Origin: an uncultured bacterium
GTDB lineage: Bacteria; Patescibacteriota; JACMRA01
Direction of reading: 5' to 3'
DNA length: 64,000 nucleotides
NCBI GenBank assembly: GCA_963704645.1
Contig: OY969926.1
Coordinates: 1,202,569 to 1,266,568, forward strand
The position numbers were made by a program, and so were the translations under genes. Below are positions 1 to 64,000 of the stretch, in pieces. The notes beneath the pieces are model-generated. The model ran no database searches and was not told the DNA's origin. It was given only the letters and a program-made list of their open reading frames with translations. How positions within the stretch are numbered: the first letter of the stretch is position 1; each line of letters opens with the position of its first letter.

Positions 1-1203
1 TCTTTAGCTGGAAGCAACGCTACAAGTAGCAGCTGTTTTATATTAAACAATAGTTTGTACTGCAACTCTATACCAACAGCTGGCATTTCCAGTTCCGGCC
101 AGAAAAATATTAATGTTGTAATAAATAATAGTGGCAATGCTACAAAAGGCTTCGCTAATATTTTAGCTCCATTTGGTCCATGGACACCAAGTACAATGAC
201 AACCAACAATGCGATTGAACAAATATATTTTTCTGGAACTAATAAACTTTACCAGTCAGTTCGTGGCTTAGATAACAAGCTCTATACTAGATCTGCTGAA
301 GGTACGGATAGTTTTTCTAGTTGGAACATTGGAACCACAGGAATAACCATAAAAGCCGAGCCAAGCATGGTAGTTTTTAACAACTTACTTTACCAGTCAG
401 TTTGGGGAACAGATAACCTTAGCTATACAAGATATTTTGACGGAACAACATGGACTGGTTGGAGAGAAGGAAATGGAATTACTTTAAAAAGTAAACCTTC
501 TTTAGCAGTTTTTGATGGAAAAGTTTGGTTAGTTGGGCACGGTACAGATGACAGACTTTATACAAGAACTATTCTAAGCGACAATGTAACTTGGGGAAAT
601 TGGGTGGAAGGAAATGGAATTACTTTAAAAACTGAAGCTATTTTAGCAGTTGCTCAAGACGGGCTTTTATACCAAGTGGGTTACGGAACAGATAATGCAA
701 TTTATGTTAGAACTTACGCATCAGGTGGAACAAGTCCAAATTACCAAACAACTCCAACTGCTTGGCTTAGACACGGAGACATTACTCTTGGAAACAAGCC
801 TAGACTGGTCACAAATTTTGGAAACAAAGTAATTGCCGTAGCCCGTGGTACCGATAGCGGTTTGTATATTACTACAGATTTAAGTTCTACACCAAATTGG
901 CAAAGACTAAGTAAAGCAGGTGGCTTCAACGTTTTATCTAGCCCGGACGCTATTGTTTTTTCTGGAATATTAAATATTTCTACACGTGGATCGGATACTA
1001 ATTTATATACCGCATTAAACCCGTACAACCCAACTACAACCCTAAATTCAATTTTAGCTGGTTTCCAACCTTCTAATAACCCATGGAAAAACGCAGATGG
1101 AATTACAACCATAAGCAGCCCAACCAGCACAATTTTTGGCAATAAAGTATACCAAACAGTAGCAGGCTCCGACAACAAAGTATGGACCAGAATTAGAGTG
1201 TAA
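1..1203 (+). CDS. Secreted beta-propeller lectin-like protein (PLL/tectonin-like repeats); 5' end cut by the window edge
   Basis: The frame is open from nt 1, so the listed start at 55 is only an internal TTG. It contains about 7 tandem ~47-aa repeats with the motif [YW]G/RGTD(N/D)xLYxR ... W..W ... GIT(L/I)K..P..V.F. This pattern is typical of 7-bladed PLL-type lectin propellers. Stop is TAA at 1201. Confidence 0.6.
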   Translation, partial: SLAGSNATSSSCFILNNSLYCNSIPTAGISSSGQKNINVVINNSGNATKGFANILAPFGPWTPSTMTTNNAIEQIYFSGTNKLYQSVRGLDNKLYTRSAEGTDSFSSWNIGTTGITIKAEPSMVVFNNLLYQSVWGTDNLSYTRYFDGTTWTGWREGNGITLKSKPSLAVFDGKVWLVGHGTDDRLYTRTILSDNVTWGNWVEGNGITLKTEAILAVAQDGLLYQVGYGTDNAIYVRTYASGGTSPNYQTTPTAWLRHGDITLGNKPRLVTNFGNKVIAVARGTDSGLYITTDLSSTPNWQRLSKAGGFNVLSSPDAIVFSGILNISTRGSDTNLYTALNPYNPTTTLNSILAGFQPSNNPWKNADGITTISSPTSTIFGNKVYQTVAGSDNKVWTRIRV

Positions 1204-1206
1204 TGT

Positions 1207-1233
1207 TGTAGAGGCGAGCCCGTCTCGCCACCC
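1207..1233 (+). repeat. GC-rich hairpin element, TGTAG family, copy 1
   Basis: Sequence tgtagaGGCGAGcccgtCTCGCCaccc: a 6-bp perfect stem with a 5-nt loop, in an AT-rich intergenic region directly after the stop of the upstream CDS. Confidence 0.6.
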
Positions 1234-1253
1234 AAAATACAATTGAGAAATTT

Positions 1254-1282
1254 CGTAGGGGCGATCCCCGGTCGCCTTCCCC
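1254..1282 (+). repeat. GC-rich hairpin element, GTAG family, copy 2
   Basis: Sequence cgtagggGCGAtccccggTCGCcttcccc. It has the same GTAG-purine-GG lead and a stem with different, compensated bases. It lies ~20 nt after copy 1. Confidence 0.55.
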
Positions 1283-1489
1283 AGCCACAATACGTTTTAA
1301 ACATAAAAATACAAAATCATAAAAACATGTAGAGGAAAGCTCCTGTTTTCCATTTATCACTGGAATTATAGAATTTTTCAATATACAAGGGGAATTCTTG
1401 CTGTTTCAACTGGATATAATTTTAAAATTTATGCCCAATAATAGAGCCCTCTGTTACCAGAGGGAATGTTTGTAATATTTTATATGACA

Positions 1490-1882
1490 CTACTGTAAGA
1501 TAGTAAAACTAAAGAACGGCGCAACAAATTTATTGTACCAAGCCAAAGTTGGAGCAACTCGACAGTTTTCAATATCAATTACAATATACCCATTTTCTTC
1601 AGCATCTGTGAACGCATCTTTTCCACTGGTCTGAACGGCAACATATGCAATCCAGCTAGAGCGTTGTTCAGCTATATCTACTGGGTAATCTTGCTCTTGA
1701 CTTGTCAAAACTGACCATTCTCCGCGGTGAATTGCCTGCTGTATAAAATACTGAGACAATTGTGCAATCACACCTGAACCAGTTGCAGCAACAAACCAAG
1801 AAAGCCCTTCCTGACTAAGTGATTCCATTGGGATTTGAGCCTCAGGATGTAACATTAAGCCATCATATTCTCCAGCGTTCAT
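1490..1882 (-). CDS. Hypothetical protein (130 aa), no recognisable motif
   Basis: Clean ORF with an ATG start, convergent with the lectin-like gene. It looks locally GC-richer than its surroundings by eye. Confidence 0.45.
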   Translation of the reverse strand: MNAGEYDGLMLHPEAQIPMESLSQEGLSWFVAATGSGVIAQLSQYFIQQAIHRGEWSVLTSQEQDYPVDIAEQRSSWIAYVAVQTSGKDAFTDAEENGYIVIDIENCRVAPTLAWYNKFVAPFFSFTILQ

Positions 1883-2029
1883 ATTTTCTCGAACGTTTTT
1901 AGTTTAAAATGTAGCAGTATTTTGCTAATTCCTAGTTAAGCATAAAAAAACCTAATACACAAGTGTTGACCTAATGGACTATTGTTAGACTTTGTCATAA
2001 TTAGCACTATTTATTTTTTTACACCACCC

Positions 2030-2479
2030 CTACCCCAAATAATATTCCAAGATAGTCTTAGCCGACAAAGCATGTAAAGAATTCGAAGCAATTTTTTTGG
2101 CAGGTGATGTAATTCCCCTACTTGGCCTAAGTCCTATACTACTTTTACTGGAAGTTACCTCCGGTTTAAAACCCAACAAACTTTGCTGACTGCTTGAACG
2201 TTCGTTAAACAAAACTACTTCAATTTCTGGATAATCTGAACTAAGTTTTCTAGCAAAAGACTCTACTTTGTCTGTTATTTCTGTTGGTTGAAGTTTAAAA
2301 TTTACTGGCCTTCCTACAACAAACTTACTTACTTGGTATTTCAACAATAACTCTTTTAATTCCGAATAAAAATCTTTTTCTAAAACTGATTTATAAGGAA
2401 TTGCTAATTTGGTTTGTGAATCTGCTATGGCAATACCAACCCATTTACTTCCCCAATCTATACCAACTAAATTAAACAT
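2030..2479 (-). CDS. ruvX: Putative pre-16S rRNA nuclease / Holliday junction resolvase-like protein YqgF (RuvX)
   Basis: The N-terminal 'GIDWGSKWVGIAIAD' matches the YqgF/RuvX G(I/L)DxGxKRIGvAxsD signature. Size (149 aa) and a later 'VVGRPVN...' segment are typical of the family. Confidence 0.85.
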   Translation of the reverse strand: MFNLVGIDWGSKWVGIAIADSQTKLAIPYKSVLEKDFYSELKELLLKYQVSKFVVGRPVNFKLQPTEITDKVESFARKLSSDYPEIEVVLFNERSSSQQSLLGFKPEVTSSKSSIGLRPSRGITSPAKKIASNSLHALSAKTILEYYLG

Positions 2480-2600
2480 AAAAAAAAATTAATTGAAAAT
2501 GATGATTCTAAATGCTTAACTAGATCAATACCCCTGATAAGGGGTGAAACCGATAGGCCTCGAGGTAGCAAAAGAAATCCTCTCAACAAAAAAGGACTTG

Positions 2601-3191
2601 TTAGTCCATGTATTTTGGTGTGAAAGGCATTAAAGCCATGTGTCTGGCACGCTTAATTGCTACAGTAATTTTTCTTTGGAATTTTGCTGAGTTTCCTGTT
2701 CTTGTTCTTCCAAAAATTTTAGCGTAAGGAGAAGTAAACTGGTTCAAGAAATCTACGTTTTTGTAATCTATAACACGTAAACCTAAGTATTTAGAAATAT
2801 CTTTCTTTCCAGCTTTACCTTTGTTTAAATCACGGTGTGATTGTACTTCGGCTTTCTCATTTCTAACTTCTTTAGATTGTTGCTTAATAAAATCGGTTTG
2901 GTTTACAATAATGTATCTAATTACTTCGTCTTGCAAGTTTAATTTTCTTTCAACTTCTTGTAATCTTGGTAAAACTTCTTTGTCTAAATCAAAATTAATT
3001 AATACGTAAAAACCAGATAAATGTTTTTCTATAGGATAAGCTAAACGAGCTAAACCTTGCTTGGCTACAGTTAATTCGGAGGCTTGTAAACCTGTAGTCA
3101 AAAAATCTGTAAGAGTGTTAATTTGTGTATCAACCTGTTCAACAGTAAGTTCAGGGTTAAGAACTAAATAAATTTCGTAATTTTGCTTCAT
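2601..3191 (-). CDS. rpsF/rpsR: Fused ribosomal protein bS6 (N-terminal) and bS18 (C-terminal), single 196-aa ORF
   Basis: Residues 1-~100 match S6: 'YEIYLVLNP...[22 protein letters not shown]...DEVIRYIIV'. The C-terminal ~70 aa match S18: '[50 protein letters not shown]'. There is no stop codon or frame change between the two parts. Confidence 0.85.
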
Positions 3192-3215
3192 ATTAAGACA
3201 AATGCTAATGTATTA

Positions 3216-3245
3216 AACATAGTTCAACCAAAGCTTTTTTGTCAA
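3216..3245 (-). promoter_or_regulatory. Candidate sigma70-type promoter for the S6-S18 gene
   Basis: On the minus strand, TTGACA (3245-3240), an 18-nt spacer and TATGTT (3221-3216), about 25 nt upstream of the ATG at 3191. Confidence 0.3.
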
Positions 3246-3466
3246 GAAGATCTTGCAAGGAGGTTACATTGGGTTGGCTGGTAAAAATGACAGTGTGCAA
3301 AAATGCACTATCTTAATGTTACCGTTTTGTTAATTTATAATTATCTACCAACCCTTTATTAACCACCATTCAACCTATCAAATGGTAAATTATAATATAT
3401 AGATCATTAGAGGATTGATTTTTTAGAGTAATCTAATTTTTAATCTCTAAACCAAATTCCTCTATT

Positions 3467-6400
3467 TTATATATCCAACTCAATTTTCTTTTTCTTGCTC
3501 TGTCTATACAAAAATACTATCATGACAACCAAGACACTTAAACCAACTTGTGCAGCTGTTTCACCACCCGTTCTAACAAGAATGTTTTGGGGAGGTACAT
3601 TAGGAGTAATTTCAACCCTAGCACTGGTCGAGGCAATAGACTGATTAGTAATAGGATCTATAATGTCAGATGTTCCTTGAATACTATTTTGCAGACTGGC
3701 TTTTGGTAATACATCAAATACAACAGGAATAGTTTGGCCAGCTTGGGCATTAAGGATAGTTATCTTTAGGCTAGAAGAAGACAAGACCTGGAAACTAACT
3801 GTTGTTGCTGGTAGTGTTTGAGCATTTGCAGGAATAGAGAATAGAGAAGCTAACATACTTCCACTACCCTCCAAGAAGCTAAGATACTTAGTACCAACTA
3901 TACTTCCCTCTCTAGCTGAACCAGATACAAAGTCTAGTTTAGTAGTATCTATGTTAATTATAGTTTCAATCTTATCTACAACAAAGTTATTAGGGTTTGT
4001 AATATCCGCTTGAATTTTTAATGGCTGGTTAAGCAGAATGTTTGCATCTTGTTTTTCTTTGTAGAGAGTTAACTGTATATTTTGAATTATCACTGGCAAA
4101 GCATTAACAGTTAAGTTAACAGTAGCAGTATTGCTTTCTCCGTCATTGTTACAAGCCTTGTATACAAACGAATCTGAACCAGTGAAGTTATTAGCTGGAG
4201 TATAGATAATTTTGCCATTTTGAATAACCAAACTTCCTCCTGCAGTAGATTGTGATGCTGTAGGTGTTCCTCCATCTGCTGTGCTAAACAGTGAGTCAGC
4301 ACAAATACTGGTAGCTAGCGTGTCGTTAGCTAGAACGTCAATAGTTGTTGGTGAATTAATGTCTAAGGTAGCAGCGTCATTAGTTGCTGCAGGCAGTAGC
4401 AAGGTTACAGTAATATTTACAGTAGCTTCGTTAGAGAAGTCTCCTTGGTTATCTTTAATCTTGTAGGTAAAGAAGTCAGTACTGCTTTCAGTGTATGAAG
4501 ATGAAGTTGGGGTGTAAGTAACTTTTCCAAAATCAGGACTACCAACTTCAGTGTTAACGCTAACTGTTCCTTTAGTTGGTTGAGTAACTATTATTACACT
4601 ACCAAGGTCAAGAGTACCGTCGCCGTCTGTATCGTTAGCAGCAACTTCTACCACTAGTACAGAGTATTTACCTCCACTAGCAGCGTCGTTATTAGCAACT
4701 GGTAACTGATTTGCTGGAGGAACAGTAATATTAATTGTAGCTGTAGCTGTGTTAGAAGAATGATTCTGTGTATCTCTAATAATGTAAGTGAAAGAGTCGG
4801 TCCCACTTACTGGGTAGGAAGATGAAGTTGGAGTGTAGGTTACTTTCCCTTCGTTAGGGTCACCTACTGCTGTGTTAACGCTAACTGTACCTTTAGTTGG
4901 CTGGGTAACTATTGTTACACTACCAAGGTCAAGAGGAGCAGAAGTAGCAGTATCGTTAGCCGCAACGTTAAGAACTGTAGTGCTGGAAACTAAGCCTGAG
5001 GCAGTGTCCGAATTAGCTACAGGGTCTACAACTACATTAACCGTAACGGTAGCTTCGTTTGAAAAGTCTCCATCATTATCTTTAATTCTATAGGTGAAAG
5101 TGTCGGTGCCGTTTGCTATAAACAAAGCTGTGTTGGCTGTGTAGGTAATTCTTCCTGTAGTAGGGTTTACACTTACAGTTCCTTTAGCTGGGTTTTCTAC
5201 AATAGCAACGGTGGTTAAGTCTAAAGAGCCATCACTGTCTATATCATTAGCTGGAGAATTAATAACTACAGGGAAATTAGAAACAGTAGATGCCAATTCA
5301 GGGTTAGCTACAGGAGCAATGTTTGGTATTACAGTTACATCTACAGTAGCAGTATTACTTGGATTACCAGCAGGATCACAGGCTGTATAAGTAAAGCTAG
5401 TATTGCCAGAATATCCAGGGGTTGGAGTGAAGATAATTTGTTCAACTGTACCTATTACAGTTTTAGCTATAGTGCCGTTTGAATTGCTTACTGAAGATAG
5501 TGGCATGCAGATAGCAAGGTCTTGAGCAGAAGGATCACTATCGTTAGCTAGAACATCAATGGTTACAGAATTGTTTTGATCAGTGGTTACGGTATCGTTT
5601 ACAGCTACTGGGTTTACTGGGGTTACAGTAATGGTAACTGTAGTTTCAGAAGAAGGATTGGTTCCTGCTACAGTGCTACAGGCTGTGTAGGTAAGGGTGA
5701 TGTTTCCAGTGTAGCCAGCAATAGGACTAAAGAATACATTATCTACAGCACCACTGCCACTTCCTACAGTTACAATTGTAGCGCTACCATTTGATGAAGT
5801 AGGAGAAGGAGACAAAGTGACTGGATCGATAAACATGATCGAACCTGAGCAGATGTTAGTTGTATTAATGTCGTTAGTTAAAACAGGAATAGTAACTGAT
5901 GTGAACTCTGGGGTAATTGCGGTGTCTGGTATGGCTTCAGGCTGGTTTGGATTAATGGTTATGCTAGCTGTAGCAAAGCTGCTACTTCCATTTGGATTAC
6001 AAGTTTTGTAAGTAAAAGAGTCAGAGCCTACAGAACTACTGTCTGGAGTGTAAGTAAAGCTTCTTTTATCTGCACTTAAAGTTAATATTCCTTTAGCTGG
6101 AGATGTGAAGTTATCTGCTCCAAAGTCACAGACTGTGCTAGCAGCTAGATCGTTAGTTAAAACATCAATTACTACAGGTACTCCCTGGTTAGTAGTAGCA
6201 GTGTCATTAGCGGCTACTGGTGTATACAGTACAGTTACTGTGGCTGAGTTAGATTCTAAAGTAGGACTGCCACTATCTTTAATTGTGTAGCCAAAGGTAT
6301 CACTGAAGGGTGAAACGAAGGCTATGTTTGAATTTGCATTTGGGGTATAAGTAACTTTTCCAAAATCAGAACTTGTTGAGGTGGTGTTTACACTTACTGT

Positions 6401-9400
6401 ACCAGTAGCTGGTTGGGTTGTAATTACAATACTAGCCTTGTCCAAATTAGCGTTGCCTTCAGCGTCTGTGTCGTTAGCTGACACATCTACATCTGCTGGG
6501 TTAAAGGCAGGAAGGGTTATTGTATCATTTACAGCTACTGGCGGGGTGTTGTTTACGGTAATGGTTACTGTAGTAGTGCTACTTTCTCCATCGATGTTAC
6601 AAGCTTTATAGGTAAAGGTATCTGTTCCTGTGTAGTTATTGTTTGGAGTGTAGGTTATTTGATTACCTGAAATTATAGCAGTTCCGTTTGGAGTTGTGGC
6701 TGGAACCGAACCTGTACAGATTGAAGTTGCGTTAGTGTCGTTAGCTAGAACATCTATAACTATTGCACTGTTTGAGTTTAAGGTTCCCGAGTCAGGGTTG
6801 GCTATTGGTAAAACTACTGTGATGCTTATTGTGACAGTAGCAATATTGGAATAATCTCCATCATTATCTTTAATTTTGTAGGTGAAGGTATCACTGCCTG
6901 AAGAAGGATAGGAGGAAGGAGTTGGGGTGTAGGTTGCCTCTCCAGTAACTGGATTAATATTTACTGTTCCTTTAGTTGGGACAGTTTCAATTGTTACAGA
7001 GGTTAAATCTAAATTACCGTCTGAATCTGTATCGTTGCCAGTGACGTTGATAACAATAGGATTGTTTTTACTACCATCTGACGTATCATCATTAGCCACA
7101 GGAGCAATGTTTGGTATTACAGTTACATCTACAGTAGCAGTATTACTTGGATTACCAGCAGGATCACAGGCTGTATAAGTAAAGCTAGTATTGCCAGAAT
7201 ATCCAGGGGTTGGAGTGAAGATAATTTGTTCAACTGTACCTATTACAGTTTTAGCTATACTTCCATTAGATGGTGAGGATAGAGGAATACAAATTGTAAG
7301 AACCTGAGCAGAAGGATCACTATCGTTAGCTAGAACATCAATGGTTACAGAATTGTTTTGATCAGTGGTTACGGTATCGTTTACAGCTACTGGGTTTACT
7401 GGGGTTACAGTAATGGTAACTGTAGTTTCAGAAGAAGGATTGGTTCCTGCTACAGTGCTACAGGCTGTGTAGGTAAATGAAGTAGTTCCAAAGTAGCCTA
7501 TGGTTGGAGTGAATAGTATTTTATCTACTGTGCTACCAGCTGTGCCTGAAGGTACAATAGTAGCTATACCATTTGCAGCGTTAGAACCTAAGTTAATAGA
7601 ACCAACGCAGATATTGGTTGCGTTAGCGTCGTTAGCTAAAACGTCTATAGTAATAGGTGTTGATTCTGGGGTGGTTGAGGTGTCCGGGGTTGGTTGTAAG
7701 TCTAGAATACAAGTGAAAGCATTTTCAAGTGAAGCCGACTGACCATTACTATTGGAAACACTTACTGTTTGGGATAAACCGTTACTTGGTAAAGTTGTTG
7801 CAGTTAGTTGACCAGAAGAAATATATGTACCTTTTAGCTCTACTCCGCAGACAGTTACTGAGATATCATTAGGATTAAAATTAGTGTAGAAGCCATCTTG
7901 ATCTCCCTCAGAAGTTATAGTAATACCTCCAATTCCAACAGTATCAAAATATTCACCAGCAATATATAATTTTCCATTATATTCATAAACTGCTCTAACT
8001 TGATTACCGCCTACCCCTCCAATTGCTAATCGTCCTCCAGTTCCACCAATTCCATTTAGCTGAACTAGATTACCAGATGTGTCGTATTGTGCAAAGAAAG
8101 CATTAGTTCCAGCTCCTGTTATTTTCTTAATACCGTCAGTTAAAGCACTGCTATACCCTCCTCCAATCCATATTCTATCATTTGAGTCAATGAACAAATC
8201 TCTGGAAGTTCCAAAACCTGGACTTGGAAGAGATTTAACCCATTGGAAAACTCCAGTAGAGGTTAGTTTAGCTGTAAACACTGTCGCCCCAGTAAGAGAA
8301 CCATTAACATCAATAGTTCCAAACCTTCCTACGCTACCTCCAAAATATCCTGTTACATAAACATTTTCCGCAGAGTCTAATTTTATTCCATACGGTAAAT
8401 CAGTATTTAGATTTATAGGTCCTACAGTACCACCATTAACAGCCCAAACTTCATTACCTGAACTATTCAATTTTAATATAGCTATGTTACTAGAAGAACC
8501 AGTTCCATTACTAAAGTTAGATAGAGAATTTAAAGTAGTAGAGCCAAATGTAATAGATTGAGTATAACCCATTGTAGTATAGACGTTACCATTGGAATCA
8601 ACTGTTAGACCATGCATTTCGCCGTTATCTCCATTTGTGTCACTGGGACTAAGCATTGCAGAATAAGGGTAATGTTTAACCCATATATAATCACCATTAG
8701 GGCTTAATTTAGCTATAAAGAATTCACCAAAAGATGATGCAATGTTAAAACTAAAGTTTCCGAAAGTTGCTGTGCTTCCACTAACTTTTCCAGAGAAATA
8801 TATATTTCCAGCGTCATCTACGTCTACGTTAGTTCCATTTTGTACAGGGAATTCTGTTCCAACATTGAAAATAGTATTTGCAGTACCTCCTCCCCCTTTA
8901 GCCCAAATAAACTCACCTGTTGTTTTATTAATTTTTGCTATAAATACGTTTGATCCAACACTTCCTGTTAAAGTAGTAGAACCAAAAGTAGCAGTGCCAG
9001 AATAGTACCCAGCCACAACAATTGCGTTATCGGCTTCGTCGTTGCCCATAGATTGCTTCCTTGTAAAACCGTCTCTTGTACTTCCTCCAGCTTTGGTGGC
9101 CCATAGATAATTTCCAGCGCTATCAATTTTAGCAATATAAATATCTTGCTCTCCGCTACTAACTAGGGTTGTGAATCCTAAAGTTATTGTTCCTGTAAAT
9201 TCTCCAGAAACATATTGGCCTGTGCTATCAACCACCATACCTCTTATACCATCATAGTTTGTAGAGCCAATACTACTAATATCTTGGTATTGCCCTTCAA
9301 CAAAATTAGCACCATTTACAGTTACGTTAGTTCCACCAGAAGCAGGGCCGTAGGTAGGACTAACCGAGCTAATAGACGGATTAGGAGTCAGTGCAGATGT

Positions 9401-12400
9401 CCAGTTAGCATTAAAGCCAGATAAATCCAGGTCAGAAGGAATGCTATCAGGATCAGCATTAGGATCAATATTAGAATCATTACTGGTAAAGGTAATCACC
9501 ATCAAGCCTGAATTAGAGGTAATACTACTTGGTAGGTTGTTTCCAGAAAACTCTCCCAGAACTAAACTATCTGTGGTTAAACCATCATATACTTTAACAA
9601 CATCCACACCTTCTTCAGTTTCTAGATTATTAAAATCTAGAGTTACAGATTCAGCGTTAACTGGAGCAATAATCCACCTACAATTAGAATTAATTCTATA
9701 TGCAGAGCTACCAGAACTTACATTACCAGAACTTTCTGAATAAGTTTCGGTGCCAGAACAATAATTTATTACAATATTAGTAACCGTTAGAGTTACTCTT
9801 GTAGAAGTATAAGTTGCTGAAACTTGAACAGTTTTATCACCATTTTGAAAAGTAGCAGATGAACCAGCTGGAAGGTTAGAAAATTCTCCTGTAATAACAT
9901 TTCCATTGGTTGTTTCTATTAAGGTTCTAGTTTCTCCAACAGTATTTCCAAAGAAAGAAAGGTCTAATCTTGTTCCATTCAAATTTAAATTGGAACTTGT
10001 AATTGTAGTTTTATTGGTTGCCCAAGCTCCGTATGATGAAGCTGAACCACCATTAAAGTTTATTCCATAAGCAGTAATCAGACCCGGTCTTTGCTGAATT
10101 GTGGATGAGTTATTTAAATTAATTGAACTATTAGGTACATTTAAATTTCCAAAAACCCAGATAGTTCCGTTATTAACGTCAACAGTTCCGTTTAAAGTTG
10201 TAGCTGAGGAATAATTTATTTCAAGAGTTCCGCTATTAAGTATAAAGTTTGGATCAATTTTTTGATTGGCAGTGAAAATTAAGTTAGATTGACCATTTTT
10301 AACAAAAGTACCAGTACCGTTTATATTTCCACTGAATTGGCTATTCAAAGAATCACAGCCTGTAGTATAAGTTTTACCAGCGTTAATAGTAATATTTCCA
10401 CTTCCTTCTATTTTGCAGCTGGTCACATTGGTGTTAAAAATAAAATCTCCGCTACCAGCAGTTGTGCTAATTCCAGCCGACACGTTTAAGTTGTTACCCG
10501 AAAGAATATATGGCTGTGAGTTTAGTGATTCAACTACTACAGTGCTTAAGCTTAGCCCAACAATATCATTGTTCAAATTATACGTGGAAGCTGAGGATGG
10601 GAAAATTATGCTCGTTTCGCTGTTTGGAATACTATCCTGGCAATTAGTCCAGTTTCCGCTATTTGAAAAATTGCTGTTGATACTACCTGTCCAAGTACAA
10701 ATTCTACTAGCATACAAATAAGTAAGCCCAGTGTATTGAGTCCCGTCTCCATTTGTTAAAACAACGTTTACTAAACCAGGGGCGCGAGCAGGAGTAAGTG
10801 CAGTGATGGTAGTAGAGTTAACAGCAGTTACCGAACTAGCTGCTACTCCGTCAAACGTAGCAGATAATGAGCCTTGTATATTGATACTATTGCTAGCAGG
10901 GCTGGTTCTTTGTGTAGTGTCACCATAGCCTAGCTGACCAGCAAAATTGTATCCCCAACATTTTACATTTCCTGTGGAAAGTTGGGCGCATGTGTGATTA
11001 TCTCCAGCGCTAACCTGTGTTGCTGTACCTCCTAAAACTAGGTCTAATCCTGGTGTATTTCGGTTTGTAGTGTTGCCATAACCTAATTGCCCATAACCAT
11101 TGTATCCCCAACATTTTACGTTTCCAGTAGAAAGTATGGAACAAGTGTGATTGGCACCAGCTGTAAGCTGAATTGTGGCAGCTCCCAATGCTATATCAGC
11201 ACCCGGTGTATTTCGGTTTGTAGTGTTGCCATAACCTAATTGCCCGTAACCATTGTATCCCCAACATTTTACATTTCCTGAAGAAAGTAGAGCGCAGGTG
11301 TGGCTATCTCCAACAGTAATCTGAGTTGCAGTACCTCCTAAATCTATATCTGATTCGGGACTGGTTCTTTGTGTAGTATCACCGTAACCTAGTTGGCCAT
11401 AAGAATTATCTCCCCAGCATTTTACACTTCCAGTAGATAGTAGAGCGCAGGTGTGGTAAGTTCCAGAAATAATCTTAGTTGCAGCACCCCCTAAATCTAC
11501 ATCTGGCCCTGGAGTATCTCTTGAAGCAGTGTCGCCATAGCCTAGCTCGCCATAGTTATTATAACCCCAACACTTTACATTTCCAGAAGAAAGTAGAGCA
11601 CAAGTACGATCTGTTGAAGTAATAATCTGAGTTGCAGCTCCCCCTAAATCTACATCTGGCCCTGGAGTGTTTCTGTCTGTATAATCACCATAGCCTAGTT
11701 GGCCCCATCCATTATAACCCCAACACTTCACATTTCCAGAAGAAAGTAGAGCACAAGTATGTCTTTCTCCCGCACTAATCTGAGTTGCAGCTCCCCCTAA
11801 ATCTAGGTCTGATCCTGCTGTATTTCTGTCCGTATCATCACCATATCCTAATTGGCCATATAGATTATATCCCCAACATCTTACTTTACCAGTTGAAAGT
11901 ACTGTGCATGTGTGATTTTTTCCAGCACTAGTTTGAACCACTCTTGCTTGAGAAGTAAATCCTGCACCTGTAAAAGTTACACTAGAGCCTCCTGCTATGT
12001 TACCAGAGTTTGGAGTAATTGTTGGTAAAATTACCGTTACATCACCACCATTAGCATAAACAGAGCCACTTCCGCTTGCACTGTACTGACTTGTAAGGGT
12101 TCCAGGGTTGCTACTCGTAGGAATATTGTTACAAGTAATAGTTGGACCACTTGCCACCAAAGGACAGTTTACAACCACCCCAGATATTCCAATACGTACA
12201 TTTACACTTCCTAAAAGAATATTTTGGTCTGCGCTGGTAATAATGGTACAGTTTACAGCTCCGTTCTCCATTACTGTGTTTGGGTTACAGGTTAAACTTG
12301 TAATATCCGAGTTAATTATAGGTCTTGGTACAGCGTAGGTATAAGCGTTATTTAAATTATAAACAGTACCATCTCCATTTGTTAAAACTACATTTACTAG

Positions 12401-15400
12401 TCCAGCAGCATGGGCAGGTGTAACTGCGGTGATGGTAGTAGAATTGACTACAGTTACAAAGGATGCAGCCATTCCATCAAAAGAAGCAGATAAAGAACCT
12501 GGCATAGAAATGCTATTGCTAGCAGGACTGGTTCTACCTGTTAAATCTCCATAGCCTAGTTGACCATAAAAATTGCCACCCCAACATTTTACATTTGCAG
12601 AGGAAAGTAGTGCACAAGTCTGGTAAGCACCTGTACTAATTTGAGTTGCAACACCCCCTAATGCTATATCTTGCCCTGGTGTATTTCTGTTGGCAGTATT
12701 GCCATAACCTAGCTGGCCGTTAGAATTAAATCCCCAACACTTTAAGTTTCCAGTAGAAAGTAGAGCGCAGGTGTGATTAGTTCCACCAGAGACTAGAGTT
12801 GCAGTACTCCCTAAAGCTATATCTGGTCCTGGTAGATTTCTGCTTACATTGTCACCATATCCAAGCTCGCCATTTCCATTATATCCCCAACATTTTACGC
12901 TACCATTAGAAAGAACTGCACATGTGCGAATCTCACCAGCAAAAACTTGAGTTGCAGTGTTTCCTAAAGCTATATCCGGTCCTGGTAGGTTTCTGTTTGT
13001 ATCGTCTCCGTAACCAAGCTCGCCGTAACCATTGTATCCCCAACATTTTACGTTTCCAGTAGAAAGTAAGGCGCAAGTGTGAAATCTTCCAACACTAACC
13101 TGAGTTGCAGTAGCACCTAGAGCTATGTCTGGTCCTGGTAGATTTCTATTCGCAGTATCTCCGTAGCCTAGTTGTCCGTATTGATTGTTTCCCCAACATT
13201 TTACGTTTCCAGTAGAAAGTAAGGCGCAGGTATGACTAGTTCCAGCGCTAACCTGTGTTGCAGTAGCGCCTAGAGCTATGTCTGGTCCTGGTAGGTTTCT
13301 TTGTACAGTATCACCATAGCCTAGCTGGCTATTAAAATTAGCTCCCCAACATTTTACGTTTCCAGTAGAAAGAACTGCACAGGTGTAACGATTTCCAACA
13401 CTCACCTGTGTCGCAGTAGAACCAAGGGCTATATCTGGTCCTGGTGAGTTTCTGTTTGTGGTGTTTCCATAGCCAAGTTGACCATTAGAATTCTCTCCCC
13501 AACATTTTACATTTCCGACAGATGTCAGAGCACAAGTATGATATTCTCCAGCGCTTGTCTGAACCACTCTTGCCTGAGAAGTAAATCCGACACCTGTAAA
13601 AGTTACGTTAGATCCACCAGCTATGTTGCCAGAGTTTGGAGTAATCGTTGGTAAGATTACCTCTATATTTGCACCATCAGCATAAACAGAATTACTTCCG
13701 CTGGCACTGTACTGACTTGTAAGGGTTCCAGGGTTGCTGCCCACAGGAATGTTATTACAAGAAACAGTTGTGCCATTTGCAGCTACAGGACAGTTTACGA
13801 CCGTACCAGAAGTGGTAATTCTTACATTCACACTTCCTGAAAGAGTGGTTTGATCTACATTAGTTGTTATTGTACAATTTACTAAGGAATTAACATAAAT
13901 TGTATTTGATGCGTTATTACACACTAAACTTGAAATATCTGAATTTTGGATTGGAATTTTAGCTGGCGCTATTACAATATCGTTACCGTTAACATAAACA
14001 GAATTACTTCCACTAGCACTATACTGGCTTGTAAGAGTTCCAGCGTTGCCGCCTAAAGGAACATTATTACAGATAATAGTTGAACCAATTACTGCTACAG
14101 GGCAGTTTACTACTGTACCAGAAGTTCCAATTCGCACATCCACACTTCCTAAGAAATTATTTTGTTCAATGTTGGTTGTTATAATACAGCTTACATTAAA
14201 CTCAGCAAAAGAAGAACTTGGACTACACACTAAACTTGCAATATCTTCGTTAGTTATAGTTCTCGGCACTACGTAAGTATAAAGATCGTTTAAATTATAA
14301 ACAGCACCGTCTCCATTTGTTAAAACAACGTTTACCAATCCTTCAGCATGGGCAGGAGTAACTGCTATAATAGTTGTGGGATTCACATAAGTCACTGAAG
14401 TTGCTGCTATTCCATCAAACGATAGAGATAGGAGGCTTTGTATAGAGATGCTATTATTAGCAGGGCTGGTTAACTCTGTAGTATTTCCATTACCTAGTTG
14501 GCCGTTAGAATTACCACCCCAACATTTTACGCTTTCATTAGAAAGGACAGAACAAACATGGCTAGACCCAACACTCACCTGATTTGCACTTAATCCTAAT
14601 GCTATATTTGATCCTGGACTAGTTCTTCGTGTAGTATCACCATAACCTAGTTGTCCACTATAATTAGCACCCCAACATTTTACGTTTCCAGAAGAAAGCA
14701 AGGCACAAGTGTTGCTAAATCCAGTAGCAATCTGACTTGCAGTATCTCCTAGCGCTATATCTGAACCTGGAGTATTTCTTTGTGTAGTGTCACCATAGCC
14801 TAATTGACCTTCTCCATTATTTCCCCAACATTTTACATTACCGTTAGAAAGAAGGGCACAAGTGTGATTACTTCCAACATTAAGCTGAGTTACTGCACCT
14901 CCTAAAGATATATCTGGTCCTGGCAAGGTTCTACTTGTAAAATCACCATATCCTAGTTGGCCGTTTCCATTATATCCCCAACATTTTACATTCCCAGTAG
15001 AAAGAAGGGCACAGGTGTGAGACTGTCCAGTCGTAACCATAGTTGCAGTAGCCCCTAAATCTACATCTGGTCCTGGAGAGCTTCTATCTATATTATCGCC
15101 ATATCCTAATTGGCTATATCCATTGTAACCCCAACATTTTACATTACCATTAGAAAGAAGGGCACAGGTGTGAGACTGTCCAGTCGTAACCATAGTTGCA
15201 GTAGCTCCTAAAGCAATTTCTGGCCCTGGAATAGTTCTTAAAGAAGTATCACCATATCCTAATTGGCCGTTTCCATTATATCCCCAACATTTTACATTAC
15301 CATTAGAGAGTATTGCACAAGTGTGACTATCTCCAGCAACAACCATAGTTGCAGTAGCTCCTAAATCTACATCTGGTCCTGGTAGATTACTGTTTATAAA

Positions 15401-18400
15401 ACTTCCAACACCAAGTTGGCCATAATAATTAGCACCCCAACATTTTACATTTCCACTTGAAAGAAGGGCGCAGCTATGATTAGCTCCAACACTGGTCTGA
15501 ATTACTCTAGGCTGTGGAGTAAATCTGGTTCCACTTAAAGTTACATTAGATCCTCCTACTGTAGAGCCAACATTTGGAGTAATTGTTATAGGTACAACCA
15601 CTATATCATTTCCATTTGCATAAACAGGGCTGCTTCCACTAGCACTATACTGACTAGCAAATGTTCCACCATTATTTCCTACAGGAATATTATTACAAGT
15701 TATGGTTGTGCCACTTGGGACTAAAGGACAGTTTACTACAGTTCCAGAATCTCCTATACGTATATTCACGCTTCCAGAAAGAATATTTTGATCTGTGTTA
15801 GTTGTAGTAGTACAATTTACTGTAGTGTTTGCTACCGTAGGAGTTGGATTACAAACTAAAGCTGAGATATTAGAGTTTTGAATTGGTGTTATAGGTATAA
15901 CAACTATATCATTTCCATTAGCATAAACAGAGCTGCTTCCGCTAGCACTATACTGACTAGCAAATGTTCCGCCGTTACTTCCTACATTAATATTATTACA
16001 AGTTATGGTTGTGCCACTTGGGACTAAAGGACAGTTTACTACAGTTCCAGAATCTCCTATACGTATATTCACACTTCCTGAAAGTGTATTTTGATCTACA
16101 TTGGTAGTTATGGTACAGTTTACGTTAGTGTTTGCTATTGCTGTAGTTGGAGTACAGGTTAGTGATGAAATGTTTGAGTTAACAACGTCTGGGGGTGCAG
16201 CATAAGTGTAAGCATTATTTAAGTTAAATGCAGCACCATCTCCATTAGTTAAGACCACGTTTACAAGCCCATCAGCATGAGCAGGTGTAACTGCAGATAT
16301 GGTGGTAGGGTTAACTATAGTTACTGAGGTTGCAGCTATACCGTCAAACAAAGCAGATAAATTACCTAAAATAGAAAGACTATCACTTGCGGGGCTTGCC
16401 CTTCCTATAGTATCACCATAGCCTAGTTTTCCATAAGAATTGTCACCCCAGCATTTTACACTATCAGCTGAAAGTACAGCACAGGTGTGATTTGATCCAG
16501 CAGCAACCTGAAGCGAGTTGGCTCCCAAAACTATATCTTGTCCAGGCAAGGTTCTTAGTGAATAATCTCCATAGCCTAATTGGCCTGAAAAATTAGCACC
16601 CCAGCATTTTAATTTTTCATTTGATAAAAGGGCACATGTGTGGAAAGGTCCCACACTAATCTGCCTGGCATTAGCCCCTAAAGATAAGTCTGACCCTGGT
16701 ACGCTTCTTGACGTAGTGTCACCATAGCCTAATTGACCATAAGAATTGTCGCCCCAACATTTTGCTTTTCCAGAAGAAAGAATTGCACAGGTGGAACTTC
16801 CTCCAAGAGTAATTTTAGTTGCGGAAGTTGCTAAAACAATATCTGGCCCTGGTGCGTTTCTTGATGTAGTATCGCCATAACCTAGTTGGCCATAGAAATT
16901 ACCACCCCAACATTTTATATTTCCTGAGGAAAGAATTGCACAGGTATGAACATCTCCGACGCTAACCTGAGTTGCAGCCGCTCCTAAATTTATATCTGAG
17001 CCTGGTGCGTTTCTTTGTGTGTTGTCACCGTAACCTAACTGTCCAGAAAAATTAGCACCCCAACATTTTACACTTCCAGTGGAAAGAAGGGCACAGGTGT
17101 GAAACCTTCCAGCAATAATTTGAATTGTAGTGGCTCCTAAATTTATTTCAGAACCAGGTGCGTTTCTTTGCACAGTATCACCATAACCTAGCTCGCCATT
17201 TCCATTATATCCCCAACATTTTACATTTCCATTTGAAAGAAGAGCGCAAGTATTATTTTCGCCGGTGCTAATCTGTGTGGCACTAACTCCTAAATTTATA
17301 TCTGATAACGCGCTACTTCTGTTTGTAGTGTCTCCATAACCTAACTGGCCGTTTCCATTATATCCCCAACATCTTACATTTCCAGTAGATAGAAGGGTGC
17401 AAGTATGATTTTGACCGGCACTTGTCTGAACCACTCTGGCCTGAGAAGTAAAACCAGTTCCAGTAAAAGTTACTGTAGTTCCCCCTACTGTATTACCAGA
17501 AGTTGGTGAAAGAGTTATGGGTATTACCGCTACGTTGTTACCATTAGAGTAAACAGAATTGTTACCACTTCCACTATACTGACTTGCAAAAGTACCAGAA
17601 TTAGCACCTACGGGAATATTGTTACAGGTTATAGTTGTACCACTGGCGTTTACAGGGCAATTGACCACCAAACCAGAATCTCCGATACGAACATTTACAC
17701 TTCCAGAAAGTTCATTTTGGTTTATGTTTGTAGTTATTATACAGTTTACAGTAGTGTTTATTATTGCTGTAGTTGGACTACAAGATAAGCTTGCAATATC
17801 CAAGTTATTTATATTTCTTGGAACAGCGTAAGTATAACCATTATTTAAATTATAAGTGGAGCTATCTCCATTTGTTAAGACTACATTTACTATTCCCTCA
17901 GAACGAGCAGGTGTAACTGCAGTTATTGTAGTAGAGTTAACATAAGTTACTGATGATGCAGCTATTCCATCAAAAGTAACAGTGAATGTAACTAGTACAG
18001 GAACAATATTAGCATCAGGGATATTTCTTTGTATGGTATCGCCATAACCTAATTGCCCGTATTCATTATTACCCCAGCATTTTACATTACTAGTTGAAAG
18101 AACAGCGCAAGTATTGCCTCCTCCAGTACTAATAAAAGCTGCAGCAGTTCCCATATTTATGTCGGGACCAGGTGCGTTTCTTTGAGAATAATCTCCATAG
18201 CCTAATTGGCCATTATAATTTTCGCCCCAGCATTTCACGTTTCCATTAGAAAGTAAGGCGCATGTGTGATAGCTTGAAGTACTAATAGAAGTTGCATTAG
18301 CTCCTAAATTTATATCGGGACCAGGTGCGTTTCTTTGGGTGGTGTCACCGTAGCCTAGTTGACCACTAGAATTAGCACCCCAGCATTTTACATTTTCGGT

Positions 18401-21157
18401 AGAAAGCAAGGCGCAAGTATGATAGAATCCAGCATTAGCACTGATTGCATTAGATCCTAAATTTATATCAGGTCCAGGTGCGTTTCTTTGAGTAGAATCT
18501 CCATAACCTAATTGGCCATTGGAGTTGCTTCCCCAGCATTTTACATTTCCTGCTGTAAGTACAGCACAGGTATGATCGCCTCCAGTAATAACCTGTATTG
18601 CGGTGCCGCCTAAAGCTATGTCTGGCCCTGGAGTATTTCTTGTTGTTGTATTACCATAGCCTAGTTGACCATTAAAATTACTACCCCAGCATTTCACGTT
18701 TCCATTAGAAAGTAAGGCGCATGTGTGAGCACCTCTAGAGCTAATCTGAGTAGCAGTAGACCCAAGACTAATACTTGGTCCAGGGGCATTTCTCTGGGTA
18801 AAATCGCCATAGCCCAATTGTCCATTTCCATTATTTCCCCAACATTTTACACTTCCGTTAGAAAGTAAGGCACATGTGTGAAAATATCCAGAGGTAATTT
18901 GAGTTGCGGTATCTCCTAAAGGTATATCAACCCCTGGCGTGCTTAAGTTTGCAGTGTCGCCATAGCCTAGCTGGCCGTTTCCATTGTAACCCCAACATTT
19001 TACGCTACCATTCGAGAGTAAGGCACAAGTGTGAAGCGATCCGCTACTTGTCTTTACAACTCTAGCTTGATTACTAAATCCTGCTCCTGTAAAAGTTACT
19101 GTAGTTCCTCCAAGTATGTTACCAGTATTTGGTGCAAGTATTATAGGCTCTACTACTATATCGTTGCCGTTAATATAAGTGGAGCTACTTCCACTAGCTG
19201 CAAATTGACTTGTAAGAGTTGTTACATTAGTTCCAACATTAACATTATTACATGCTAAAGTTGTACCGCTAGCAGCTAAAGGACAATTAACAACTGTACC
19301 AGAATCTCCTATACGTACATTCACACTTCCTGAAAGAATGTTTTGGTCTGTGCTGGTTGTAATTGTACAGTTTACTGTAGTGTTTGCTATTGCTGTGGTT
19401 GGGTTGCAGGTTAGCGATGAAATGTTTGAATTTTGAATTGGTGTAATTGGTATAACCACTATATCATTACCATTAACATAAACAGAACTACTTCCACTAG
19501 CACTATATTGACTTGTTAAAGTTCCACCATTACTTCCAACATTAACATTATTACATGCTAAAGTTGTACCGCTAGCAGCTAAAGGACAATTAACAACTGT
19601 ACCAGAATCTCCTATACGTACATTCACACTTCCTGAAAGAATGTTTTGGTCTGTGCTGGTTGTAATTGTACAGTTTACTGTAGTGTTTGCTATTGCTGTG
19701 GTTGGGTTGCAGGTTAGCGATGAAATATTGGAGTTTTCTATTGGAGTGGTTGGTATTACAACTATATCATTGCCATTAGCATAAACAGGGCTGCTTCCAC
19801 TAGCACTATACTGACTAGCAAATGTTCCACCATTATTTCCTACAGGAATATTATTACAGCTAATACTTGTACCGCTTGCTGCTATGGGACAGTTTACTAT
19901 TGTACCAGAATCTCCTATACGTACATTCACACTTCCTGAAAGTGTATTTTGGTCTACGTTAGTTATTATGGTACAGTTTACTGTGGTGTTTACTATTCCT
20001 GTGACTGGGTTACAGGTTAAACTTGTAATATCAGAGTTTTGAATGGCTGGATTTAAATTTGGTATTTCATAAGTAATTCTATAATTATTTGTTAAAACAT
20101 TACTTCTATAGACTGCTTGTCTTCCAACTAACCCCAAACTATCTGACAAACCTATACTTGCTGAACTTCCAAGCTCAGACATATTTAAATATTGAATAGC
20201 TATCGCTCCATTTTGACTTAATAATACCTGAAAAGTTAATGAGCCACTTCCACAACATTTCTGTACCTGATTCCACTCTATAACAAAAGTTTGATTGCCA
20301 GGATCTCCAATTGTTTTGGTATAAATGGTACCTTGTCCTCCTCCATTATATAAATCTGCCCAATATGGAGCTATAATATTCCTACTTGATGTACCTGTAG
20401 ATGGCAAAACAGTATTACTATAAGATGAGTTAGCACCGTTAAATGAAATTAAACCATTAGAGCTAATGTACATTGAATTATATGCATTACCATAAAAATT
20501 AAAGGTAAATGGTAAAGATTTTAAAATTGAATTATCGTCTGCAAATAAGCCGGTACTATCACCATCGGTTGCGTCTACCCAGCTAAACCCCGAAGCGTTA
20601 AGTGTTTGTGTATAGTTAAATGGTTCAGCTGAAACCACTATATCATTACCATTAGCATAAACAGAACTACTTCCACTAGCACTATACTGACTTGTTAAAG
20701 TGCCGGGATTACTGCCAACAGGAATGTTATTACAAGAAATAGTTGTGCCACTTGCTTCTACCGGACAGTTTACTACTATACCAGATGTTCCTATACGCAC
20801 ATCTACGCTTCCTGTAAAAGTACTTTGATCTTCATTAGTTGTTATAATACAATTTACTGTAGTGTTTACAATTGCTGCAGTTGGTTCACAAATTAATGAT
20901 GCAATGTCTTCATTAACTATATCTCCAGAAGCTTGAGCTATTTTAAAATCTCTTGGTGTAAGATTAGAAGCAGCCATTAGCCCACCTATAAGCATTATTA
21001 AGGTTAAAAGTAGCAACCCTGTATTAAGAAACTTATTATTGTTGAATTTACGGGTTTTTAAAATTTTTTTAAACCAATTTAACTTAGCCTGTGGGCCACT
21101 TCTGAAACTCATATTTATTTCTATTTTTGTTTTAAAGTTACTATAACCCTTAACCAC
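3467..21157 (-). CDS. Giant (5,896 aa) mosaic cell-surface protein: four-Cys modules, NIDO-like, 5x RCC1 propeller, IPT/TIG, CUB, SBBP propeller, 12x cadherin-like, DUF11-like, sortase-type C-terminal signal
   Basis: A single uninterrupted 17.7-kb ORF. It has an N-terminal basic segment plus a TM helix ('[16 protein letters not shown]'). Domain motifs are listed in the sub-features below. It ends with LVRTGG, a hydrophobic helix and a KKKK tail. Confidence 0.9.
   Translation of the reverse strand: [5896 protein letters not shown]
3470..3580 (-). other. C-terminal sortase-like sorting signal (LVRTGG + TM helix + KKKK)
   Basis: '[38 protein letters not shown]'. The L-V-R-T-G codons are at 3580-3566. 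The tripartite layout matches LPXTG signals, but Pro is replaced by Val. Confidence 0.5.
5311..5693 (-). repeat. Near-identical intragenic duplicate, copy 1 (partner 7099-7475)
   Basis: Blocks 5311-5480 and 5523-5693 match 7099-7268 and 7305-7475 by eye. The offset is 1788 nt for the first block and 1782 nt for the second, because of a 6-nt in-frame indel. The encoded peptides '[55 protein letters not shown]' and '...[53 protein letters not shown]' occur twice verbatim. Confidence 0.8.
7099..7475 (-). repeat. Near-identical intragenic duplicate, copy 2 (partner 5311-5693)
   Basis: See the partner feature at 5311-5693. Confidence 0.8.
7880..9270 (-). other. SBBP-type beta-propeller region
   Basis: Repeated pattern '...(V/Y)(V/Y)(V/T)G.F.G(T/S).TFG...L......D(I/V)F(I/V)AK(L/I)...G...W(A/V)K..GG', as in SBBP repeats (for example '[23 protein letters not shown]' and '[22 protein letters not shown]'). 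Confidence 0.6.
9411..9763 (-). other. CUB domain
   Basis: '[99 protein letters not shown]...SGFNANW' fits the CUB consensus C.G....G.i.S..Y....C.W.I......i.L.F..f.lE...D.v.vYDG......g.f.G...P..i.S.s..l.i.F.SD....GF.A.y. Confidence 0.7.
9960..10560 (-). other. Beta-helix / autotransporter-associated (PATR-like) repeat region
   Basis: Gly/Asn/Thr-rich degenerate repeats such as '[16 protein letters not shown]', '[19 protein letters not shown]' and '[31 protein letters not shown]'. The family assignment is tentative. Confidence 0.35.
10890..11945 (-). repeat. RCC1 propeller 5 (7 RCC1 repeats), flanked by IPT/TIG domains
   Basis: Seven ~50-aa repeats of 'HTC(A/T)(L/V)LS.G.[13 protein letters not shown]...R..PG.D(I/V).LG..A.Q(I/V)..G'. 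An upstream IPT segment reads '[28 protein letters not shown]', and a downstream one reads '[38 protein letters not shown]'. Confidence 0.8.
12035..12330 (-). repeat. Four-Cys ~97-aa module, copy 10
   Basis: 'DITSLTCNP....[46 protein letters not shown]....[24 protein letters not shown]'. Confidence 0.7.
12510..13570 (-). repeat. RCC1 propeller 4 (7 RCC1 repeats)
   Basis: Same repeat signature as propeller 5, again bracketed by IPT/TIG-like segments. Confidence 0.8.
13665..14265 (-). repeat. Four-Cys module, copies 8-9 (tandem)
   Basis: Same consensus: (D/N)I(A/S/T)SL.C.P......VNC.I.T...Q....GSV.VRIG.SG.VVNCP...SG.T..CNN(I/V).(V/L)G...[14 protein letters not shown].D(I/V).V. Confidence 0.7.
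14450..15510 (-). repeat. RCC1 propeller 3 (7 RCC1 repeats)
   Basis: Same repeat signature (for example '[27 protein letters not shown]'). Confidence 0.8.
15595..16190 (-). repeat. Four-Cys module, copies 6-7 (tandem)
   Basis: Same consensus as copies 8-9. Confidence 0.7.
16380..17440 (-). repeat. RCC1 propeller 2 (7 RCC1 repeats)
   Basis: Seven repeats counted explicitly, from [26 protein letters not shown] through [26 protein letters not shown]. Confidence 0.8.
17525..17815 (-). repeat. Four-Cys module, copy 5
   Basis: Same consensus as copies 8-9. Confidence 0.7.
18000..19070 (-). repeat. RCC1 propeller 1 (7 RCC1 repeats)
   Basis: Seven repeats counted explicitly, from [26 protein letters not shown] through [26 protein letters not shown]. 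Confidence 0.8.
19145..20050 (-). repeat. Four-Cys module, copies 2-4 (tandem, 303-nt period)
   Basis: Same consensus as copies 8-9. Copies 3 and 4 share a perfect ~193-bp run (19231-19423 = 19534-19726, offset 303). Confidence 0.8.
20065..20620 (-). other. NIDO-like (nidogen-like) domain
   Basis: '[27 protein letters not shown]....[23 protein letters not shown]..........FVIEWNQV' matches the NIDO pattern f.FyG..y..lyvs.NGliSF......iaPfWaDvd....G.vyy. Confidence 0.6.
20630..20925 (-). repeat. Four-Cys module, copy 1
   Basis: '[92 protein letters not shown]'. Confidence 0.7.
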
Positions 21158-21382
21158 ATTTTTGTCATTTTGAGTTTTTTTAAGCTGGGTATATTTTACA
21201 CTACTTTTCTACAAAAAAACTTTTCCATACTTAATAATATTTTGTTTCAGTTTTTAATCTATAAATGTTTAGAAGTATTATATTTAAATGAAATAATAAG
21301 AAAAGCTTGTAGAAAATTAATTGCTTGGAAAACAAAAATTGTATGCTTGTATTCAGATGGTAAATTTGCAGGTAACAAAAGA

Positions 21383-21703
21383 ATGAATTGGAAATTTTGG
21401 GTATTATTTGTTGTGGCAATCTATTTGATTGCAGTCCTAAGACTTGATGTACTGAGCACGTTAATTGCACTAGTTGGTCTCGCAATTGGTTTATTTGTAA
21501 TCACAAGTGTTTTTGTTCTTGTAGTAATAATTTTGATTATCTCCGCAATTTTATCAATTCCATATTTGGCTCTAGGTTGCCATGGGATTGTAATAAAGAA
21601 TGGTGAAACTTTTTGCACAAAAGGAGATGGTGCAGTCATTAAAGTCAATAATGTTAATACATTTTTCGGGGTAATGGCAAAATCCGCTCCTTCATTAATA
21701 TGA
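21383..21703 (+). CDS. Small membrane protein (106 aa; 2-3 TM helices), hypothetical
   Basis: The internal ATG at 21383 ('MNWKFWVLFVVAIYLIAVL...') is preferred over the listed start at 21170, because the first 71 codons overlap the promoter region of the giant gene. The TGA stop is followed by a terminator hairpin. Confidence 0.4.
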   Translation: MNWKFWVLFVVAIYLIAVLRLDVLSTLIALVGLAIGLFVITSVFVLVVIILIISAILSIPYLALGCHGIVIKNGETFCTKGDGAVIKVNNVNTFFGVMAKSAPSLI

Positions 21704-21710
21704 ACTTTTC

Positions 21711-21737
21711 AAGCCCCAAATGTAGGGGCTTGTTTCT
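21711..21737 (+). terminator. Rho-independent terminator candidate
   Basis: AAGCCCC-aaatgta-GGGGCTT (7-bp stem) followed by gtttctt, 8 nt after the TGA stop at 21701-21703. Confidence 0.55.
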
Positions 21738-21834
21738 TGGGCAATTTTAGATTGTGTGTAATTGATTATGTTTAAACTACTTATATTTTGATGGTTTGAT
21801 TTTGGGTATTGGACTAATTTAGTTTTAAGGCCGC

Positions 21835-21858
21835 AAAAAGGAGATGACAAGCATCTCC
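21835..21858 (-). terminator. Rho-independent terminator of topA
   Basis: On the minus strand, GGAGATG-cttgt-CATCTCC followed by TTTTT, about 40 nt after the topA stop. Confidence 0.6.
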
Positions 21859-21898
21859 CCTACGCTTGTCTCAAATTATATTATGAGACTCTAGAACC

Positions 21899-24256
21899 TT
21901 ACTTTTTCTTTGCCTTACTAAAACTGGATTTAGTTGGTGTTTTCTTGCTAAACTTTGATGGTGACTTTGTATCTGTATTAGCTGCTGCCTTTTTTGGTTT
22001 AGCTGTATCTGCTGGGTCTTGTCCCTCTATAAAACCACAAACTTCGGCTGGAAGTGAACAACCCAGGAAAGATTTTCCTCTAAAACCGCGTTTCATAACC
22101 ATAACACCAGCCTTGTTTCCTGTGCGTTTTGCCAATGCACAACGTGGACATTCTCCTAAACTTATTGGGGCAACGGTGTGGTTATTACCTACTTTATAAT
22201 CGGGGCAGGCAATGTAAGTTTTTAAACTAGCCTTAGAAACTCTAACTATTAAGTCTTTTTCACACACTTCGCATTTTCTATTTTGCAATTGAACATTAAA
22301 TTTTTCTCTAGCTTCATCTAAAGCCACAATGTACTCTCTAAAGTTTTTTGGGAACTGGTGTTCTGCATGTTCCTGACACTGAAAATATTCACCGAAACGT
22401 CCAATTTTAAGTACCATTGCTGCATTACAAGTGGGACAAGGCACATCGGTTTGACTGCTTCTATAAGTATCTTTCTGTTCTTTAATTACAGCACTTTTTT
22501 CTTCAACTTCTTTCTTAAAGGGAAACCAGAAATTACTTAAAACTTGAGCATATTCCTTTTCACCACGGCTAATATCATCTAAACTATCTTCCATTTCAGC
22601 TGTAAGTTCAGAGCTAGTAACTTCCTTAAAATTATCGAACAAAAGCTTATCAATTTTGCGTCCAAGCACAGTTGGTTTCATGCTGTTGTTTTCAATAACA
22701 ACATATTCTCTGTCTTGCAAAGTAGAAATAATGGTGGCGTATGTACTAGGCCTTCCAATACCAGCTTCTTCTAAATGTTTAATTAAACTAGCTGGGGAAT
22801 ATCTGCTTGGTGGGCGGGTATTTTTTTGGAAAGCTAAAATATTTTCTAGGAACAAGCTTTGCCCTTCTTTTAACAATTGCTTTGGGGTTAAAGTATATTC
22901 TTCGCCAGTAACTAGCTTGTATCCAGGCGAAATTGTCCAAGAAAGTGAACCAGCAAAAGCATCTGAATTAGAGTTTTCCAAGTCCATTACATATCTTTGA
23001 CGAAGTTCATCGGTCATTTGACTGGCTACCATTTGCTGCCAAATTAAAGTGTAAAGGCGGTGCAAAGGCGATTCAATTTTACCTTTCAAACTATCAGGAT
23101 GCAAAGCAGGGTTAATAGGGCGAATAGCTTCGTGAGCTTCCTGGGCGTTGCGGCTTTTAGATTTGTATATTCTGGGCGAAGAAGGAAGAGCTTGAGGATG
23201 GTTTTTAGAAATCCAATCACGGGCAATTGCTACAGATTCAGCGGACAAGTTGGTACTATCAGTTCTCATGTAGGTAATTAACGCTGTAGATCTACCGCCA
23301 ATGTCTACGCCTTCATATAACTTTTGAGCTAATTGCATGGTCTGTCTTGGGGCAAAACCTAGTCTTGTAGAAGCAGATTGTTGCAAAGTAGAAGTTGTGA
23401 AAGGTGCTTTAGGTGAAGATTTTTCGTCTTTTGGGGTAATTTTTTCTACTTTAAATTCGGTGTTGGTTAAAGTTTTAGAAACCAAATCTTCCATTTGTTT
23501 TTGGGATGAAATTGGATTAGGAATTTTTTGGCCGGCAATTTTGGTTAGCTTCCAAGTTTGATTGGCTTTATCTTTAGCAATTGTTTCGTCTTCCAATAAA
23601 TTAAGTTTAAGTTTGGCTAAAGTATTTTTTTCCTGAATGAATTCACCTTCAATTTCCCAATATTCTTCAATTATAAAAGCTTCAATTTCATCTTCACGAA
23701 CACAAACTAAATGCAAAGCCGGAGACTGTACCCTACCCGCAGATAAATGATAATTCCCCATTGTATTCCATAAAACTGGCGAAAGTTTGTAACCTACTAG
23801 CTTATCTAAAACTTGCCTTGCCTGTTGTGCTGCAACTAATTCTTGATTTAGGTGCCGTGGACTAGCTAGAGCTTCTTTAATTGCTTTAGGTGTAATTTCA
23901 TGAAATTCTAAACGTTTAATTTTAGACTTATCTTTAAAACCCAAGACCTCTGCTAAATGCCAAGAAATAGCTTCACCTTCTCTATCCGCGTCGGTTGCAA
24001 ATAATACAACAGGATTGGTTTTAACTAATTGCTTTAATTTAGCTACAACGTCAGTTTTTTTAGGATCAGTTTGATAGTAAGGATGAAAATTGTTTTCAAT
24101 ATCTATACCGTTAATTTCTAGGGTTTTACCCTCTTTCGTTTTCTTATCATCACTTAAACCACGAATATGTCCCACAGAAGCCATTACAGTATATTCAGAC
24201 CCAACAATATGGGAAATGGTTTTAGCCTTAGCCGGAGATTCTACAATTATCAACAT
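21899..24256 (-). CDS. topA: DNA topoisomerase I
   Basis: The N-terminal 'LIIVESPAKAKTISHIVGSEYTVMASVGHIRGL' (TOPRIM) is close to E. coli TopA. The C-terminal part has three Cys4-type zinc ribbons and a Lys-rich tail. Length is 785 aa. Confidence 0.95.
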   Translation of the reverse strand: MLIIVESPAKAKTISHIVGSEYTVMASVGHIRGLSDDKKTKEGKTLEINGIDIENNFHPYYQTDPKKTDVVAKLKQLVKTNPVVLFATDADREGEAISWHLAEVLGFKDKSKIKRLEFHEITPKAIKEALASPRHLNQELVAAQQARQVLDKLVGYKLSPVLWNTMGNYHLSAGRVQSPALHLVCVREDEIEAFIIEEYWEIEGEFIQEKNTLAKLKLNLLEDETIAKDKANQTWKLTKIAGQKIPNPISSQKQMEDLVSKTLTNTEFKVEKITPKDEKSSPKAPFTTSTLQQSASTRLGFAPRQTMQLAQKLYEGVDIGGRSTALITYMRTDSTNLSAESVAIARDWISKNHPQALPSSPRIYKSKSRNAQEAHEAIRPINPALHPDSLKGKIESPLHRLYTLIWQQMVASQMTDELRQRYVMDLENSNSDAFAGSLSWTISPGYKLVTGEEYTLTPKQLLKEGQSLFLENILAFQKNTRPPSRYSPASLIKHLEEAGIGRPSTYATIISTLQDREYVVIENNSMKPTVLGRKIDKLLFDNFKEVTSSELTAEMEDSLDDISRGEKEYAQVLSNFWFPFKKEVEEKSAVIKEQKDTYRSSQTDVPCPTCNAAMVLKIGRFGEYFQCQEHAEHQFPKNFREYIVALDEAREKFNVQLQNRKCEVCEKDLIVRVSKASLKTYIACPDYKVGNNHTVAPISLGECPRCALAKRTGNKAGVMVMKRGFRGKSFLGCSLPAEVCGFIEGQDPADTAKPKKAAANTDTKSPSKFSKKTPTKSSFSKAKKK

Positions 24257-24569
24257 AAATTACAAGTTTTAGCGCCTACCTAGGCTAGTCTGAACAATAC
24301 TATTCTACAAAATTATTCTTCGCAAGAAAAAAAATGCATACAAACTAGCTGGTGGTGATATAGTTTTGGTTTGTGGTCAAGAAACATTATTAATTACCAG
24401 ATCTTATTTTAAGTTCAAAAATTAGTTGTGGCAGTAAATTATTTTTAGTCCATTTTTTTTTCTTTGGGTTTAAAACTTCGCCCAAGCATTCATTAATTTT
24501 ATTCATTTAGTTAGTTTTAGGATAATAATACTACCCTATGTAAGGCCAAATATAGAAAAATTATTTTTG

Positions 24570-25772
24570 CTATTTAACAACCTGGCAAAGTGCAAGAATA
24601 TAGCTTAAGTCTGGATAGCAAGACATATGGGTTACGGCAAAACTAGACTCATTCATTTCACCAATAAAAGATTTTAATGTGTGGCTATAATGATTCCAAA
24701 TTACTATTTCCTCATTTTCTTTGAAAGAGAGTATTTTACTTCCCCATTCTAAATTAAATTCTAAATCAATATCCTTTAATAATTTCATTACTTGCAGTCT
24801 CCTACCAGAATTTTCATCATACTTACTTACTATTTCGTACATGTCTGTTTTAAAACCTAAAAGCTGGGGTATCCAAAGTTTCAAGGATGTTATGTAGGGG
24901 TTATTAGCTGTAACAAAACTAGACCTCCATTCAGGTGTATCAAGGCCGTTGTCTAAAATTAAAATATCGTCTACACCCATACTATTTTTTAAATTTTTTA
25001 ATACTTGCTGTCTGTTTGCTACATTACCGAGTGTAGAGCCAATAAATAAAAGAACATTACAAGAGTTGGAATTTTTTAACTTATTATTAAATAGTAAATC
25101 ACGTATTAAAATTTGTTCAATATCTGCTACAATATTATTTACTTCAATATTTGGATACCATTTTTCCATATTTTTAGTTAAAATATTTTGAATGTCCTTA
25201 CTTAAATCTATACTTGTATAGTTTATTTTAGCTTGTGTTTGTAGAATATCTATTAGGGGTTTAATAGTGTACCCATTGCCAGGACCAATATCAATAATAT
25301 TAACTTGTTCATAATCTTTAAGTCTAAAATCAAAATAGTTTAAGCTTGTTTCCAATAGCCTATTTGTTTCGTCCAAATGATAATCTTTATTATTAATCAT
25401 TGACTTAACGTATTCATCCCACAATTTAGCTCCTCCATTTAAATAGGCAAATTTTAGTGGAATACTACCATTACTTTCTAGGCTGGTAATAAGCTCAATA
25501 ATTTGACTTTCATTTAAAATATTTTTCAATGCTGGGCTTGTAGTTATCTTCTCGAAAGCAATCTTATTTCTATATTTTTCTGCATTAGTTTTTAGTTTAA
25601 GCAATTCAGCCTCATTATGCTGGTTATCAATTATGAAGTATTTATTATTTATTTCGTGCAACAGCAAATTATTTTCTTTTTTTAGTGCAGCTTCGACCCA
25701 TCTTGCAACAGTAGGGTGAGCAACTCCAAGTTGTTTAGAAATAGTGTAATTTCTTATTGTTTTGATATCCAT
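24570..25772 (-). CDS. HTH domain fused to an EgtD-like (Methyltransf_33 family) SAM-dependent methyltransferase
   Basis: The N-terminal 'ISKQLGVAHPTVARWVE' is a helix-turn-helix. 'IPLKFAYLNGGAKLWDEY', 'IIDIGPGNGYTIKPLI', 'YTSIDLSKD' and 'LLFIGSTLGNV' parallel the EgtD-family motifs (P.k..YD..Gs.Lfe.I, ELG.G...K, Y.piDiS, f.GSsiGNf). Confidence 0.65.
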   Translation of the reverse strand: MDIKTIRNYTISKQLGVAHPTVARWVEAALKKENNLLLHEINNKYFIIDNQHNEAELLKLKTNAEKYRNKIAFEKITTSPALKNILNESQIIELITSLESNGSIPLKFAYLNGGAKLWDEYVKSMINNKDYHLDETNRLLETSLNYFDFRLKDYEQVNIIDIGPGNGYTIKPLIDILQTQAKINYTSIDLSKDIQNILTKNMEKWYPNIEVNNIVADIEQILIRDLLFNNKLKNSNSCNVLLFIGSTLGNVANRQQVLKNLKNSMGVDDILILDNGLDTPEWRSSFVTANNPYITSLKLWIPQLLGFKTDMYEIVSKYDENSGRRLQVMKLLKDIDLEFNLEWGSKILSFKENEEIVIWNHYSHTLKSFIGEMNESSFAVTHMSCYPDLSYILALCQVVK

Positions 25773-25864
25773 GGGGTAAAGTTGTTGTTTGGTGTTTATT
25801 ATTTGACATGCTTACAAAAATATTGTACACATTGGCCACACAATTTTTAAGTACAAATAATTAT

Positions 25865-26092
25865 ATGAATTTATTAAGTAATTTACCAGAAAGACATAAT
25901 TTTGATATGGTTAATAAGGGTTTAAGTAAGGGTTTTGAACTACAACCTTTAGAGTCGGATAAATTCTATCAATTTATTTGTAACCTTTTAAAAGAAGTAG
26001 AACTTGCCTATTGCTTAGGACCTTGTCTTAGCCAAGACCAAATTAATTATCTAAAGCGTCAATTTAGGCAAAATGTCAATACATTAAAATAA
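25865..26092 (+). CDS. Small hypothetical protein (75 aa), first gene of the NTase operon
   Basis: The internal ATG at 25865 is preferred. The listed start at 25808 would leave only 35 nt for two divergent promoters. Its stop lies 3 nt before the next ATG. Confidence 0.3.
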   Translation: MNLLSNLPERHNFDMVNKGLSKGFELQPLESDKFYQFICNLLKEVELAYCLGPCLSQDQINYLKRQFRQNVNTLK

Positions 26093-26095
26093 AAT

Positions 26096-26809
26096 ATGAG
26101 TAGTTCAGTTCAACGAGTTAAACTTTTGTGTGAAAATTTAGACATTAAAAGTAATATTATCTGCCTTCTTCATTATGGCTCTGTTAAACAAAGAGAGGAT
26201 TTTACTAACACGTCAGATTTAGATTTTCATTTAGTTCTAAAAAATTTAAACAGCACAACTTTGGTACAAATAAAAGAAATATTTGGATTTAGTAATAAAA
26301 TTGACTTAACATATCTGACATTAGATGAAGTTATTTGTGGAGATCAAATTATATTTAATAATGGAAATCAGGGAATTTACTTTATGCACATACTTGCTTC
26401 TTCCGAAATTTTAGTTGGTGAAAATATATACAAAAAACTTATTTTGAAAGCAAATGAATCAAAGATTAATAGATCAATAATCGAAAAAGTTCGTTACTAT
26501 ATTTGGCTGTTGAGAAGAAACTTTGTATTTGAAAATGATATACTTATTCACAAAAAATATTTTGTAAGAATTTTAAAAGATATACTAATACTTCAAAAAA
26601 TAATCAATTACGAAAATATTTCTAAGTTTAATAATAGACAAATAATATCTCTATTTATAGAGAATAACCACTTAGAAGTAAATGAAATAGTACTTATTAA
26701 TTCATTAATAAATTTAGAAAATGTGAAAAGTCCAAAAATTCCTGAAACTTTAACTTTATTTAAAAAATTCATTGATAACATTGTATGGAAGAACCTAGAA
26801 ATAATTTAA
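26096..26809 (+). CDS. Pol-beta superfamily nucleotidyltransferase with helical C-terminal domain (KNTase/ANT-like architecture)
   Basis: 'LLHYGSVKQREDFTNTSDLDFHLVL' matches the hG[GS]-x(9-13)-DhDh NTase signature. It is followed by a ~130-aa helical tail. Confidence 0.65.
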   Translation: MSSSVQRVKLLCENLDIKSNIICLLHYGSVKQREDFTNTSDLDFHLVLKNLNSTTLVQIKEIFGFSNKIDLTYLTLDEVICGDQIIFNNGNQGIYFMHILASSEILVGENIYKKLILKANESKINRSIIEKVRYYIWLLRRNFVFENDILIHKKYFVRILKDILILQKIINYENISKFNNRQIISLFIENNHLEVNEIVLINSLINLENVKSPKIPETLTLFKKFIDNIVWKNLEII

Positions 26810-28074
26810 ATATATCTATCTTAAACAGAATAAACACTATAAGTAATGAGGTGTTGGAGGGAAAAAGTTCCATATTAAATTCAGTAAATCAAATGAATGA
26901 ACTAACAAGAAAATGTTTAATAGATCTTGGTTTAATTTTTTCTAAAAAGTTAAATTTAAATATTGAAGATTTGCCTTTTGCTCTTTGTATATTTGGATCG
27001 CCTTCAAGAAATTTAATGTTGCCCAATTCTGATTTAGATATAGGAATAATTTATACAGAGAATTGCACTGAGGAAATAAAAGCAGAATTAGCAGAATATG
27101 TAAAAAGCCTGCCCTTTGACAAAGTAGATATAGCGTCTTGGAATAGTATTTCTTCAATGAGCTATAAAGGTTGTATTGATATGATTGAATACAATAAAGC
27201 AGTAGATGCTCAGTTTGTAACTGGTAATAAATATTTGAAAGAACAATATATTAATGAAATAAAGCTTAAAGATTCAATTGAGTCTAAATCTTCTAGATTC
27301 ATTACCGAATATGGAATTCTGAGAGAATATGATTACATAAAAAAAGGTGGTAATTTTGGCCCTAATTTAAAATATGATTTTGGGGCATCTAGGGATATTG
27401 TATTTTTTGATTGGTTTTACTGTTTATTTGAAAATCCTGAAGTAAATAAGAACAGTTCACCGTTATTCTTAAGAAGTTTGAAGCTATTAGTTAGAAATGA
27501 GGCTATTAATGCTACTAATTTTATTGAAATAAAACGAAGCATTGAATTAATTTTACTTGTTAAGTTTACTTTACTTTATAAATTTAGAAATAATAACAAT
27601 ATAATGCTTCTTAGCCTAAGTAGTTTCTCCCTGCAGGAATGTTTTAACTATAGTAATGATTCTTTTAAAAAAATAGGTATATATTCAGATGAAGATTTAA
27701 TTAGCAGGTACTACAGATCTAAGCTAATCATCCATAATGCGATTGAATCACTTTACGAAATAGTGACAAGCATTAATCCTGATTTTATGAAAAAATGGAA
27801 TAAACTGAAAGAAAGCCAAGATTTAATACTTCCTGCTGACTGGAGTTACAACATAGAATTATGGCAACATTTAGTCCCTCAAGCAATTCATTCTACAAAT
27901 TCTAACCTGTTAAGTGAGATTGTTGATCTTATTGCCAACGTTGACGGATTTGAATACATTCTTAGAATTATTAGTGAAAACAAATCTATAGATCAAAAGA
28001 TTGTCAGCAGACTTATTAATTCTAAATTACCAGAAAAATATAAATCCAAACTACTAAGAACCTATGCAACTTAA
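26785..28074 (+). CDS. Second nucleotidyltransferase, GlnD/GlnE-like (protein nucleotidylyltransferase-type) N-terminus with long helical C-terminal region
   Basis: 'ALCIFGSPSRNLMLPNSDLDIGIIY' followed by 'AVDAQFVTGNKYL' resembles GlnD 'GGYGRGEL.P.SDIDLL.L ... eaR.iaGd..L'. Its start overlaps the upstream gene by 25 nt. Confidence 0.6.
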   Translation: MEEPRNNLNISILNRINTISNEVLEGKSSILNSVNQMNELTRKCLIDLGLIFSKKLNLNIEDLPFALCIFGSPSRNLMLPNSDLDIGIIYTENCTEEIKAELAEYVKSLPFDKVDIASWNSISSMSYKGCIDMIEYNKAVDAQFVTGNKYLKEQYINEIKLKDSIESKSSRFITEYGILREYDYIKKGGNFGPNLKYDFGASRDIVFFDWFYCLFENPEVNKNSSPLFLRSLKLLVRNEAINATNFIEIKRSIELILLVKFTLLYKFRNNNNIMLLSLSSFSLQECFNYSNDSFKKIGIYSDEDLISRYYRSKLIIHNAIESLYEIVTSINPDFMKKWNKLKESQDLILPADWSYNIELWQHLVPQAIHSTNSNLLSEIVDLIANVDGFEYILRIISENKSIDQKIVSRLINSKLPEKYKSKLLRTYAT

Positions 28075-28777
28075 ACTTCTAACTTTAAACTTATGGAGGT
28101 ACTATGATTTTGAAAACAGAATTGATAAAATAATTTCAGAAATTAATAGGCTACAGCCCGATATTATTTTTTTCCAAGAAGTGCATATTGATGAAACTGT
28201 TTCTTGCTTTTCTCAGGTTGAAATAATTAAAGAAAAATTAAATGCATATCAATATTCAATTCACAGTACAATATATCCAAAAAATAGCCAGAGAGGAGTT
28301 AATTTAGAACAAGCTGTTCAGCATGGAATGGCAGTTTTATGTAAACACCCCATAACTAATTCATTTGAATATTATTTAAAACAATCTGAAGATGAAAAGG
28401 AAATTAGATCCAATCTTTGTTTCGATATTATGTTAGATAACAAAATTATTAAACTGACTAACGTTCATTTTGGAAATAGAGAAAACTGGGCTAAAAAGCA
28501 ATTTGAACAATTTGTTAATTACTTAAAAAATAGAAACGAATTAAGAATTATGGCAGGAGATTTTAATATGCACGCTTTAAATGACTATAAAAATTTATAT
28601 CCAGAGTATTTATCTTCAATTGGTTTTAAAGAATATATTTCCTTCCCGGAAAAAAACTGGTGCTTAGATTATTTTTTGATACCTAAAAATATGAAGTTTT
28701 TGGAAGTCGAAGCAATTAACAATTATTTGTCTGATCACAGAGGCGTTTTCGCTGTTGTGAAAGTTTTGTCCAACTAA
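28064..28777 (+). CDS. Endonuclease/exonuclease/phosphatase (EEP) family protein
   Basis: 'LKLLTLNLW', 'PDIIFFQEV', 'MAGDFNM' and the C-terminal 'LSDHRGVFAVV' are the canonical EEP motifs. Its start overlaps the upstream gene by 11 nt. Confidence 0.85.
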   Translation: MQLKLLTLNLWRYYDFENRIDKIISEINRLQPDIIFFQEVHIDETVSCFSQVEIIKEKLNAYQYSIHSTIYPKNSQRGVNLEQAVQHGMAVLCKHPITNSFEYYLKQSEDEKEIRSNLCFDIMLDNKIIKLTNVHFGNRENWAKKQFEQFVNYLKNRNELRIMAGDFNMHALNDYKNLYPEYLSSIGFKEYISFPEKNWCLDYFLIPKNMKFLEVEAINNYLSDHRGVFAVVKVLSN

Positions 28778-28873
28778 CTCCTAGTCTTCCTCCAGTAATA
28801 CCAATTTCTACCAACTAAAAATATTGCCTTGCTAAAATTTACAACCTGCGTCAGAAATAATTAATACTAATTT

Positions 28874-29845
28874 ATGTCTAACCGTAACCGTAAAATTTTG
28901 AAAATTGCTGGACTGGTTTTAGCTGGTGTTTTGGCATTTTGCCTTTTAACAATTGGTTCATTCTATTTGTTTATACCAAGTCGTTTTACCAACCCAAAAC
29001 CAGATCACTACCATTTTAGATTACAATATGTATTCCGCGGACAAGCTGAAAATTTTGGCGCACCACGCTACCAAGTAGATTATATAAAAGATGTTTGCAC
29101 TGGCGGTTTAACAGAATCTCCCATTCACTTCCACGATAATATAGATCAAATAGTTCACTTGCACTGGCAAGGTATAACTGGAGGTGATGTATTAAAGTTT
29201 TACGGAGTAAACAAAGTTGGAGGGCTAGACGGTTATATGGGGCTTAAGCTAGATAAACTATTCCAGTTTCCACCTACAATAACAACTGTGCCAATTCACA
29301 GTCAGTCTTTACCTAAAGCTTCTGGGGAAGACAAATATTTTGTTTACACAGGCGACAAAGACAAATTTGAAAAGAAAGATTTTGACCAATTTTTAAATCA
29401 AACTTTGGAGGATTTTTTGGATAAAGATAGCATACTAAGGCTACAACGTGAAGAATTGGAAAAGGAAGAAAAAAAGTCTAGCTATATTCCTAACCCTTTT
29501 GCCTCTGTTAATGCTTTAGCCCACGAAGGTGAAGAACATGCTACAGTTACTGAAGCCGAACAGCATGAAATAGATGTTAGAAAAACTGAACTGGAGAAAA
29601 AAGCAATTGAAGAAAGAAACAATATAGCCAAGACCAGCAGTCTAGACAGCACGGTTATAAAAGTTGCAACGGCAGATAAAACTGAGGGTGATGCCACTAC
29701 AAAAACTGAGGAGGAGCTAAAAGAAATTAACAATTTAATAGGAAATATAGTTATATTCGTACAACCAGACGAACCTACTAATGAACAAGTACAAGCCAGA
29801 TTCAACAACCTTCAGCCACTTGGTTTAAGCGTTTGTGGAGGGTAG
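28874..29845 (+). CDS. Membrane-anchored hypothetical protein with His-rich motifs and E/K-rich coiled tail
   Basis: It has an N-terminal TM helix ('ILKIAGLVLAGVLAFCLLTIGSFYLF'), the motifs 'DHYHFRLQY' and 'IHFHDNIDQIVHLHW', and a charged low-complexity C-terminal half. Confidence 0.55.
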   Translation: MSNRNRKILKIAGLVLAGVLAFCLLTIGSFYLFIPSRFTNPKPDHYHFRLQYVFRGQAENFGAPRYQVDYIKDVCTGGLTESPIHFHDNIDQIVHLHWQGITGGDVLKFYGVNKVGGLDGYMGLKLDKLFQFPPTITTVPIHSQSLPKASGEDKYFVYTGDKDKFEKKDFDQFLNQTLEDFLDKDSILRLQREELEKEEKKSSYIPNPFASVNALAHEGEEHATVTEAEQHEIDVRKTELEKKAIEERNNIAKTSSLDSTVIKVATADKTEGDATTKTEEELKEINNLIGNIVIFVQPDEPTNEQVQARFNNLQPLGLSVCGG

Positions 29846-29939
29846 TTAGTAGAAATATTATTAGTAAGTTTTTTAGATTGCTATACTGGCCAAATAGCAT
29901 TTTGCATGGTACAATGCTAATATAACTAATTATCAATTA

Positions 29940-30932
29940 ATGTCCGAAACTCGTACCATCACATTCATTCCAGCAGGCGCAAGCAGCAATATAGTCTCTG
30001 CAAAAATTCCAGATGGACAAAGAAAGCCTGAAAGAAAAGGTTTGGGAGTAAAAGAAAAAGATGGACGAGAACCAATGTCACTAGGTGAGCTGGTAAGCAC
30101 TAAATCAATTTCTAACATACTTAAAATAAATGGCTCCAAGGATGTAGATGAAGATTTAATTGATAATATTGATACTTTAGGTGAAGACAGAAGCTCTCCT
30201 AAATATTTTTATGAAATGCAAGTAAAAGAAAGTGTTAAAGCTTTAAGAATGTGCCTTCAAAGAAATAATGAGTATGCTATAAAAAAGCAGCAAATAAAGA
30301 CTGATTTCAACGATAAACTTAAAAGTGTAAAATCCCACATTAGTAACATAAAGGTTGAAGAAATTGCTCGTGAAGCTTATAATTTAAGATGTGAAAGCTT
30401 AGATTTACCAAGATCACAAGATATACAAGGAGAAGATTTATACATCCAGCCAGAAATTCAAGCTAGAATAATTATGGTTCAAAAAGCTTTGCGTGAACTT
30501 AAAGATGTAAATGAGACTAGGCCAATTATGAATTATGAGACTGGCATATCTGAAATTGCAGTGAAAATTTGGGATTATTGCCGAACAGGAGAAACATTAG
30601 ATCCTGATAAATTCATTAACAATTTAATTTCCGAGCTTCCTCTATCTACAACCCGACAGGTAAACACTTTTTGCTTTGCTTTGGCATCGGCTAGAATTAA
30701 TGGAATATCGGAACAAGAAAAATATTTTGTTGATGCCTGTATAGATATTTTGTCTAGAAAAGTCTTTTCAAACGAAGAAATTCAATTAGCAATTACGACC
30801 AATATAGATAAAATTAAAGAATATATTTCAGGGTTGGAATCGTCAAAAAATGAAACAAGACTGCGATACTTGGAAGACGCTGAGCTTATAGTTAGGAATA
30901 GAACTGGCAATAAAACTTTTAAATTTAGCTAA
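29940..30932 (+). CDS. Hypothetical protein (330 aa)
   Basis: Clean ORF with an ATG start. No motif recognised. Confidence 0.5.
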   Translation: MSETRTITFIPAGASSNIVSAKIPDGQRKPERKGLGVKEKDGREPMSLGELVSTKSISNILKINGSKDVDEDLIDNIDTLGEDRSSPKYFYEMQVKESVKALRMCLQRNNEYAIKKQQIKTDFNDKLKSVKSHISNIKVEEIAREAYNLRCESLDLPRSQDIQGEDLYIQPEIQARIIMVQKALRELKDVNETRPIMNYETGISEIAVKIWDYCRTGETLDPDKFINNLISELPLSTTRQVNTFCFALASARINGISEQEKYFVDACIDILSRKVFSNEEIQLAITTNIDKIKEYISGLESSKNETRLRYLEDAELIVRNRTGNKTFKFS

Positions 30933-30992
30933 TTGTTTTACCTAAACATTTATTAGTTTAATAAGTCTTAACGCTAATTCAAAAAATAGTAT

Positions 30993-32765
30993 TTACTCAA
31001 CTCTACCAACCTGCCCAGTATACCTAACTAACTTAGGAATCCAGATTGTGCCAATAATAGCAATATAAACAACTAAAATTAAAATGTTTAGCCAGGTGGT
31101 TAAAATAAATAAATTTATTAGGGCAATTAAGGTTCCTATAAATAAAATTCCTGGTGATAATTTTGCAAAAATAAGTTTAATAACAAACCATACTTGAGCC
31201 ATAATTTGAATATATTTGTTGTCTATTTCTGGTCTTAGTGTTTGACCTAAAAATACTGCAGGTCTAGTTTCTGGCATTATTACATTTTCATTATAACTTT
31301 TTCCATTATCTACAAAATGAATTTCGTAAGAACCAGGTTCAACTTTAAATATATATTCACCATCATTTTCTGAATAATATTCAGCTTCTTTTAATAAACT
31401 AACTAAATCAAATAATTCCACTTTTGCACCTGCTACAGCCTTACCATTTGAATTTAAAGCATAGCCTCTAATTTCTCGTTTTTTATCTGATAGAAGAAGG
31501 TTCAGAATAGCCAAAGATAGTACGAACAAACTTAGGAAAGAAAAATACTGCAAAGCTTTAAGCGAGGCTTCTAAACTTTTAATTGCATTTAAATTTCCAA
31601 AAACAGGTTTAGATAAAAAATCATTTAGAAAAGAACTTTCCCAGGGTGTAGCCGATAGTAAACTGTTGGCAGATTTTTCTTCTTCAAATTCAGCCCTAAG
31701 CTGACTCATTTCTTCTGGAGAATATCCACCTGTTCTAATGGTTGAACCTCCTGTTGAAGGTAGCACATTTCCACCATTACTTCCGCTACCTCCAATACCA
31801 CTCCCCCCTACTCCTGTAGCACCATTTGGATTTAAAAAGGCTGGGCAAATAATTTGCTGGGCAATAGTTGGAGGAATATTAAAAACAATCTGATTATTTG
31901 AAGCATTATTTACTAGATCTTGAGTAATTACTCTTACCGTACTTGCTGCATCGGTTGGAATTGTATTCCTTGGGGTTATAACAAAAGTATAATTTAAATT
32001 TGAACCAGTGTAACTAACAGCAGAATCTGAGGCTAAATATTCATCGTTGTTAATATAGAATTTTGTTTTGCTTAAATCTACACCTGCTTGATTATCTGTA
32101 ATTTGAATAGTTACTTTAGAATTTGCAGCCACTCCGGTATCGTAAGCTTTTGGGGTTTGGTTAATAATTTTAGGCGGCTCTTTGTCTGCTTGGCAAAAAT
32201 CGGTTTTAAATGTGTAGCTTCCATTTCCAACAGAACTTAGTAAATCGTCACTTGTGGAAGAATCGGCTATATTACTGTCTAAAGTAGCCCCTACTCCGCT
32301 AAACTTAATTTGAAAACTGGTTGAAGTAACTCCAGGTTTACTTTGAAATTCAATGGTAGCAAAAGTTTTTCTGGAAGTTAAATTTCCCACAAAAGAGGCA
32401 CCAGCTAAACGAATGCGGCTTAAACTAGAATTTACATCGTTTCCAAAATAAGTTTCGTAGGCATTCCCAGCTTTAATTTGTATTCCAGGAATAGATGAAT
32501 CTGAGTCTAAAATATCTATTTCATTAGGGTTATATTGCACTTCAATATCTGCGGCGTTTGAAGTTTGGCCTGTAGCATTTGCGTCAATATTTAACCCTGT
32601 CTTACAACCTGCTAATAATTGTCCAGAAGTTGGATTAAAATCAAAACTTGCAGCACTAACAAACAAGCTTGAACAACTAAGAATTCCTAGAAATAGACCA
32701 GAAACAGCCAAACCTATGGACGCAGCTTTAGGCCTTAAGATTTGAATGTTTTTTAAAATGGTCAT
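30993..32765 (-). CDS. Surface protein: signal peptide, cohesin-like domain, Ig-like domain, internal LPSTGG/IRTGG motifs, TM segments, CarboxypepD_reg-like domain
   Basis: It has a signal/TM segment at the N-terminus. 'FDFNPTSGQLLAGCKTGLNIDANATGQ..ADIEVQYNPNEIDI' is cohesin-like (tentative). 'DKEPPKIINQTPKAYDTGV...VTIQITDNQAGVDL' is Ig-like. 'IRGYALNSNGKAVAGAKVELFD...NDGEYIFKVEPGSYEIHF' is carboxypeptidase-regulatory-like. The C-terminal part has TM helices. Confidence 0.6.
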   Translation of the reverse strand: MTILKNIQILRPKAASIGLAVSGLFLGILSCSSLFVSAASFDFNPTSGQLLAGCKTGLNIDANATGQTSNAADIEVQYNPNEIDILDSDSSIPGIQIKAGNAYETYFGNDVNSSLSRIRLAGASFVGNLTSRKTFATIEFQSKPGVTSTSFQIKFSGVGATLDSNIADSSTSDDLLSSVGNGSYTFKTDFCQADKEPPKIINQTPKAYDTGVAANSKVTIQITDNQAGVDLSKTKFYINNDEYLASDSAVSYTGSNLNYTFVITPRNTIPTDAASTVRVITQDLVNNASNNQIVFNIPPTIAQQIICPAFLNPNGATGVGGSGIGGSGSNGGNVLPSTGGSTIRTGGYSPEEMSQLRAEFEEEKSANSLLSATPWESSFLNDFLSKPVFGNLNAIKSLEASLKALQYFSFLSLFVLSLAILNLLLSDKKREIRGYALNSNGKAVAGAKVELFDLVSLLKEAEYYSENDGEYIFKVEPGSYEIHFVDNGKSYNENVIMPETRPAVFLGQTLRPEIDNKYIQIMAQVWFVIKLIFAKLSPGILFIGTLIALINLFILTTWLNILILVVYIAIIGTIWIPKLVRYTGQVGRVE

Positions 32766-32818
32766 TTTGTTTTTGTTTTTGTTTGTTTAAAGTTTAGTAT
32801 GTTTTGTGAATCCTTAAA

Positions 32819-33442
32819 CTAATCTCCAGTTCTATAAAAATTATAAACAGTGTTAGAAAAATCTAGAGAATTTACTTTGCCGTCACGGTTTAAATCATTT
32901 TTTTCGTCGTCAGTTTTATAAAAAGCTCTAACTTGAGTGGAAGCGTCTAAAGAATTAATTTTATTATCAAAAATATTACTAGTTTCACCCGCTAATAAAA
33001 CTCTTCCACCGGTAGTTAAATCGGACACTGTATTTTCACTATCAAAAGCCTGCTGTAAAGGAAAACTTTTGCGTAAATGCGAAAGCCCTCGAACGTAAAA
33101 ATTATAAATTCCTGGTTCTAAAATTATATTGTTAGCACAAGCATTAAAAGTAACATCACCAGCAGAATTGCTTCTAGCTTGCATAGTACCTTGAAATTGA
33201 TTGAGTATATTGTAAATTTCCACAGTTACTAAAGTTCCCGAATTGCCAGTACGTGGAATTCTTTTTTCTGGATAAACTTTTAAATTTAGCAAACACACCC
33301 TTGGAGCTTTAATTTCTAAAGTTATTGTGGTTTGACTTGTTCCCTGAGCTAAAGTGGATACAGCAGATACGGGCAAGAAAATAACGCCTAATAACAAAAA
33401 GGCTAAAACTTTGATGGGTAATTTTAAATAACTGCTTTGCAT
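32819..33442 (-). CDS. Secreted protein with C-terminal dockerin-like repeat pair
   Basis: It has a signal peptide ('LAFLLLGVIFLPVSAVSTLAQG'). The C-terminal 'IFDNKINSLDASTQVRAFY....DLNRDGKVNSLDFSNTVYNFY' contains two Ca-binding-loop segments of the dockerin type (D.N.DG.vNs.D). Confidence 0.6.
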   Translation of the reverse strand: MQSSYLKLPIKVLAFLLLGVIFLPVSAVSTLAQGTSQTTITLEIKAPRVCLLNLKVYPEKRIPRTGNSGTLVTVEIYNILNQFQGTMQARSNSAGDVTFNACANNIILEPGIYNFYVRGLSHLRKSFPLQQAFDSENTVSDLTTGGRVLLAGETSNIFDNKINSLDASTQVRAFYKTDDEKNDLNRDGKVNSLDFSNTVYNFYRTGD

Positions 33443-33540
33443 AAATGAACGTACAAAAAGTTATGCTGTACATAGTGTATTTTATATTCACTTTTTGGGC
33501 AAAAAGAAAGCCCCAATTTAGGGGGTAAGTGTAAATAAAA

Positions 33541-33858
33541 TTACACGCCTGTAATAGTACCACTGATTACTATCATTTCTTCAAAACCAAACTCTACAAG
33601 CTTGCCTAGTAAAATATATGGGTTAGCATCTAGTTTTATTTTAATTAGAATTAGTTTATGATCGCCTGAATTGCTAAGTGATGTATAAATGTCCTCTAGA
33701 GTGCGATTATTACTATCTATATCCATTACAAAAATGTCAGATTCCTGAATGAAAGTACCCATTGTTCTGCACATTTCTCTTATTTTTTTAATATATAAAT
33801 TAGAGATATAATAGTATAAACCATCCCGAGCCTGTATAAGAATAAAGTGTTTTGACAT
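33541..33858 (-). CDS. Hypothetical protein (105 aa)
   Basis: ORF only. No motif recognised. Confidence 0.35.
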   Translation of the reverse strand: MSKHFILIQARDGLYYYISNLYIKKIREMCRTMGTFIQESDIFVMDIDSNNRTLEDIYTSLSNSGDHKLILIKIKLDANPYILLGKLVEFGFEEMIVISGTITGV

Positions 33859-34136
33859 TAAAAACTTTGCACCAAATTGCTTACTTTATGTGTTTAATCA
33901 TAATTGCTATATTTTAATCAAGTCTGGACGATACTTTGGAGTAATTAAACAAAACTAAGTCTTCATGATTTTAACTTTAACCGATTATTATTTGATATAA
34001 TAATTTATATTTGTAACCCAAGTCGAATTAGAATTTTTTTTAAACTCATATGAAAATTTTGGAAAATAAAACCCCAATTAAAAAATTGAGGATAATTGTG
34101 GTCTGATCAAGATTATTTCATTTTAAAAAATTAATC

Positions 34137-34541
34137 TTATGAGCAAACTTCAACGAAGTTATTTCCACGAAAGAAATCTCTGATTAGTCTTAAAGCCGAA
34201 CCTACATCTTTACCACTTTTACCACCATCTTTTTCTGTATAATAGATACTGACTATACATACAGTACATGGTAAATTACCAGCATCCTGATCGGAAACGT
34301 TTAGTCGTTTAGATGCTTCATGTGTGTGAGGATGGTTGCTCTTAAGACAACCAGGTGCGTGGTCAGGATAGACACTGCTAAAAGGCAGGGAAGCACAGAA
34401 TTTAGCAACTATTGGCATTCCAAAAAATGGAAATAGGTAGCTTGTTTGTTTGTCTGACCAGACTTTGACAAATGGAACCACATATTCAGCATTTAAGTTA
34501 GATGTAATTGATAAAGCCGACATTAAGATGTACCATTTCAA
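34137..34541 (-). CDS. Hypothetical Cys/His-containing protein (134 aa)
   Basis: ORF with a 'CTVC' CxxC motif and a 'HPHTH' motif, downstream of ccdA on the same strand. Function unknown. Confidence 0.35.
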   Translation of the reverse strand: MKWYILMSALSITSNLNAEYVVPFVKVWSDKQTSYLFPFFGMPIVAKFCASLPFSSVYPDHAPGCLKSNHPHTHEASKRLNVSDQDAGNLPCTVCIVSIYYTEKDGGKSGKDVGSALRLIRDFFRGNNFVEVCS

Positions 34542-34650
34542 TAGTTTAGTAGATTAAAACTATCGTCTGAGACGCTGATTAAATATTTATTTGTAGGCAA
34601 GTCAAAAAACTATCGACAGGATTTTGTACGTAAACACTTGTAAATTTAAA

Positions 34651-35388
34651 TTAGGGATTATTAACAACACTATCTAAAATATTTTGCTCGATTAAAGTAA
34701 TATCAAATATGCCCATGCTTAGTAAGTTGGTTTGAAGGGTTTTATCAAGCCCTGCAATAATGCCTATTCCCACAAGTATAAATATAATTCCTAAGCTTTT
34801 CTTAAACCAACCGTTTGGATTGGCAAAAACCCTTAATTTTACAACCAGTTGTCTTCCTAGTAAAGAAATAGCCAGCATTATAGACGCAAGACCGATGCCG
34901 TAAATAATTATATAAACTAAACCTTCAAAGAAACTAACTGGCAAAATAGTTGCAATAATTAGAAAATAAGTTGGACTACAACTTGCAAAAACTGGGCCTA
35001 AAGCAGCTCCAACAATTAGCGATCCTAAAGGGCTATCTTTCTGACTAGCTTTGTCTAAATTTTTATCAGCAGCACCCGACAAATTTAATTTAATTGAAAT
35101 ATTATTCCATAATTCAGGGAAAATATATATTAATCCAAAACCAATTATTATTCCCCCAGAAATATACTTCCAGAAATTTGGGTCAATAGAAATTAGTAAA
35201 GTAGTTGCCTTCAACAAAATTGTGAATATTGTTATAGATATTACCAAACCTAAAGTTACTAAATACGGCTTCCACCAACTTTTAGCAGATACTGAACTTC
35301 CAATAATTATTGGCAATAAGGGCAGCACACAAGGTGCTAGAACAGTAAGAATGCCCGATACAAAAGATACTGCAGCAAGTGAAAACAT
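34651..35388 (-). CDS. ccdA: Cytochrome c biogenesis / thiol-disulfide transporter CcdA (DsbD transmembrane family)
   Basis: 'LAPCVLPLLPIIIG' and a second 'FASCSPTYFL' are the two conserved Cys-Pro motifs. It is a ~6-TM hydrophobic protein of 245 aa. Confidence 0.85.
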   Translation of the reverse strand: MFSLAAVSFVSGILTVLAPCVLPLLPIIIGSSVSAKSWWKPYLVTLGLVISITIFTILLKATTLLISIDPNFWKYISGGIIIGFGLIYIFPELWNNISIKLNLSGAADKNLDKASQKDSPLGSLIVGAALGPVFASCSPTYFLIIATILPVSFFEGLVYIIIYGIGLASIMLAISLLGRQLVVKLRVFANPNGWFKKSLGIIFILVGIGIIAGLDKTLQTNLLSMGIFDITLIEQNILDSVVNNP

Positions 35389-35391
35389 AAA

Positions 35392-35976
35392 TTAATTGAT
35401 GAAGTAATTGTTAATTTTATCTACAGTACTTAGGCCAAATGTTTTCTTAATTAGATTACCATTTTCATCTACTTCAACAAAAGTATGTTGGAAAGTAACT
35501 CCGTACTTTTGTTTCAAGCTTGTTTCTTTGTCATAGTCTGCACTTAATAAAATCAATTTTGGATCTATCTTAGATAAATTAGAATTTATGTCTTTAACTG
35601 CCGCTTGGCATGTTGAACACCATGAGGCATTAAAAAATATAACCACTTTTTTTCCATCTTTTGCATTAGATAAAAGACTTTGGTCATAATTTTGGTAGGT
35701 TCCAGAAGTAACAACAGGTTCAGACATTTTATCTCCACTATTTTCCATAGCAACAGACATAGCGTCTTTTGGACTATCTTTGCTCATTGCAGTTTCTTGC
35801 ATCATTTTAGAATCATCATTTTTATTTAATACTAAACTTGTCTCCGTTTTCTTTTTTTCTTCAATAGAATTGCTATACCCATAAAGTGCAAAAGCACCGC
35901 TTACAATAATTAAACCTGCAACTATAGCAGTAATAATTAAATTATTATTTTTAGAATTGTTGTTTGTAGTTTGCAT
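35392..35976 (-). CDS. Membrane-anchored thioredoxin-fold thiol-disulfide oxidoreductase (TlpA/ResA-like)
   Basis: It has an N-terminal TM anchor and the active site 'FFNASWCSTCQAAVKDI' (WCxxC). Its stop is 4 nt upstream of the ccdA start. Confidence 0.8.
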   Translation of the reverse strand: MQTTNNNSKNNNLIITAIVAGLIIVSGAFALYGYSNSIEEKKKTETSLVLNKNDDSKMMQETAMSKDSPKDAMSVAMENSGDKMSEPVVTSGTYQNYDQSLLSNAKDGKKVVIFFNASWCSTCQAAVKDINSNLSKIDPKLILLSADYDKETSLKQKYGVTFQHTFVEVDENGNLIKKTFGLSTVDKINNYFIN

Positions 35977-36031
35977 AGATATACTGATTTATATTCAGCT
36001 CGTATTAAATTTAAAGTATTTTAAACTGTCA

Positions 36032-36045
36032 ACCCTAGGGGGGTA
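36032..36045. promoter_or_regulatory. CsoR-family operator-like GC-rich pseudo-palindrome
   Basis: ACCCTAGGGGGGTA lies in an otherwise AT-rich divergent intergenic region and abuts the -35 box. It resembles the known CsoR operator core TACCC-N4-5-GGGGTA. Confidence 0.5.
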
Positions 36046-36049
36046 TAGT

Positions 36050-36079
36050 TTGACATATTACATTAAATACAGTTAATAT
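36050..36079 (+). promoter_or_regulatory. Sigma70-type promoter of the CsoR-family gene
   Basis: TTGACA (36050-36055), an 18-nt spacer and TAATAT (36074-36079), 20 nt upstream of the ATG at 36100. Confidence 0.5.
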
Positions 36080-36099
36080 ATTTTAACAATAAATAAAAT

Positions 36100-36393
36100 A
36101 TGATATTTAGAAAACAAACTAAAATAGTTGGTAAGCACTTTATACTTTCTGAAAAAGATAAGCAAACAATAGTTTCTTCAATTAAAAAAATAATTGGCCA
36201 GCTTGAAGCAATTAAAACCGATGTTCAAAATGACAATGCCTGTGACGAAACTTTGGTACAAATTATGGCCGCCAAAGGAGGTGTAGAAAGTATGGGAAGA
36301 AACCTTGTAGGAAAAGGTATTTTAGATTGTCTAAACCAATATTCAAGGGAAGAACTAGAATTAGTAGTTAAAAATTTGTTTAAGTTAGATTAA
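36100..36393 (+). CDS. CsoR/RcnR/CstR-family (DUF156) metal- or persulfide-sensing transcriptional repressor
   Basis: 'IKKIIGQLEAIKTDVQNDNACDETLVQIMAAKGGVESMGRNLVGKGILDC' aligns with CsoR 'RIEGQ.RGi.rMv.eDrYCiDiLtQ..A...AL......ll..Hl.hC'. The two Cys are exactly 29 residues apart, as in M. tuberculosis CsoR. Confidence 0.85.
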   Translation: MIFRKQTKIVGKHFILSEKDKQTIVSSIKKIIGQLEAIKTDVQNDNACDETLVQIMAAKGGVESMGRNLVGKGILDCLNQYSREELELVVKNLFKLD

Positions 36394-36532
36394 AAGAAAA
36401 TAGTATAGAATTAGATTTATTTGAAAAAGAAAACCTATCAATATTTAGATTAAAATTTCTTTGAGACTAATTAAACTAAAAAGTGTAAAGTAATTTTTTG
36501 AGTAAAAAGAATGCCCCATTTTTTGGAGCTAT

Positions 36533-36871
36533 TTAAACTGGAATATAGGTCTGGCAATCGCATTTCTTATTATCTAGAAGATGTTTTAGAAATTCAATAA
36601 CAACATTTATAACAATTTCATCGTTAGGTGAGTTTAACTTAAATGATACTACACTTAAATCAGCCCAACTATCAGCTTCAAGAATTTGGCATATGTCTTC
36701 AATATAACTATTCAATTCTTGAACATCAAAATACTTTGGTTTAACTTCATAATATAAAATTAATCTATCGTATTCTTCCTCTATTAAATACCAATGATAG
36801 CAACTAAAATATAATTCTATAGTACTTGCTTTTGAGTTAAACATTCTTACAATCGCCGGTGGATTATTCAT
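36533..36871 (-). CDS. Hypothetical protein (112 aa)
   Basis: ORF only. Confidence 0.4.
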   Translation of the reverse strand: MNNPPAIVRMFNSKASTIELYFSCYHWYLIEEEYDRLILYYEVKPKYFDVQELNSYIEDICQILEADSWADLSVVSFKLNSPNDEIVINVVIEFLKHLLDNKKCDCQTYIPV

Positions 36872-36957
36872 TTTTTTATTTACGAAATGTTACTATTTAT
36901 ATTCACAATAGTTTTAAATTATTTATCAAGCCCTAGACAATATTTTTAAGTAGTCAG

Positions 36958-38082
36958 ATGTTCATTATCATGAAACAAAACATTTTTCTTTTAGCTGGAA
37001 GAACAGGTGGACCGCTTTTGCCAATTCTGGCTGTTGCAAAAAATTTACAAAATGTTGAGCCAATAATTTTAGGAATCCAAGGTGGTTTTGAAGAAAAAGT
37101 TGCTGAACAAAACAACTATCAAATTCATTTTCTACCCGAGGCCAAATTTGGTTTTTTAAGTTTTAAAAAGAAAGGTATATCAGATTTTTTACTTGGAATT
37201 TGGGATGCAATTCTAGCTATTATAAAATTAAAGATTGCTTTTATAAAATCAGTTTATTTATTATTAAAATATAAACCAAAATTAATATTAAACGCAGGAA
37301 GTTTTCTAGCTGTTCCGGTAATATTTGCAACTCAGTTGACTAACTTTTTAAGACTAACCAAAACTAAAATTGTTATACATCAACAAGACCCTTTACCAGG
37401 ACTTGCTAATAATTCAACAATAAAATTTGGAGATGTAAACACAGCAGTTTTTGAATACACGAAAAACAATTTCCCAAAGTTTAAAAATGTGGAAATTATT
37501 CCTAATCCTGTTAATTTTGAAGCTTTTGACGAAGCAAGCCAGCGTGACTGGAAAGATGGAAAACTTGAAAATTTCTTCAACCAAGTTTCTAAACCAATTT
37601 TTCTAATTTTTGGAGGTGGAAGTGGCTCGCTGGATATTAACAATTGGGTTGTAAACAATTCAGATAATTTACTTAAAAATTTTAAAATTATTCACTTAAC
37701 AGGAGTGCTGCAAACCATAACCCTAAAGGAGATACAAGACCCAAGTTATTTAAGACTAGATGCTGTTTTAGAAGATATGCCAAAACTATTACAAAGTGTA
37801 AATTTAGTTTTATGCAGGGCTGGAATGGGTTCAATAACCGAGCTAGAATATATAGGAAAAAATTCTTTTCTAGTTCCATTGCCTAACTCTCATCAGGAAG
37901 TTAATGCCCAACAGGTTAAAGACAAATTTATTATTTTGGAGCAGAAGAATATGGATACTTGGTTGGAAACTATTTTAGAAGACTTTCCTTCAAAATTCAA
38001 AAAAATAGAATCAAATCATCAAGCAGAAATTAAAGAAAAATTACAACACTATTTCCAAAAAATTCAAAGTTTGTTAGATTAG
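36958..38082 (+). CDS. MurG-like GT28 glycosyltransferase
   Basis: 'LLAGRTGGPLLPILAVAKNL' compares with the MurG G-loop GGTGGHvfPalAvA. The C-terminal 'LVLCRAGMGSITELEYIGKNSFLVPLPNSHQEVNAQ' compares with MurG 'v.cRaGa.TvsE....G.P.i.vP.p....HQ..NA'. The alternative start at 36970 (MKQNIF) is equally plausible. Confidence 0.7.
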   Translation: MFIIMKQNIFLLAGRTGGPLLPILAVAKNLQNVEPIILGIQGGFEEKVAEQNNYQIHFLPEAKFGFLSFKKKGISDFLLGIWDAILAIIKLKIAFIKSVYLLLKYKPKLILNAGSFLAVPVIFATQLTNFLRLTKTKIVIHQQDPLPGLANNSTIKFGDVNTAVFEYTKNNFPKFKNVEIIPNPVNFEAFDEASQRDWKDGKLENFFNQVSKPIFLIFGGGSGSLDINNWVVNNSDNLLKNFKIIHLTGVLQTITLKEIQDPSYLRLDAVLEDMPKLLQSVNLVLCRAGMGSITELEYIGKNSFLVPLPNSHQEVNAQQVKDKFIILEQKNMDTWLETILEDFPSKFKKIESNHQAEIKEKLQHYFQKIQSLLD

Positions 38083-38184
38083 AATTAAGGTTTGGTGGGT
38101 GTAATTCTTTTTTGTAAATACAAGTACTTTTTTCCAATTAGCATTATTAAATATAAGGTGGAAAATAATTTGGATAGTACTGAC

Positions 38185-38212
38185 ACAAAATCCCTAATGG
38201 AGACACGGAGGT
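38185..38212 (-). repeat. GC-rich hairpin element, TGTAG family, copy 3
   Basis: The minus strand reads TGTAGCGGAGACctccgtGTCTCCATTA. Its flanks (TGTAGCGGAG...CTCCATTA) are identical to copy 4 at 47839-47865, and the inner stem bases are compensated. Confidence 0.6.
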
Positions 38213-38246
38213 CTCCGCTACATAAACTATTTATATTATAAACTAT

Positions 38247-38717
38247 ATGCCCTACTCTATTCAAAATTTGATTGATGATTTAACTCAGTTTGGGCTTAAT
38301 AGCCAAAGCTTCGTGTTGAACCAAAATAAAATTCAGGTACCAAGTGTTACCGATTCTAATTTTCAGTTTAGACTTACTTTTGAAGTTACAGAAAAGATAA
38401 TTTTAGTTTCTACTACTCGGTTAATTGGAAGTTTGGAAACTGGAAGTTTGCCTTTTTATTTACAGGCCATGGATACAATTAATGGAACCAAAATTTTTAT
38501 TAATCCAAACGATAGTTTAAACAGAGACAACAACTGGATTTTAGAAATGGGTTTTGAAATGTTTACAGAAACCTTTCACCAGAACGACTTTTTCTTAAGG
38601 TTAGATATGCTGTTTTATAACATTGATAAGCTTTTAACTCTGGCATTAGATGAGGAAATTGTAACTATAAATGTGTTAGCCCAAAACCCAAATGCTTGCA
38701 CAGCAGAACAGGTTTAG
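38247..38717 (+). CDS. Hypothetical protein (156 aa)
   Basis: ORF only. No confident motif. Confidence 0.45.
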   Translation: MPYSIQNLIDDLTQFGLNSQSFVLNQNKIQVPSVTDSNFQFRLTFEVTEKIILVSTTRLIGSLETGSLPFYLQAMDTINGTKIFINPNDSLNRDNNWILEMGFEMFTETFHQNDFFLRLDMLFYNIDKLLTLALDEEIVTINVLAQNPNACTAEQV

Positions 38718-38776
38718 TTAGTTGCGTGCATTGCAATCTTGACAAAGGAAAAACATGAAAACATGCTTAGAAAGAT

Positions 38777-38850
38777 AGGGGTATAGTTAAATGGTATAAC
38801 ATAGGTCTCCAAAACCTGTGTCGTGGGTTCGATTCCTACTACCCCTGCCA
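38777..38850 (+). tRNA. trnW: tRNA-Trp (anticodon CCA), 3' CCA encoded
   Basis: Manual cloverleaf: acceptor AGGGGTA/TACCCCT, D stem GTTA/TAAC, anticodon stem TAGGT/ACCTG with loop ctCCAaa, T stem GTGGG/CCTAC with loop TTCGATT, discriminator G, then CCA. Total length 74 nt. Confidence 0.9.
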
Positions 38851-38870
38851 AAGCTAAGTTATTGCTAACA

Positions 38871-39881
38871 ATGCCACCCATTTCTGATATTTTAAAATTT
38901 TTTAGTGGTTTTGTTAGTTTGGTCTTAGGGGTTTTTAACACAAATAGAGTTTATATTAAATTAATAGATTCTGATAATATAAATATAATTAAAGGTTCAA
39001 AGATTTATCCTAATTACAGTCATTCAGGATACGATTTTGCCTATCTAGATTTTCAAATACAAAATACATCTGACACACAATTAAATATTTCCAATTTAGA
39101 AATAAATATTGGTAAGGCAGACTTAAATTATAGGCCTATTTTAGATTTATCTTATTCAGGCTATAATTGTTTATATTCTCAGTCTCCAAACAATGTATGG
39201 CACGATCTTGAATTTCAGTTTCTCAATAGTTCAATTTATGAATTAAATGAATTAAAAGTTGAAATAATATCAAGAAAAAACAAAAAATTACATATACTTT
39301 TAGCCAACAATGTAAAGACAATAAACAAGATTAAAAGTGGTGAGAAAATTAATGTTAAACTGTTAACGAAAAATGACATTTACACCGATATAATCTTTAA
39401 TTTATATGAGAATTTTAGAGGTGTTAAAATTGTAAGTTTGTTATTAAAGATTTCATACAAAGTAGACAATAAAATTGGCGTTATTAAACTAACACTACCT
39501 TTTGAAAATGAAAAAACAAGGAAAGATTTAGGTTTGTACTTAGAAAGAGACATTGGATTCGTTAACTATACAATTCAAAGAGGTGCAGGAGGTCCATTTA
39601 GTAACAGCGGCACTTTAGATATGGATAAAATAAAATATATAAATTCTAAACAAACACATTCTTTCTCACTAAAAGAAACTGTACCAGCAAAATCTACTAA
39701 AAATATTGCCTTTTATCTAGCAATGCCGAAACCTGTAATTATGGAAAATGTTGATTTTAAGTTTACAGGGGTAAAACACAATAGGCTAAAATTTAATATC
39801 GAAACTAATTTTAGACATTATTGTTATGAACAAATATTTAATCGGTTGGATCCAAAAATAACTAAAGGAGTTTTAAAGTAA
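38871..39881 (+). CDS. Hypothetical membrane-anchored protein (336 aa)
   Basis: The internal ATG at 38871 is used because the listed start at 38823 lies inside the tRNA. The N-terminal hydrophobic segment is 'ILKFFSGFVSLVLGVF'. No motif recognised. Confidence 0.5.
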   Translation: MPPISDILKFFSGFVSLVLGVFNTNRVYIKLIDSDNINIIKGSKIYPNYSHSGYDFAYLDFQIQNTSDTQLNISNLEINIGKADLNYRPILDLSYSGYNCLYSQSPNNVWHDLEFQFLNSSIYELNELKVEIISRKNKKLHILLANNVKTINKIKSGEKINVKLLTKNDIYTDIIFNLYENFRGVKIVSLLLKISYKVDNKIGVIKLTLPFENEKTRKDLGLYLERDIGFVNYTIQRGAGGPFSNSGTLDMDKIKYINSKQTHSFSLKETVPAKSTKNIAFYLAMPKPVIMENVDFKFTGVKHNRLKFNIETNFRHYCYEQIFNRLDPKITKGVLK

Positions 39882-39947
39882 ATGGGTCAATAGTATGACC
39901 AGAAATGCCTATTTAAAGGGGCAATCTACGGTAAATATTTAGAAATA

Positions 39948-39955
39948 GAAAAATT
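39948..39955. repeat. Target-site duplication (left), AAAAATTA
   Basis: An identical 8-mer directly flanks both terminal inverted repeats of the IS (partner at 41014-41021). Confidence 0.7.
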
Positions 39956-40051
39956 AGAGTTAATAACCAAAAACTATCACTTAAAAACTCCACTTCTGTT
40001 GATTAAATAGATATATTATGGCATAATAACTTAAACACTCCAAGTTTTTGT

Positions 40052-40231
40052 ATGTCTAGACACTGTATTTTCTGTTATTCAATTGAAGTTATTAAGAAAG
40101 GAAAACAGTCTGGAAGACAGAAATATTTCTGTAGAAATTGTAACAAATACTTTCAATCCAAACCTCAAAAATCTCGTAAGGTTGATTCTATTGTTAATGC
40201 CTTAACTTTTAAAAAAATTACTCAGATTTAG
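40052..40231 (+). CDS. IS orfA: Zn-ribbon DNA-binding protein (59 aa)
   Basis: 'MSRHCIFCYSIEVIKKGKQSGRQKYFCRNCNKYFQ' contains CxxC...CxxC, as in InsA-type or IS1595-type N-termini. Too short to appear in the ORF track. Confidence 0.7.
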   Translation: MSRHCIFCYSIEVIKKGKQSGRQKYFCRNCNKYFQSKPQKSRKVDSIVNALTFKKITQI

Positions 40232-40983
40232 ATCTAAATAATAAGACTGTTCGTAAAATTGTAGATGAATATGAAGTTAAATTTACTCAGGTAGAGCCAA
40301 GTATAATTAACCTAGTCTGTGACTGTACCTTCTTTAGAAAAAGAAAAGATAAAGATGGTTTAATAATATTCTTTGATTCAATTACAGGAAAAGTATTATG
40401 GCATAAGTTTATACAATCTGAAACTAAGTCTAATTATTTAGAAGGATTAAACTACATACTCCAGAAGGGTTTTAAAATACAATCTGTAACCTTAGATGGA
40501 AGAAAAGGTATTCCAGAGGTATTTAGAGATTATCCAGTCCAAATATGTCAGTTTCATATACAAAAGAGAATAAGCACTTTAATTACAAAGAATCCTAGAA
40601 CAATAGCTGGAAAAGAACTTAACCAAATAAATAACTTATTCATTAAAAACAAATTAACAGAACAGAGATTAGGTAAAACTCTGGCTTTATACACAAAAAG
40701 AAACCAAGACTTTCTAAGCCAAAGAAATGAACAAGGACAATACCTACATAGTAGAATAATTACAGCTTTAAAAACATTCAAAAGAAATATGAATAGATTG
40801 TTTGCTTTTCAAGAATACCCAACTCTTAATATCCCTAATACAACCAATCATATTGATGGAGGAATAAATACTAAATTAAAAGATTTAAATAGAAGGCATA
40901 GAGGAATGAGACAAGATAGAAGGAATAAACTTCTCACCAATTTATTGTATAATTTGAAGGGCGAAAAGGTTAGAAATATATAA
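40213..40983 (+). CDS. IS orfB (-1 frame relative to orfA): transposase catalytic part, expressed as an orfAB fusion by -1 slippage on A7 (40211-40217)
   Basis: The frame is open from 40213 to the TAA at 40981, with no ATG before 40789. Motifs include 'VCDCTFF', 'FFDSITGKVLW', 'SVTLDGRKGIPEVF', 'VQICQFHIQKR' and 'TTNHIDGGINTKLKDLNRRHRG'. The spacing resembles IS1 InsB. Confidence 0.65.
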   Translation, partial: KNYSDLDLNNKTVRKIVDEYEVKFTQVEPSIINLVCDCTFFRKRKDKDGLIIFFDSITGKVLWHKFIQSETKSNYLEGLNYILQKGFKIQSVTLDGRKGIPEVFRDYPVQICQFHIQKRISTLITKNPRTIAGKELNQINNLFIKNKLTEQRLGKTLALYTKRNQDFLSQRNEQGQYLHSRIITALKTFKRNMNRLFAFQEYPTLNIPNTTNHIDGGINTKLKDLNRRHRGMRQDRRNKLLTNLLYNLKGEKVRNI

Positions 40984-41013
40984 TTTCAGGTGATAGTTTT
41001 TGGTTATTAACTC

Positions 41014-41021
41014 AAAAATTA
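41014..41021. repeat. Target-site duplication (right), AAAAATTA
   Basis: See the partner at 39948-39955. Confidence 0.7.
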
Positions 41022-41179
41022 GTAAGAGAAATAAATTAGCAATGAAAGACGCTTTGTCCTTTATCTATAAGTATTAATAGATAATAGTGTAGACAAAAAG
41101 TTAAGTTTAAAAATGCCAAGTTTTACAAATTAAATTAATAATTTTGAATAGAAATTGGATAATTATTTATACAGGCCAG

Positions 41180-41920
41180 TTATACTTTACTACAATCCCA
41201 TTCATCAATAAACCCTTTTTTAAAGTATGCTAAAGTACTGGGACTTACATAGTCTACCCCAATTTTTGGATTGTTAATTTGATCTTCATAGTATAGTATA
41301 CTTTTAGCCAGATTTTCTTCGCAGATTTTAATTCTTTCTTCTTTTGGTAGAGCATTAAAGGCTGCTGTATTTTTATCCAACTGTTCATTTTTAGCTTGTT
41401 CAGCTAGTACTTTTTGTAGTTTATCTGGAGGTAGGTTTAGGCCTGGATCGTTAACAATATTTACTTTGTCAGGATTTTGTTTATACACATCATATTTTTT
41501 AGCTATTTCTATTGCGTTCTCATAAGTATAGGTTATGGAATAAGATATTATTGATTCTTGAACTGTAAATTCAAATAGGCCTGTTCTTTTAAGATAAAAT
41601 GTTTCCCATTGCACTCTTGATACATTTGCAGGTGTTAGCTCTTTTAAAAGAACAAACGTTGTAACAGGATTCATTAAATCATATTTTGTTAAGACAAACT
41701 GCTTTTTAGAATTATTTTTTATTGCAAATTCAGTTACAGTTCCTGCCCTTCTTGAGTCTCCCTTTTCCCAATATTTCATTGTGGCATCTTGTATTTTAGA
41801 AACATCATATTGGTATGCAAAGTAACCTCCTATCGCTACAATAGCTATTAAGGAGAGTATTGAGATTATTAAGTTTTTTCTTGTGATTAGTTTGGTGATT
41901 GTTGTTTTAAACATAATCAT
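41180..41920 (-). CDS. Membrane-anchored hypothetical protein; paralog of 43130-43654 with a C-terminal extension
   Basis: The ATG at 41920 (MIMFKTT...) is preferred over the listed TTG at 41944. 'LKRTGLFEFTVQES' and 'AIEIAKKYDVYKQNPDKVNIV' parallel 'LKRTSLFSFEVES' and 'AVSIAQKYDLSKENPDPANITV' in the 174-aa protein. Confidence 0.55.
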   Translation of the reverse strand: MIMFKTTITKLITRKNLIISILSLIAIVAIGGYFAYQYDVSKIQDATMKYWEKGDSRRAGTVTEFAIKNNSKKQFVLTKYDLMNPVTTFVLLKELTPANVSRVQWETFYLKRTGLFEFTVQESIISYSITYTYENAIEIAKKYDVYKQNPDKVNIVNDPGLNLPPDKLQKVLAEQAKNEQLDKNTAAFNALPKEERIKICEENLAKSILYYEDQINNPKIGVDYVSPSTLAYFKKGFIDEWDCSKV

Positions 41921-41921
41921 A

Positions 41922-42308
41922 TTACCCGCACTTGGCGTTATCAATTACATATTTGATTGAATCTAAATTGGTCTTATCAGTTTTATTTCCTTCAAAATCT
42001 TGTCCATTTAAAGTTGCTTGATACAAAGCTTTTTGTCTTTCAATTTGCTGTAAACATACCTTCTGTTTTTCTACTTCAGATAAATTATTAAAGTTGTTTT
42101 GCTCTCGCTCTTCATTTAATCTGTTCTGTAGATCTAAATTGGCATCTTCAATTTCTTTTTGAGTTGGAGAAATCCTATTTGTAATTTTAGAAGTATCAGG
42201 GTTATTTGTATTGATATTAAATTGTTTAACTAACTCTACAACTCTATCAAAGTCTAAACCAGTAGTAGGGTTTTGGTTGTCAGTTTGAACTTTCCAATTA
42301 TTTGATTT
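41922..42308 (-). pseudogene. 5'-truncated remnant of a paralog of the 41180-41920 gene
   Basis: A 128-codon open frame bounded upstream by TAG, with no ATG, GTG or TTG start. 'FDRVVELVKQFNINTNNPDTSKI' and 'LSEVEKQKVCLQQIERQKALYQA' align with 'YENAIEIAKKYDVYKQNPDKVNI' and 'LPKEERIKICEENLAKSILYYE' of the neighbour. The TM and core half is missing. Confidence 0.45.
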
Positions 42309-42349
42309 CTATACTAATTAAAGAATTTAAATTCTATATCTTCGGTTTT

Positions 42350-43084
42350 TTAAAATGAATTTTCATTATTTTGAATCATATTTACAGCGAAATTAGCATA
42401 GTAAACAAAGCCTTCTTTTCTTTCCCCTTTTGAATTTTGACTAGCTATATCGTCATAATATGGAGCAAATAGTAGAAATTTATCTGAATTACTTTCAACT
42501 TTGGTAGATTTGCTTATATAATTCAACAATACATCCCTATCTGCTAACCTATAGTTTACAAGCTTTTCATTAAAAGGCTTTACTTGCCCCAGCTCAATAT
42601 TATGTGTGGGAATAGGATCGTCCATTATTATTACCTGACCTTGAGCGAATCCAGGTGTAATAAAATCATAATTATATAATGAATTCAGACACTCTTTTAA
42701 GGTTGGCTGATACACAAAACCAAGCTTTAAACCATTTACTTTCCAATCTAAGCTAAATATATTTTCACGACTTACTTGTACATATGCAAACCTAACAACA
42801 CTCAATCCTACACCTAGCTGATAGCCATTAAAAACCACAACATAAGTACTTTTCAATGGATTTAGCCTGTCCTTTTCAGTATCTTTTGTGAAAATTTCAT
42901 TTGGCAGTGATTTATCTATTTGGCTTCTAAGTTCATTAAAATTTATATGTTCAGAATTTTCTATATAGACAAACTCATTATTAATAGTTGAATTAACGGC
43001 ATTTATTTTAGGTAGGAACACAGCCAGGAAAATAATTAATCCACAAAGGATTGTGTTGGAAATATATTTTAAGAGTTTTTTCAT
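42350..43084 (-). CDS. Secreted/membrane-anchored hypothetical protein (244 aa)
   Basis: N-terminal signal-anchor 'ILCGLIIFLAVFLPKINA'. No motif recognised. Confidence 0.5.
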   Translation of the reverse strand: MKKLLKYISNTILCGLIIFLAVFLPKINAVNSTINNEFVYIENSEHINFNELRSQIDKSLPNEIFTKDTEKDRLNPLKSTYVVVFNGYQLGVGLSVVRFAYVQVSRENIFSLDWKVNGLKLGFVYQPTLKECLNSLYNYDFITPGFAQGQVIIMDDPIPTHNIELGQVKPFNEKLVNYRLADRDVLLNYISKSTKVESNSDKFLLFAPYYDDIASQNSKGERKEGFVYYANFAVNMIQNNENSF

Positions 43085-43129
43085 TAGGCTAATTTAATTT
43101 TAAGAATTAATTTTAATTACTGTATTTTG

Positions 43130-43654
43130 CTATTTACTTTCTGAACTACCTTGGCTTGGAATAGTAACACCTTCTGAACCTACATATTGTCTGCCTGAAG
43201 AGGGCTGAAGTGTAGCAAAAACTGTAATATTGGCAGGATCAGGGTTTTCTTTAGAAAGATCGTACTTTTGAGCAATGGATACGGCTTCGGAGAAGGGCTT
43301 TTTTACTTCAAAAGGAGTGTATGATTCAACTTCAAAACTAAAAAGTGAGGTTCTTTTAAGAGTAATTAATTCGATATAGGAGTATTCTTGGTTGTTTGAA
43401 TATATTAAGCAGTATTTAGGATTAATCATATCAAAAGTTGTAAATACTATTTCAGATCTAATACCATTTTCTGAGTAAGTACTCCAACCACCCTTTATTT
43501 TACTGTTTGAGTCTGAAGATAACTTTACCCCATTATTTATTTCATCAATTATACTAGTTTTTGGAATAGTATAAACCGGTAAAATAGCTAAAAGAATTAT
43601 AGCAAATATTACTATAAATGCTATAAGTGTAGGGATGATTTTTGATTTGTTCAT
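43130..43654 (-). CDS. Membrane-anchored hypothetical protein (174 aa); paralog of the 41180-41920 gene
   Basis: It has an N-terminal TM helix and the paralogy motifs listed under 41180-41920. Its start is 1 nt after the stop of the upstream 1,188-aa gene, consistent with translational coupling. Confidence 0.55.
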   Translation of the reverse strand: MNKSKIIPTLIAFIVIFAIILLAILPVYTIPKTSIIDEINNGVKLSSDSNSKIKGGWSTYSENGIRSEIVFTTFDMINPKYCLIYSNNQEYSYIELITLKRTSLFSFEVESYTPFEVKKPFSEAVSIAQKYDLSKENPDPANITVFATLQPSSGRQYVGSEGVTIPSQGSSESK

Positions 43655-43655
43655 A

Positions 43656-46600
43656 TTATTTGGAAATGAATGTTTTTTGAAGGAGACCTGAATTTAGGAG
43701 TACTAAATCACTTTGCAGTTTGCTCACGTCTGCTCTCCCTCCATCAATCTCAGCAAAGTCTGTGAAAGCTGAAAAGTTTTGGTCGTAGGTATCTTTCTTG
43801 GAAAGTTGTATTACTGGTTTGTTGTTCTTGCTCACTATTTGGTATCTGTAATTAATACTATTTGGGCCTGAAGTTATTAATCCTATTCTTTCACTGTCGG
43901 CAGAGAAGTTAGGAATATTAGTTATATAAATTGGAAAACCTTTTAACCAATATTCTGTAAGTTCACTAACTCTAGGTGTTTTACCAACTAAGTTTATTCT
44001 ATTGTTTTGTAAATAGGCTAGATATTGAATGTTACTATCTTGAGTGGCATAAATCATTCCATTTACATCTATTGGGTAAACATCATCTATTAGCCTTGTT
44101 CTTGTAAATGTTCCTGCTGCTGTATTGTTTATGGCTAGAAGGCCATTTTGTATTCTTCTATCTCTATACATACTGGTTATACTTTTTACTACACTTCCGT
44201 GGGCTGGGCAAACCGCAGTTGTATCATTTTGCTCTGGAAGGTATACTTGGTAAGCTTCATTTGCTGTGGTTGTAAAGGCATAGCTTCCACAAATTGATCC
44301 ACTTAAATAGCCTCTTCCAACGTAGGCAACTGTTCTTTGAGCCCTGCTTGCAAATGAATTGAATATTCTACCTGTCACATCGTTAGTGGTAAATTGACCT
44401 ATTGGAGCTGTGCTTCTTGGAGGGTCTAGAGCAATTAGCAGTTTAGCTTGGTTGCCAAATTGTGAACTAATTTCAGCAGACATTATTGTTCCCATAGAAT
44501 GGCCCATTAAAAATAGTTTGTCTTTGTTAGTAAATCCCCAATCTGTTAGTTTCTTTTTTATTTGAATAGCAGTTGGTTCAATCCATTTATCTGTATCTGT
44601 TGGGTTTGCAAGACCAGAATTAGCTCCTTGGCTCCAATCTAGGGTAAGTACAATATCTTCAGTTCCATTAACCTCTTTGGTGTTTTGAATTATGGCTGAG
44701 GCTAAATCAGTCATATTATCCCTACTATTATTCATCCCATGACTAACAATCCAAACATTTCTGTTTTGACCTGAAGTTGAATAACTAGCTTTAAGGTTAG
44801 CAGAGTTTCCAGTTATATTAGGATTCTCTATTCGAAGATTGGCTGAGGTATAATTATTGTACCCATCATTCACCGTAAAGTTCTGTTCAATAATATTAGA
44901 GTAACTGTAGGTTATCCACCTACTTCCCCCTGCTACAGTGGTAATGTTACCTGCTTTATCTTTAACAGTAATAGAAAGTTCAATATCTTGGCTTCCTGTA
45001 TTGTATTTAGAAAGTTTGGTTAAATCTAAGTTGGCAGAATACAATGGAATTCCACCTGTGTTGTATGATGTTCCTAAATACTTTAAGGAATTATCGTAGT
45101 AAGCAAAGAAGTCTACACTGGCTATTCCAGATTGAATTGCTCCTTGATCATACGGGTTAGCTGTTACTGTAAAACTATTTCCCACCACACCCATATAGTT
45201 TACTCCTGGTGGAGGATTGGTTATATAACCTGCAGGAGGAGTTTTATCCGTATACTCCCACCGAAGTGCAAAAGCTGCCTGCCCACCATCTTCCCGAAAC
45301 TTAACTTGAAGAAGATACCAACCTTCAGTAAGATATCTGTCTGTTCGAGTTTCAGAACAACACCCAGACTGATTAATTATCCTAGTTCCATCCAATATAA
45401 TTTCAGTTCCGTCATCAGCCTTAGAAATAAAGGTATATGTACTTGCTGGGAAATAATGCATTTTAGTAAAGTAACCAGAGAAGTTATCTGCTGGAAGGGA
45501 GCTTATTCCTGAAGGTGAGTTTAGGTAAGTTCCTGAAAAAGAATTTATTCCTCCTTTAGTTAAGTTTACTGTAGGATTATTATTCCCCCAATTATCATCC
45601 CAAAAGTCCCCTGCTCTAGTTACTGGTTTTACAGGTATACCTGTTTGGAATTTATTTGGGTAGAATTCTACGCACCAGTCTGAAAAGTTATTGTTGGTTT
45701 TACAAGCTAGTTCCCAAGATAAGCTTAGTTTAGCACTTCCTGTTTTTTCTTGGTAATATACTTCCATTATGTGCCAACCTGTTGGTAGATCTATTCTGGT
45801 GTCTGTATCTGCAGCTGGGTTTTCCCATTTATCTAAAATTAGGTTTCCATTAATAACTAATTTCATTCCATCGTCGTAACCTGTATAGAATTTGTAATGA
45901 CCTGAATCAAACCATTGTTTTTTACTAAATTTAGCTGAGAAGTAGTCTGAAGGAGTTATTCCTCCAGGGTTTCCATAACCCCAGTCTTTATTAATGTAAT
46001 CTGTTCTTCCAAGTGAATCTCTAGAAGGATAATAGTTTTCAGAATAAGACATTATTCCAGAATAAGGATTATTGTTGTAATATTGAGCACACCAGTTATC
46101 GTAGGGAAGGGCTGGGTAATTGCATTCATTGTATAAGGGAGTTCCTGTTATGGTAGCTGGTGCGAGCTGAGCTTGGCTCAGCGTCAGTTCCGGCCCGAGA
46201 GGTGTGGCAGTAGTTGTAGGAGAAGTTGTGGGAGACGAGGTAGCTGTGGTTTTTTGAGTAGGAAGTGTAGCGGAAGTAGTAGGTGCCAAAGTAGCGGAGA
46301 CCCCCTGGCCTCCAGAGGCATTGGGTTTTGAGATAGGCGTAGAAGAAGCAATCGGCATCGTAGGGGAGAATCTTGATTCTCCTTGGATGGTAGGGGTATT
46401 AATTACCGGTGTTACAGTGGGAACTTGGGGAAGTGTTGGTGTAGGTATTGTAGGCCTAACAGAATTTTGAGGCTCCGGTCTTTTCCATTCTTCTAGCCTC
46501 TTTTGTTTTTCTTCCTCGGTTATTGGAGTTGGTGTGACAGGTGGTTCTGGATTACTTGGAGGCTCAGGTTCGCCCTCACCTTCACAAATACCCTTCTCTA

Positions 46601-47222
46601 CTTTAAGCACAATATCATTAAAGTCATAGTCTAACCAATCTTCAAAAGAAAGAGAAAATGAATTGTTTCCTAAGTTTACTTGTTTTACTCTACTGGAATC
46701 TGTAGAAAGAATTGTTTTAGGAGATTGCGAGTAAAAGGGAGTTATTTTTAGAATTAGGTCTTGGCCTGAAAGGAAGTTTCCAAGAAGAATAGAATCTGAT
46801 TTTGTAGTAAGGTTATTGTAATTATCTGAAATTAGTTTGTCAGAACCATCTGGATTACCAGCCACTAAATACAATTTACCCCCTGCTCCATCATTACTTA
46901 TTCTTGAAATGTAATAACAGCCTGTGCTTTGGATGGTTAGTTTGTTTGGCGGAGTCTCAGGTGGTTCTTCCTGAGTATCTAAGTCCTCTTGATCTTCTCC
47001 ATTGGAAGAATTAAGTTTAGATTGTCCTGGCTCTTGAGTTTTAGGCCTATCTTTAGCATATTTAATTTTAGCTGGATCATAGTTATTAAAGCTAGTTTTA
47101 GCGTTTGATGATAGTGAAAGTATTGGGTTTAAAAGGGTTAAAATTACTAGAATGAGGGTGATTGGTAAAGAGAGAGGGTTTTTCCAATTGTGTATTAAAG
47201 TCTTTTGTTCTTTGTTTGTCAT
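43656..47222 (-). CDS. Secreted multidomain protein: DUF4114-like, Pro/Thr linker, 2x PA14, Ig-like, alpha/beta-hydrolase (lipase/esterase, GHSMG)
   Basis: 'SFEDWLDYDFNDIVLKV' matches the DUF4114 signature. The two PA14 patterns are 'YFSAKFSKKQWFDSGHYKFYTGYDDGMKLVINGNLILDKW...AKLSLSWE' and 'NFSGYFTKMHYFPASTYTFISKADDGTEIILDG...AAFALRWEY'. 'VWIVSHGMNNS' and 'LFLMGHSMGT' form an oxyanion HG and a GxSxG nucleophile elbow. Confidence 0.75.
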   Translation of the reverse strand: MTNKEQKTLIHNWKNPLSLPITLILVILTLLNPILSLSSNAKTSFNNYDPAKIKYAKDRPKTQEPGQSKLNSSNGEDQEDLDTQEEPPETPPNKLTIQSTGCYYISRISNDGAGGKLYLVAGNPDGSDKLISDNYNNLTTKSDSILLGNFLSGQDLILKITPFYSQSPKTILSTDSSRVKQVNLGNNSFSLSFEDWLDYDFNDIVLKVEKGICEGEGEPEPPSNPEPPVTPTPITEEEKQKRLEEWKRPEPQNSVRPTIPTPTLPQVPTVTPVINTPTIQGESRFSPTMPIASSTPISKPNASGGQGVSATLAPTTSATLPTQKTTATSSPTTSPTTTATPLGPELTLSQAQLAPATITGTPLYNECNYPALPYDNWCAQYYNNNPYSGIMSYSENYYPSRDSLGRTDYINKDWGYGNPGGITPSDYFSAKFSKKQWFDSGHYKFYTGYDDGMKLVINGNLILDKWENPAADTDTRIDLPTGWHIMEVYYQEKTGSAKLSLSWELACKTNNNFSDWCVEFYPNKFQTGIPVKPVTRAGDFWDDNWGNNNPTVNLTKGGINSFSGTYLNSPSGISSLPADNFSGYFTKMHYFPASTYTFISKADDGTEIILDGTRIINQSGCCSETRTDRYLTEGWYLLQVKFREDGGQAAFALRWEYTDKTPPAGYITNPPPGVNYMGVVGNSFTVTANPYDQGAIQSGIASVDFFAYYDNSLKYLGTSYNTGGIPLYSANLDLTKLSKYNTGSQDIELSITVKDKAGNITTVAGGSRWITYSYSNIIEQNFTVNDGYNNYTSANLRIENPNITGNSANLKASYSTSGQNRNVWIVSHGMNNSRDNMTDLASAIIQNTKEVNGTEDIVLTLDWSQGANSGLANPTDTDKWIEPTAIQIKKKLTDWGFTNKDKLFLMGHSMGTIMSAEISSQFGNQAKLLIALDPPRSTAPIGQFTTNDVTGRIFNSFASRAQRTVAYVGRGYLSGSICGSYAFTTTANEAYQVYLPEQNDTTAVCPAHGSVVKSITSMYRDRRIQNGLLAINNTAAGTFTRTRLIDDVYPIDVNGMIYATQDSNIQYLAYLQNNRINLVGKTPRVSELTEYWLKGFPIYITNIPNFSADSERIGLITSGPNSINYRYQIVSKNNKPVIQLSKKDTYDQNFSAFTDFAEIDGGRADVSKLQSDLVLLNSGLLQKTFISK

Positions 47223-47838
47223 AAGTCTTGCACTGAAAATTTGAATGCTTAACTATGCAAATATACTTTATATATGTCAAACTATTTATGTGGTTATTTT
47301 GGAATTAGTTGTTAGTTTTCTAGACAGTGCTTTAATTCTTACCATAAGTATAGCTGTTGAAAGTTAGTAAAGTAGTTTGGTTTATAGCACTAACAACCCT
47401 CCGCACAATTCCCTAATAATATATCTATTCATTTTAAAAATCGGTATTCCCCCCTATTCAAAGCAACCTTAGATTAATTTATTAATTATAATAATAGATA
47501 ATTGATCAATATTTATATTTATTATCTTATAAATTTATAGATAACAATTTTATTATTAAATACTATAGATTATTATTTTGGTAGTTTATTTGTTGGAAAG
47601 TTTTAGTTGGTAGCTTAATTTATTAAACCTTAATATTATTTTTATTTAATACTTGCCCAAATGTTAATTCAAAACAGGACCAATCAAAAGTTCGAAGTGT
47701 GTCCGCAACGGTCTGCCAAAGCCTCACGGCGATTGAGCCAAGTGCTAGTGTTTACACTAAGCATGAGAAAGCTTGAATTTATTTCAAGCGGAAGCGAGGG
47801 GAATTAAACAAAAATACAAACGGTTTTTAATATATAAT

Positions 47839-47865
47839 TGTAGCGGAGGGTTTATCCCTCCATTA
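47839..47865 (+). repeat. GC-rich hairpin element, TGTAG family, copy 4
   Basis: TGTAGCGGAGGGtttatCCCTCCATTA: a 6-bp perfect stem, about 30 nt beyond the 3' end of the HAD gene. Confidence 0.6.
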
Positions 47866-47897
47866 ATAATGGATGAAGTGAGGAAGGAAATAAGGTA

Positions 47898-48587
47898 TTA
47901 CAAATCAAGTAAATCAGCTAATTCAATTAAGTTATTTACCATTGGAAAAATATTACTTTCTTCCTTAGCTTTAAGTAGAACTAAATTGTCTATTCCTGCC
48001 TGTTTTGCTCCTTTAAGGAAGCTAACTTTGTCATCAATAAATAATATTTCTGAGGGCTTGTGTTCCGAGCGATCAATGGCAATTTTATAAATTCTTAAGT
48101 TGGGTTTCTGAACTCCTTCTTCCCACGACAAAATAATATGTTTGAAATATTGATCAATATTATTTAACTTTAATTCAAAATGTCTTCGTGATGGAAGGGC
48201 ATTACTTAAAACACCAAGTTCATATTTTTTGGATAATTTTTCTAAACCTTCTATAACCCCATCTTTTATTCTAAAATCTGCCTTAATACGATATTCGCTT
48301 AGTTTAGTTATTAATTCTTCTGTGTAAGAAATTCCTGAATAATCACACATTCTTCTGTGAAATCTATTAATAATTCTATACTCATCATCAAGTGTTTTAA
48401 TATAGTTAAATTCGTCTGCTTCCTCTTTTTGCAAAGCCACAACTTCCATAACTATTTTGTCATAATTTTCAGGGTTAAATCCTAATTCCCTTGCAATGTT
48501 ATCTCCGTCTTTTGTTCTTCTTTCAAATAATACATCCCCAGCGTCTAGGTAAATAAATTTGGGTTGTTTGATTGTTGGGGTGGGCAT
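47898..48587 (-). CDS. HAD-superfamily hydrolase (YihX-like motif I variant)
   Basis: Motif I is 'FIYLDAGDVLF' (compare E. coli YihX FDLGNVIV). Motif II is 'GVLSNA'. Motif IV is 'ILFIDDKVSFLKGAKQAGI'. Confidence 0.75.
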   Translation of the reverse strand: MPTPTIKQPKFIYLDAGDVLFERRTKDGDNIARELGFNPENYDKIVMEVVALQKEEADEFNYIKTLDDEYRIINRFHRRMCDYSGISYTEELITKLSEYRIKADFRIKDGVIEGLEKLSKKYELGVLSNALPSRRHFELKLNNIDQYFKHIILSWEEGVQKPNLRIYKIAIDRSEHKPSEILFIDDKVSFLKGAKQAGIDNLVLLKAKEESNIFPMVNNLIELADLLDL

Positions 48588-48622
48588 GGTTTGGTGGTGT
48601 TAACCTCTTCATTTAAAGAATT

Positions 48623-51600
48623 TTAATGTTGAGTTTTTTTCCCAAAAGCATCAACTAATTTTATAATTTCATTATTATTCTTTTGTTTTTCACAGAGCCC
48701 CTCAAGGCTATCTTTAATTGTACTTGTTTCTAATTGTTTTTTATCTAATTTATTTATTAAATACTCAAAAGATGAAATTATTGGTTTCATACTATAACTA
48801 TCAGTCAACATAAAGAATTCATTTTTACAAAGCATACCAAGTAGATTTTCAAGTATGTTGTCAGTTTCTAAAGAATTTAGTCTTATTAAATTATCAAAGA
48901 AACTTTCATTCCCATATATCCTTATAAAATATTGATAAGGAGTATTTAAAACTTTTTCTAAAATTTCCTCACCCCAAAAATTATAAAACCTTTCAACCTC
49001 TTCTATATTTTGAGCTTTCTCAAGAGTGTCAAAAAACTTGTTAAAACTTGCTGTAGTTACAGTTTTTGCTTCTTGTCCTACAACTTGTAGGTTTTCTCTA
49101 AAGTATGAATTCTGCCATTCCAAGAGTAAACTAAAGTTATTTTTTAGTCGCTGTTTAGCTTTTACAGGATTAGGAATATTGGGCCGATCTAAAGTTTCAT
49201 TTCTTTCAATCTCATACCTGTATCCCTCTGCGTGAGATGCAAAAATATGGAGTAATTTTGATTTCAATACAATACTTTTATCCAAGTAGTCCGAATAAAT
49301 TGTTTCAAAAATACCATAATAAACATTCAAGTGGTTAATTATTTCAAGCGAAATGTTTTCTTTCTCTATTTTTTCATATTTAAACAGTTGTTTTACCAAT
49401 TCTACAAGATTTGTTTTATACAAGGGATTATATGCCATGCTCTTAGCACGGTTAAAAATAGACAAGGTCAATTCCGCCCTACCGTCAGATAATATATTGC
49501 TTTCGTTTAGAGTTTTACTAATAATATTATAAACTAAACCATCTTTAGCCCACATTTCATCTGTTATTCCATTGTACATAAAGCAATATAAAATTGCACT
49601 GCATCCAAGGTAGTCTTTCTTGCTAAATTCTTGAAGCATTATATTACCTATTTCTGTTTGAAAATCAGGCACTTTTTGATAAATCTTCAAACCCAACAAT
49701 ATCCAAATTAAACCTATATTAGTGTTAATAAGCAGTGATATTAGCTCATATCCACTGTTATTTTCTCTGTTACTTGTCCATCTTTTTTGATCATGCTGAG
49801 GGTCATTATAGTTACTTACAAGTTTGATTAACATGTTTTTTAATACAATCAATTGCCCCCCTCTAACACCGTCATTTCCAAGTAATTTTTCCCAGTAATT
49901 AACAACTCTTGCTACTAAGTCCTTTTTAAAATATTGTTTTTCTACAAGATTTATTGAGAATTGAAATTTTCTTTCGTCATCTAAATTAGACTGTACTATT
50001 CCATAAACAAGGTTGTATATCCATCTAAATATAATAACAGAATTATTTTGCCCTTCCTGAATACAAAGTGGTGGTTTTGAAAGCCAAATATCACAAATGT
50101 CTAGTAATTGTATTGCTAAATCTGGCTTTTCCTTAGCCATATTTTCTAACATTATTGGTACTGCTCTTTCTTCAGATTCAAATCCATATATTTTTAAACC
50201 ATTTATCAAGCAATCATATAATTTATCTTGCCACTCATCTAAACTAAAACCTAAATAATTTTCCCATTTACTGCCACCATTTTTTATTAGCTCTTCAATT
50301 TCATTTGTTTGCACAAAGTGACCTCCTTTATTCATTTTGTAACCTATCCAGTCACGAGACCATTCGTGTTCAATAGAATAATCTTCTAATTTGTTTTTTT
50401 CTTTTTGCCAATCTGAATAAGCTTTTAAAAATAGTTTCAATGTCTTTAGTTGCTCCCATTTTTGATCATGATAAGTTTTAAAAACAGTAAAATATACACC
50501 CTCTCGCTTATATATTTTTTCAGAAAGTAATTTTTCTATAAAAATATCTCTTTCTATTTGTGGTAAATTCAATATATACTGCTTTAAAAGGGTAAACCAT
50601 CTATATCGACCTTCTTGTTTTGTGATATCCTGTTTTATATCACTTTCGTTAAAACCAAAAGTAAAATTATCTTCTTTATATCCATTCAGAACAACATTTT
50701 TACTTTTAATAACCTTCAGATTTCTGTTAGGCTCAAAATTATCTAAAAATAAATCAGAAGAAAAATCATAATCTCTTAAAAATCCTAACAATACAATTTC
50801 TAACCACAAATCATTTTCAATATAAGTTGTTGGAATACTTTGTGAAAGAATTTTATATATATTATCACCAATATGTTCTAAATCATATTTTTCGCCTCTC
50901 CAACTCGACATTAAATCAGTATTTACATACTCTGCTTTCATCGGCTTGCCTTTAAGCAAAGCCTTAATAAAGGAAAGAACATTTTTTCTACTACTTTTAA
51001 TGTATTGTTCAGATTGATTAGCTTTAACCAAAAAGTCTGACGCAGTTACTTTTACATAACTATCTGATTCAGCTAGTTTAACTATTGTTTTTTGTAAATT
51101 ATCTGGTAGACCCTCAAAGTTTTGTTGAATTGCTAGAATGCAGCTATTCTTTAGAGGATTATAGGTAGTTTTATTGATTAAATCAGTAACAAATTGTTCA
51201 ACTTCTCTTTTTTGATCTTCTGTAGCTATAAGATAAAACTCTTTAAGCCAATTTAAAAATGCAAATTTCGCATTTATCCAGTCAATACCTCGTTGATTAT
51301 AATAGTTAGTTTCAGGGTCTAGTGTTTCTTGTTTTAAATCAAATCTTGTGACTATGTCTTTGATAAATTTAAACCAAAAAGGAGAATGCTCATTGATTAT
51401 AGAAGTCAGTACGCGGAATGTTTCATTTAAATCAATTGAACTAGCTTCACTTATAATTTGTTTGGTAAATTTTATTTGATTTTCTTCTGCAAGTATTTCA
51501 ATTAGCCTAGTAGAAATTTGTATTTTATCTATTTTTTTTTCTATTTTCTTAAAAGCCTCATAAAGACCTTTAATTGAAGATTCTACAGCTTGTTTTTTCA

Positions 51601-52267
51601 GTATATTTTCTTCCGTATTTTGAATTTTTTGCCTATTTATTTCTACTAATTTTATTACATTTGGATCGCTATACGATTCATAAGCAGCTTTAACTTGTGG
51701 AAAAATTATGTTATAAAAACTTTGCCTATCATTAGTTATTTTATTCCTTGAATTGAAGTAAATAGTGTACTCTAAATCTTCAAATTTTTTCTGTTTTCCC
51801 TTCCTCTCCCATTCTGCTTTTTCTTCATTAAAAATTTTTAGCCAATCCTCCCTACTTTTCCACTCATAAAAAATAACAAATTTTTCTTTATCACCATTTA
51901 CCCAGTACGCCACTATAAAAATAAAACCTTCCGTATAAGAAGCATATAGAGGTAAATGCCATAAAGGTACTGGTTTACTTGAACTAAATTTTTCATCATT
52001 GTTGTTCCACAACCAATTATCAATTTTATCACCAGTAATATTTGCATCATTTTTCCCCTTAACTTGACACATGAGACGATAACTGGCTTTTGAATTATCC
52101 GAATTACCATGATCAACTATTTGAATATAACCATCGTCCGCCAAGCCTTTATCAGTTTTATTTAATTGAAGCTTAAACAATTGCCCCTGTGAATATGGAT
52201 CGCAAAGAATATTTTCCACCATATTAACAGCTATTAATTCAATATTAGATGAATCTGATTGTGACAT
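48623..52267 (-). CDS. Large (1,214 aa) cytoplasmic protein: DUF4365-like (PD-(D/E)xK nuclease-like) N-terminal domain plus ~1,050-aa all-helical repeat region
   Basis: The N-terminal 'ELIAVNMVENIL....ADDGYIQIVD......YRLMCQVKGK' fits the DUF4365 pattern (E.iA...v..l ... D.GiDg.ie ... vQVKat). The rest is rich in helical heptad/HEAT-like segments. No P-loop (GxxxxGK[ST]) and no signal peptide was seen. Confidence 0.6.
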   Translation of the reverse strand: MSQSDSSNIELIAVNMVENILCDPYSQGQLFKLQLNKTDKGLADDGYIQIVDHGNSDNSKASYRLMCQVKGKNDANITGDKIDNWLWNNNDEKFSSSKPVPLWHLPLYASYTEGFIFIVAYWVNGDKEKFVIFYEWKSREDWLKIFNEEKAEWERKGKQKKFEDLEYTIYFNSRNKITNDRQSFYNIIFPQVKAAYESYSDPNVIKLVEINRQKIQNTEENILKKQAVESSIKGLYEAFKKIEKKIDKIQISTRLIEILAEENQIKFTKQIISEASSIDLNETFRVLTSIINEHSPFWFKFIKDIVTRFDLKQETLDPETNYYNQRGIDWINAKFAFLNWLKEFYLIATEDQKREVEQFVTDLINKTTYNPLKNSCILAIQQNFEGLPDNLQKTIVKLAESDSYVKVTASDFLVKANQSEQYIKSSRKNVLSFIKALLKGKPMKAEYVNTDLMSSWRGEKYDLEHIGDNIYKILSQSIPTTYIENDLWLEIVLLGFLRDYDFSSDLFLDNFEPNRNLKVIKSKNVVLNGYKEDNFTFGFNESDIKQDITKQEGRYRWFTLLKQYILNLPQIERDIFIEKLLSEKIYKREGVYFTVFKTYHDQKWEQLKTLKLFLKAYSDWQKEKNKLEDYSIEHEWSRDWIGYKMNKGGHFVQTNEIEELIKNGGSKWENYLGFSLDEWQDKLYDCLINGLKIYGFESEERAVPIMLENMAKEKPDLAIQLLDICDIWLSKPPLCIQEGQNNSVIIFRWIYNLVYGIVQSNLDDERKFQFSINLVEKQYFKKDLVARVVNYWEKLLGNDGVRGGQLIVLKNMLIKLVSNYNDPQHDQKRWTSNRENNSGYELISLLINTNIGLIWILLGLKIYQKVPDFQTEIGNIMLQEFSKKDYLGCSAILYCFMYNGITDEMWAKDGLVYNIISKTLNESNILSDGRAELTLSIFNRAKSMAYNPLYKTNLVELVKQLFKYEKIEKENISLEIINHLNVYYGIFETIYSDYLDKSIVLKSKLLHIFASHAEGYRYEIERNETLDRPNIPNPVKAKQRLKNNFSLLLEWQNSYFRENLQVVGQEAKTVTTASFNKFFDTLEKAQNIEEVERFYNFWGEEILEKVLNTPYQYFIRIYGNESFFDNLIRLNSLETDNILENLLGMLCKNEFFMLTDSYSMKPIISSFEYLINKLDKKQLETSTIKDSLEGLCEKQKNNNEIIKLVDAFGKKTQH

Positions 52268-52535
52268 AAATAAATTTTAATTTTAACTCTTACAAATTTT
52301 TCTAGCTTCGCTAATTAAAGTACTCCGAATTATAGGCACAATACATAATATTTCATCTAGCATAATTTGAATAAATGAAGTGTCTTATACCGCCAGTTGT
52401 CAATCAAATTCATTCCTTCTTTTAACTTTAAAAAGTCCTGACTTCAATACATCCTTTTTTTGAATGAATCTGGATATTCAGCAATAAAATTAGCAATCTC
52501 AGTATTTTTTCATAGTAATCTAATTTAACAGTAAT

Positions 52536-53174
52536 TTACTCAATCTTCCTAATACTTTCCAAACTACCAACCACCTCCACCACCCCAAAACTCCGCAAAG
52601 CCCTTCCGCCCAAACCTTCAAACACTTTACACACCCTAGCCGAGTCATCAACTAAAACACAGTTTGATATTTCCACACCCAAGCTTTCCGCTTTATCTAT
52701 AAAATACTGACCATTATTGGTAGTTTTAAAAATTCCTAAATTGTACGAATTTTCTATTTCATCAAAGCTTTCCATTAAAATTAAATTACTTGGTAAAGTA
52801 AATCTATCAAAACTATCCATGTTTCCAGTTGCTAGAATACAATAGTAATCTTTTCTTAATTCCTGAATTTTTTCTAAGACAGAAGTTGATATATCAATGT
52901 TTCTACAACCTCTTTCAAAAATTTCAAATAGCTCTGAAAATGGTACTCCAACTGCATTATTTAGAATTTCATGAATTTCTTCACTGGTGTATTTTCCAAG
53001 CATCCAGTCTTTTATAATTTCTGGCTTTTCTTTAAACAAAAAGTTCTCTATTGGTTGATGATAAGTATTTAGTGGATGAGCTTTATCTTCGAGATCTTTC
53101 CAAAAATTATCATAAGAAATTACTCCGTTAAAGTCTACAAATAGAATTGGCTTAATAATTTTATTGCTGTTCAT
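52536..53174 (-). CDS. HAD-like hydrolase (212 aa)
   Basis: Motif I-like 'ILFVDFNGVISY', then 'ILATGNMD', then motif IV-like 'CVLVDDSARV'. The internal ATG at 53174 (MNSNKII) is preferred over the listed 53201. Confidence 0.55.
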   Translation of the reverse strand: MNSNKIIKPILFVDFNGVISYDNFWKDLEDKAHPLNTYHQPIENFLFKEKPEIIKDWMLGKYTSEEIHEILNNAVGVPFSELFEIFERGCRNIDISTSVLEKIQELRKDYYCILATGNMDSFDRFTLPSNLILMESFDEIENSYNLGIFKTTNNGQYFIDKAESLGVEISNCVLVDDSARVCKVFEGLGGRALRSFGVVEVVGSLESIRKIE

Positions 53175-53224
53175 AACAAATACAAAATGTGCAGCAAGCA
53201 AGCATCTTTATGATATTTATAAAC

Positions 53225-53743
53225 CTAATTATCTTGAAGTGTTTTTAATAAAGCAAAATAGGCTGGTTTTGGTTTATAGTTTCGGTTGAATATATTAGGG
53301 TGGTAGTTTTCCATTTTACCTGGTACATTATCACCGTACCATATATGATTATCAGAAATATTCCAAACTGAAAAACCAGTACAGTTACTAGAAAGCATGC
53401 AGGAAAGCAAATAATTACTATAGGTATTAGCTTGCTTTTTTAGCTGCTCCTCTTTAGGCGAAGAAAGTTTATCTTCATAAAGAAGAACATCCATTTCTAT
53501 AATTCTAACCTTTAAACCTAGTTTTTGATATGCCTGAATAGTTTTATACATTGGGTAATTTTGAATATTATCTTTATTAAAAGCTTCTTTATCAAGCATT
53601 TTATTATTTGTAATATGAGACTGAATTCCTACTCTGTCTATGGGAACACCAGCCTTTAGTAAATTAGAGGCCATATAATACATATTTTTAGACTTTATAC
53701 TTCTGCTTTTATTTAGATTTGGCGAATTATACAAAAATAGCAC
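53225..53743 (-). pseudogene. Glycoside hydrolase family 10 (xylanase-like) C-terminal half only; N-terminal half missing
   Basis: 'GVPIDRVGIQSH', 'VRIIEMDV' (nucleophile region, compare ITELD), 'TGFSVWNISDNHIWY' and 'IFNRNYKPKPAYFAL' match the second half of GH10. The acid/base (..NE) half is missing. Only ~90 nt separate this ORF from the next gene. Confidence 0.55.
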
Positions 53744-53763
53744 CTAAAGTAATACTTTTTATT

Positions 53764-53792
53764 TTGACCAAAACACTTTAACAGGCAATAAT
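53764..53792 (+). promoter_or_regulatory. Conserved family promoter, copy 1 (TTGACC-N17-AATAAT)
   Basis: TTGACCaaaacactttaacaggcAATAAT. The same module occurs upstream of all four downstream family genes. Confidence 0.6.
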
Positions 53793-53836
53793 GGTTTAAA
53801 ATATCATTAAATAAATGATTAAAACAAAAACAAAAT

Positions 53837-56314
53837 ATGGAAAACTTAAAAAATAATAAAGTTCTGTTTATAAACAACATAAAAAAGCTTTTTAGAAATA
53901 AGGTGTTTTTAGTTTGTTTACTGATTGCACTGGTTGTTGGTAGCGTTTCTAGTGCATTGTATTTTGATAGAGAAAAAAAGGTTGCTAGGGCTAAAGATTC
54001 AATTTGTGCGTCCGCTGGGCAGACATTGGTATTAAAAATTACTTACACTATTCCTGCAAATACTGATACACAAACTAGCTATCTTGATCCAGGTGGTACG
54101 CCTGACCTTGTATCTGGTACAAATACTAATGTCGAACATTATTATTATTATGACTACGATCCCGTAAATGATGATCTTAAAAGAACCGGTACAAATTCTA
54201 CAGTGTTAAGCGGTCCTGCAGGTCCTTATTTTGGAGCTCATATTTATACGCTAAATGGAGGTGAGCCCGTAATTGGTCGACCTGGTAATCCGGATAAAGA
54301 ATTCTATATATACAATATTTCATTTACAAATCAACTTTTTGAAACATCTGGTCCTAATGATCTTACATCGAATATGAGGCTAATGCAACCATATGTAAGT
54401 ATGGGCTATTATAATCGCTCGCCAGACCCCAACAATCCTGGCCAGTTTATTACAGACCCCCAGCCTGTTTCAGTACCTGTTGTTCCAGATGTAGCCTTAA
54501 TATCATGCATTTCTGGAGACGCAGACAGTGATACCATTGCAGACACAATTGACAACTGCCCTGATGATCCTAATACTAACCAGCTAGACTCAGATAACGA
54601 TAGTGTTGGTAATGAATGTGACAACTGCCCTGCTGACCCCAACCCAGATCAAGCGGATACAGATAATGATGGAGTTGGTGATGCATGTGCTACTAATAAT
54701 AGTTCAAACCGCATCCTAGACTGCCGCCTACCCCCTGCAGGCAATCCTAGTTCAACCAATTATGATGAATGGACAAAAGTAGCACCAATCATAGTTCCAA
54801 ACTACGCTAGGCTTAATAGAGATATTTTTGGTCTCACAATGGACAGTGCTTCTAACTTGTATGTTTTAAATGCTCCTTCTAGAAGTTTGTATGGAGGTGG
54901 TGTAAGTGGTGTATCTACTCAAGATGCTTTGTATTCTTCTCCTATGAGTATGACTAAACTTACTCCTTCTACATCTAACAAGAATGTTCCTGGATCTGTA
55001 AGTGTTATTGACATCCCAGGTCTTAATGGAAGACCAATGGATTTGGATATGAAGTCTTTTAAAGGTACTGATGATAATATTTATGTTTATGGGTTGTATA
55101 AAGTTAATTCTAACCCCTTAGTTGGATCAAGCGATGTAGCTGGAGACGTAGCTGGTTTTATTGCTGTAGTTAATAAAGATACAGGAGCTAATACTTTACT
55201 AAGTAGTGATATTCCTGCAGGAGGATTTGAAAAAGCTTTTGCTGACATTGCTGTTAATAACCAAGGCCAAGTATTCTTCGATGATGTAAGAAGTGCTACC
55301 ACTCCAACTAATGTATACAGTTACCAACCAAGATTACAAGCTTCTGGTACTGTAGATGTAACTTTTATGGATTACGCAGATAATACTTTCTTCGATGTAG
55401 CTGCGGATAATAGTGGTAATGTGTATTCTTTGTTTACTGGTCAAAGTGATGTGTATAAAAATGCAACTCGTTTAAATCTAACCCTTCCTGCTAACGGCGA
55501 CGGAGGAGATATTGAAATTGCTGATGCAGATAATACATACAATACAAGCTTAACTGGAGATAATTACATTTACTATACTGCTGGAGATGGAAGCGGCAGT
55601 GGCCCAGCTTTAGTTAGAGTATCTCAGGGTGGCACACCAGAGCCAATAACTAGTAACAGTGACCCAGTAGATTCAAACTTCATAGCTTCTAATGTAGGAA
55701 GAATGGATAAAGTAATTTTAGATTTAGATAATCAAGTAATTTATTACAAAAATGGAAGTAGAACCGCTAATAACCCAGATCAGACTATTGGTAAGATTTA
55801 TTGCCCAGATCCAGCAAATCCAAACGAACCAAGACCTCCATTTGTACCACCAACCACAACTCCAGGTGGTGACCCGGATCAAATTATCTTTCTTGGAGGA
55901 GGTACTGGTGGAACTGGAAGTACAGGAACTACTACTGGAACAACAACGGGGACTACTACAACTGGAACGACCACGACTGGAAGTACAACTGGAGGAACAA
56001 CTGGTACTCCTAACCTAACCCTAGTTAAAACAAGTAGTGGTACTGGTAGTATTTTAAACCAAGGTCAGACTATTACTTATACTTTAACTGTTGGGAATAG
56101 TGGTGATGCAGCTTCATTACCTTTTATAGTAAATGACAATCTACCCTTAAATGTTACCTTCTCTGGCATAGGAACTTGTACTGCATCTTTCCCTGCTGGA
56201 ATTACTGTTTCTACTTGTAGTTATGATAGTGTAAATAGAAGGCTTACTTGGAATATTAGTAGTTTACCTGCTGGTAGTGGTGGTAATATTAGTTTTGCTG
56301 TGGTAGTGAATTAG
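53837..56314 (+). CDS. Secreted TSP3-repeat / propeller-like / Thr-Gly linker / DUF11 protein, family member 1 (825 aa)
   Basis: It has an N-terminal signal-anchor. The thrombospondin type-3 Ca-binding repeats read '[57 protein letters not shown]'. The C-terminal DUF11-like domain reads '[30 protein letters not shown]...L.W.ISSLPAG..G.ISFAVVV'. Confidence 0.8.
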   Translation: MENLKNNKVLFINNIKKLFRNKVFLVCLLIALVVGSVSSALYFDREKKVARAKDSICASAGQTLVLKITYTIPANTDTQTSYLDPGGTPDLVSGTNTNVEHYYYYDYDPVNDDLKRTGTNSTVLSGPAGPYFGAHIYTLNGGEPVIGRPGNPDKEFYIYNISFTNQLFETSGPNDLTSNMRLMQPYVSMGYYNRSPDPNNPGQFITDPQPVSVPVVPDVALISCISGDADSDTIADTIDNCPDDPNTNQLDSDNDSVGNECDNCPADPNPDQADTDNDGVGDACATNNSSNRILDCRLPPAGNPSSTNYDEWTKVAPIIVPNYARLNRDIFGLTMDSASNLYVLNAPSRSLYGGGVSGVSTQDALYSSPMSMTKLTPSTSNKNVPGSVSVIDIPGLNGRPMDLDMKSFKGTDDNIYVYGLYKVNSNPLVGSSDVAGDVAGFIAVVNKDTGANTLLSSDIPAGGFEKAFADIAVNNQGQVFFDDVRSATTPTNVYSYQPRLQASGTVDVTFMDYADNTFFDVAADNSGNVYSLFTGQSDVYKNATRLNLTLPANGDGGDIEIADADNTYNTSLTGDNYIYYTAGDGSGSGPALVRVSQGGTPEPITSNSDPVDSNFIASNVGRMDKVILDLDNQVIYYKNGSRTANNPDQTIGKIYCPDPANPNEPRPPFVPPTTTPGGDPDQIIFLGGGTGGTGSTGTTTGTTTGTTTTGTTTTGSTTGGTTGTPNLTLVKTSSGTGSILNQGQTITYTLTVGNSGDAASLPFIVNDNLPLNVTFSGIGTCTASFPAGITVSTCSYDSVNRRLTWNISSLPAGSGGNISFAVVVN

Positions 56315-56342
56315 AATTAAAAAAACAAAATTATGGAAGAAG

Positions 56343-56365
56343 GTGTAAGATTTATTTACACTTTT
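56343..56365 (+). terminator. Weak terminator hairpin overlapping the next promoter
   Basis: GTGTAA-gatttat-TTACAC followed by TTTT. An analogous hairpin (GTGTA...TACAC) precedes the promoter at 59031. Confidence 0.35.
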
Positions 56366-56392
56366 GACCAAAACATTTTAACAGGTAATAAT
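56364..56392 (+). promoter_or_regulatory. Conserved family promoter, copy 2
   Basis: TTGACCaaaacattttaacaggtAATAAT. Confidence 0.6.
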
Positions 56393-56438
56393 GGTATAAA
56401 ATATCATTAAATTAGTGATTGAAAACAAAAACAAAAGT

Positions 56439-58970
56439 ATGTTAATTTCTAAAGAAAAAACTCAGAAAATATCGTTTCATAGCAAAACAACCAAATTGTT
56501 TCATAACAAAATATTTTTAGTAATAATGTTGGTAGCTTTGGTAATTGGTACTGTATCCGTAGGTATCTTTTTTCAAAACCAGGGAGATCAAAAAGTGGCA
56601 AAGGCAGGTAGAGCAAATAGCTGCGATCCAGGCTCTACAATTGTTGCTATTGAATATACTCCACCTGTAAGCAGAGCCAACTTATCTAGTATTAATATAG
56701 GTTTTGGTAGCGCTTCCTATACATTACCGGCGAGCACCACTAACCCACTGGTCATTACATACGGCCTTAAATCTGGTGGTCAACTAGATGAATTTGTTGG
56801 AGGCCCTAGCAGGTACGATAGCTTTTATGAGAGACCTCTTGGAGCTCCTGGAAGTGGCATCACTGGAACAGAAAATGTATACACTAGTGGTGGCTTTAAG
56901 ATTGATGTAATAGATCTTACTAATAATTCATCACCCCAGGTAAGGGTGCTAGTCGAAGCTACTTATGCCGAGCAAACGACTACTATTGAAGATGTTGGAT
57001 CTGCAAGGCTTGTTTGTATAGAGTACGATACTGCTGACGACTGCAACCCTGGTGACGATAGACTTGATGGCGATGATGATGGTTCCGTAAACTGTACAGA
57101 CAACTGCAGTACGGTTTCAAACCCAAATCAGCTTGATTCTGATAATGATGGCATTGGAGATGCTTGCGATAATTGTCCTCAAAAAGCCAACCCTAATCAG
57201 CTTGATGCAGATAATGACGGTGTTGGAGATGGGTGTAACGACTGTGATCCAGCTGAAGATAGTGATGGTGATGGTATTAACGATTGTGAAGATAACTGCC
57301 CTGAAAAACCAAATCCAGATCAACTTGACTCTGATAATGATGGTATTGGAGATGCTTGTAGCCCAAACGAAAGAATTTTAGATTGCCGTTTACCACCAAA
57401 TGGTGATTCCAGTTCTACAGACTTTGAGGAATGGACAAAAGTTCCACCAATTATTGTTCCAAATTACGCCGAGGTTGGTAATGATATTTTTGGTTTAACT
57501 ATGGATGCTGATTCTAATCTTTATACACTCAACGGACCTAGTAGAAGTTTGTATCGTACCGGTCCTTTTGGAATCTCTACAAATTCTAGTTTATATGAAT
57601 CACCTATTAGTTTAACAAAACTAACTCCGTCAGCAGGTAATAAAAATGTTCCAGGATCGGTTGGCCTTGTTAATACAGGCTTAACTGGCAGACCTATGGA
57701 CTTAGATACATCTGGAATTAAAGGTGATAGTTTCAATGAGAATATATTCATTTATGCACTAGAAAACAAGAACAATGTCAGCCTAGGAGCAACCAGCGAT
57801 ATTGATGGTGACGTTACTGGTTTTATAGCAACTGTAGATCCAAATAGTTTCAATCCAAATACTAATCTGCCTAATTTTAATATTATATCTGAAGATTTGC
57901 CAGCAGGTGGCTATGGCAAAGACTTTGGGGATATAAGTGTTTCTGGAAAAATTTATATTGATGATGTCAGGAATGCTCCAAATTCATCTATAAAACAACC
58001 TGGAACTGATGGCAACGCAGTCTATTATCCCAAAAATACTTTTTTGGATCTTGCCACAGATAACAACAATCTCTATTCGTTATTTACTAACGGCAGCGAT
58101 ATTTATAAAAATGGCAAGAGACGTGATCTTAAACTTCCTGTAAACGCCGATGGTGGAGATCTTGAAATTGCAGATGCTGACAAAACTTATAATACCAACA
58201 TGACAGGTGAAGACTATTTATACTACACTGCAGGATTGGGAGGTAGTGGCCCAGCTCTAGTTAGAATTGATAGTACAGGTGGAATTATAACAAGTAACAA
58301 AGATTCTGTAGACAGCAACTTTACTTCTGCCAATACTGGCTACATGGACAAAGTAATTTTTGACCTAGAAAATCAAGTAATTTACTACAAAAATGGAAGT
58401 AGAACTGCAAACAACCCAGATCAGACTATTGGTAAGATTTATTGCCCAGATCCTACCAATCCAAACGAACCAAACCCTCCTTTTGTACCACCAACCACAA
58501 CCCCAGGTGGTGATCCAGATCAAACTTCTGTTCCTAGTGGAGGAGGTACTGGTGGAACCAGTACTACTGGAACTACTACTGGAGGAACGACTGGAACTAC
58601 AACTACTGGCACTACCACAACTGGAGGAACGACTGGAACTACAACTGGAGGAACGACTGGTACTCCTAATTTAACTTTAGTTAAAACAAGTAGTGGTACT
58701 GGTAGTATTTTAAACCAAGGTCAGACTATTACTTATACTTTAACTGTGGGGAATAGTGGTAGTGGGGCAGCAAATAACGTAATTGTTACAGATAATTTAC
58801 CTTCTGGAGCTACCTTCTCTGGAGTAGCAACTTGTGCCGCATCCTTCCCTGCTGGAATTACTGTTTCTACTTGTAGTTATGATAGTGTAAATAGAAGGCT
58901 TACTTGGAATATTAGTAGTTTACCTGCTGGTAGTAGTGGTAATATTAGTTTTGCTGTTGTGGTGAATTAG
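56439..58970 (+). CDS. Secreted TSP3-repeat / DUF11 protein, family member 2 (diverged)
   Basis: The ATG at 56439 is preferred over the listed GTG at 56415, by analogy with the aaaacaaaaacaaaa(g)tATG context of member 1. It has 4-5 TSP3 repeats: '[87 protein letters not shown]'. The C-terminal region is homologous to members 1 and 3 but not identical. Confidence 0.8.
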   Translation: MLISKEKTQKISFHSKTTKLFHNKIFLVIMLVALVIGTVSVGIFFQNQGDQKVAKAGRANSCDPGSTIVAIEYTPPVSRANLSSINIGFGSASYTLPASTTNPLVITYGLKSGGQLDEFVGGPSRYDSFYERPLGAPGSGITGTENVYTSGGFKIDVIDLTNNSSPQVRVLVEATYAEQTTTIEDVGSARLVCIEYDTADDCNPGDDRLDGDDDGSVNCTDNCSTVSNPNQLDSDNDGIGDACDNCPQKANPNQLDADNDGVGDGCNDCDPAEDSDGDGINDCEDNCPEKPNPDQLDSDNDGIGDACSPNERILDCRLPPNGDSSSTDFEEWTKVPPIIVPNYAEVGNDIFGLTMDADSNLYTLNGPSRSLYRTGPFGISTNSSLYESPISLTKLTPSAGNKNVPGSVGLVNTGLTGRPMDLDTSGIKGDSFNENIFIYALENKNNVSLGATSDIDGDVTGFIATVDPNSFNPNTNLPNFNIISEDLPAGGYGKDFGDISVSGKIYIDDVRNAPNSSIKQPGTDGNAVYYPKNTFLDLATDNNNLYSLFTNGSDIYKNGKRRDLKLPVNADGGDLEIADADKTYNTNMTGEDYLYYTAGLGGSGPALVRIDSTGGIITSNKDSVDSNFTSANTGYMDKVIFDLENQVIYYKNGSRTANNPDQTIGKIYCPDPTNPNEPNPPFVPPTTTPGGDPDQTSVPSGGGTGGTSTTGTTTGGTTGTTTTGTTTTGGTTGTTTGGTTGTPNLTLVKTSSGTGSILNQGQTITYTLTVGNSGSGAANNVIVTDNLPSGATFSGVATCAASFPAGITVSTCSYDSVNRRLTWNISSLPAGSSGNISFAVVVN

Positions 58971-59030
58971 AATTAAAACAAAGGGTATAAATAGATTAAA
59001 TAAAAAGTGTAGAAAAAATTATACACACTT

Positions 59031-59059
59031 TTGACCAAAACATTTTAACCAGCAATAAT
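59031..59059 (+). promoter_or_regulatory. Conserved family promoter, copy 3
   Basis: TTGACCaaaacattttaaccagcAATAAT. Confidence 0.6.
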
Positions 59060-59120
59060 ATGCAAAAAAGTACCTTCTAAGAAGTGCTTAAAAACAAAAA
59101 CAACCGCAAACAAAAAGAAT

Positions 59121-61532
59121 ATGGAAAACTTAAAAAAGAATAAAGTTCTATTTATTAATAGTATTAAGAAACTTTTTAGAAATAAGGTGTTTTTAGTAAT
59201 ACTACTAGTTGCAGTTGCAATAGCTTCTTTATCTGCATTATATGTAGTTCAAAATAATAATAGTCCTAAAGTTGCAAGAGCAGCCGATGACCCACTTTGT
59301 TTAGAAAAATCATTAAGCCAAGGATATTACGTTAAAGTAACATTTGGCGGTATAATACCTAGAGATAGCTCTATCTCTAGTGCGTATACAGAAAGAGTAT
59401 TTTCATCATTTACCTTTGGCAGTCCCATTTATATAGGTGAGGAGTCGTTTCTATATGGATATCCATTAAGCACACCTGTAAACGTAACAGTTGTAAGTGC
59501 AGGAACAACTGATTTTTTTACTGAGGGAAGAACTCCAAATAATATAACAACCCTTGTTAATAGAATTCAGCTCGGCGTACCAGAAAGCTATTATGAATTA
59601 AAATCTGCACAATACTACTACGAAAAGCTCCCAGACCCTCAATATCCCAACGCTTTTCCTGGAATTTCAATAACCAACCCTGATGCACCTATTAACATTC
59701 CACACACCGTAACAGCTGGGCTTATAAGCTGCGGAGTCACAGACCCAGACTCCGACGGTGATGGAGTGGCAGACGGTACAGACAACTGCCCAAACATATC
59801 TAATACCAATCAGCTTGATGGTGATAATGATGGTGACGGCGATGCATGTGACAACTGTCCAAACACACCAAACCCAGATCAATTAGACACAGATAATGAC
59901 GGCGTTGGAGACGCATGTTATACAAACCGCATCCTAGACTGCCGCCTACCCCCTGCAGGCAATCCTAGTTCAACCAATTATGATGAATGGACAAAAGTAG
60001 CACCAATCATAGTTCCAAACTACGCTAGGCTTAATAGAGATATTTTTGGTCTCACAATGGACAGTGCTTCTAACTTGTATGTTTTAAATGCTCCTTCTAG
60101 AAGTTTGTATGGAGGTGGTGTAAGTGGTGTATCTACTCAAGATGCTTTGTATTCTTCTCCTATGAGTATGACTAAACTTACTCCTTCTACATCTAACAAG
60201 AATGTTCCTGGATCTGTAAGTGTTATTGACATCCCAGGTCTTAATGGAAGACCAATGGATTTGGATATGAAGTCTTTTAAAGGTACTGATGATAATATTT
60301 ATGTTTATGGGTTGTATAAAGTTAATTCTAACCCCTTAGTTGGATCAAGCGATGTAGCTGGAGACGTAGCTGGTTTTATTGCTGTAGTTAATAAAGATAC
60401 AGGAGCTAATACTTTACTAAGTAGTGATATTCCTGCAGGAGGATTTGAAAAAGCTTTTGCTGACATTGCTGTTAATAACCAAGGCCAAGTATTCTTCGAT
60501 GATGTAAGAAGTGCTACCACTCCAACTAATGTATACAGTTACCAACCAAGATTACAAGCTTCTGGTACTGTAGATGTAACTTTTATGGATTACGCAGATA
60601 ATACTTTCTTCGATGTAGCTGCGGATAATAGTGGTAATGTGTATTCTTTGTTTACTGGTCAAAGTGATGTGTATAAAAATGCAACTCGTTTAAATCTAAC
60701 CCTTCCTGCTAACGGCGACGGAGGAGATATTGAAATTGCTGATGCAGATAATACATACAATACAAGCTTAACTGGAGATAATTACATTTACTATACTGCT
60801 GGAGATGGAAGCGGCAGTGGCCCAGCTTTAGTTAGAGTATCTCAGGGTGGCACACCAGAGCCAATAACTAGTAACAGTGACCCAGTAGATTCAAACTTCA
60901 TAGCTTCTAATGTAGGAAGAATGGATAAAGTAATTTTAGATTTAGATAATCAAGTAATTTATTACAAAAATGGAAGTAGAACCGCTAATAACCCAGATCA
61001 GACTATTGGTAAGATTTATTGCCCAGATCCAGCAAATCCAAACGAACCAAGACCTCCATTTGTACCACCAACCACAACTCCAGGTGGTGACCCGGATCAA
61101 ATTATCTTTCTTGGAGGAGGTACTGGTGGAACTGGAAGTACAGGAACTACTACTGGAACAACAACGGGGACTACTACAACTGGAACGACCACGACTGGAA
61201 GTACAACTGGAGGAACAACTGGTACTCCTAACCTAACCCTAGTTAAAACAAGTAGTGGTACTGGTAGTATTTTAAACCAAGGTCAGACTATTACTTATAC
61301 TTTAACTGTTGGGAATAGTGGTGATGCAGCTTCATTACCTTTTATAGTAAATGACAATCTACCCTTAAATGTTACCTTCTCTGGCATAGGAACTTGTACT
61401 GCATCTTTCCCTGCTGGAATTACTGTTTCTACTTGTAGTTATGATAGTGTAAATAGAAGGCTTACTTGGAATATTAGTAGTTTACCTGCTGGTAGTGGTG
61501 GTAATATTAGTTTTGCTGTGGTAGTGAATTAG
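59121..61532 (+). CDS. Secreted TSP3-repeat / DUF11 protein, family member 3 (803 aa)
   Basis: The N-terminal ~265 aa are unique. The TSP3 repeats read '[59 protein letters not shown]'. From '[10 protein letters not shown]' to the stop it is identical to member 1. Confidence 0.8.
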
Positions 61533-61610
61533 AATTAAAAAAACAAAATTATGGAAGAAGGTGTAAGATTTATTTACACTTTTGACCAAAACATTTTAAC
61601 AGGTAATAAT
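59923..61610 (+). repeat. 1,688-bp direct repeat, copy 2
   Basis: See the partner at 54705-56392. Confidence 0.85.
61582..61610 (+). promoter_or_regulatory. Conserved family promoter, copy 4
   Basis: TTGACCaaaacattttaacaggtAATAAT. Confidence 0.6.
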
Positions 61611-61681
61611 ATGCAAAAAAGTACCTTCTAAAAAAGTGCTTAAAACAAAAAATAAAAAAAATAAAAAATTTAACAAAAAGT

Positions 61682-64000
61682 ATGCAGAATTTAAAGGAAG
61701 GCTATTACAGGTTATTAAAAAGTTTAAATAACAAAGCCAACAGGAAGCTACTAGCTATTATTGGACTAGCCTTTATATGTATTGTTGCTTCCATAATTTT
61801 CTTTGGGCAAAACGGGGCTGATAATTTAAAGATTGCTAAAGCTGGTAGCTGTGATATTGTTAATCAGGCTGAAATTGTGGTTGGAGGTGTTATTACCACT
61901 ACATCAACTGTAATTGATCAACTAAACTGTACACCTACTCCTGTATCTTGCCCATTGGTAAATAATGCCAGTGTGACTGCTGATGGCGCAACTCAAGCAA
62001 ATGCAAATGTAACCAATCAAGTTAATTGCACCCCAGATATTGATATTAACAAAGTCACCCAATCACCCAAATCTTTTAAAGCAGATACTGAATATTATTA
62101 TAATATTACATTTAAAAATACAGGTGTAGTTACATTAAAGGATATTAATATAGTTGATACTTTAAACTCTAACTTAAGTTTCTCGGGCAATACTTGTAAT
62201 GATGTGCTTAGAAATATTGCCGGAGGTACGTCTTTACCATTTGCATATACTAATTGTGTTTTAAATTCCACAGCAGGTACTTTAAGTTTTGATTATACTG
62301 GTAATTTAAATGTTTCACAAGAATTTTCATTTAGGGTTCTAGCAAAGATAAAAACTGGCTCTGCAATTAATATAGATTTTAATAATGTTGTTGTAATAAC
62401 GGGTAAATCAGTTGTTGATGATACTGTTGTTAATGCTCAATCTCAAGATGTAGTACGTGCTATCGATTATGCTCTTGGAATAAACAAGACTCCATCAGCT
62501 TACACCTTTGAAATTAATCAAGCTAACCCTGCTGCTACCAATTACACTTACTTCTTAGACTATGAGAATAGTCAGACTACTGCTTTAACTGGTGTTGTAA
62601 TTAGTGATACATTAGATTCTAAGATTAAGTTCATAGCCAATAGTTGTGCTGGAGGAAACTTAACTTCTACTGGTACTGTAGTTGCTGCCGTTAGTTGTAC
62701 TTTAACTACAGACGGACAAGGAAGAGAAACCTTAACTTGGAATGTAGGTAACATGCCTGCTAACTCTAAGGGTAGAGTAAGTTTTAGAGTTAACTTTACT
62801 GACAGTTATCCTTTTGCAGTTAATGAAGTTGTTCCCAATACAGCTATCATTGATTCTGTAGAAACTCCTGCCGATCAAGATTCTGCTTACGTAAACGTTA
62901 GATACACTAACCCTGATGTAAATATTACTAAGAATACAGTAAACGATCAGATCTACTTTAATAATGGAGATACAGTAGTTTATCCAATTACTTTTGCTAA
63001 TACTAGAACTCAACCTCTAACAGGAGTATATATTACCGATGTCTTAGATCCTAGATTAAACTTTAGTTCTTGTACTGGTTCTTGTACTTACACTGCTGCT
63101 ACTAGAACTGTAAGATGGGATGTTGGTAACTTAGCTGTAGGAGAAAGTAGGACTTACAACTTATCTGTAGTAGTAAACGGTACTGGAGTTATTAACAACA
63201 AGGCTACTATCTTTACTAATGAAACTGATCCAGACTTTGATGATGTAAATATTATCATTACTCCTCTAGAGTTTGAAATTAAGATTGTTAAGTATTCTAG
63301 TGAAAGCACAGTAAGAAGAGGTGAGACTTACACATATACCTTAGATTACTTTAATCCTTCTGACATTACTCCTTTAAGTTCTGTTGTAATTACCGATGTA
63401 CTAGATTCTAAGATTACCTTTGCTGGTGCTTCTACTTGTAGCGGTGGTACTAAGAATTCTACTGGTACTATCATTGCTGTTATTCCTTGTACTCTATCTA
63501 CTAACGCTGGTGTACAAACCTTAACTTGGAATGTAGGAGGACTAACCCCAGGTCAAACTGGTCAAGTACAATTTGATGTTACTGTTAAAGCTGACGCTGC
63601 TCTTCAAACTATTCCTAACACTGCTGTAATTGATTCTGCTGAAACTGATCCAGATCAAAGTACTGTCTTTGTAGATGTTGTAGATTATGCTCTTGGAATA
63701 AACAAGACTCCATCAGCTTACACCTTTGAAATTAATCAAGCTAACCCTGCTGCTACCAATTACACTTACTTCTTAGACTATGAGAATAGTCAGACTACTG
63801 CTTTAACTGGTGTTGTAATTAGTGATACATTAGATTCTAAGATTAAGTTCATAGCTAATAGTTGTGCTGGAGGAAACTTAACTTCTACTGGTACTGTAGT
63901 TGCTGCCGTTAGTTGTACTTTAACTACAGACGGACAAGGAAGAGAAACCTTAACTTGGAATGTAGGTAACATGCCTGCTAACTCTAAGGGTAGAGTAAGT
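61682..64000 (+). CDS. Secreted DUF11-repeat protein, 3' end beyond the window (not in the ORF track because no stop is reached)
   Basis: Manual translation from the ATG at 61682 stays open for 773 codons to the window end. It has an N-terminal signal-anchor with 'KIAKAGSC'. It contains at least 5 DUF11-like repeats: '...Y.Y.L...N.G...L..VVI(T/S)D.LD..(I/L).F......C....T......L.W.VG.(L/M).......V.F.V.V'. Confidence 0.75.
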   Translation, partial: MQNLKEGYYRLLKSLNNKANRKLLAIIGLAFICIVASIIFFGQNGADNLKIAKAGSCDIVNQAEIVVGGVITTTSTVIDQLNCTPTPVSCPLVNNASVTADGATQANANVTNQVNCTPDIDINKVTQSPKSFKADTEYYYNITFKNTGVVTLKDINIVDTLNSNLSFSGNTCNDVLRNIAGGTSLPFAYTNCVLNSTAGTLSFDYTGNLNVSQEFSFRVLAKIKTGSAINIDFNNVVVITGKSVVDDTVVNAQSQDVVRAIDYALGINKTPSAYTFEINQANPAATNYTYFLDYENSQTTALTGVVISDTLDSKIKFIANSCAGGNLTSTGTVVAAVSCTLTTDGQGRETLTWNVGNMPANSKGRVSFRVNFTDSYPFAVNEVVPNTAIIDSVETPADQDSAYVNVRYTNPDVNITKNTVNDQIYFNNGDTVVYPITFANTRTQPLTGVYITDVLDPRLNFSSCTGSCTYTAATRTVRWDVGNLAVGESRTYNLSVVVNGTGVINNKATIFTNETDPDFDDVNIIITPLEFEIKIVKYSSESTVRRGETYTYTLDYFNPSDITPLSSVVITDVLDSKITFAGASTCSGGTKNSTGTIIAVIPCTLSTNAGVQTLTWNVGGLTPGQTGQVQFDVTVKADAALQTIPNTAVIDSAETDPDQSTVFVDVVDYALGINKTPSAYTFEINQANPAATNYTYFLDYENSQTTALTGVVISDTLDSKIKFIANSCAGGNLTSTGTVVAAVSCTLTTDGQGRETLTWNVGNMPANSKGRVS
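62465..62782 (+). repeat. Intragenic near-identical repeat, copy 1 (partner 63683-64000, offset 1,218)
   Basis: Nested ORFs 62572-62754 and 63790-63972 translate identically. At least one mismatch was seen (gcc at ~62638 versus gct at ~63856). The repeat is cut by the window end. Confidence 0.75.
63683..64000 (+). repeat. Intragenic near-identical repeat, copy 2
   Basis: See the partner at 62465-62782. Confidence 0.75.

Follow-up and report, generated by a model that had tools for sequence, protein, structure and literature searches.

The 64-kb stretch of DNA analysed here (the window), from the ~1.27 Mb genome of a Patescibacteria (CPR) bacterium, encodes a giant protein in which six propellers, five of the RCC1 type and one, more tentatively, of the SBBP type, are each, to judge from profile matches, nested within a single split TIG domain. 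The protein is probably a fibrillar cell-surface adhesin, which would bind ligands and confer host specificity. Its gene consists of one uninterrupted reading frame of 17.7 kb, as stated in an earlier note on this DNA, which had also correctly supposed a small-genome host; the frame covers 5,896 codons of the minus strand from a GTG; the best named relatives of the TopA protein encoded in the window belong to Patescibacteria, SR1 and Gracilibacteria. The features of the gene, including the recurring four-cysteine (C4) modules and the supermodules formed by a split TIG and its RCC1 propeller, are the following, in the order of the protein chain.

3467..21157, minus strand: whole open reading frame, 5,896 codons from GTG, with the probable true start at the ATG at nt 21112
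20930..21112, minus strand: long N-terminal leader, residues 16-76 (hydropathy scan; layout shared with relatives)
20624..20926, minus strand: C4 module 1, residues 78-178 (alignment; AlphaFold pLDDT of 92 for a sister copy)
20063..20620, minus strand: NIDO-like region, residues ~180-365 (Pfam PF06119, partial)
19142..20050, minus strand: C4 modules 2-4, residues 370-672 (alignment)
17819..19141, minus strand: supermodule 1, residues 673-1113, putative TIG N-half, seven RCC1 blades and TIG C-half (profiles, motif count, splice test)
17516..17818, minus strand: C4 module 5, residues 1114-1214 (alignment)
16193..17515, minus strand: supermodule 2, residues 1215-1655, putative split TIG with nested RCC1 propeller (AlphaFold and UVR8; spliced TIG 6-84/84, 59.6 bits)
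15587..16192, minus strand: C4 modules 6-7, residues 1656-1857 (alignment)
14264..15586, minus strand: supermodule 3, residues 1858-2298 (profiles, motif count)
13649..14263, minus strand: C4 modules 8-9, residues 2299-2503 (alignment)
12326..13648, minus strand: supermodule 4, residues 2504-2944 (profiles, motif count)
12023..12325, minus strand: C4 module 10, residues 2945-3045 (alignment)
10700..12022, minus strand: supermodule 5, residues 3046-3486 (profiles, motif count, splice test)
9764..10699, minus strand: beta-rich module, residues 3487-3798, starting CTWTG...GNW (found in relatives)
9458..9763, minus strand: CUB domain, residues ~3799-3900 (Pfam PF00431 and PDB sequence search)
7700..9382, minus strand: sixth nested unit, residues 3926-4486, putative TIG N-half, putative SBBP-type propeller of ~470 residues and TIG C-half (splice test, SBBP profiles)
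4088..7690, minus strand: twelve cadherin-like/Big_9 repeats, residues ~4490-5690, period ~100 residues (Pfam and motif spacing)
3593..4087, minus strand: C-terminal beta-rich domain, residues 5691-5855 (no family match)
3470..3592, minus strand: sorting-signal-like tail, residues 5856-5896 (LVRTG, hydrophobic helix at residues 5864-5886, RQSKKKK)

Translation probably begins at the ATG at codon 16, yielding a product of 5,881 residues, because the leader read from this position aligns with the leaders of relatives. The leader comprises a lysine-rich n-region, a hydrophobic helix (residues 42-68) and the sequence KIAQA↓SGD, a putative AxA signal-peptidase site, a layout common to the members of the family and to other surface proteins of the window. 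The hydropathy scan detected only two hydrophobic segments in the whole protein, this helix and that of the C-terminal tail, in which the motif is LVRTG rather than the canonical LPXTG, with both the helix and the basic RQSKKKK stretch present, as expected from the wall-anchor-like C-terminus previously proposed. A similar tail (IRTGG, helix and KK) is found at the same place in P0139, and no sortase was detected among the 29 other open reading frames scanned in the window. These features also bear on a different reading, that of a secreted effector or toxin-delivery protein comparable to the Legionella RCC1 effectors or to the RCC1-like domains of toxin complexes. Bacterial RCC1 proteins do include secreted effectors and parts of toxin complexes, according to works cited in bioRxiv 10.1101/2023.11.21.568195, but such a role is very improbable here, since the chain ends in an anchor-like helix and a basic tail, neither Pfam nor NCBIfam revealed a toxin domain, an enzyme domain or a secretion-system signal in it, and the 134 cysteines, conserved pairs among them, are consistent with a disulfide-bonded protein located outside the cytoplasm.

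The RCC1 propellers make up ~30% of the chain. There are 35 copies of the CWG motif, grouped into five blocks with exactly seven in each and repeated with a period of exactly 51 residues, and the Pfam profiles RCC1, RCC1_2 and WD40_RLD (PF00415, PF13540 and PF25390) match overwhelmingly across the array (37 stretches for RCC1_2 and 30 for RCC1 in two overlapping N-terminal segments covering the array, combined; 776 and 520 bits, respectively, in the larger of them), so that the proposed organization into five blocks of seven repeats is confirmed. AlphaFold modelled one block with a pLDDT >90 across residues 125-480 of the model, which Foldseek superposed on the seven-bladed UVR8 with a TM-score of 0.91 and an rmsd of 1.4-2.0 Å over 373 columns, at 32-33% sequence identity; the model indicates that the RCC1 blocks fold as closed seven-bladed propellers, in line with the blade number from which the earlier note had argued. 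The same seven-bladed RCC1-like fold is found in UVR8, RCC1 and the RLD of HERC, but these are eukaryotic cytosolic or nuclear proteins devoid of the cysteine pair present in each blade of the giant, which is presumably extracytoplasmic. Propellers of this kind serve many functions, and the fold alone does not imply adhesion. Nor are RCC1 domains sporadic in bacteria, as had been assumed: a query with one supermodule retrieved at least 7,989 proteins at E <= 1e-10 among 8,000 scored candidates, dominated by two-propeller RCC1 proteins of 700-900 residues from Chloroflexi and Bdellovibrio, in which TIG is absent among the matches listed. The blades of the giant are ~60% identical to each other, and their variability is highest at columns 7-8, just before the conserved HTC; these two residues correspond to what we take to be the W-R of the GWRHT surface motif of UVR8, and the 35 blades may accordingly have diversified in their binding faces while keeping a rigid, disulfide-stapled scaffold.

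The propellers had been described as bracketed by two TIG domains, an interpretation that needs correction at the sequence level, as the flanking pieces are two halves of one TIG. Those on the N-terminal side match positions 1-27 or 5-28 of the profile (Pfam PF01833) and those on the C-terminal side positions 32-84 or 33-84. The halves were spliced in silico for three RCC1 blocks (1, 2 and 5) as well as the SBBP unit, and in each case a single TIG match was recovered, ungapped and extending from position 5, 6 or 8 to 84 of 84 (52-60 bits) for the former and covering 1-83/84 (56 bits) for the latter. Two relatives (P0135 and P0126) gave the same outcome, as did each of the two units of an unrelated protein (L069). 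Because splicing restores a full-length match, the SBBP propeller and all five of the RCC1 type are regarded as nested, in six units. AlphaFold modelling of a C4 module followed by a complete supermodule did not confirm the nesting structurally, the TIG halves being left unfolded (pLDDT ~30) and the C4 module reaching only 52-66, because the alignment in these regions contains only five sequences; the nested geometry thus rests on profile matching and not on a model. The nested unit recurs in unrelated metagenomic proteins, and a literature search for papers joining RCC1 with TIG returned none. For annotation, the rule that emerges is that two TIG half-matches flanking a propeller are one split domain.

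The C4 modules, ten in number and each of ~101 residues, are placed singly before the NIDO-like region, in a run of three before block 1, and in numbers of one, two, two and one between successive RCC1 blocks, which agrees with the one or two copies per gap noted earlier. Modelled alone, the module was predicted by AlphaFold with a pLDDT of 92.3 as an Ig-like sandwich, with weak structural matches in the PDB, and no match was found in Pfam, NCBIfam or a PDB sequence search. Of 1.84 billion cluster representatives searched, 25 clusters contained members, and a genome scan with a narrow C4 alignment returned one locus (L001); a junction query consisting of a TIG C-half, two C4 modules and a TIG N-half retrieved only eight proteins, most of them short fragments. 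The module thus represents a compact and confidently modelled Ig-like fold that is restricted to one lineage and has no family assignment. The L001 locus lies in a metagenome-assembled genome deposited as 'Bdellovibrionales bacterium' and is surrounded by housekeeping genes.

The remaining domains were recognized with different degrees of confidence. The CUB call is firmly upheld (52.3 bits, the cut-off being 21.4, over positions 1-100/110), and a PDB sequence search returned cubilin (E = 2e-14), PCPE-1 and neuropilin-2. The NIDO-like call stands as regards its score (32-37 bits, with the cut-off at 25), although only positions 1-51/186 of the profile are covered; the size of the region, ~186 residues, fits the domain, it has no solved relative by sequence (PDB), and its pairing with a C4 module is also seen in P0128. 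Likewise, the SBBP assignment lies above the Pfam cut-off, though weakly (PF06739, 26.8 and 20.8 bits against 20.5), and the NCBIfam Lepto_SBBP_lipo match is partial and below its own cut-off (65.8 bits against 400, positions 190-462/466). The spacing of motifs gives twelve cadherin-like repeats, the number previously counted, and Pfam recognizes Big_9 in 11 stretches (PF17963, 403 bits) as well as Cadherin_4 (PF17803, 206 bits) and Cadherin_5 (PF17892, 164 bits). Neither the beta-rich module that precedes the CUB domain nor the C-terminal domain (residues 5691-5855) has a match in Pfam, NCBIfam or the PDB. The former occurs once or twice in P0123, P0124, P0126 and P0129 and, together with the CUB domain and the SBBP unit, is 47% identical to a 1,318-residue protein of the L001 locus. 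By eye, in an unscored comparison, the latter resembles the pre-anchor region of P0122 in its layout and FDVLPK motif.

Modules such as CUB, the SBBP-type propeller and the cadherin-like repeats bind in a generic way, and elsewhere in the window there are genes for a PA14 and a dockerin-like protein as well as a GH10 reading frame, all of which would suit a lectin-like fibre that binds polysaccharides or particles for nutrient capture, its targets being plant, algal or detrital glycans. This function is unlikely, as neither Pfam nor NCBIfam recognized a carbohydrate-binding module or a glycoside hydrolase domain within the protein and the GH10 reading frame is only a C-terminal fragment; mechanistically, it overlaps with the adhesin and differs from it only in the target.

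The relatives of the giant are assembled from the same building blocks. P0126 (NCBI MEI6729282.1), P0135, P0129 and the proteins of L004-L006, with identities of 47-60%, share with it the long leader, the beta-rich module, CUB, the TIG-nested SBBP unit, C4 and the TIG-nested seven-bladed RCC1 unit. These proteins, of 835 to >2,887 residues, shuffle the modules among themselves; none has more than a single RCC1 propeller, and the number of C4 modules ranges from one to three. In most of them the C-terminus is a WxL-like region (a weak match of 17 bits, below cut-off), in contrast to the cadherin repeats and helix anchor of the giant, which gives the impression of having arisen by joining and expanding the architectures of its relatives. 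A parallel to the iteration itself is the 3,953-residue L069 protein (Ga0247817_10000090), in which the nested TIG(RCC1x7) unit occurs twice with Ig-like domains in between; a long array of Ig-like domains and then a membrane helix come after the second unit. It belongs to an unrelated organism (GC 0.45), lacks C4, CUB and SBBP, uses complete TIGs as spacers and, unlike the giant, ends in a histidine-kinase-type HATPase_c domain, for which reason it may be a sensor rather than an adhesin. The iterated unit, of which the earlier note knew no described example, is consequently not unique: the L069 protein carries it twice, though the five copies together with the C4 spacers are unique to the giant. 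Giants with several RCC1 propellers had already been reported in Oscillospiraceae, with an extracellular location predicted for proteins whose many RCC1 repeats form multiple seven-bladed propellers (West-Roberts et al., bioRxiv 10.1101/2023.11.21.568195). Those proteins consist of a single repeating domain over their full length and have no transmembrane anchor (bioRxiv 10.1101/2023.11.21.568195), whereas the protein described here combines at least eight domain types, alternates TIG-nested propellers with C4 modules and ends in an anchor-like helix.

A gene of this length and repetitiveness calls for scrutiny of the assembly, since a collapsed, expanded or chimeric join of shorter repeat-bearing genes could mimic it. 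Related genomes do contain shorter genes with subsets of its modules, and exact repeats of 150-199 bp, the longest in the gene, are present in two places, among them C4 copies 3 and 4. On the other hand, the five supermodules are only 68-72% identical in DNA, with dS values of 0.84-1.2 and dN/dS ratios of 0.21-0.34 between them, and this divergence, by which reads would map uniquely, makes an assembly artefact extremely unlikely. The contig carrying the gene extends over 1.27 Mb (1,272,640 bp), the frame remains open over its whole length with a uniform GC3, and the domain order is coherent, with a leader at one end, an anchor at the other and neither of them internally. The duplicated blocks are old and under purifying selection.

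The gene is flanked by topA on one side and by the fusion gene rpsF/rpsR on the other. In L002 (TopA 89% identical) and L003 (81%), the two nearest relatives, the order is topA, S6/S18 fusion, ruvX, with no trace of the giant at the syntenic locus, the region covered by their 19-25-kb contigs. Because this slot is devoid of the gene in both, the gene is a probable accessory, strain-specific surface trait occupying a variable position. Conservation with the relatives around the slot is limited to the regions of the topA terminator and the rpsF promoter, and no mobile-element signatures were seen there. Promoter and terminator scans gave counts no higher than shuffled sequence, except for a terminator-like hairpin after topA, and an Rfam scan detected only tRNA-Trp. 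A foreign origin, considered on account of a GC content of 0.39 against ~0.31, was rejected, as the GC3 of 0.226 equals that of neighbouring genes; the excess at codon positions 1 and 2 results from the G/T/S/A-rich composition. Many other surface proteins are encoded in the window, as is a DsbD/thioredoxin pair.

The distribution of the gene is relevant to whether the protein could be a general envelope or surface-layer scaffold, a spacer or coat in which the propellers would be structural or self-associating. The unusual uniformity of the blades, the very large size of the protein relative to the genome and the many other surface proteins encoded nearby speak for such a scaffold, which is nevertheless quite unlikely: an essential coat would be expected in relatives with TopA 81-89% identical, yet the gene is absent from their syntenic locus, blade variability is focused at putative surface-loop positions, and the display of heads from split domains is a hallmark of the ligand-binding regions of adhesins.

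A surface or adhesin role is thus the most reasonable reading, and a function in host adhesion would follow from the architecture. The long Sec-type leader would export the protein, with cleavage probably occurring after KIAQA, and the C-terminal LVRTG, helix and lysine-rich tail would retain it on the cell, whether by anchoring it in the membrane or by serving as substrate of a sortase-like reaction. Next to the anchor, the twelve cadherin-like repeats may act as an extender stalk, as their place in the domain order suggests, and the distal two thirds of the chain would form the ligand-binding region, a rod of ten C4 and six TIG Ig-like domains with the CUB and NIDO-like domains in line. From this rod the six propellers would bud sideways, each from the loop of a split TIG, so that the chain presumably enters and exits each propeller at one point; tension would then pass through the Ig-like rod, leaving the propellers free as multivalent binding heads. 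The gene plausibly determines which partner cell or surface is bound.

Such an arrangement resembles, in mechanism and not in family membership, that of the RTX adhesins, in which ligand-binding domains are recognized by their projection from split Ig-like domains, with adjacent termini (PMC12077191). The A. hydrophila AhLap, V. cholerae FrhA and Marinomonas MpIBP proteins are likewise giant and fibrillar, with extender repeats adjoining the anchor and domains budding from split Ig-like domains, a feature seen here at the sequence level. A multivalent adhesin is therefore supported, though not proven, because in RTX adhesins this budding marks the ligand-binding domains. The differences are considerable: neither RTX/HemolysinCabind repeats, nor a T1SS signal, nor an N-terminal retention domain was found in the protein (Pfam, NCBIfam); the orientation is reversed, with a C-terminal anchor, consisting of a putative transmembrane helix, and an N-terminal binding region; the envelope is of the monoderm type of Patescibacteria; and the budding domains are RCC1 and SBBP propellers, in six split units instead of one to three. 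Among the CPR, the epibiont Vampirococcus lugosii has giant surface proteins that are thought to mediate attachment to its host (PMC8080830), and both organisms are small-genome Patescibacteria that devote a large coding share to membrane-anchored multi-domain giants. Those of V. lugosii, of 1,392-4,163 residues, contain WD40, PKD, DUF11, integrin and fibronectin domains, with no RCC1, TIG-nested propellers or C4 reported (PMC8080830). V. lugosii also uses genetic code 25, whereas the present lineage shows no in-frame TGA whatever and may have abandoned the UGA codon.

It may tentatively be proposed, as a possibility short of an even chance, that the TIG-nested propeller is an undescribed adhesin building block found across phyla, which would extend the split-domain display of Gram-negative RTX adhesins to Patescibacteria of the monoderm type and to entire seven-bladed propellers, and that the chaining of six such units with lineage-private C4 modules, in a lineage that may have given up UGA, would constitute a strain-specific, multivalent determinant of partner range. 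To our knowledge, how ultrasmall Patescibacteria recognize and hold their partners is largely unknown beyond type IV pili. The gene is a concrete candidate for partner binding that can be cloned in pieces, offering six separately expressible propeller heads, all of which the split-domain criterion marks as candidates for ligand binding, and its presence or absence between close relatives could be correlated with their partner range.

The protein encoded by the open reading frame at 3467..21157 (-), here called the giant, had been described by the earlier note correctly in almost every particular. The frame runs uninterrupted for 5,896 codons counted from a GTG; an ATG at codon 16 (nt 21112) is the more likely start, since the leader read from there (MSFRSGPQAKLNWFKKILKTRK...) aligns with the leaders of related proteins. 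The five blocks of seven RCC1 repeats reported for it are evident as 35 CWG motifs, exactly seven per block with a period of exactly 51 residues, and as very strong Pfam matches (RCC1, RCC1_2 and WD40_RLD). The claimed CUB domain was confirmed by Pfam (52 bits) and by PDB sequences (cubilin, E = 2e-14; also PCPE-1 and neuropilin-2); for the putative SBBP propeller, the Pfam match barely exceeds the cut-off. The 12 cadherin-like repeats were recovered by motif spacing, with Big_9, Cadherin_4 and Cadherin_5 matching 11 stretches in Pfam, which also matched TIG domains. The NIDO-like region scores above the cut-off (32–37 against 25 bits) but covers profile positions 1–51 of 186 only. A local HMM found ten four-cysteine (C4) modules, each about 101 aa long: one ahead of the NIDO-like region, three ahead of block 1 and, as had been noted, one or two between blocks (1, 2, 2 and 1). 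Only two hydrophobic segments were found by hydropathy scan, aa 42–68 and aa 5864–5886; the latter, with LVRTG in front and RQSKKKK behind, agrees with the proposed wall-anchor-like C-terminus, and the giant is not a canonical LPXTG protein.

One claim that did not hold is that two IPT/TIG domains bracket each propeller. The piece on the N-terminal side corresponds to TIG profile positions 1–27 or 5–28 and that on the C-terminal side to positions 32–84 or 33–84. When the propeller was deleted in silico and the flanking pieces were joined and rescored, RCC1 blocks 1, 2 and 5 and the SBBP unit each gave a single ungapped match of 52–60 bits over almost the whole profile (from 5, 6 or 8 to 84 of 84; 1–83 for the SBBP unit), compared with 23 and 31 bits for the unjoined halves. 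Because the joined halves fill essentially the entire profile, each reported unit is best read as a single TIG domain whose first strands are followed by an inserted seven-bladed propeller; in total, the giant is predicted to contain six of these nested units. Since the termini of an RCC1-type propeller lie side by side where the fold closes, insertion into a TIG domain would be geometrically easy. An AlphaFold model of one unit upheld the propeller (pLDDT above 90; TM 0.91 and r.m.s.d. 1.4–2.0 Å to UVR8 over 373 columns) but left the TIG halves at pLDDT about 30, since the alignment had just five sequences there; support for the nested geometry comes from the profile matches and not from the model. 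A literature search found no paper describing an entire propeller housed within a split TIG domain, and we regard this arrangement, the six nested units and the private C4 spacer as new.

The C4 module had no match in Pfam, NCBIfam or PDB sequences. When three copies were searched exhaustively with HMMER against 1.84 billion representative proteins, only 25 clusters were returned, 19 of them at E <= 1e-10. Its AlphaFold model (pLDDT 92.3; input of ten paralogues and three homologues) is an eight-strand β-sandwich, to which Foldseek gave weak Ig-like matches only (antibody V domains, complement MG domains, EBF1 IPT/TIG and PKD; E-values 2e-3 or worse, TM 0.4–0.6). C4, which has four invariant cysteines, is therefore a lineage-restricted Ig-like domain.

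The five RCC1 supermodules (propeller plus both TIG halves) are pairwise 63–65% identical in protein and 68–72% in DNA, with dS 0.84–1.2 and dN/dS 0.21–0.34, and the longest exact DNA repeat in the gene is 150–199 bp. These values mark them as old duplicates retained by purifying selection and speak against both a collapsed assembly and a decaying gene. The blades are unusually uniform (about 60% identity for any pair). Terminal blades match same-position blades of other blocks, which indicates that whole supermodules were duplicated, while interior blades of blocks 3–5 best match a neighbouring blade (78–84% DNA identity), suggesting local homogenisation. The most variable columns are the two residues preceding the conserved HTC, which correspond to the W-R of the GWRHT surface motif of UVR8. 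A cysteine pair (HTC...KCWG), nine residues apart across a predicted hairpin, occurs in every blade (window 10700–19141 (-)) and is also invariant in two-propeller homologues from Chloroflexi and Bdellovibrio; it fits a cross-strand disulfide and suggests that a per-blade staple may be typical of extracellular bacterial RCC1 propellers. At window 34651–35976 (-), a DsbD_2-type membrane protein adjoins a membrane-anchored thioredoxin, plausibly an extracytoplasmic thiol-disulfide system, which would suit the conserved pairs and the 134 cysteines of the giant.

Proteins carrying C4 form a small family recombining common parts, most of them with weakly WxL-like ends that score 17 bits, under the cut-off; two further architectures are listed after them.

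P0123, P0124, P0129: leader, unknown β-rich module, CUB, TIG(SBBP), one or two C4, weakly WxL-like end
P0135: 835 aa; leader, TIG(RCC1x7), C4, WxL-like end
P0128: DUF285 repeats, C4, NIDO-like region, WxL-like end
P0126 (NCBI MEI6729282.1): 2,175 aa, partial; CUB/SBBP core and C4, TIG(RCC1x7), C4
L069, 6665–18523 (+): 3,953 aa; two TIG(RCC1x7) with whole TIG domains between, long Ig-like array, membrane helix, C-terminal HATPase_c
L013: two RCC1 propellers together with TIG and invasin-type Ig domains

The listed C4 relatives, and a 1,318-aa protein of the contig L001 that is 47% identical to giant aa 3487–4472, have at most one RCC1 propeller each. A metagenome scan added three family loci (L004–L006) and found the nested unit outside the family, in L013 and in L069. 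The latter comes from an unrelated organism (GC 0.45), and its protein may act as a sensor kinase of giant size with an extracellular sensing part. The splice test was also positive for P0135, P0126 and both L069 units. L001 (JBILXY010000019.1, 4203–8159 (+)) belongs to the only GTDB representative genome encoding a C4-bearing protein, a MAG from Lake Mendota that was deposited as 'Bdellovibrionales bacterium'; the contig may be misbinned, since in GC (0.33–0.40) and in having no TGA stops it is similar to the window's lineage. Bacterial RCC1 proteins, previously termed sporadic, are abundant (at least 7,989 matches at E <= 1e-10 among 8,000 candidates scored).

The window's TopA, on a contig of 1,272,640 bp, has its best named relatives (57–62% identity) in entries annotated Patescibacteria group, candidate division SR1 and Gracilibacteria, and is 89% and 81% identical to those of its two closest relatives, on the contigs L002 and L003, respectively. 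Both contigs have the order topA, fused genes for ribosomal proteins S6 and S18 (230 and 197 aa), ruvX.

2601–3191 (-): S6/S18 fusion of the window, 196-aa ORF, S6 at aa 4–96 and S18 at aa 140–188

No trace of the giant gene was found at this slot in L002, which holds three small unrelated genes, or in L003, which has an 865 bp spacer; conservation across the slot is limited to the topA terminator and the rpsF promoter region. Composition gives no hint that the giant gene (GC 0.39) was recently acquired from elsewhere, since its GC3 (0.226) is like that of its neighbours and the excess lies at codon positions 1 and 2.

TGA is never used as codon or stop in real genes of the window (30 ORFs of at least 150 aa: TAA 18, TAG 12, in-frame TGA 0/30), nor as a stop in the 35 genes called on L002 and L003. 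Where a window ORF of 100 codons or more does end in TGA, it runs antisense to a real gene; the exception is 21083–21703 in the topA–giant spacer, which has no family match. SR1 and Gracilibacteria, the nearest named clades, read UGA as Gly, while here the codon is unused and may therefore be unassigned; the tRNA-Trp (38777–38850) has the standard CCA anticodon.

Other genes of the window include the following.

53837–61532 (+): three tandem paralogous surface proteins, about 800–850 aa, with thrombospondin type 3 repeats and a C-terminal DUF11-type domain
43656–47222 (-), 48623–52267 (-), 30993–33442 (-): further large putative surface proteins
53225–53743 (-): 172-aa GH10 fragment, C-terminal half only (profile 168–310 of 311)
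24570–30932: second variable island, on the opposite side of topA

Two of the three paralogues share an identical 70-residue C-terminus, and all have a long K-rich leader and AxA site, as in the giant. Putative surface proteins comprise a PA14-domain protein (1,188 aa), one without a family match (1,214 aa), one with a sub-threshold CarboxypepD_reg-like match (590 aa) and a dockerin-like protein (207 aa), the last two conserved beside topA in L003. The GH10 fragment is a truncated xylanase gene or remnant. Besides genes of unknown function, the island holds a histidine-specific methyltransferase-like gene, a nucleotidyltransferase and an endonuclease/exonuclease/phosphatase-family gene. In L003 the island genes are missing from the equivalent position, where a homologue of 30993–32765 directly abuts topA; for one of them, 28874–29845, a homologue with 71% identity lies at another place on L002.

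The predicted layout of the giant, from leader through distal binding region and 12 cadherin-like extenders to an anchor-like tail, matches the general plan of fibrillar adhesins. The mark by which the ligand-binding domains of RTX adhesins are recognised is that they "emerge from split domains", which are Ig-like and push the binding module, its termini adjacent, off the fibre axis (PMC12077191). By this criterion the six propellers would be ligand-binding heads on a load-bearing rod of TIG and C4 domains. The giant itself is not an RTX adhesin, as it lacks RTX repeats and a T1SS signal and is oriented the other way round, nor does it fit the RCC1-type giants of Oscillospiraceae, described as having a single repeating domain and no anchor (bioRxiv 10.1101/2023.11.21.568195). 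It would be exported with cleavage after KIAQA and anchored via LVRTG and the helix, its heads presumably having a ligand. The known kind to which it would belong is the giant modular adhesin. Given the split-domain criterion and the giant surface proteins of the CPR predator Vampirococcus, reported as probable host-attachment devices (PMC8080830), we somewhat favour the view that the giant serves as a multivalent, strain-specific adhesin.

What the first reader, a model, noticed from the sequence alone, without database searches (positions are those of the whole stretch)
47898..53201. 1,214-aa DUF4365-like nuclease-domain protein with giant helical-repeat body, flanked by two HAD-like hydrolases: candidate defence or surveillance locus
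The N-terminus ('ELIAVNMVENIL...ADDGYIQIVD...YRLMCQVKGK') fits the DUF4365 / PD-(D/E)xK restriction-endonuclease-like pattern, which recurs as an effector or sensor head in anti-phage proteins. It is fused to ~1,050 aa of helical repeats with no P-loop, no TM helix and no other catalytic motif that I can see.

A HAD hydrolase follows 35 nt downstream and is probably co-transcribed. Another HAD-like gene precedes the large gene, and a decayed GH10 gene borders the locus. The whole block looks extremely AT-rich by eye. A nuclease head plus a huge repeat scaffold plus phosphatases is not a named system to my knowledge. The defence role is inference.
Basis: inference. Interest (0 to 1): 0.65.

Follow-up and report, generated by a model that had tools for sequence, protein, structure and literature searches.

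The report
Rare nuclease-headed helical giant protein
This is an intact 1,214-residue protein from an almost unsampled family (four sequences among about 15 billion) that joins a small nuclease-like head to a huge all-helical body; it looks horizontally acquired and shuffled like bacterial immune genes, but its defence role is unproven and this copy has lost one key catalytic residue.

Summary
The ORFs are real: a 1,214-aa gene (48623-52267, minus strand), a HAD hydrolase 35 nt downstream, a weak HAD-like gene upstream and a truncated GH10 gene. The large protein matches no Pfam, NCBIfam, PADLOC, PHROG or PDB entry. An exhaustive search of 1.84 billion representatives found only three relatives.

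Two relatives' heads hit DUF4365 (the DREN nuclease of SPARDA) below threshold and carry its D..D..QxK signature. The window's head is homologous to them (E=8e-9), but the second Asp, the likely metal ligand, is Gln49.

The body is an all-alpha HEAT-like solenoid with no P-loop.

Against its closest relative, the body is about 94% identical and the head 24%, with saturated synonymous divergence, so the head was swapped by recombination.

The gene is more AT-rich than its surroundings in all four contexts. One truncated copy lies in a plasmid defence island; the window copy does not.

The downstream HAD is linked only in the near-identical module. The upstream HAD is unlinked.

Best reading (about 0.45): a horizontally mobile single-protein conflict or defence factor built like DSR2, with an effector head on an alpha-solenoid sensor. 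This allele may be nuclease-impaired.

The parts
48623..52267 (-). Large ORF, 1,214 aa, intact. It belongs to an unannotated family with only 4 known sequences.
   Evidence: ORF; no family, defence-model or PDB hit; only P0002, P0003 and P0004 found anywhere; all are singleton clusters without names.
51773..52267 (-). Head domain, residues 1-165: a DUF4365-like (PD-(D/E)xK-type) domain in a divergent allele.
   Evidence: BLASTP to the P0002 head gives E=8e-9, collinear. The P0002 and P0004 heads hit PF14280 at E=0.0036 and 0.0028, with 17.8 and 18.2 bits against a cutoff of 24.3. The predicted secondary-structure order is H-E-E-E-H-E, but model confidence is low, pLDDT 40.
52121..52135 (-). 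Codons D45-G46-Y47-I48-Q49. These align with D-G-x-x-D of the relatives and with DxGxD of DUF4365. The second Asp is replaced by Gln.
   Evidence: Reference residues: NbaSPARDA DREN D41/Q60/K62 (PMC12205087) and EAT16 D42/D46/Q66/K68 (PMC11297309).
52058..52066 (-). Codons Q68-V69-K70, the QxK motif of DUF4365, 19 residues after Q49.
   Evidence: The motif is invariant in all three heads.
51419..52252 (-). Swapped cassette (codons ~6-283: head plus helical linker). It has no DNA similarity to the L001 allele, although both flanks are conserved.
   Evidence: blastn. Contig lay-down: 965 nt of the window are replaced by 925 unrelated nt. dS is 1.5 (saturated) against 0.15 in the body.
48623..51418 (-). 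Body, residues 284-1214: an all-alpha HEAT/ARM-like solenoid, about 94% identical to P0002 and under purifying selection.
   Evidence: AlphaFold model with pLDDT 60, all helices. Foldseek PDB hits are CAND1, karyopherins, RRP12 and FANCI at E=3e-5 to 1e-3, TM about 0.2. dN/dS is 0.21.
49688..49744 (-). Residues 842-860, LISLLINTNIGLIWILLGL. This is the most conserved family motif and the only strongly hydrophobic stretch.
   Evidence: Invariant columns L842, S844, L846, I847, N848, N850, W855 and L858. Kyte-Doolittle score 2.05. It lies in the best-modelled part of the solenoid.
49109..49177 (-). Residues 1031-1053, IPNPVKAKQRLKNNFSLLLEWQN. This motif is conserved in all four proteins but lies in a poorly modelled region.
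   Evidence: Invariant P1032, N1033, P1034, K1038, R1040, L1041, L1048, W1051, Q1052 and N1053. Low pLDDT in the model at residues 846-909.
52253..52410 (-). Conserved upstream region (80% identical to L001) with a promoter-like site (ATGAAA-16-TATAAT, 52356-52329). This is probably the gene's own promoter.
47898..48587 (-). Downstream HAD-IA-type hydrolase, 229 aa, 35 nt after the large gene. Motif I is non-canonical (D14-A-G-D-V, with no Asp at +2). Motifs II-IV are present.
   Evidence: Pfam HAD_2 at 9e-16. NCBIfam hits are all below equivalog cutoffs. Motifs. dN/dS 0.10 and dS 0.59 against L001.
47771..47789 (-). Terminator-like hairpin about 110 nt after the HAD stop codon. This is the probable end of the two-gene transcription unit.
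52536..53201 (-). Upstream HAD-like ORF (221 aa). It is a neighbour, not part of the conserved module.
   Evidence: Weak PF00702 and TIGR02247 hits. Absent from L001, L003 and L005. Only 22% identical to the downstream HAD.
53225..53743 (-). Truncated GH10 gene (C-terminal half only). It is a neighbour.
   Evidence: PF00331 at 1e-29, profile positions 168-310 of 311.

Best explanation
The large gene most likely encodes a horizontally mobile, single-protein conflict (anti-phage or anti-plasmid) factor of a previously undescribed family.

Shown:
- An N-terminal domain of about 165 aa is related to the DUF4365/DREN PD-(D/E)xK nucleases.
- A helical linker joins it to an all-alpha HEAT-like solenoid of about 930 aa, with no NTPase.
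- The head plus linker is an exchangeable cassette, replaced by recombination at the head/body junction.
- The gene is compositionally foreign wherever it occurs.

Inferred mechanism, by analogy with DSR2 (SIR2 head plus alpha-solenoid sensor, tetramer) and with SPARDA (DREN is active only when oligomerised): the solenoid binds an invader-derived ligand, the protein oligomerises, and the heads come together into an active non-specific nuclease.

In the window's allele the Asp equivalent to the catalytic metal ligand is Gln49. This copy may therefore be nuclease-impaired, or it may use the head for binding or assembly rather than cleavage.

The downstream HAD hydrolase is co-transcribed in this lineage, but it is an accessory, not a defining partner.
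For: 1. The head is DUF4365-like. The P0002 and P0004 heads each give DUF4365 as their only Pfam hit (E=0.0036 and 0.0028). Both carry D-G-x-x-D...Q-x-K with a spacing of 19-20, as in EAT16 (D42/D46/Q66/K68, PMC11297309) and NbaDREN (D41/Q60/K62, PMC12205087). The full signature occurs in 0.2-0.3% of shuffled heads. The window head is homologous to P0002's (E=8e-9).
2. Every experimentally characterised DUF4365 domain that I found in the papers is a toxic effector nuclease in a conflict system: SPARDA (PMC10810196, PMC12205087), the eCIS toxin EAT16 (PMC11297309) and the Divona defence cassette (bioRxiv 10.1101/2024.07.02.601686).
3. The body is an alpha-solenoid. DSR2 has the same head-plus-solenoid logic (PMC11850899).
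4. Horizontal-transfer signatures. The gene is 28.6% GC against 37-39% in the flanking genes; P0004 is 39.9% against 54.2%; P0003 is 26.4% against 31.4%. Only the gene and its HAD are shared between the window and L001. The family has 4 members among about 15 billion proteins, in hosts of very different GC content.
5. Mosaic recombination. Head dS is saturated, body dS is 0.07-0.26 and HAD dS is 0.59.
6. P0003 lies on a plasmid or ICE (TrwC, ParA, Tn3) between PDC-S02 plus an AriA/OLD-like ATPase and PDC-M16A plus a TPR protein.
7. P0004 is a lone low-GC insertion between folB and a Clp-type ATPase, which fits a self-sufficient single gene.
Against: - There is no PADLOC or PHROG hit for any family member.
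- The window's neighbours are surface proteins and hydrolases, not defence genes.
- The DUF4365 hits are below Pfam's gathering score, and the window head has none.
- The head's fold could not be verified: the model has pLDDT 40 and the Foldseek result is noise.
- Gln49 replaces the Asp whose Ala mutant abolishes DREN activity.
- The defence-island association rests on a single, IS-truncated copy.
- Generic HEAT solenoids occur in many non-immune proteins.
- There are no expression or phenotype data.
Confidence: 0.45

Rival explanations
1. It is a cellular, non-immune scaffold protein. A HEAT-like solenoid with a degenerate, non-catalytic nuclease-fold domain would act in DNA or protein handling, for example as a DNA-binding or assembly platform, in a small-genome freshwater bacterium. 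In this reading the defence-like features are coincidental.
For: - The window head lacks the second signature Asp.
- Fold hits include DNA-associated solenoids such as FANCI/FANCD2, Rif1, condensin Ycg1 and Scc2.
- The neighbourhood is chromosomal, with no defence genes.
- The body is under purifying selection (dN/dS 0.21).
Against: - The distribution is extremely patchy: 4 sequences among about 15 billion, in hosts ranging from 31% to 54% GC.
- The gene has foreign composition in every context.
- One copy is plasmid-borne and was allowed to be truncated by an IS element.
- The head has been swapped as a cassette.
- A housekeeping scaffold would be expected to be conserved across a clade.
Confidence: 0.2
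2. It is a two-gene system in which the HAD hydrolase is the functional effector or partner, for example by dephosphorylating nucleotides or a signalling molecule, while the large protein acts as sensor or regulator.
For: - The spacer is 35 nt, with one promoter-like site upstream and one terminator-like hairpin downstream.
- The pair stays adjacent in L001 although all other neighbours differ.
- The HAD is under strong purifying selection (dN/dS 0.10), including the 45 N-terminal codons in L001.
Against: - There is no HAD next to P0004 or P0003.
- The L001 HAD has lost its ATG through a 2-nt deletion.
- HAD motif I lacks the Asp+2 general acid/base.
- HAD dS (0.59) differs fourfold from the body's (0.15), so the two genes have had partly separate histories.
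Confidence: 0.12
3. It is an offensive effector or toxin: cargo of a secretion or injection system, or a predation factor that delivers a DUF4365-type nuclease into other cells. The swapped head would reflect toxin diversification.
For: - DUF4365 is the toxic domain of the eCIS effector EAT16 (PMC11297309).
- The nearest genome by TopA (89% identity) is a MAG labelled Bdellovibrionales, a predatory lineage.
- The head is the variable module.
Against: - There is no signal peptide or TM segment, no eCIS, T6SS or other secretion genes among the neighbouring genes scanned, and no adjacent immunity-like small ORF.
- Polymorphic toxins usually vary at the C-terminus, and here the N-terminus varies.
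- The window allele lacks a catalytic Asp.
Confidence: 0.1
4. It is a decaying selfish or foreign remnant with no current function in this genome.
For: - The locus is bordered by a truncated GH10 gene and by intergenic remnants of genes that are present in L001.
- The head has lost a signature Asp.
- P0003 is a truncated copy.
Against: - A 3.6-kb ORF is fully intact in a 29% GC background, where stop codons arise easily.
- The body's dN/dS is 0.21 and the HAD's is 0.10.
- Near-identical body fragments are present in metagenomes from three studies.
Confidence: 0.08

Closest known systems
DUF4365 (PF14280) / DREN effector nuclease of SPARDA (short pAgo + DREN-APAZ)
   Same: It has a small N-terminal PD-(D/E)xK-type domain carrying a D..D...QxK signature at the same spacing. 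DREN is inactive as a monomer and is switched on by oligomerisation, which offers a plausible logic for a head tethered to a large scaffold.
   Different: There is no APAZ domain and no Argonaute partner. Pfam scores are below threshold, and absent for the window copy. Gly sits one position earlier (DGxxD rather than DxGxD). The window allele has Gln in place of the second Asp.
DSR2 / DSR1 (defence-associated sirtuins)
   Same: It is a single polypeptide of about 1,000-1,200 aa with an N-terminal enzymatic effector, then a middle region, then a large alpha-solenoid that in DSR2 senses a phage protein. There is no NTPase.
   Different: The head is nuclease-like, not SIR2. There is no sequence or PADLOC match to the DSR models. 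DSR2 was not among the top 50 fold hits. Ligand sensing and tetramerisation are untested here.
EAT16 (eCIS-associated toxin with N-terminal DUF4365)
   Same: It has an N-terminal DUF4365-type domain whose signature residues are required for toxicity.
   Different: EAT16 is a small two-domain toxin encoded next to an eCIS. Here there is no injection system, and a 1,000-aa solenoid is attached.
Divona (integron-cassette defence protein: DUF4365 + RecB/Mrr-like + crr6)
   Same: It is a single-gene candidate defence protein with an N-terminal DUF4365.
   Different: The C-terminal part is different: there is no crr6 hit and no second nuclease domain, and the protein is much larger.
Avs / bacterial NLR-like STAND proteins with nuclease heads
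   Same: It has an N-terminal effector (often Mrr/PD-(D/E)xK) followed by a long helical-repeat sensor.
   Different: There is no STAND/P-loop NTPase module: no Walker A motif and no AAA or NACHT hit.

Membership tests
DUF4365 (PF14280) domain family | Match to the Pfam HMM at or above the gathering score (24.3 bits). | tested here: not met
   The window protein and its isolated head give no hit even at E<=10. The relatives' heads score 17.8 and 18.2 bits (E=0.0036 and 0.0028), below the cutoff.
DUF4365 (PF14280) domain family | Conserved signature DxGxD...QxK (PMC11297309). The catalytic residues are D, Q and K (PMC12205087, PMC10810196). | tested here: inconclusive
   P0002 has D52-G-x-x-D56...Q76-x-K78 and P0004 has D58-G-x-x-D62...Q81-x-K83. 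All four residues are present, with Gly shifted by one. The window has D45-G-x-x-Q49...Q68-x-K70, so the second Asp is missing.
DUF4365 (PF14280) domain family | [quoted passage not shown] | tested here: inconclusive
   The AlphaFold head model has pLDDT 40. Its secondary-structure order (H-E-E-E-H-E...) is compatible, but the Foldseek result is noise (best E=0.23, TM<0.3).
SPARDA (short pAgo system) | An APAZ domain fused to the nuclease, with an adjacent short Argonaute (MID-PIWI) gene. | tested here: not met
   The large protein and its neighbours have no APAZ or Piwi hits in Pfam. The neighbours are HAD, GH10, PA14 and TSP3 proteins. There is no PADLOC hit.
DSR1/DSR2 | An N-terminal SIR2 NADase domain. 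| tested here: not met
   No SIR2 hit in Pfam or PADLOC.
DSR1/DSR2 | A large C-terminal alpha-solenoid sensor domain. | tested here: met
   The model is all-alpha and its best fold matches are HEAT/ARM solenoids. This is a fold-class resemblance only, not homology.
Avs / STAND NLR-like defence proteins | A central STAND P-loop NTPase (Walker A and B). | tested here: not met
   There is no G-x4-GK[ST] motif, and no AAA, NACHT or STAND family hit.
Any catalogued defence system (PADLOC-DB 2.0) | A significant match to a PADLOC protein model. | tested here: not met
   There are 0 hits for the window protein, P0002 and P0003. P0004 gives only a weak PDC-M02A hit (E=0.0054) over the motif region.
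HAD superfamily (downstream gene 47898-48587) | A Pfam HAD match above the cutoff, plus motifs I-IV (nucleophile Asp, Ser/Thr, Lys, DD). | tested here: met
   HAD_2 scores 58.9 bits against a cutoff of 23.8. Motif I is YLDAGDVL, motif II is VLSN and motif IV is FIDD. The Asp+2 of canonical DxDx[TV] phosphatases is Gly. No NCBIfam equivalog cutoff is reached, so the substrate is unknown.
Defence island residency (guilt by association) | Family members recurrently lie next to known defence genes. | tested here: inconclusive
   Yes for P0003 (PDC-S02, AriA-like, PDC-M16A and a TPR protein). No for the window, for P0004 (folB and a Clp ATPase) or visibly for L001. With four loci, no statistics are possible.

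The most novel reading that the evidence does not exclude
This is a new single-gene immune family. A conserved alpha-solenoid sensor of about 930 aa carries an exchangeable DUF4365-type head cassette, which recombination swaps at the head/body junction. Some alleles, such as the window's Q49 form, would have a catalytically altered head that acts as a regulator or decoy, or through a different chemistry. In this lineage a HAD hydrolase has been recruited as an accessory.
Probability: 0.3. Interest if true: 0.65.

Novelty: new variant of a known kind. Interest (0 to 1): 0.45.

Why it matters
If this is a defence protein, it would add an NTPase-free design of nuclease head plus alpha-solenoid sensor to the small group of single-polypeptide sensors exemplified by DSR2. 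It would also extend the known uses of the DUF4365/DREN nuclease beyond Argonaute systems.

The natural pair of alleles is useful in itself. They share a roughly 94%-identical body but have 24%-identical heads, one with and one without the second signature Asp. That gives a ready-made experiment on which module senses and which one kills.

The locus also shows how rare such families can be: four sequences among about 15 billion proteins, all unnamed.

Tried and rejected
- **Word-index homologue searches.** Searches with the full protein, the family alignment and the head alignment found only self and P0002, or nothing.
- **Locus scans.** Genome, metagenome (twice) and viral contig scans with the family or head profiles found no further loci.
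- **PDB sequence searches.** Searches with the protein, the head profile, the P0004 head and the body profile gave nothing meaningful.
- **Head structure.** The model has pLDDT 40 and its Foldseek result is noise, so no structural test of the catalytic site was possible.
- **Body against viral structures.** Nothing below E=0.01.
- **NCBIfam on the heads.** Nothing.
- **Getting a genuine DUF4365 sequence for a profile-profile comparison.** All routes failed. tblastn of the P0004 head against plasmids gave only chance hits, one inside a UvrD-like helicase and one in no coherent ORF. The SPARDA paper supplements hold no protein sequences. The Arcobacter plasmid MK715471 is not in the collection. 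The E. coli accessions come without coordinates.
- **Ideas rejected.**
  - A local cassette array or paralogues for head switching: none in the window.
  - Sequence-level internal repeats: none.
  - The two HADs as recent duplicates: 22% identity, E=0.018.
  - The PADLOC 'RTasDUF1848' hit of the HAD (E=1e-4) was treated as spurious, because it is weak and partial and the HAD models fit far better.

Full report
**1. The observation**

The ORF list confirms these features, all on the minus strand:
- A 1,214-aa ORF at 48623-52267.
- A 229-aa ORF at 47898-48587, starting 35 nt after the large gene's stop.
- A 221-aa ORF at 52536-53201, 268 nt upstream.
- A 172-aa ORF at 53225-53743.

Pfam assigns them as follows:
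- The downstream gene is a solid HAD (HAD_2, 58.9 bits, cutoff 23.8).
- The upstream gene is only a weak HAD (PF00702, E=0.0066).
- The last ORF is the C-terminal half of a GH10 enzyme (profile positions 168-310 of 311).

The large protein has no hit above noise in Pfam, NCBIfam, PADLOC, PHROGs or PDB sequences. In particular it has no DUF4365 hit, even when the head is scanned alone at E<=10. It has no Walker A, HNH, GxSxG or CxxC motif.

GC content is 28.6% for the gene, 34.6% for the window and 37-39% for the flanking surface-protein genes. The 24-44 kb stretch is also about 30%, so 'extremely AT-rich' is overstated.

**2. How rare the family is**

An exhaustive HMMER scan of 1.84 billion cluster representatives found three relatives:
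- P0002: 1,197 aa, 81% identical.
- P0004: 1,178 aa, 26% identical over residues 172-1175.
- P0003: 601 aa, 32% identical, aligned to residues 629-1197 only.

All are singleton clusters with no name from any source. Profile searches and scans of the genome, metagenome and viral contig collections added nothing.

**3. The head**

Pairwise comparisons of the heads:
- P0002 against P0004: clearly homologous (E=5e-30, 30% identity).
- Window against P0002: homologous and collinear over about 270 residues (E=8e-9, 24% identity).
- Window against P0004: barely detectable (E=0.88).

Scanned alone, the P0002 and P0004 heads each give DUF4365 as their only Pfam hit. The values are E=0.0036 (17.8 bits) and E=0.0028 (18.2 bits, covering profile positions 2-125 of 139), both below the 24.3-bit cutoff.

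The literature gives a concrete signature:
- DUF4365 has the motif DxGxD...QxK. In the eCIS toxin EAT16 these residues are D42, D46, Q66 and K68 and are needed for toxicity (PMC11297309).
- In NbaSPARDA the DUF4365 (DREN) catalytic residues are D41 on strand 2, and Q60 and K62 on strand 3. D41A and Q60A abolish activity (PMC12205087).
- In TmuRE the active-site residues are Q62 and K64 (PMC10810196).

The positions in this family are:

| Protein | First Asp | Second position | QxK | Spacing, second position to Gln |
|---|---|---|---|---|
| P0002 | D52 | D56 | Q76, K78 | 20 |
| P0004 | D58 | D62 | Q81, K83 | 19 |
| Window | D45 | Q49 | Q68, K70 | 19 |

The full signature appears in only 0.2-0.3% of shuffled heads. 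The window keeps the first Asp and the QxK, but the second Asp, which is the residue equivalent to the metal ligand D41, is Gln.

The AlphaFold model of the window head was too poor to use (pLDDT 40), and its Foldseek result is noise. Only the predicted order of helices and strands (H-E-E-E-H-E) agrees with the PD-(D/E)xK topology.

My judgement is that the family's head is probably a DUF4365-type domain (about 0.75). This is not demonstrated, and the window allele is atypical at a catalytic position.

**4. The body**

The model of residues 166-1214 is entirely helical, with about 55 helices, mean pLDDT 60 and 407 residues at 70 or above.

Foldseek against the PDB returns only generic HEAT/ARM solenoids: CAND1, karyopherins, RRP12, FANCI/FANCD2, Rif1 and condensin Ycg1. 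E-values run from 3e-5 to 1e-3 with TM-scores of about 0.15-0.23. This indicates a fold class, not homology.

Nothing was found in the viral structure library or by profile search against PDB sequences. There are no detectable internal sequence repeats.

The best-conserved motifs across the four proteins are LINTNxGxxW (residues 846-855), DGR (928-930), IPNPxKAKxRL (1031-1041) and WQN (1051-1053).

**5. Mosaic evolution**

blastn of L001 against the window shows three different patterns:
- The body plus the HAD gene is 93% identical over 3,516 nt.
- The upstream 159 nt, including the first five codons, is 80% identical.
- The roughly 830 nt that encode residues 6-283 have no similarity at all.

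Laying the metagenome contigs on the window gives the same picture: 965 nt of the window are replaced by 925 unrelated nt.

Nei-Gojobori estimates:

| Segment | dS | dN | dN/dS |
|---|---|---|---|
| Head plus linker | 1.5 (saturated) | 0.83 | not meaningful |
| Body | 0.15 (0.07-0.26 by block) | 0.032 | 0.21 |
| HAD | 0.59 | 0.058 | 0.10 |

The head difference is therefore an old allele brought in by recombination at the head/body junction, not recent divergence in place. The body and the HAD also have partly separate histories.

Low-depth fragments of the body at 96-99% identity occur in freshwater metagenomes from two further studies.

**6. Genomic contexts**

- **Window.** The setting is chromosomal: rpsF/rpsR, topA, murG and thioredoxin/DsbD genes. 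The immediate neighbours are PA14/lipase-like and TSP3/DUF11 surface proteins. None of the neighbours scanned, including the adjacent genes, has a convincing PADLOC hit. TopA is 89% identical to that of a Lake Mendota MAG labelled 'Bdellovibrionales bacterium'.
- **L001 (P0002).** The same gene-plus-HAD pair is present, but every other neighbour differs (Laminin_G_3, abhydrolase, His_Phos_1, three CYTH genes).
- **L003 (P0004).** The gene is 39.9% GC in a 54.2% GC contig. It lies between folB and a Clp-type AAA+ gene, with no HAD.
- **L005-L009 (P0003).** The 601-aa ORF begins 13 nt after an IS transposase gene, and its missing N-terminal half is nowhere else on the contig, so it is a 5'-truncated copy. 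The 55-60 kb contig carries a TrwC relaxase, ParA, Tn3 and a resolvase. PADLOC identifies PDC-S02 (7e-99) and an AriA/OLD/GajA-like ATPase (9e-22) upstream. It also identifies PDC-M16A (8e-85) and a TPR/cold-shock-like protein (1.5e-46) directly downstream. This is a defence island on a mobile element.

**7. The HAD genes**

The downstream HAD has:
- Motif I YLDAGDVL, with the nucleophile D14 but Gly at +2 instead of the usual Asp.
- Motif II VLSN.
- Motif IV FIDD.

Its best NCBIfam hits (YjjG-like, CTE7, REG-2-like) are all far below the equivalog cutoffs, so its substrate is unknown.

A promoter-like site lies in the conserved upstream region, and a terminator-like hairpin lies about 110 nt after the HAD. 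This is consistent with a two-gene transcript, but that is an inference.

In L001 a 2-nt deletion removes the HAD's ATG and puts the ORF in frame with the large gene behind a single TAA. Even so, its first 45 codons show 7 synonymous and 0 non-synonymous changes.

The upstream HAD-like gene is absent from all other loci, lies outside the conserved upstream region, and is only 22% identical to the downstream HAD. It is a neighbour and not a component.

**8. Interpretation**

Shown:
- An intact gene under purifying selection, from an extremely rare and compositionally foreign family.
- A DUF4365-like head, a helical linker and an NTPase-free alpha-solenoid.
- A head cassette swapped by recombination.
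- One relative in a defence island.

Inferred: the protein is a single-protein conflict or defence factor. The solenoid would sense an invader component and drive oligomerisation, and oligomerisation would activate the head nuclease. Two analogies support this. DREN is active only as a tetramer assembled on a filament (PMC12205087). DSR2 combines an N-terminal effector with an alpha-solenoid sensor (PMC11850899, PMC11263360).

The window allele's Gln49 argues that this particular copy is impaired or repurposed.

Confidences:
- Best explanation: about 0.45.
- Rival, non-immune scaffold: 0.20.
- Rival, HAD-centred two-gene system: 0.12.
- Rival, offensive toxin: 0.10.
- Rival, decaying remnant: 0.08.

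**9. Comparison and novelty**

This is not a member of SPARDA (no APAZ or Argonaute), DSR (no SIR2), Avs (no NTPase) or any PADLOC model. Formal DUF4365 membership is not met for the window protein.

It resembles DSR2 in design and DREN in its head. I rate it a new variant of a known kind, an effector head on a helical sensor, with moderate interest (0.45). The function is inferred from only four sequences, and the copy in hand is atypical at its active site.

Noticed in passing
L001:13284-13460 (compare window 48560-48625): In the relative's locus a 2-nt deletion removes the HAD start codon. This leaves the HAD ORF in the same frame as the large gene, separated by a single TAA. The 45 codons upstream of the next Met carry only synonymous changes (7 against 0). 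Possible explanations are a non-canonical start, reinitiation or stop-codon read-through.
   Followed up: partly
window 47223-47897 (fragments at 47680-47719 and 47804-47860): The 675-nt gap after the HAD contains two short stretches that are 95% identical to L001. In L001 they are separated from the HAD and from each other by about 1 kb (an abhydrolase gene) and about 4.9 kb (His_Phos_1, a 388-aa gene and a CYTH gene). The window therefore appears to carry deletions or gene remnants. In the L001-type contig an 18-nt hairpin (GCAAGCACATCTTGCTTT) replaces 84 nt of the window.
   Followed up: partly
L005:895-3672 and L005:11509-15651: The plasmid or ICE contig that carries the truncated relative holds candidate defence systems: PDC-S02 (a DUF1016 nuclease), an AriA/OLD-like ATPase, PDC-M16A (981 aa), and a 397-aa TPR/cold-shock-like protein. 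They are interspersed with Tn3 and an IS element.
   Followed up: partly
window 2601-3191 (-): A single 196-aa ORF matches ribosomal protein S6 (residues 4-96) and S18 (residues 140-188), an apparent rpsF-rpsR fusion.
   Followed up: no
window 3467-21157 (-): A giant 5,896-aa ORF occupies 17.7 kb of the window. It was not analysed.
   Followed up: no
window 53837-56314, 56415-58970, 59121-61532 (+): Three tandem paralogous surface proteins of about 800-850 aa. The first and third, which were scanned, have thrombospondin type-3 repeats, Thr/Gly-rich linkers and C-terminal DUF11-type domains. The C-terminal sequences of the first two are nearly identical (those of the third were not read).
   Followed up: no
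window 43656-47222 (-): A 1,188-aa secreted-looking protein with a PA14 domain and, by eye, a C-terminal lipase-like GHSMG motif. It lies directly downstream of the module on the same strand.
   Followed up: no
window 26096-28777 (+): Overlapping genes encode a 237-aa protein, a 429-aa Pol-beta-type nucleotidyltransferase and an Exo_endo_phos family protein. The first two give weak PADLOC PDC-S09 hits (E=9e-5 and 7e-4).
   Followed up: no
L001:15309-21186: Near the relative's module lie three CYTH-domain genes and a 661-aa protein that combines a weak Pol-beta nucleotidyltransferase hit with a histidine-phosphatase domain. This is an unusual cluster of nucleotide or phosphate-handling genes.
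   Followed up: no
window 52536-53201 (-): The upstream HAD-like ORF was called from a TTG, but it more plausibly starts at Met10. Its motif I is FVDFNGV (Asn at +2), which is non-canonical, as in the downstream HAD.
   Followed up: partly
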